Source: Octopus sinensis (taxonomy: Eukaryota). From it: a stretch of 18,983 nt of DNA. The position numbers and the translations under genes are program-made. The stretch spans positions 1-18,983 of the forward strand of contig NW_021824394.1 in the NCBI RefSeq assembly GCF_006345805.1, written 5' to 3'. Below are positions 1 to 18,983 of this stretch, piece after piece. Numbering within the stretch: position 1 is the first letter of the stretch; the number at the start of each line of letters is the position of its first letter. The notes under the pieces were generated by a model, which saw only the letters and a list, made by a program, of their open reading frames with translations, made no database searches and was not told where the DNA came from.

Positions 1-54
1 ATAAATATCAATATTTTTTTAAAATGAGGTCAATTCATGTGTTTAAAACGTTTC

Positions 55-79
55 AGGGCAGTGCCCCAGCATGGGCACA
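55..79 (+). mobile_element. Short remnant of the CR1/SINE-type 3' tail motif
   Basis: AGGGCAGTGCCCCAGCATGGGCACA resembles the GGYGGTGCYCCAGCATGGCCRCAG tail seen at ~8665, ~12775 and (reverse) 11115-11138. Confidence 0.4.
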
Positions 80-172
80 ATATATATATTTATATATATA
101 TATAGATACATACATATAAATATAAATCTGAAATGAAAAAACAAAACAATAAATTGAACAATGTATGCATGT

Positions 173-174
<2 letters not shown>

Positions 175-228
<54 letters not shown>

Positions 229-3200
229 TTAGCGTCCGTTTTCCATGCTAGCATGGGTTGGACGGTTCTACAGGGGTCTGTGAAGCTGGAAGGCTGCATC
301 AGGCCCAGTCAGATCTGGCAGTGTTTCTACAGCTGGATGCCCTTCCTAACGCCAACCACTCCGTGAGCGTAGTGGGTGCTTTTTACGTGCCACCCGCACA
401 GGTGCCAGACAGAGCTGGCAAACGGCCACGAACGGATGGTGCTTTTACGTGTCACCGGCACGGGGGCCAGGCGAGGCTGGCAACGGACACGAACGGATGG
501 TGCTTTTACGTGTCACCGACACGGGGGCCAGGCGAGGCTGGCAACGACCACGAACGGATGGTGCTTTTACGTGCCACCGACACGGGGGCCAGGCGAGGCT
601 GGCAACGGACACGAACGGATGGTGCTTTTACGTGCCACCGACACGGGGGCCAGACAGAGCTGGCAAACGGACACGAACGGATGGTGCTTTTACGTGCCAC
701 CGACACGGGGGCCAGGCGAGGCTGGCAACGACCACGAACGGATGGTGCTTTTACGTGTCACCGACACGGGGGCCAGGCGAGGCTGGCAACGGACACGAAC
801 GGATGGTGCTTTTACGTGCCACGGCACGGGGGCCAGACAGAGCTGGCAAACGGACACGAACGGATGGTGCTTTTACGTGCCACCGGCACGGGGGCCAGGC
901 GAGGCTGGCAACGGACACGAACGGATGGTGCTTTTACGTGCCACCGGCACGGGGGCCAGACAGAGCTGGCAAACGGACACGAACGGATGGTGCTTTTACG
1001 TGCCACCGGCACGGGGCCAGGCGAGGCTGGCAAACGGACACGAACGGATGGTGCTTTTACGTGCCACCGACACGGGGGCCAGACAGAGCTGGCAAACGGA
1101 CACGAACGGATGGTGCTTTTACGTGCCACCGGCACGGGGGCCAGGCGAGGCTGGCAACGGACACGAACGGATGGTGCTTTTACGTGCCACCGGCACGGGG
1201 GCCAGGCGAGGCTGGCAACGGACACGAACGGATGGTGCTTTTACGTGCCACCGGCACGGGGGCCAGGCGAGGCTGGCAACGGACACGAACGGATGGTGCT
1301 TTTACGTGCCACCGGCACGGGGGCCAGACAGAGCTGGCAAACGGACACGAACGGATGGTGCTTTTACGTGCCACCGCACGGGGGCCAGACAGAGCTGGCA
1401 AACGGACATGAACGGATGGTGCTTTTACGTGCCACCGGCACGGGGGCCAGGCGAGGCTGGCAACGGACACGAACGGATGGTGCTTTTACGTGCCACCGGC
1501 ACGGGGGCAGGCGAGGCTGGCAACGGACACGAACGGATGGTGCTTTTACGTGCCACCGGCACGGGGGCCAGGCGAGGCTGGCAACGGACACGAACGGATG
1601 GTGCTTTTACGTGCCACCGGCACGGGGGCCAGGCGAGGCTGGCAACGGCCACGAACGGATGGTGCTTTTACGTGCCACCGACACGGGGGCCAGGCGAGGC
1701 TGGCAACGGACACGAACGGATGGTGCTTTTACGTGTCACCGGCACGGGGGCCAGGCGAAGCTGGCAACGAACACGAACGGATGGTGCTTTTACGTGTCAC
1801 CGGCACGGGGGCCAGGCGAGGCTGGCAACGGCCACGAACGGATGGTGCTTTTACGTGTCACCGGCACGGGGGCCAGGCGAGGCTGGCAACGGCCACGAAC
1901 GGATGGTGCTTTTACGTGCCACCGACACGGGGGCCAGGCGAGGCTGGCAACGGACACGAACGGATGGTGCTTTTACGTGTCACCGGCACGGGGGCCAGGC
2001 GAAGCTGGCAACGAACACGAACGGATGGTGCTTTTACGTGTCACCGGCACGGGGGCCAGGCGAGGCTGGCAACGGCCACGAACGGATGGTGCTTTTAGTG
2101 TCACCGGCACGGGGGCCAGGCGAGGCTGGCAACGGCCACGAACGGATGGTGCTTTTACGTGCCACCGACAGGGGCCAGGCGAGGCTGGCAACGGACACGA
2201 ACGGATGGTGCTTTTACGTGTCACCGACACGGGGGCCAGGCGAGGCTGGCAACGACCACGAACGGATGGTGCTTTTACGTGCCACCGACACGGGGGCCAG
2301 GCGAGGCTGGCAACGGACACGAACGGATGGTGCTTTTATGTGCCACCGACACGGGGGCCAGACAGAGCTGGCAAACGGACACGAACGGATGGTGCTTTTA
2401 CGTGCCACCGACACGGGGGCCAGGCGAGGCTGGCAACGACCACGAACGGATGGTGCTTTTACGTGTCACCGACACGGGGGCCAGGCGAGGCTGGCAACGG
2501 ACACGAACGGATGGTGCTTTTACGTGCCACCGGCACGGGGGCCAGACAGAGCTGGCAAACGGACACGAACGGATGGTGCTTTTACGTGCCACCGGCACGG
2601 GGGCCAGGCGAGGCTGGCAACGGACACGAACGGATGGTGCTTTTACGTGCCACCGGCACGGGGGCCAGACAGAGCTGGCAAACGGACACGAACGGATGGT
2701 GCTTTTACGTGCCACCGGCACGGGGGCCAGGCGAGGCTGGCAAACGGACACGAAGGATGGTGCTTTTACGTGCCACCGACACGGGGGCCAGACAGAGCTG
2801 GCAAACGGACACGAACGGATGGTGCTTTTACGTGCCACCGCACGGGGGCCAGGCGAGGCTGGCAACGGACACGAACGGATGGTGCTTTTACGTGCCACCG
2901 GCACGGGGGCCAGGCGAGGTGGCAACGGACACGAACGGATGGTGCTTTTACGTGCCACCGGCACGGGGGCCAGGCGAGGCTGGCAACGGACACGAACGGA
3001 TGGTGCTTTTACGTGCCACCGGCACGGGGGCCAGACAGAGCTGGCAAACGGACACGAACGGATGGTGCTTTTACGTGCCACCGACACGGGGGCCAGACAG
3101 AGCTGGCAAACGGACACGAACGGATGGTGCTTTTACGTGCCACGGCACGGGGCCAGGCGAGGCTGGCAACGGACACGAACGGATGGTGCTTTTACGTGCC

Positions 3201-5090
3201 ACCGGCACGGGGGCCAGGCGAGGCTGGCAACGGACACGAACGGATGGTGCTTTTACGTGCCACCGGCACGGGGGCCAGGCGAGGCTGGCAACGGACACGA
3301 ACGGATGGTGCTTTTACGTGCCACGGCACGGGGGCCAGGCGAGGCTGGCAACGGCCACGAACGGATGGTGCTTTTACGTGCCACCGACACGGGGGCCAGG
3401 CGAGGCTGGCAACGGACACGAACGGATGGTGCTTTTACGTGTCACCGGCACGGGGGCCAGGCGAAGCTGGCAACGAACACGAACGGATGGTGCTTTTACG
3501 TGTCACCGGCACGGGGGCCAGGCGAGGCTGGCAACGGCCACGAACGGATGGTGCTTTTACGTGTCACCGGCACGGGGCCAGGCGAGGCTGGCAACGGCCA
3601 CGAACGGATGGTGCTTTTACGTGCCACCGACACGGGGGCCAGGCGAGGCTGGCAACGGACACGAACGGATGGTGCTTTTACGTGTCACCGGCACGGGGGC
3701 CAGGCGAGGCTGGCAACGGACACGAACGGATGGTGCTTTTACGTGTCACCGGCACGGGGGCCAGGCGAGGCTGGCAACGGCCACGAACGGATGGTGCTTT
3801 TACGTGTCACCGGCACGGGGGCCAGGCGAGGCTGGCAACGGACACGACGGATGGTGCTTTTATGTGTCACCGGCACGGGGGCCAGGCGAGGCTGGCAACG
3901 GACACGAACGGATGGTGCTTTTACGTGTCACCGGCACGGGGCCAGGCGAGGCTGGCAACGGACACGAACGGATGGTGCTTTTATGTGTCACCGGCACGGG
4001 GGCCAGGCGAGGCTGGCAACGGCCACGAACGGATGGTGCTTTTACGTGTCACCGGCACGGGGGCCAGGCGAGGCTGGCAACGGACACGAACGGATGGTGC
4101 TTTTATGTGTCACCGGCACGGGGGCCAGGCGAGGCTGGCAACGGACACGAACGGATGGTGCTTTTACGTGCCACCGACACGGGGGCCAGACAGAGCTGGC
4201 AAACGGACACGAACGGATGGTGCTTTTACGTGTCACCGGCACGGGGGCCAGGCGAGGCTGGCAACGGCCACGAACGGATGGTGCTTTTACGTGTCACCGG
4301 CACGGGGGCCAGGCGAGGCTGGCAACGGACACGAACGGATGGTGCTTTTACGTGCCACCGACACGGGGGCCAGGCGAGGCTGGCAACGAACACGAACGGA
4401 TGGTGCTTTTACGTGCCACTGACACGGGGGCCAATTAGAGCTGGCAAACGGACACGAACGGATGGTGCTTTTACGTGCCACCGACACGGGGGCCAGGCGA
4501 GGCTGGCAACGAACACGAACGGATGGTGCTTTTACATGCCACCAACACGGGGGCCAATTAGAGCTGGCAAACGGACACGAACGGATGGTGCTTTTACGTG
4601 CCACCGACACGGGGGCCAGGCGAGGCTGGCAACGGACACGAACGGATGGTGCTTTTACATGCCACCAACACGGGGGCCAGACAGAGCTGGCAAACGGCCA
4701 CGAAACGGATGGTGCTTTTACGTGTCACCGGCACGGGGGCCAGGCGAGGCTGGCAACGGACACGAACAGATGGTGCTTTTACGTGCCACTGACACGGGGG
4801 CCAGACAGAGCTGGCAAATGGACACGAACGGATGATGCTTTTACGTGCCACTGACACGGGGGCCAGGCGAGGCTGGCAACGGACACGAACGGATGGTGCT
4901 TTTACGTGCCACCGACACGGGGGCCAGACACAGCTGGCAAACGGCCATGAACGAATGGTGCTTTTCCGTGTCACCGGCATGGGGGCCAGGCGAGGCTGGC
5001 AACGGACACAAACGGATGGTGCTTTTATGTGCCACCGACACGGAGGCTAGACGGGGCGGCGCCGGCAACGACCACGATCGGATGGTTCGC
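175..5090 (-). mobile_element. 5'-truncated RTE-type LINE 3' UTR with hyper-expanded internal minisatellite and (GAT)18 tail
   Basis: 229-400 is the reverse complement of the 3' end of the RTE copy at 7470-7648 (GGCGTTAGGAAGGGCATCCAGCTGTAGAAAC...CCATGCTAGCATGG...GAT tail). (CAT)18 lies at 175-228. The terminal degenerate unit near 5050-5090 shares the GCCCCGTCT variant with the first unit of the 7159 array. No target-site duplication seen. Confidence 0.85.
405..5090. repeat. GC-rich tandem array of ~76 units of 61 bp (A type) and 62 bp (B type)
   Basis: A unit CCAGGCGAGGCTGGCAACGGACACGAACGGATGGTGCTTTTACGTGCCACCGGCACGGGGG (61 bp, 41/61 GC, 7 CpG); B unit starts CCAGACAGAGCTGGCAAACGG (62 bp). 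Unit starts at 405, 467, 528, 589, 650, 712, 773...; units degenerate towards 4370-5090. Confidence 0.97.
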
Positions 5091-5384
5091 TTAACCACTG
5101 ACTAACGATAGGACTGGATTTTTCCGATGGCTCCCTCTACATCAATTCCCTTGTAACAAGTGAGCCAAGAGACATATATCACCCCCACCCAACACCCCTC
5201 TCATGCACATCAGTCTTCTGCTACTGTTTGGGGTCCACATATAAGGGAGCTCATCAGATGTACATGTACCCCATACACTCGCTCCCACCAATGTCCATTT
5301 GATATTGACATCAACCATTCACTCTCATCATTTATTGAGATGCCTTATATCTCGCTCTTTCTCAATTCTAATCCCCTCCAGGGC

Positions 5385-5591
5385 TGGATCCAGAACAAGA
5401 AGGCACCAAGGACACTGTAAGACAGTTGATGTTAGGAAGGACAACACACCATAGAAACGAAACCCAAAATAAATATTAAAGGCTAAATGACATCCTGAGA
5501 CCCATCTGGGAGAGAACCGCTGACCCTCCAATCCATACAAATGGACAAAACAAATATGTACAGTGATGATGATGATGATGATGATGATGAT
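5385..5591 (+). mobile_element. Old, diverged RTE-type 3' end with (GAT)9 tail
   Basis: GTTGATGTTAGGAAGGACAACACACCATAGAAAC aligns to GTTGGCGTTAGGAAGGGCATCCAGCTGTAGAAAC; TCCAATCCATAC...ATGGA precedes (GAT)9 at 5565-5591, as in the 7580-7648 tail. Confidence 0.5.
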
Positions 5592-5933
5592 AATATATAA
5601 ATGAAGCTGAACACACACGCACACATATGAAACTAATAAAATGATGAAGATGGAGAGCCCCTTCCAATGTGGAAAGGGTCAGTTAAGTAACATTTACATA
5701 TTTCCCGAAATATAAAAAGATGACTTTTGCCTTTCTACATCGTAAGAAGCTGTCAGTCTCCAATGACAAGGCTTCTAGCAAACCACAAGGCTCTTCAGTA
5801 CATGTGTGTGTGTGTGTGTGACTATCTATGTATATGTAAGTATGCACACACACAAACACACACACGTCTGCATATATAGTTTTGTATGTATGTATGTATG
5901 TATGTATGTATGTATATATATATATATATATGT

Positions 5934-6085
5934 AGGCAGGAGTGCCTTTGTAGTAAGAAGCTTGCTTCCCAACCACATGGTTGTGGGTTCAGTCCCATTG
6001 CATGGCACCTTGGGCAAGTGTCTTTGGGCAGAGCAAAGACTTGTGAGTGGATTTAGTAGATGGAAACTGAAAGAAGCCCCTCGTA
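5934..6085 (+). mobile_element. tRNA-derived CORE-type SINE (5' part)
   Basis: B-box GGTTCAGTCCC (5986-5996), CORE-like GGCACCTTGGGCAAGTGTCTT, GGAAACTGAAAGAAGCCC; aligns to the copy at 12443-12604 with a short internal deletion; (TA)n on both sides. Confidence 0.8.
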
Positions 6086-6240
6086 TATATATATATATAT
6101 ATATATATTAAATAGTTTCTCAGTGTATTTGCTTTGTATGTCGTAATTAGTAATACTGTTAATTATAGCAGTTGCTTAATCACTAGACTGGAGGCAGACA
6201 CAATACACACACACACTAAATATATTATATATATATAGTT

Positions 6241-6995
6241 TTTGTATGTGGCAGATGCTCGGGAGCATTGACCTCCGAAAATCTGCAGAAAACAACTTCC
6301 GTCACTTTCCGGGGGGAAAAACTAGAAGTAGTTGATAGCTCCCGATATCTAGGTGACCAAGTCAGTAGTGGGGGTGGGTGCGCTGAAAGTGTAACTGCTA
6401 GAATAAGAATAGCCTGGGCAAAGTTTAGGGAGCTCTTACCTCTGCTGGTGACTAAAGGCCTCTCGCTCAGAGTAAAAGGCAGACTGTATGATGCATGTGT
6501 ACGAACAGCCATGCTACATGGCAGTGAAACATGGGCCGTGACTGCTGAGGACATGCGTAGCTCGTGAGGAATGAAGCCAGTATGCTCCGATGGATGTGTA
6601 ATGTCAGTGTACTTACTCGACAGAGCGTTAGTACCTTGAGAGAAATGTTGTACCTAAGAAGCATCAGTTGTGGTGTGCAAGAGAGACGATTGCGCTGGTA
6701 TGGTCATGTGGCGAGAATGGATAAAGATAGGTGTGTGAGAAAGTGCCAATCCCTAGCAGTTGAGGGAACCCGTGGAAGAGGTAGACCCAGGAAAACCTGG
6801 GACGAGGTGGTGAAGCACGACCTTCGGACGTTAGGTCTCGCCATGGAAATGACTAGAGACCGAGACCTATGGAAGTATGCCGTGCGTGAGAAGACCGGCA
6901 AGACTAGTGAAGCCATAACCGTGGCCCCTACCTGGGACGTAGTCAGTCCACCTGTGCATACCTTCCTTATTGTGGCACTTGAGAAGACCTGTTGA
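6241..6995 (+). pseudogene. Frameshifted RTE reverse-transcriptase ORF2 C-terminal fragment
   Basis: ORFs 6268-6567 and 6564-6995 are consecutive parts of one RTE protein. A 1-nt deletion near 6557 (CGT AGC TCG TGA instead of CGT AAG CTC GTG AGG AAT GAA) splits it. It starts FVCGRCSG; the RT catalytic core is absent. Confidence 0.85.
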
Positions 6996-7158
6996 GGCAA
7001 GTGAAAATCAAATCAAAACCAAATCAAAATAGATGTACGTCAATGGAATTTGTATCCTTTATGGTACCAGTGCCAGTGGCACATAAAAACCATCTGAACG
7101 TGACCGTAGCCAGTACCGCCCGCATCGACTGGCCTCCGTGCTGAGGGCACGTAACAAC

Positions 7159-7470
7159 CCATCCGAGCGTGGCCGTTCGCCAGCCCCGTCTGGCACCTGT
7201 GCCGGTGACACATAAGAAAACACCATCCGATCTTGGCCGTCTACCAGCCTCGTCTGGCACCTGTGTCGGTGGCACATAAGAAACACCATCCGAGCGTGGC
7301 CGTCTGTCAGCCTCGTCTGGCACCTGTGTCGGTGGCACATAAAAAACACTATCCGAGCGTGGCCGTCTGCCAGCCTCGTCTGGCACCTGTGTCGGTGGCA
7401 CATAAAAAACACCATCCGAGCGTGGCCGTCTGCCAGCCTCGTCTGGCACCTGTGTCGGTGGCACATAAAA
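7159..7470. repeat. Five ~63-bp tandem units in the RTE 3' UTR, homologous to the 405-5090 array
   Basis: Unit starts at 7159, 7223, 7286, 7349, 7412 (CCATCCGAGCGTGGCCGTCTGCCAGCCTCGTCTGGCACCTGTGTCGGTGGCACATAAAAAACA); roughly 80% identical by eye to the reverse complement of the large-array unit. Confidence 0.93.
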
Positions 7471-7656
7471 TCACCCACTACACTCTCGGAGTGGTTGGCG
7501 TTAGGAAGGGCATCCAGCTGTAGAAACACTGCCAGATCTGACTGCCTGGTGCAGCCTTCGGGCTTGCCAGACCCCAGTTGAACCGTCCAACCCATGCTAG
7601 CATGGAAAGCGGACGTTAAACGATGATGATGATGATTATGATGATGATATATATAT

Positions 7657-7705
<49 letters not shown>

Positions 7706-7896
7706 GGGTTTTCTTCATTTTCTTCTAACAAAAGGATCACAATTTTCTGATCAGCCAAAGGCATAATATCAAGAATGTGTGTGCATTTGCATGTGTAATG
7801 TGTGTATATGTATGCGTATGTGTGTGTGTAGAAATATATATATTATACATACACTTCCTTACATATATATATACATATATATATACATATATATAT

Positions 7897-7952
<56 letters not shown>

Positions 7953-7954
<2 letters not shown>

Positions 7955-8175
7955 TGGCGAGCTAGCAGAAACGTTAGCTCGCCACGCGATAAGTAGCCGT
8001 ATTTCGTCTGTCGTTACGTTCTGAGTTCATATTCCACCGAGGTCGACTTTGCCTTTCATCCTCTTGGGGTCGATAAATAAAGTACCAGTTTCGCACTGGG
8101 TTGATGTAATCGACTTAATCCCTTTGTCTGTCCTTGTTTGTCCCTCTATGTTTAGCCCCCTGTGGTAGTAAGAAA
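7953..8175 (+). mobile_element. tRNA-derived SINE (second family)
   Basis: tRNA-like head GGTGGCGAGCTAGCAGAAACG with B-box-like GAGTTCATATTCC (8023-8035), body GGTCGACTTTGCCTTTCATCC...GTCGATAAATAAAGTACCAGTT; recalled as a common octopus SINE; flanked by TA runs. Confidence 0.75.
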
Positions 8176-8187
8176 ATATATATATAG

Positions 8188-8507
8188 GGGCCGTGACTGC
8201 TGAGGATATGCGTCAGCTCGCAAGAAATGAAGCCAGTATGCTCTGATGGATGTGTAATGTCAGTGTTCATACTTGACAGAGTGTAAGTACCTTGAGAGAA
8301 AAGTTGGACCTAAGAAGCATCAGTTGTGGTGTGCAAGAGAGACATTTGCGCTGGTATGGGCATGTGGCGAGAATGGATGAAGATAGTTGTGTGAAAAAGT
8401 GCCACACCCTAGTGATTAAGGGAACCTGTGGAAGAGGTAGACCCATGAAAACCTGGGACGAGGTGGTGAAGCACGACCTTTGAACTTTAGGTCTCACCAA
8501 GGAAATG
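8188..8507 (+). mobile_element. RTE ORF2 fragment (second, more decayed copy)
   Basis: Directly alignable to 6533-6850 (GGGCCGTGACTGCTGAGGA...AAAACCTGGGACGAGGTGGTGAAGCACGACCTT); peptide ERHLRWYGHVARMDEDSCVKKC...GRGRP; in-frame stops. Confidence 0.9.
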
Positions 8508-8529
8508 GTGTGTGTATATCTGTGTCTAT

Positions 8530-8703
8530 GTCTGTTCCCCAATCCCAACAGTTGCCATCTGGTGAGTGTGTGTTTATGTCCCCATAAATTAATGGTTTGT
8601 TAAAAGAAACCCTTAGAATAAGTCCCAAGCTTTATAATATTAAGTCCTTAGGTTGATAAGTTGGGTGGTGCCCCAGCACGGCCACAGTCTTAAAAAAGTA
8701 AAG
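8530..8703 (+). mobile_element. Diverged 3' half of the CORE-type SINE
   Basis: GTGTGTTTATGTCCCC...AGAATAAGT...GGTGGTGCCCCAGCACGGCCACAGTC aligns to 12635-12815. Confidence 0.7.
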
Positions 8704-8939
8704 AATGATACATATACACAAAAATGTTTGTAGGCGGGTGTATATAAATGGGTGTATGAATGTATATGTTTAGAAATCCCAAAACTCAAATAGGTTTGAT
8801 GAATGCGAAGTAAAAACTGTCAATTCTTGTTATTTACACTTGGGTAAGCATTCTCATAAAACACTTTCTTAGAAAGCTTTTGTTGGATTCTCAACAAAAT
8901 AGCGTGGGAAAATTTTTACTAGAAAAGTATTACTGTGCA

Positions 8940-8972
<33 letters not shown>

Positions 8973-9179
8973 TTGTATATATATATATGTGTGTGTGTAT
9001 ATATATGTATGTATATGCATATATATATTTACTGTAACTGTGTGTGTGTATGTATTTATGTGTATATATATATGTTTAATTATATATGCATATATAAGGG
9101 TGTATACTTGTGTATATTTATACCCATGTACATGTGTGTTTGTGTATGTGTGTCTGTGCAAGTGTGTGGATGCACATTT

Positions 9180-9385
9180 TTAGTGTGTTGCACTCATGAT
9201 ACTAAGATTAAGGTTTCAATTCCTGGATTGGGTGATAGATTGTTTTCTTGAGCAACACTCTTCATTCCACTTCCCCCAATTTATTCGGCTAGTAAAATCA
9301 AGGAATCCAACGATGGCCCACCTTCTTCTTCATTGGGGGAAACATATACATGACAGAATAAGGGAAACTGGCCTTATGAGTCGAT
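9180..9385 (+). mobile_element. Degenerate tRNA/CORE-type SINE (third family)
   Basis: B-box-like GGTTTCAATTCC (~9212), CORE-like TTCTTGAGCAACACTCTTCAT, end GGGAAACTGGCCTTATGAGTC; assignment by recall only. Confidence 0.5.
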
Positions 9386-9487
9386 AATTTGTGCTGTGTG
9401 AGTCAATGACTCAGGAAAGTTTTGATACGGTTTCATAATACACGCACGCACAGATATATTATTCTTTTACACATTTCTTTACACATG

Positions 9488-9670
9488 TAGCTGTGGTCAT
9501 GCTGGAGCACCATCATGGTCTTGCAGCTTTTCTCAGTCGTTTGCCCCAGCTGTAATCTTGCGATGTCATCTTTGATTTTTTTATTGCCTCTGATAATTTT
9601 GTATCGTTAGCATAGCTGGTAACTATGGCTGTCTGAGGGGCCACTGGCATGTCTAAGAGGGCTACAAATA
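9488..9670 (-). mobile_element. Internally deleted CR1-type LINE fragment
   Basis: Minus-strand FVALLDMP...VTSYANDTK (degenerate YADD, 9603-9614) lies only ~90 bp from a CR1-type tail GGTGCTCCAGCATGACCACAGCT (9489-9511). Confidence 0.65.
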
Positions 9671-9695
9671 CATCCATACATATAGACATATATGT

Positions 9696-9954
9696 ATCAT
9701 CATCATCGTCGTCGTCTTTAACGTCTGCTTCCATGCTGGCATGAATTGGACAGTTTGACTGAGGGCTGGCAAACCAGAAGGCTGCACCAGGCCCCAATCT
9801 CATCTGGCAAAGTTTCTGCAGTTGGATACCATTCCTAATGCCAACCACTCCGAGAGTGAAGTCGGTGCTTTTTATGTGCCACAGGCATCAGGGCCACTGA
9901 GGCAGTGCTGGCATCAAGCATGCTTGAATGATGCATTTTACGTGCCACCGTCAC
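9696..9954 (-). mobile_element. Diverged RTE-type 3' end with only 1-2 minisatellite units
   Basis: CATCATCATCGTCGTCGTCTTTAACGTCTGCTTCCATGCTGGCATG...TTCCTAATGCCAACCACTCCG...GTGCTTTTTATGTGCCAC aligns to 175-450. Confidence 0.85.
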
Positions 9955-10085
9955 ATACGTATGTAGTATACATTTATGTATGTTTTTTGTATGTATATAA
10001 ATATATATATATATATCGGTAAATGTAATATGTGACAATTATTTGGTATATATTCAATATATATATGTATGCACTATATATATAT

Positions 10086-10131
10086 AACCCGTGCTAGCAC
10101 GGAAAACGGACGTTAAACGATGATGATGTTG

Positions 10132-10132
<1 letters not shown>
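10086..10132 (+). mobile_element. Extremely 5'-truncated RTE tail (~45 bp) in a TA microsatellite
   Basis: AACCCGTGCTAGCACGGAAAACGGACGTTAAACGATGATGATG matches 7589-7630. Confidence 0.85.
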
Positions 10133-10162
<30 letters not shown>

Positions 10163-10225
10163 TGTATTATTTTATATATATATATGTAAATATAAAACAT
10201 CCACATACGTATATATATATTTTAT

Positions 10226-10582
10226 TTCTGTAGTTTCAGCTCAGAGCTGCGGCCATGCTGGAGCGACTGCCGTTTTGCTACACTGTTATTACTGAGTGCC
10301 TCCTTCAATATGTGGCACTTGGTAAAGAATGGAGTTTGATGTAGCCACCCTTATTTACACCTCTTGACGTGAGGGACGTTCATCTGAGACTCTCAACAGG
10401 AAGAGGTCCAGCTTTGATTTAAAATCTCCTACATTTACTTTGTGCAAGTTCTTCAGGTTCTTTAAGAGGATATTAAAAAGCTGTGGGCCCCTGAAATCCA
10501 GACTGTTGCAGTAACTGGTCCCGAAGTGCGATGGCATTGCTGGAATCTTTGGCACTATGCAGTGTCGTCCTGTTCTGGCATT
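10226..10582 (-). mobile_element. CR1-type LINE 3' end (second copy)
   Basis: Peptide NARTGRHC..P...FRGPQLFNILLKNLKNLH...FKSKLDLFL..V.DE is homologous to the 11165-11731 ORF end; same tail (CAGCATGGCCGCAGCTCTGAGCTGAAAC on minus strand). Confidence 0.88.
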
Positions 10583-10796
10583 GGTGTAGCTTTCAATGAC
10601 AAAATTTATATATATGTATATATATTGTGTGTGTGCGTATTATTTATATATATATATATAAATAAACACACACACACACACCACACGTGTATTATGTATA
10701 TGTATACATATATATATATATATGTATTATTTATTTATATATATATACGCACACACATATGTATGTATGTATATATATGTGTGTGTATATATATAT

Positions 10797-11013
10797 TTCG
10801 ATTTTGGATTTGGTTTGCAAAATTCTTTATGTGAGTTCGTGTGTTGAAGCACATTCTGTTGTGTCTGGGAGAGTCATTCACTTTTAGTGCCTAATTATTT
10901 AACACACTCACCGGTAAAATTTCCACTTATTTCTTATTTTTATTTTCTAAAATTTTCCTTGCCTCTTGCAACCTTTTCAATAGTCTTGACGCAATCACTC
11001 TCCCCAGACACAA

Positions 11014-11016
<3 letters not shown>
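10797..11016. repeat. Unclassified interspersed-repeat-like segment with a 24-bp inverted copy
   Basis: CTGTTGTGTCTGGG-AGAGTCATT (10856-10878) vs the reverse complement of AATCACTCTCCCCAGACACAACAG (10993-11016); bounded by TA runs; family identity uncertain. Confidence 0.45.
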
Positions 11017-11052
<36 letters not shown>

Positions 11053-11068
11053 GTATATGTATATGTAT

Positions 11069-12087
11069 GATTGATTGATTGATTGATTGATTGATTCTAG
11101 TTTCAGCTTATGAGCTGTGGCCATGCTGGGGCACCGCCATTTGGTGTTGCTACTTGGTTTTACTTCACGAAAGCTTTTTAGCAACTGCCATTTGGTGCAT
11201 GAGAGAGTTCGATGCAGCTGCCCTCATCTGCACCTCCTGCCGTGAAGTTGGTTCATCTGGGACACCTGACAGGAAGAGATCCAGTTTCATTTTAAAGACA
11301 TCTGCATCCACCCCATGCAGGTCTCTCAGGTTCTTCGGGAGGATATTGAAGAGCTGTGGGCCATGGAAGCCCCGGCTATCACAGAATCTTGTCCTACATC
11401 TTGATGGCAAACTTGGAGTCCTAGGCACCATGCAGTGGCGCCCAGTTCTGGCATTTGCGTAACTCTCGATGCCAAAGTTTAGGACACGTCCCTCCAGGAT
11501 CTTCCAGATGTATATTATGGCATATCTTTCCCGCCTACGCTTCAAGGAATATAGTTTTAATCTCTTGAGTCTTTCCCAGTAGCTTACATTCTGCATAGAG
11601 GCTATCTTCTTCTTCGTGTAGCTGCGTTGGATCGCCTCGAGCTCTGTGATCAACTTGACACTGGATGGTGACCATAACTGAGAGCAGTAGTCAAAGTGGC
11701 TTAGGACAAGTGTCCTCCAGAGGACCATCATGGTTTTCTTGTTTTCTCTTGTTCTAAAGGTTCTGAGGATCCCCGGCCAGTCGTCTACATTTCATTGCCA
11801 ATTTAGCAACATGTACACGAAAGGTCGCGTCATCACTCATGTAAATACCTAGGTCACGCACTGATTGTGCCTCTGGGATTGCTATTCCTCCGGGTCCAGT
11901 GTATTCATTGGTATTGCATTTAGTTTTGCATGCTGATAGTATAAAGCTTGAAACTTTTCAGCATTGAACTGCATGCTATTCTTTTCAGCCCACTTGTTAT
12001 TTTGTCCAGCTCACATTGCAGGCGTTTAGTGTTCTCAGGGTTCTGTATTGCCTGTGAAACTTTGTATCATCTGCATAACTTGTGATC
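11069..12087 (-). mobile_element. 5'-truncated CR1-clade LINE with (AATC)7 tail
   Basis: YADD at 12066-12077, then WAEKNSMQFNAEKF, VRDLGIYM, LVLSHFDYCSQLWSP...LEAIQRSYTK...SYWERLKRLKLYSLKRRRER; tail GGCGGTGCCCCAGCATGGCCACAGC plus (GATT)7 at 11069-11096 on +. Confidence 0.92.
11165..12087 (-). pseudogene. CR1 reverse-transcriptase C-terminal half, frameshifted
   Basis: The intact 188-aa stretch 11165-11731 plus upstream RT motifs in different frames (shifts near 12060, 11995, 11890, 11770). Confidence 0.85.
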
Positions 12088-12270
12088 GTATATATATGTA
12101 TATATATGTATATGTATATATATGTATAATATGTATATGTATATATATGTATATATATGTATATATATGTAATGTATGTATTATATGTATATGTATGTTT
12201 ATGTATGTATATGTATATTATATTATTATATATATATATATATATATATGCACACACACGCACATGTATT
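12088..12270. repeat. Compound TA/TATG/CA microsatellite block (representative; similar blocks at 5803-5931, 7646-7701, 7860-7952, 8935-9170, 10600-10795, 13068-13176, 13530-13900, 14225-14700, 15290-15600, 17755-18010, 18340-18755)
   Basis: Direct reading: alternating purine/pyrimidine di- and tetranucleotide repeats; source of the [12 protein letters not shown] pseudo-ORFs. Confidence 0.97.
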
Positions 12271-12442
12271 TGATGGGTAGAGTGAGTGAAAGTACAGCAT
12301 GAACATTTCATCACTGTAAAGGAATTGTTTCTGCAGACCTTTGGGCAAAAGATGGATGCTCGTATGTTGTTTTCAATTGGAGTGTCCATCACACATACAT
12401 ATGTATATATATACACAAACACACACACACACATATATATAT

Positions 12443-12823
12443 GTAGAAGTGGCTGTTTGGTCAGTAGATTGCTTACCAACCACATGGTTCTGTGTTCAGT
12501 CCCACTGCGTGGCACCTTGGGCAAGTGTCTTCTGCTATAGCCTCGGGCCGACCAAAGCCTTGTGAGTGAATTTGGTAGACGGAAACTGGAAGAAGCCCGT
12601 CGTATATATGTATATATATGTATGTGTGTATATGTTTGTCCCCCTACCATTGCTTGACAACCAATGCTGGTGTGTTTATGTCCCTGTAACTTAGCGGTTC
12701 AGCAAAAGAGACTGATAGAATAAGTACTAGGCTTACAAAGAATAAGTCCTGGGGTCGATTTACTCTACTTGAAGGTGGTGCTCCAGCATGGCCGCAGTCA
12801 AAAGACTGAAACAAGTAAACGAG
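12443..12823 (+). mobile_element. Near full-length tRNA/CORE-type SINE with internal microsatellite and CR1-like 3' tail
   Basis: A-box TGGCTGTTTGG (12450-12460), B-box GTGTTCAGTCCC (12492-12503), CORE-like GGCACCTTGGGCAAGTGTCTT, TA/TG spacer, tail GGTGGTGCTCCAGCATGGCCGCAGTCAAAAGACTGAAAC. Confidence 0.85.
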
Positions 12824-13062
12824 AGAAAAGATATATATATACACACGTATATTAACAAATGTGTGAACATAACCATGTAAATATATTTACTTGTATGTGT
12901 ATGTTGATCTTTTACTGGATCCTGCAGTCATTAAATTGCGGCCAAGCAATTTTTTATATCTTTTATATTTTATATATTTGTATATTATATTATTTTTATT
13001 TGTCTTGGTTTATGTTTTACTCTGTTTGATTTGCCTAATAGTGCTTTTATCTCTAATTTAAT

Positions 13063-13102
<40 letters not shown>

Positions 13103-13103
13103 C

Positions 13104-13165
<62 letters not shown>

Positions 13166-13176
13166 TATATATATAT

Positions 13177-13805
13177 GTAGGTCCCGGGTTGATTTCGGGG
13201 TTAACCACAGTAAATAAGGTACTCAATACATAGCAGAGTAAAATTATTTATTATATAGAAGGAGCTTCTACGGACTAGAACTGTTTCATTCAAGAGAAAT
13301 CATCAGGAAGCTAGTTAACAAGAATTGTATTGGCATTTATACATTTAGGCAGGTTTAAAGGGGTGGTGGTGGGGGACTTTTTGGGGGTAGGCATAGCGCA
13401 AAAAATCATACTTGGGGGAGTGGTCAAGGAGTCAGTGGTAAATTAGATAAAAGAATAAATAAAAGAATAAAAAAATATATAGAAGAATAGAGTTTTAGGT
13501 AAATAAGGAGATTCTCACTTATACATATACACATATGTATATATATACACACACACACACACATATACATACACACATACATACACCACACACACATATA
13601 TATACATATACATAACACACACATATATATACATATATATATATATATTATATATATATATATATAACATATATATGCACATGTATATACACACACGACC
13701 ACACATACATATACACCACAAATATATACATACACACACATACACATACACACATACACACACATATCCACATACACACATGCACACACAAGTCCCTATA
13801 TACAC

Positions 13806-13855
<50 letters not shown>

Positions 13856-14222
13856 CATATGTGTACCTATACATACCTACACATACACACATACATACAA
13901 ATACAAACCCATTCCCTAATTTTAATTTTATTATTATCTTCATTTATTACTTTGTTATCTTTGACCGCGGGTCACAGGCATCTTGGCTACGACAGCAAGT
14001 CCATTTATCTTTCTACTTGAACACAAGCACTCACTCACGCACGCACACTCATTAGCACGCACACTCACTCATTCGTACACTCATACACATACACGCACGC
14101 ACGCGTTATATTCATACATACATACATCTACATACAATCACATTTATACACATACGTACGCGTACCTACAGATTCATGTCTACACGCTTAGAAGACTAGT
14201 CCGTACATATACACCAATAAAT
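13177..14222 (-). mobile_element. Hammerhead-bearing non-coding element, copy A1 (Penelope pLTR/retrozyme-like)
   Basis: Alignable to copies at 16160-16936, 16934-17754 and 18008-18983; on its minus strand TATAAA, then hammerhead, then AATAAA; ends ...CCCGGGACCTAC into (TA)n. No ORF. Confidence 0.75.
13263..13312 (-). ncRNA. Type I hammerhead ribozyme motif (copy A1, stem III weakened by 1-nt deletion)
   Basis: Minus strand AGCTTC-CTGATGA-TTTCTCTTGAAT-GAAAC-AGTTCTAGTCC-GTA-GAAGCT; stem I AGCTTC/GAAGCT; predicted cleavage between 13269 and 13268. Confidence 0.6.
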
Positions 14223-14256
14223 ATATATACACACATACATATACACCTACATACAA

Positions 14257-14310
<54 letters not shown>

Positions 14311-14456
14311 GTATATATACATACATACATACACCCATACATACATACATATATACACATACACATACCCACACATATACATATACATACACATACATAT
14401 ACATACATATATACACATACATATACATACATATACACATACATATATATATATAC

Positions 14457-14479
<23 letters not shown>

Positions 14480-14509
<30 letters not shown>

Positions 14510-14873
14510 CATACATGTACATACATACATATACATATATACACACACACACACATACATACACATATACATACACACACATACACATATACATGCGTAC
14601 CCATACACACACACACGCGCATCCATATATACTCATAAGTACACACATGCGTCAAAGTATACATATATCTATACATATGCTTACACATACACACACACAC
14701 ACGCACCTCCTTATGTTCATATACTTGCATGCATACTCAAAAAATAAATAATAAAATATATATACGTGCAGTTATACATATACATACATGCATACTCAAA
14801 AAATAAATAATAAATATTAAGTATATATACGTGCAGTTACCTATTATACAGACGGATACATACATATAAACTT

Positions 14874-14904
<31 letters not shown>

Positions 14905-15048
14905 ATATATATACATACTTACACATATGTACATATACATACACACATACATAACTCTACGTACCTACATATACATAAACACACGAGCGTACACGTATAT
15001 GTACATATACACATACACATACACACACATACATACATACATATACAT

Positions 15049-15082
<34 letters not shown>

Positions 15083-15364
15083 CAACAATTGAGGGTAAAG
15101 TTAATTAGTTATTAATCAATTTCACCAAGTATTCAGTATGTAAAAGGACCATTATTTTTGAGTAAACATTGTCTGAGAGAAATTTTCTTTAAGTAGTGGA
15201 AATGGCTAAAAAACTTTTTTGGCTGCTATTTCTAGAAAGTTCAGTATGTGGCAAAGTAATTTATTTTACTAAGCCCTAATTATATAATATTTTATATATA
15301 CATACATATATATACACACATACATATACACATACATATGCATACACACATATATATACATATA

Positions 15365-15398
<34 letters not shown>

Positions 15399-15544
15399 TA
15401 CATATATATATATTTTTACATATACATATTGTGTATATGTGTGTATGTATATGTATGTGTGTGTGTGTATATATATATGTGTGTGTGTGTATGTGTGTAT
15501 ATGTATATGTATGTATCATCATCATCATCATCATCATGTTTACG

Positions 15545-15593
<49 letters not shown>

Positions 15594-16158
15594 ATGTATA
15601 TGTATGTATGTATGTGTGTGTATGTGTATGTGTATATGTACATATACATGTACGCTCGTGTGTTTATGTATATGTAGGTACGTAGAGTTATGTATGTGTG
15701 TATGTATATGTACATATGTGTAAGTATGTATACATATATATATTATATATATATATATATATGTGTGTGTGTAAGTTTATATGTATGTATCCATCTGTAT
15801 AATAGGTAACTGCACGTATATATACTTAATATTTATTATTTATTTTTTGAGTATGCATGTATGTATATGAATAACTGCACGTATATATATTTTATTATTT
15901 ATTTTTTGAGTATGCATGTAAGTATATGAACATAAGGAGGCGCGTGTGTGTGTGTATGTGTAAGCATATGTATAGATATATGTATACTTTGACGCATGTG
16001 TGTACTTATGTGTATATATGGATGCGCCTGTGTGTGTGTGTATGGGTACGCATGTATATGTGTATGTGTGTGTATGTATATGTGTATGTATGTGTGTGTA
16101 TATATGTATATGTATGTATGTACATGTATGTATGTGTATATATATATATATATATATA
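14480..16158. repeat. Inverted repeat B/B' (~600-bp arms 14480-15080 and 15548-16158, ~470-bp spacer)
   Basis: Unique anchors are mirrored, e.g. CACGAGCGTAC vs GTACGCTCGTG and GCGTACCCATAC vs GTATGGGTACGC; the internal 60-bp tandem duplication at 14728/14788 is mirrored at ~15806-15920; only a handful of substitutions between arms. Confidence 0.9.
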
Positions 16159-16159
16159 T

Positions 16160-16586
16160 GTAGGTCCCGGGTTGATTCGGGGTTAACCACAGTAAATAAG
16201 GTACTCAATACATAGCAGAGTAAAATTAATTTATTATATAGAAGGAGCTTCTACAGGACTAGAACTGTTTCATTCAAGAGAAATCTTCAGGAAGCTAGTT
16301 AACAAGAATTGTATTGGCATTTATACATTTAGGCAGGTTTAAAGGGGTGGTGGTGGGGGACTTTTTGGGGGTAGGCAAAGCGCAAAATATCATACTTGGG
16401 GGAGTGGTCAAGGAGTCAATGGTAAATTAGATAAAAGAATGAATAAAAGAATAAAAGAATAAAAAAATAGAAAAATATATATAGAAGAATAGAGTTTTAG
16501 GTAAATAAGGAGATTCTCACTTATACCTATACACATATGTATACATATATATACACACACACACACATATACATACACTCATACAT

Positions 16587-16631
<45 letters not shown>

Positions 16632-16936
16632 TGTACCTATACATACGTACACATACACACATATATATATACATACAAATACAGACCCATTCCCTAATTT
16701 TAATTTTATTATCTTCATTTATTACTTTTGTTATCTTTGACCGCTGGTTACAAGCATCTTGGCTACGACAGCAAGTCCATTTATCTTTCTACTTGAAAAC
16801 AAGCACTCATTCACGCACGCACACTCACTCATTCGGACACTCATACACATACACGCACGCGTTATATTCATACATACATACATCCACATACGCGTACCCA
16901 CAGATTCATGTCTACACTCTTAGAAGGCTAGTCTAT
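16160..16936 (-). mobile_element. Hammerhead-bearing element, copy A2
   Basis: Starts GTAGGTCCCGGG exactly like A1; 16225-16936 is the near-perfect reverse complement of 17042-17754. Confidence 0.78.
16246..16296 (-). ncRNA. Type I hammerhead ribozyme motif (copy A2)
   Basis: Minus strand AGCTTC-CTGAAGA-TTTCTCTTGAAT-GAA-ACAG-TTCTAGTC-CTGT-A-GAAGCT; predicted cleavage between 16252 and 16251. Confidence 0.72.
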
Positions 16937-16961
16937 GTATTGTATGTAGGTGTATATGCAG

Positions 16962-17017
<56 letters not shown>

Positions 17018-17754
17018 ATATATATTTATTGGTGTATATGTATAGACTAGCCTTCTAAGAGTGTAGACATGAATCTGTGGGTACGCGTATGTGGATGTAT
17101 GTATGTATGAATATAACGCGTGCGTGTATGTGTATGAGTGTACGAATGAGTGAGTGTGCGTGCTAATGAGTGTGCGTGTGTGAATGAGTGCTTGTTTTCA
17201 AGTAGAAAGATAAATGGACTTGCTGTCGTAGCCAAGATGCTTGTGACCAGCGGTCAAAGATAACAAAAGTAATAAATGAAGATAATAAAATTAAAATTAG
17301 GGAATGGGTCTGTATTTGTATGTGTATATATATGTGTGTATGTGTACGTATGTATAGGTACACATATGTGTATATATATATATGTGTGTGTGTGTATGTA
17401 TGAGTGTATGTATATGTGTGTGTGTGTGTGTATATATGTATACATATGTGTATAGGTATAAGTGAGAATCTCCTTATTTACCTAAAACTCTATTCTTCTA
17501 TATATATTTTATTTTTTTATTCTTTTATTCTTTTATTCATTCTTTTATCTAATTTACCACTGACTCCTTGACCACTCCCCCAAGTATGATATTTTGCGCT
17601 TTGCCTACCCCCAAAAAGTCCCCCACCACCACCCCTTTAAACCTGCCTAAATGTATAAATGCCAATACAATTCTTGTTAACTAGCTTCCTGAAGATTTCT
17701 CTTGAATGAAACAGTTCTAGTCCTGTAGAAGCTCCTTCTATATAATAAATTAAT
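16934..17754 (+). mobile_element. Hammerhead-bearing element, copy A3 (3' end truncated just after AATAAA)
   Basis: TATAAA 17654-17659, hammerhead 17683-17733, AATAAA 17744-17749, then (TA)n; lacks the last ~65 bp present in A1/A2. Confidence 0.78.
17683..17733 (+). ncRNA. Type I hammerhead ribozyme motif (copy A3)
   Basis: Stem I AGCTTC 17683-17688 / GAAGCT 17728-17733; core CTGAAGA 17689-17695; short stem II TTC-TCTT-GAA with T.T closing mismatch; GAAA 17708-17711; stem III ACAG/CTGT; GUA triplet 17725-17727. Confidence 0.72.
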
Positions 17755-17925
17755 ATATATATATATATGTATATATATATGTATGTATATATATATATGT
17801 ATGTGTATATGTATGTATATGTATGTGTATGTATGCGCGTATATGTATGTATATGTATATGTGTGGGTATGTGTATGTGTATATATGTATGTATGTATGG
17901 GTGTATGTATGTATGTATATATACG

Positions 17926-17976
<51 letters not shown>

Positions 17977-18007
17977 TTGTATGTAGGTGTATATGTATGT
18001 GTGTATA

Positions 18008-18385
18008 TATATTTATTGGTGTATATGTATGGACTAGTCTTCTAAGCGTGTAGACATGAATCTGTAGGTACGCGTACGTATGTGTATAAATGTGAATGTA
18101 TGTAGATGTATGTATGTATGAATATAACGCGTGCGTGCGTGTATGTGTATGAGTGAGTGTGCGTGCTAATGAGTGTGCGTGCTAATGAGTGTGCGTGCGT
18201 GAGTGAGTGCTTGTGTTCAAGTAGAAAGATAAATGGACTTGCTGTCGTAGCCAAGATGCCTGTGACCCGTGGTCAAAGATAACAAAAGTAATAAATGAAG
18301 ATAATAATAAAATTAAAATTAGGGAATGGGTTTGTATTTGTATGTATATGTGTGTATGTGTAGGTATGTATAGGTACACATATGT

Positions 18386-18454
<69 letters not shown>

Positions 18455-18611
18455 GTGTATATAGGGACTTGTGTGTGCATGTGTGTATGGATATGTGTGT
18501 CTATGTGTGTATGTGTATGTGTGTGTATGTATATATTTTTGTGTGTATATGTATGTATGTATGTGTGTGTGTGTGTATATATACATGTGTGTGTGTATAT
18601 ATATGTGCATA

Positions 18612-18654
<43 letters not shown>

Positions 18655-18983
18655 GTGTGTGTATATGTATATGTATATATGTGTGTGTGTGTATGTATGT
18701 GTGTATGTATATGTGTGTGTGTGTGTGTGTATATATATACATATGTGTATATGTATAAGTGAGAATCTCCTTATTTACCTAAAACTCTATTCTTCTATAT
18801 ATTTTTTTTATTCTTTTATTTATTCTTTTATCTAATTTACCACTGACTCCTTGACCCCTCCCCAAAGTATGATATTTTTGCGCTATGTCTACCCCCAAAA
18901 AGTCCCCCACCCCACCCCTTTAAACCTGCCTAAATGTATAAATGCCAATACAATTCTTGTTAACTAGCTTCCTGATGATTTCT
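18008..18983 (+). mobile_element. Hammerhead-bearing element, copy A4 (runs off window)
   Basis: Reverse complement of A1; shares A1-specific variants (CTGATGA, GGACTAGTCTTCTAAGCG, CATAGCGC) that differ from A2/A3. Confidence 0.78.
18966..18983 (+). ncRNA. Partial hammerhead motif (copy A4), cut by window end
   Basis: AGCTTC-CTGATGA-TTTCT at 18966-18983; the rest is predicted by homology only. Confidence 0.5.

Follow-up and report, generated by a model that had tools for sequence, protein, structure and literature searches.

In the window analyzed here (the whole stretch of 18,983 nt, positions 1 to 18,983 of contig NW_021824394.1 of Octopus sinensis), we found a non-coding repeat unit that carries a hammerhead-like motif near its 3′ end. 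The odds are about even that this motif is a genuine, atypical (or recently decayed) type I hammerhead and that it lies in a non-autonomous element derived from a retrozyme or Penelope, where it probably acts as a dimer. The first-pass annotation had placed the motif at 13263-13312 (-), 16246-16296 (-), 17683-17733 (+), and from 18966 onward (+, partial), and all four positions and strands were confirmed. These four occurrences, one of them partial, are not four independent copies, but two units mirrored by a palindrome. The units (A to D), the motif in each, and the intervening regions are as follows:

13177..14205 (-): unit A, with (TA)n on both flanks
13263..13312 (-): motif of copy A, 50 nt, N7 = U, with a 1-nt deletion in helix III
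14206..16159 (no strand): spacer between A and B, with microsatellites and an inner inverted repeat; absent between C and D in the right arm
16160..16945 (-): unit B, 3′ tail complete, internal microsatellite shorter
16246..16296 (-): motif of copy B, same as in copy C, predicted cleavage between 16252 and 16251
16946..17039 (no strand): center of the large palindrome, (TA)n/(TG)n
17040..17757 (+): unit C, mirror of B, cut by (TA)n 21 nt past the motif
17683..17733 (+): motif of copy C, N7 = A, with the core residues and helices below
17683-17688/17728-17733 (+): copy C, helix I
17689-17695 (+): copy C, CUGAAGA core
17696-17707 (+): copy C, helix II with its loop
17708-17710 (+): copy C, GAA
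17711-17726 (+): copy C, helix III with its loop
17727 (+): copy C, A17, predicted cleavage 3′ of A17727
18020..18983 (+): unit D, mirror of A, runs off the window
18966..18983 (+): motif of copy D, N7 = U, first 18 nt, at which the window ends

Copies B and C contain the same exact 51-mer (AGCTTCCTGAAGATTTCTCTTGAATGAAACAGTTCTAGTCCTGTAGAAGCT), and none of 200 shuffles gave an exact recurrence of this kind by chance. The type I core is complete in copies A, B, and C (C3 U4 G5 A6 N7 G8 A9 and G12 A13 A14), and these copies also have the A15.1-U16.1 and C15.2-G16.2 pairs and an A at H17 in a GUA triplet. The topology is that of type I, with an open-ended helix I and with helices II and III closed by loops. 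Helix I has 6 bp (AGCUUC/GAAGCU), and helix III has 4 bp (ACAG/CUGU) with an 8-nt loop that holds the central palindrome CUAG. The core and the lengths of these two stems are all as first described, and the predicted cut after A17727 had been computed correctly. Helix II consists of 3 bp (UUC/GAA; two A-U and one C-G) stacked on a mismatch and closed by the loop UCUU. This mismatch, U.U at positions 10.1/11.1 where a pair (normally G-C) is expected, confirms the caveat that the first-pass annotation had attached to stem II. No recognizable loop-loop tertiary contact was found in the motif. Within the core, the motif variants differ solely at the free position, N7, where they have A or U. N7 had been given as the only core difference between the copies, but in copy A the 3′ strand of helix III is also one T short (CCGTA vs CCTGTA). 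This deletion is uncompensated and leaves copy A with A-U, C-G, an A.C mismatch, and G-C in helix III. As previously pointed out, TATAAA lies upstream (17654-17659) and AATAAA downstream (17744-17749) of the motif in copy C; however, their proximity is weak evidence because such hexamers occur often in this region, at 0.001 and 0.0017 per nt per strand. Judged from its sequence, the 51-base motif is a plausible ribozyme candidate with a very weak middle helix.

The repeat unit is non-coding and consists of internal microsatellites and approximately 0.7 kb of unique sequence, with the motif located approximately 106 nt from the 3′ end. In the hammerhead orientation, unit A has a 5′ unique block, a TG/TA microsatellite, a 3′ unique block, the motif, and a tail of 106 nt that ends in ...CCCGGGACCTAC. 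The overall layout is A(-) ... B(-) / C(+) D(+), namely, two units mirrored about a center near 16990, and the indels are shared by A with D and by B with C. The unique blocks of B and C are 99.2-99.6% identical, and A and D are 97-98.6% identical. Across the four copies, the identity is 93-99.6%, such that there is no covariation signal, and the motif is conserved no better than its flanks. The direct pairs are spaced by 1283 bp (C to D) and 2984 bp (B to A, on the minus strand); D ends at the window edge and A has the helix III deletion. Microsatellites and an unrelated 1.3-kb inverted repeat separate the direct units, which form neither a clean tandem array nor a set of dispersed insertions. 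The two arms of the inner inverted repeat (14660-15082 / 15564-15986) are diverged and 82% complementary. Every unit is bounded by (TA)n and the arrangement is tandem plus inverted. This pattern is weak evidence for the family assignment because the region is rich in microsatellites and a single inverted duplication would account for the symmetry. The four local copies derive from two direct units, separated by approximately 3 kb, which an inverted duplication subsequently mirrored. Separately, the long hairpin at the palindrome center (16946..17039) was caught by miRNA models.

Folding was predicted by nearest-neighbour models, which ignore core tertiary contacts. For the isolated 51-mer, the minimum free energy structure is close to the hammerhead fold, but the sequence folds no better than its shuffles (z = 0.17), and the base-pair probability of helix II is 0.06-0.15. 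When 20 nt of flank was added, the probabilities of helices I and III dropped to approximately 0.01. In this flanked sequence, the predicted alternative fold is a rod spanning 17678-17722 (ACUAG/CUAGU, CUG/CAG, and UUC/GAA) accompanied by the hairpin UAGAAG-CUC-CUUCUA, and it beats the hammerhead by approximately 4.4 kcal/mol; overall, the margin in flanked sequence is 4-6 kcal/mol. The rod is also predicted to be able to form ahead of the transcription of the 3′ strand of helix III. Two 51-mers are compatible in silico with a double-hammerhead-type dimer, with a predicted energy of -27.0 kcal/mol vs 2 x -8.5 kcal/mol as monomers. The predicted energy of the extended helix III is -12.8 kcal/mol vs -1.4 kcal/mol for the hairpin. 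Because helix II is weak and loop III is palindromic, cleavage as a double hammerhead with an extended helix III would be likelier than cleavage as a monomer.

A custom type I descriptor found these copies as its only matches in the window. A null model of i.i.d. sequence with the base composition of the element predicts 1.2e-3 matches to the relaxed descriptor per window (~170 in 2.7 Gb) and, for the observed helix lengths, 1.6e-4 per window (~22 per genome). As a baseline, this null is too low for real DNA that is rich in hairpins. The occurrence of the motif by chance inside one window is thus unlikely. The Rfam hammerhead models gave no match to the motif at gathering score. The Rfam hammerhead clan (including Hammerhead_1, RF00163) has the same core consensus and type I topology as the motif, but none of its models reached E = 10 when 131 nt or 65 nt were searched. 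When all 18983 nt were searched at E <= 10, no hammerhead was among the best 150 of 282 Rfam matches. The hammerhead reading of the first pass stands with regard to sequence, secondary structure, and rarity per window, but it is weakened by the silence of Rfam, a marginal helix II, and a fold that is predicted to be outcompeted.

These weaknesses favor the reading that the motif is a look-alike that does not cleave, which we regard as a serious contender that falls somewhat short of even. Under this reading, an A/T-rich imperfect palindrome and an adjacent hairpin happen to have CUGANGA and GAAA at suitable spacing, in non-coding DNA copied locally by microsatellite-mediated and inverted duplication events. 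The numbers expected per genome (~170 or ~22, in a null that is too low for real DNA) mean that a scan of many windows will meet such motifs. Furthermore, the copies show no sign of selection and one has a deletion in helix III, a single local duplication history accounts for all of them, and Penelope genes are absent nearby. However, just 1e-3 to 1e-4 such motifs are expected in this window, and the motif has several features of natural hammerheads that the descriptor did not demand (C15.2-G16.2, GUA, the loop III palindrome, and the 6-bp helix I), which together bring the expected number down to at most about one per genome. Specifically, the expectation is ~1 per 2.7 Gb with C15.2-G16.2 also demanded and <1 per 2.7 Gb with the central palindrome of loop III as well, both being features picked post hoc. 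The U.U mismatch also has a natural precedent in HHR_Amex2 of axolotl (PMC7229834).

Other explanations concern the copies and the unit rather than the motif. The inverted half may be an artefact of assembly, such as a fold-back or chimeric long read near the contig end, in which case there would be two direct units, not four. We consider this unlikely, and it would be compatible with both the ribozyme and the chance readings. The mirrored arms about the (TA)n center, with A like D and B like C, are what such an artefact would produce; the right arm continues without a break to where the odd-length (18983-nt) window stops, and the arms differ mainly in microsatellite length and scattered substitutions. 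Yet these substitutions amount to 0.4-3% and the left arm alone has a 1.76-kb segment (14488-16245), both of which are above the usual polishing noise. The older, 82%-complementary inverted repeat in the left arm indicates that real palindromes form in this region. It is far less probable that the unit is a retroposon, SINE-like or of another type, whose transcript is read from the opposite strand. It would then have a GGGTTGATTCGGGG hairpin near its start and a (AAAAGAATA)-type A-rich repeat further on, and the hammerhead-like motif would be antisense to it and of no relevance. On the + strand, units A and B start with GTAGGTCCCGGGTTGATT(T)CGGGG and have GATAAAAGAATAAATAAAAGAATAAAAAAA approximately 250 nt past this start. 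Also, octopod genomes are SINE-rich, with SINEs accounting for 11.6% of the O. vulgaris genome (PMC13282606). However, no tRNA or tRNA-like gene and no Rfam match was found, the units do not resemble the SINE-like sequences that occur in other parts of the window, and the A-rich stretch is internal rather than terminal, with the unit extending approximately 600 bp beyond it.

Among known hammerhead elements, the metazoan non-LTR retrozymes of coral, mussel, and axolotl (Cervera and de la Pena 2020, PMC7229834) were compared with the octopus element. Both are non-coding and low in GC, with one type I hammerhead per unit and direct units. The mussel motifs likewise lack conserved loop 1-loop 2 contacts, and the ~60,000 axolotl HHR_Amex2 motifs also have U.U at the helix II base. 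As monomers, the HHR_Amex2 motifs have weak cleavage activity, which is higher in dimers (PMC7229834); dimer-dependent cleavage is plausible for the octopus motif as well. Known retrozyme units are 150-450 bp long and form clean head-to-tail arrays; for animal retrozymes, which have been argued to derive from Penelope pLTRs, consensus lengths are up to 972 bp (Li et al. 2026). The octopus element differs in its spacings (1283 and 2984 bp), its intervening microsatellites and inverted repeat, and its mirrored array. Its helix II is shorter and weaker than in known metazoan retrozymes.

The minimal hammerheads of Penelope-like elements (PLEs) have a helix II of 6-8 bp, a helix I of 4-5 bp, and a helix III that is absent or has 1-2 bp (Cervera and de la Pena 2014, PMC4209133). 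The proportions are reversed in the octopus motif (3, 6, and 4 bp for helices II, I, and III, with an 8-nt loop on the last), which does not have this minimal architecture. Both have the type I topology and lie close to the 3′ terminus of a direct repeat, and low activity as monomers is expected in both. Two hammerheads approximately 3 kb apart, as in the octopus window, are reported for the PLEs of Cercyon (PMC4209133). PLEs are also known for tandem or inverted, microsatellite-targeted insertions (PMC8557442), which the direct and inverted copies of the octopus repeat with their (TA)n flanks resemble. Unlike in PLEs, the octopus copies have no RT or GIY-YIG ORF between them or in their vicinity. 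As for SINE-like elements, Ferbeyre et al. 1998 (cited in PMC4209133) reportedly described type I hammerheads in the Sm-alpha elements of Schistosoma, with a G-C-rich helix II, loop-loop contacts, and proven cleavage. As the octopus element would be, Sm-alpha elements are non-autonomous, non-coding repeats with a type I hammerhead; they are dispersed, whereas the octopus element is known at one locus.

No Penelope RT or GIY-YIG ORF was found in the 18,983-nt window. The RT-like ORFs in the window have no Pfam match of their own, and in their homologues the domains are RVT_1 and PHD rather than GIY-YIG. These RT fragments are of the LINE type, with the best matches in Argonauta hians and Octopus bimaculoides. 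Further copies of the repeat unit outside the window were not retrieved from the sequence collections searched, and no report of cephalopod hammerheads was found in the literature searched. Penelope families have been annotated in Octopus vulgaris (PMC13282606).

If the motif is a hammerhead, the unit would most probably be a non-autonomous retroelement, either a retrozyme or a derivative of Penelope. If a read-through transcript covered two direct units, self-cleavage 3′ of the GUA triplet (in copy C, after A17727) would free a unit-length RNA with 5′-OH and 2′,3′-cyclic phosphate ends. This RNA may be circularized by a host tRNA ligase, and the circular RNA may then be copied by a Penelope-type RT provided in trans. 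We infer that the unit would be transcribed, catalytic, and mobile in this manner and that it may belong to a genome-wide family. A more speculative and, in our view, improbable extension is that it represents a new cephalopod retrozyme family, with unusually long, microsatellite-containing units of 1.3-3 kb. Its type I hammerhead, with a 3-bp helix II on a U.U mismatch, would be active only as a double hammerhead through the palindromic loop III; the rod fold would protect monomeric or circular RNA from cleavage, and the family would be mobilized by the Penelope elements of octopus genomes.

If the motif is a product of chance, the implication is that, in an A/T-rich genome of gigabase size, relaxed hammerhead descriptors return false positives by the tens to hundreds. 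If it cleaves, it would be a natural hammerhead with a near-minimal helix II and would help to delimit the extent to which the requirement for this helix can be relaxed in dimer-acting ribozymes. Cleavage would also extend the hammerhead-bearing non-autonomous retroelements to cephalopods, an incremental gain given that metazoans at large, molluscs among them, are already known to carry type I hammerheads, retrozymes, and Penelope hammerheads. The Penelope families of octopus genomes could mobilize such elements (PMC13282606).

We found a 51-nt hammerhead-like motif by direct reading at each of the four positions that the first-pass annotation had assigned to type I hammerhead ribozymes, with two exact copies, a third copy, and a partial fourth.

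Hammerhead-like motif copies and the repeat units that carry them
13263-13312 (-): copy A, 1 nt shorter than the 51-mer, with U instead of A at N7; unit 13177-14205 (-)
16246-16296 (-): copy B, exact 51-mer; unit 16160-16945 (-)
17683-17733 (+): copy C, exact 51-mer; unit 17040-17757 (+)
18966-18983 (+): copy D, with U at N7 and 18 nt present before the window end; unit 18020-18983 (+)

No occurrence of the 51-mer (AGCTTCCTGAAGATTTCTCTTGAATGAAACAGTTCTAGTCCTGTAGAAGCT) is expected in shuffled sequence. In standard hammerhead numbering, the motif can be read as follows.

Elements of the motif, 5' to 3'
Helix I: AGCUUC/GAAGCU, 6 bp
Core, 5' part: C3 U4 G5 A6 N7 G8 A9
Helix II: UUC/GAA above a U10.1.U11.1 mismatch, loop UCUU
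Core, 3' part: G12 A13 A14
Helix III: ACAG/CUGU, 4 bp including A15.1-U16.1 and C15.2-G16.2, loop UUCUAGUC
A17, then the helix I 3' strand

The scissile bond is predicted 3' of A17727, the position at which the annotation had also placed the cut. Its statement that the copies differ in the core only at N7 holds for the A/U exchange, but copy A also lacks one T in the helix III 3' strand (CCGTA vs. CCTGTA). The flanking TATAAA (17654-17659) and AATAAA (17744-17749) are likewise where the annotation had them. We rejected these two as meaningful signals and gave them no weight because such hexamers are common in the local A/T-rich sequence (0.001 for TATAAA and 0.0017 for AATAAA per nt per strand), and their joint use would imply an implausibly short transcript.

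The four element copies were all located, but they are not four independent insertions. In the four-unit alignment, some indels are common to A and D and others to B and C. In their unique blocks, B and C show 99.2-99.6% substitution identity, A and D 97-98.6%, and the two unit types 93-97.7% to each other. According to the alignment and the inverted-repeat list, the layout A(-) ... B(-) / C(+) D(+) is a palindrome centered in (TA)n near 16990. There are thus two unit types, each with a mirror-image partner, and the ancestral arrangement was probably two direct units approximately 3 kb apart. The mirrored half of the cluster may be an assembly fold-back artifact, a possibility raised by the right arm reaching the window end and by the odd window length. 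(TA)n bounds every unit, and the units share the following organization.

Organization of a unit in the hammerhead orientation
5' unique block: approximately 300 nt
Internal TG/TA microsatellite
3' block: approximately 230 nt, then the motif
Tail after the motif: 106 nt, complete in A and B, ending after 21 nt in C

The left arm of the palindrome carries an extra 1.76 kb (14488-16245), which contains microsatellites as well as the full 3' tail of B and, between units A and B, an older inverted repeat (14660-15082 / 15564-15986; arms of 423 nt, 82% complementary, 481 nt apart). This inverted repeat, a possible fold-back element or MITE, has no counterpart in the right arm. Each of its arms has an internal duplication of approximately 60 bp (GCATGCATACTCAAAAAATAAATAATAAA...ACGTGCAGTTA).

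Among the local copies, the motif is no more conserved than its flanks and its sole indel is uncompensated; therefore, these copies are silent on selection. Covariation analysis from the four copies was rejected, as they are too similar and non-independent. No further unit copies were found in window positions 1-13176. Exact-product look-ups of four window ORFs returned no record, and protein-database searches with stop-free six-frame peptides, concatenated for the 3' block and for the 5' block, gave no match. The same was true of metagenome DNA scans with an upstream flank 22-mer and, separately, with a degenerate hammerhead pattern, and of a viral-contig scan for further copies. Literature searches found nothing for the motif string and no reports of hammerheads in cephalopods.

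The covariance-model scan proposed in the annotation was negative. No Rfam hammerhead family matched the motif at gathering score in the whole window, at E ≤ 10 among the best 150 of 282 whole-window matches, or at E ≤ 10 in searches of 131 nt and 65 nt. Rfam matches to miRNA families were rejected as microsatellite/palindrome artifacts, all far under the gathering score. On TG/TA microsatellites and the palindrome center, the E values of MIR4208, mir-3149, mir-297, mir-5014, and other miRNA models were as low as 1e-11; the matches at 16878-17099, 15376-15460, and many microsatellite stretches are low-complexity artifacts.

The minimum free energy (MFE) structure of the isolated 51-mer is hammerhead-like, with a stability no greater than that of shuffles (z = 0.17) and ensemble probabilities of 0.93 for helix I, 0.37-0.53 for helix III, and just 0.06-0.15 for helix II. 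In the predicted fold, 20 nt of flank suffices to lower the probability of helices I and III to approximately 0.01. With flank, an alternative fold of -12.2 kcal/mol, vs. -7.8 for the hammerhead fold, combines a rod (ACUAG/CUAGU, CUG/CAG, and UUC/GAA; 17678-17722) with the hairpin UAGAAG-CUC-CUUCUA, and this rod could form ahead of helix III 3' strand synthesis. At 17678-17743 and in the mirror copies, the motif overlaps this stabler alternative fold, whose DNA-level parts are an imperfect palindrome (ACTAG-CTTC-CTG-AAGAT-TTC-TCTT-GAA-TGAAA-CAG-TT-CTAGT) and, next to it, the hairpin TAGAAG-CTC-CTTCTA. Formation of either fold precludes the other, which could represent a conformational switch or simply be a sign of no ribozyme. 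Loop III of the motif has a central CUAG. The predicted pairing of two 51-mers into a double-hammerhead-type dimer reaches -27.0 kcal/mol, vs. -17.0 for two monomers, with an extended helix III of -12.8 kcal/mol vs. -1.4 for the hairpin.

As to genomic context, the window is octopod DNA, and LINE-type reverse transcriptase (RT) fragments were found at 6268-6995 (+), 8215-8548, 9513-9848 (-), and 11165-12100 (-). Among them are an RLRWYGHV-like motif in C-terminal regions and YADDTK-like motifs, and 6559-6851 and 8215-8507 are direct copies with 90% identity. A combined ORF query (6268-6995 (+) plus 11165-11731 (-)) has its best named relatives in Argonauta hians and Octopus bimaculoides. These relatives have RVT_1 and PHD domains and no GIY-YIG, none is Penelope-like, and Pfam searches of eight RT-like or other window ORFs gave no domain; therefore, a Penelope ORF is absent from the window. 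Approximately 30 recently active Penelope families have been annotated in Octopus vulgaris (PMC13282606). A search of the repeat unit revealed neither a tRNA nor a SINE head. The region 12440-12830 resembles what we take to be an abundant octopus SINE (…GGTGCTCCAGCATGGCCGCAGTCAAAAGACTGAAACAAGTAAA…), with no tRNA head found there by ARAGORN; a 132-nt piece (12400-12531) is repeated at 5893-6024 with 77% identity.

Other repeats were also observed. A G+C-rich (62%) 61-bp satellite occupies 375-5047 (76.5 copies, 93% match) and gives rise in several frames to spurious ORFs as long as 1525 aa. A 63-bp array at 7159-7470 (4.9 copies) is its diverged relative in inverted orientation (alignment score 39 of 61 for the reverse complement, 9 forward). 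The trinucleotide runs (ATC)18.7 and (CAT)n at 173-228 and 15513-15540 produce poly-His or poly-Asp strings in spurious ORFs.

That the motif is a chance look-alike within a locally duplicated palindromic segment is, in our judgment, nearly as likely as a genuine hammerhead, at somewhat below an even chance. Our type I descriptor required CUGANGA, GAAA, H17, and minimum lengths of 5 bp for helix I, 3 bp for helix II (basal mismatch allowed), and 3 bp for helix III (first pair A-U). It matched only the known motif copies in the whole window. Expectations were derived from an i.i.d. null with the base composition of the element, which underestimates hairpin-rich real DNA.

Expected chance matches per window and per 2.7-Gb genome (the last two requirements were chosen post hoc, once the sequence was known)
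Relaxed descriptor: 1.2e-3; approximately 170
Observed helix lengths (I = 6, III = 4): 1.6e-4; approximately 22
Plus C15.2-G16.2: 7e-6; approximately 1
Plus central palindrome in loop III: no match from 3 million seeded trials; <1

The motif is therefore improbable for a single window and is within reach of a scan over very many gigabase-genome windows.

Known systems offer both likenesses and differences. At the base of helix II, the motif shares its U.U mismatch with the natural axolotl HHR_Amex2, which has approximately 60,000 copies and is weakly active as a monomer and more so as a dimer (PMC7229834). Metazoan type I hammerheads often act as dimers via a palindromic loop III (PMC4209133), and loop III of the motif is likewise palindromic at its center. 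Penelope elements usually insert in tandem plus inverted arrangements and favor (TA)n (PMC8557442), a pattern that the present locus matches loosely. In contrast, helix II is long, helix I short, and helix III nearly absent in Penelope minimal hammerheads (PMC4209133), the reverse of the architecture found here. Animal retrozymes, argued to derive from Penelope pseudo-LTRs, have consensus lengths of 51-972 bp (recent preprint); they form clean head-to-tail arrays, whereas the present locus does not. The most likely explanation, to which we give an even chance, is a genuine, atypical type I hammerhead in a non-autonomous retroelement, either retrozyme or Penelope-derived. The catalysis, transcription, circularization, and family-wide conservation of this candidate hammerhead are putative, and it is probably dimer-dependent or already decayed.
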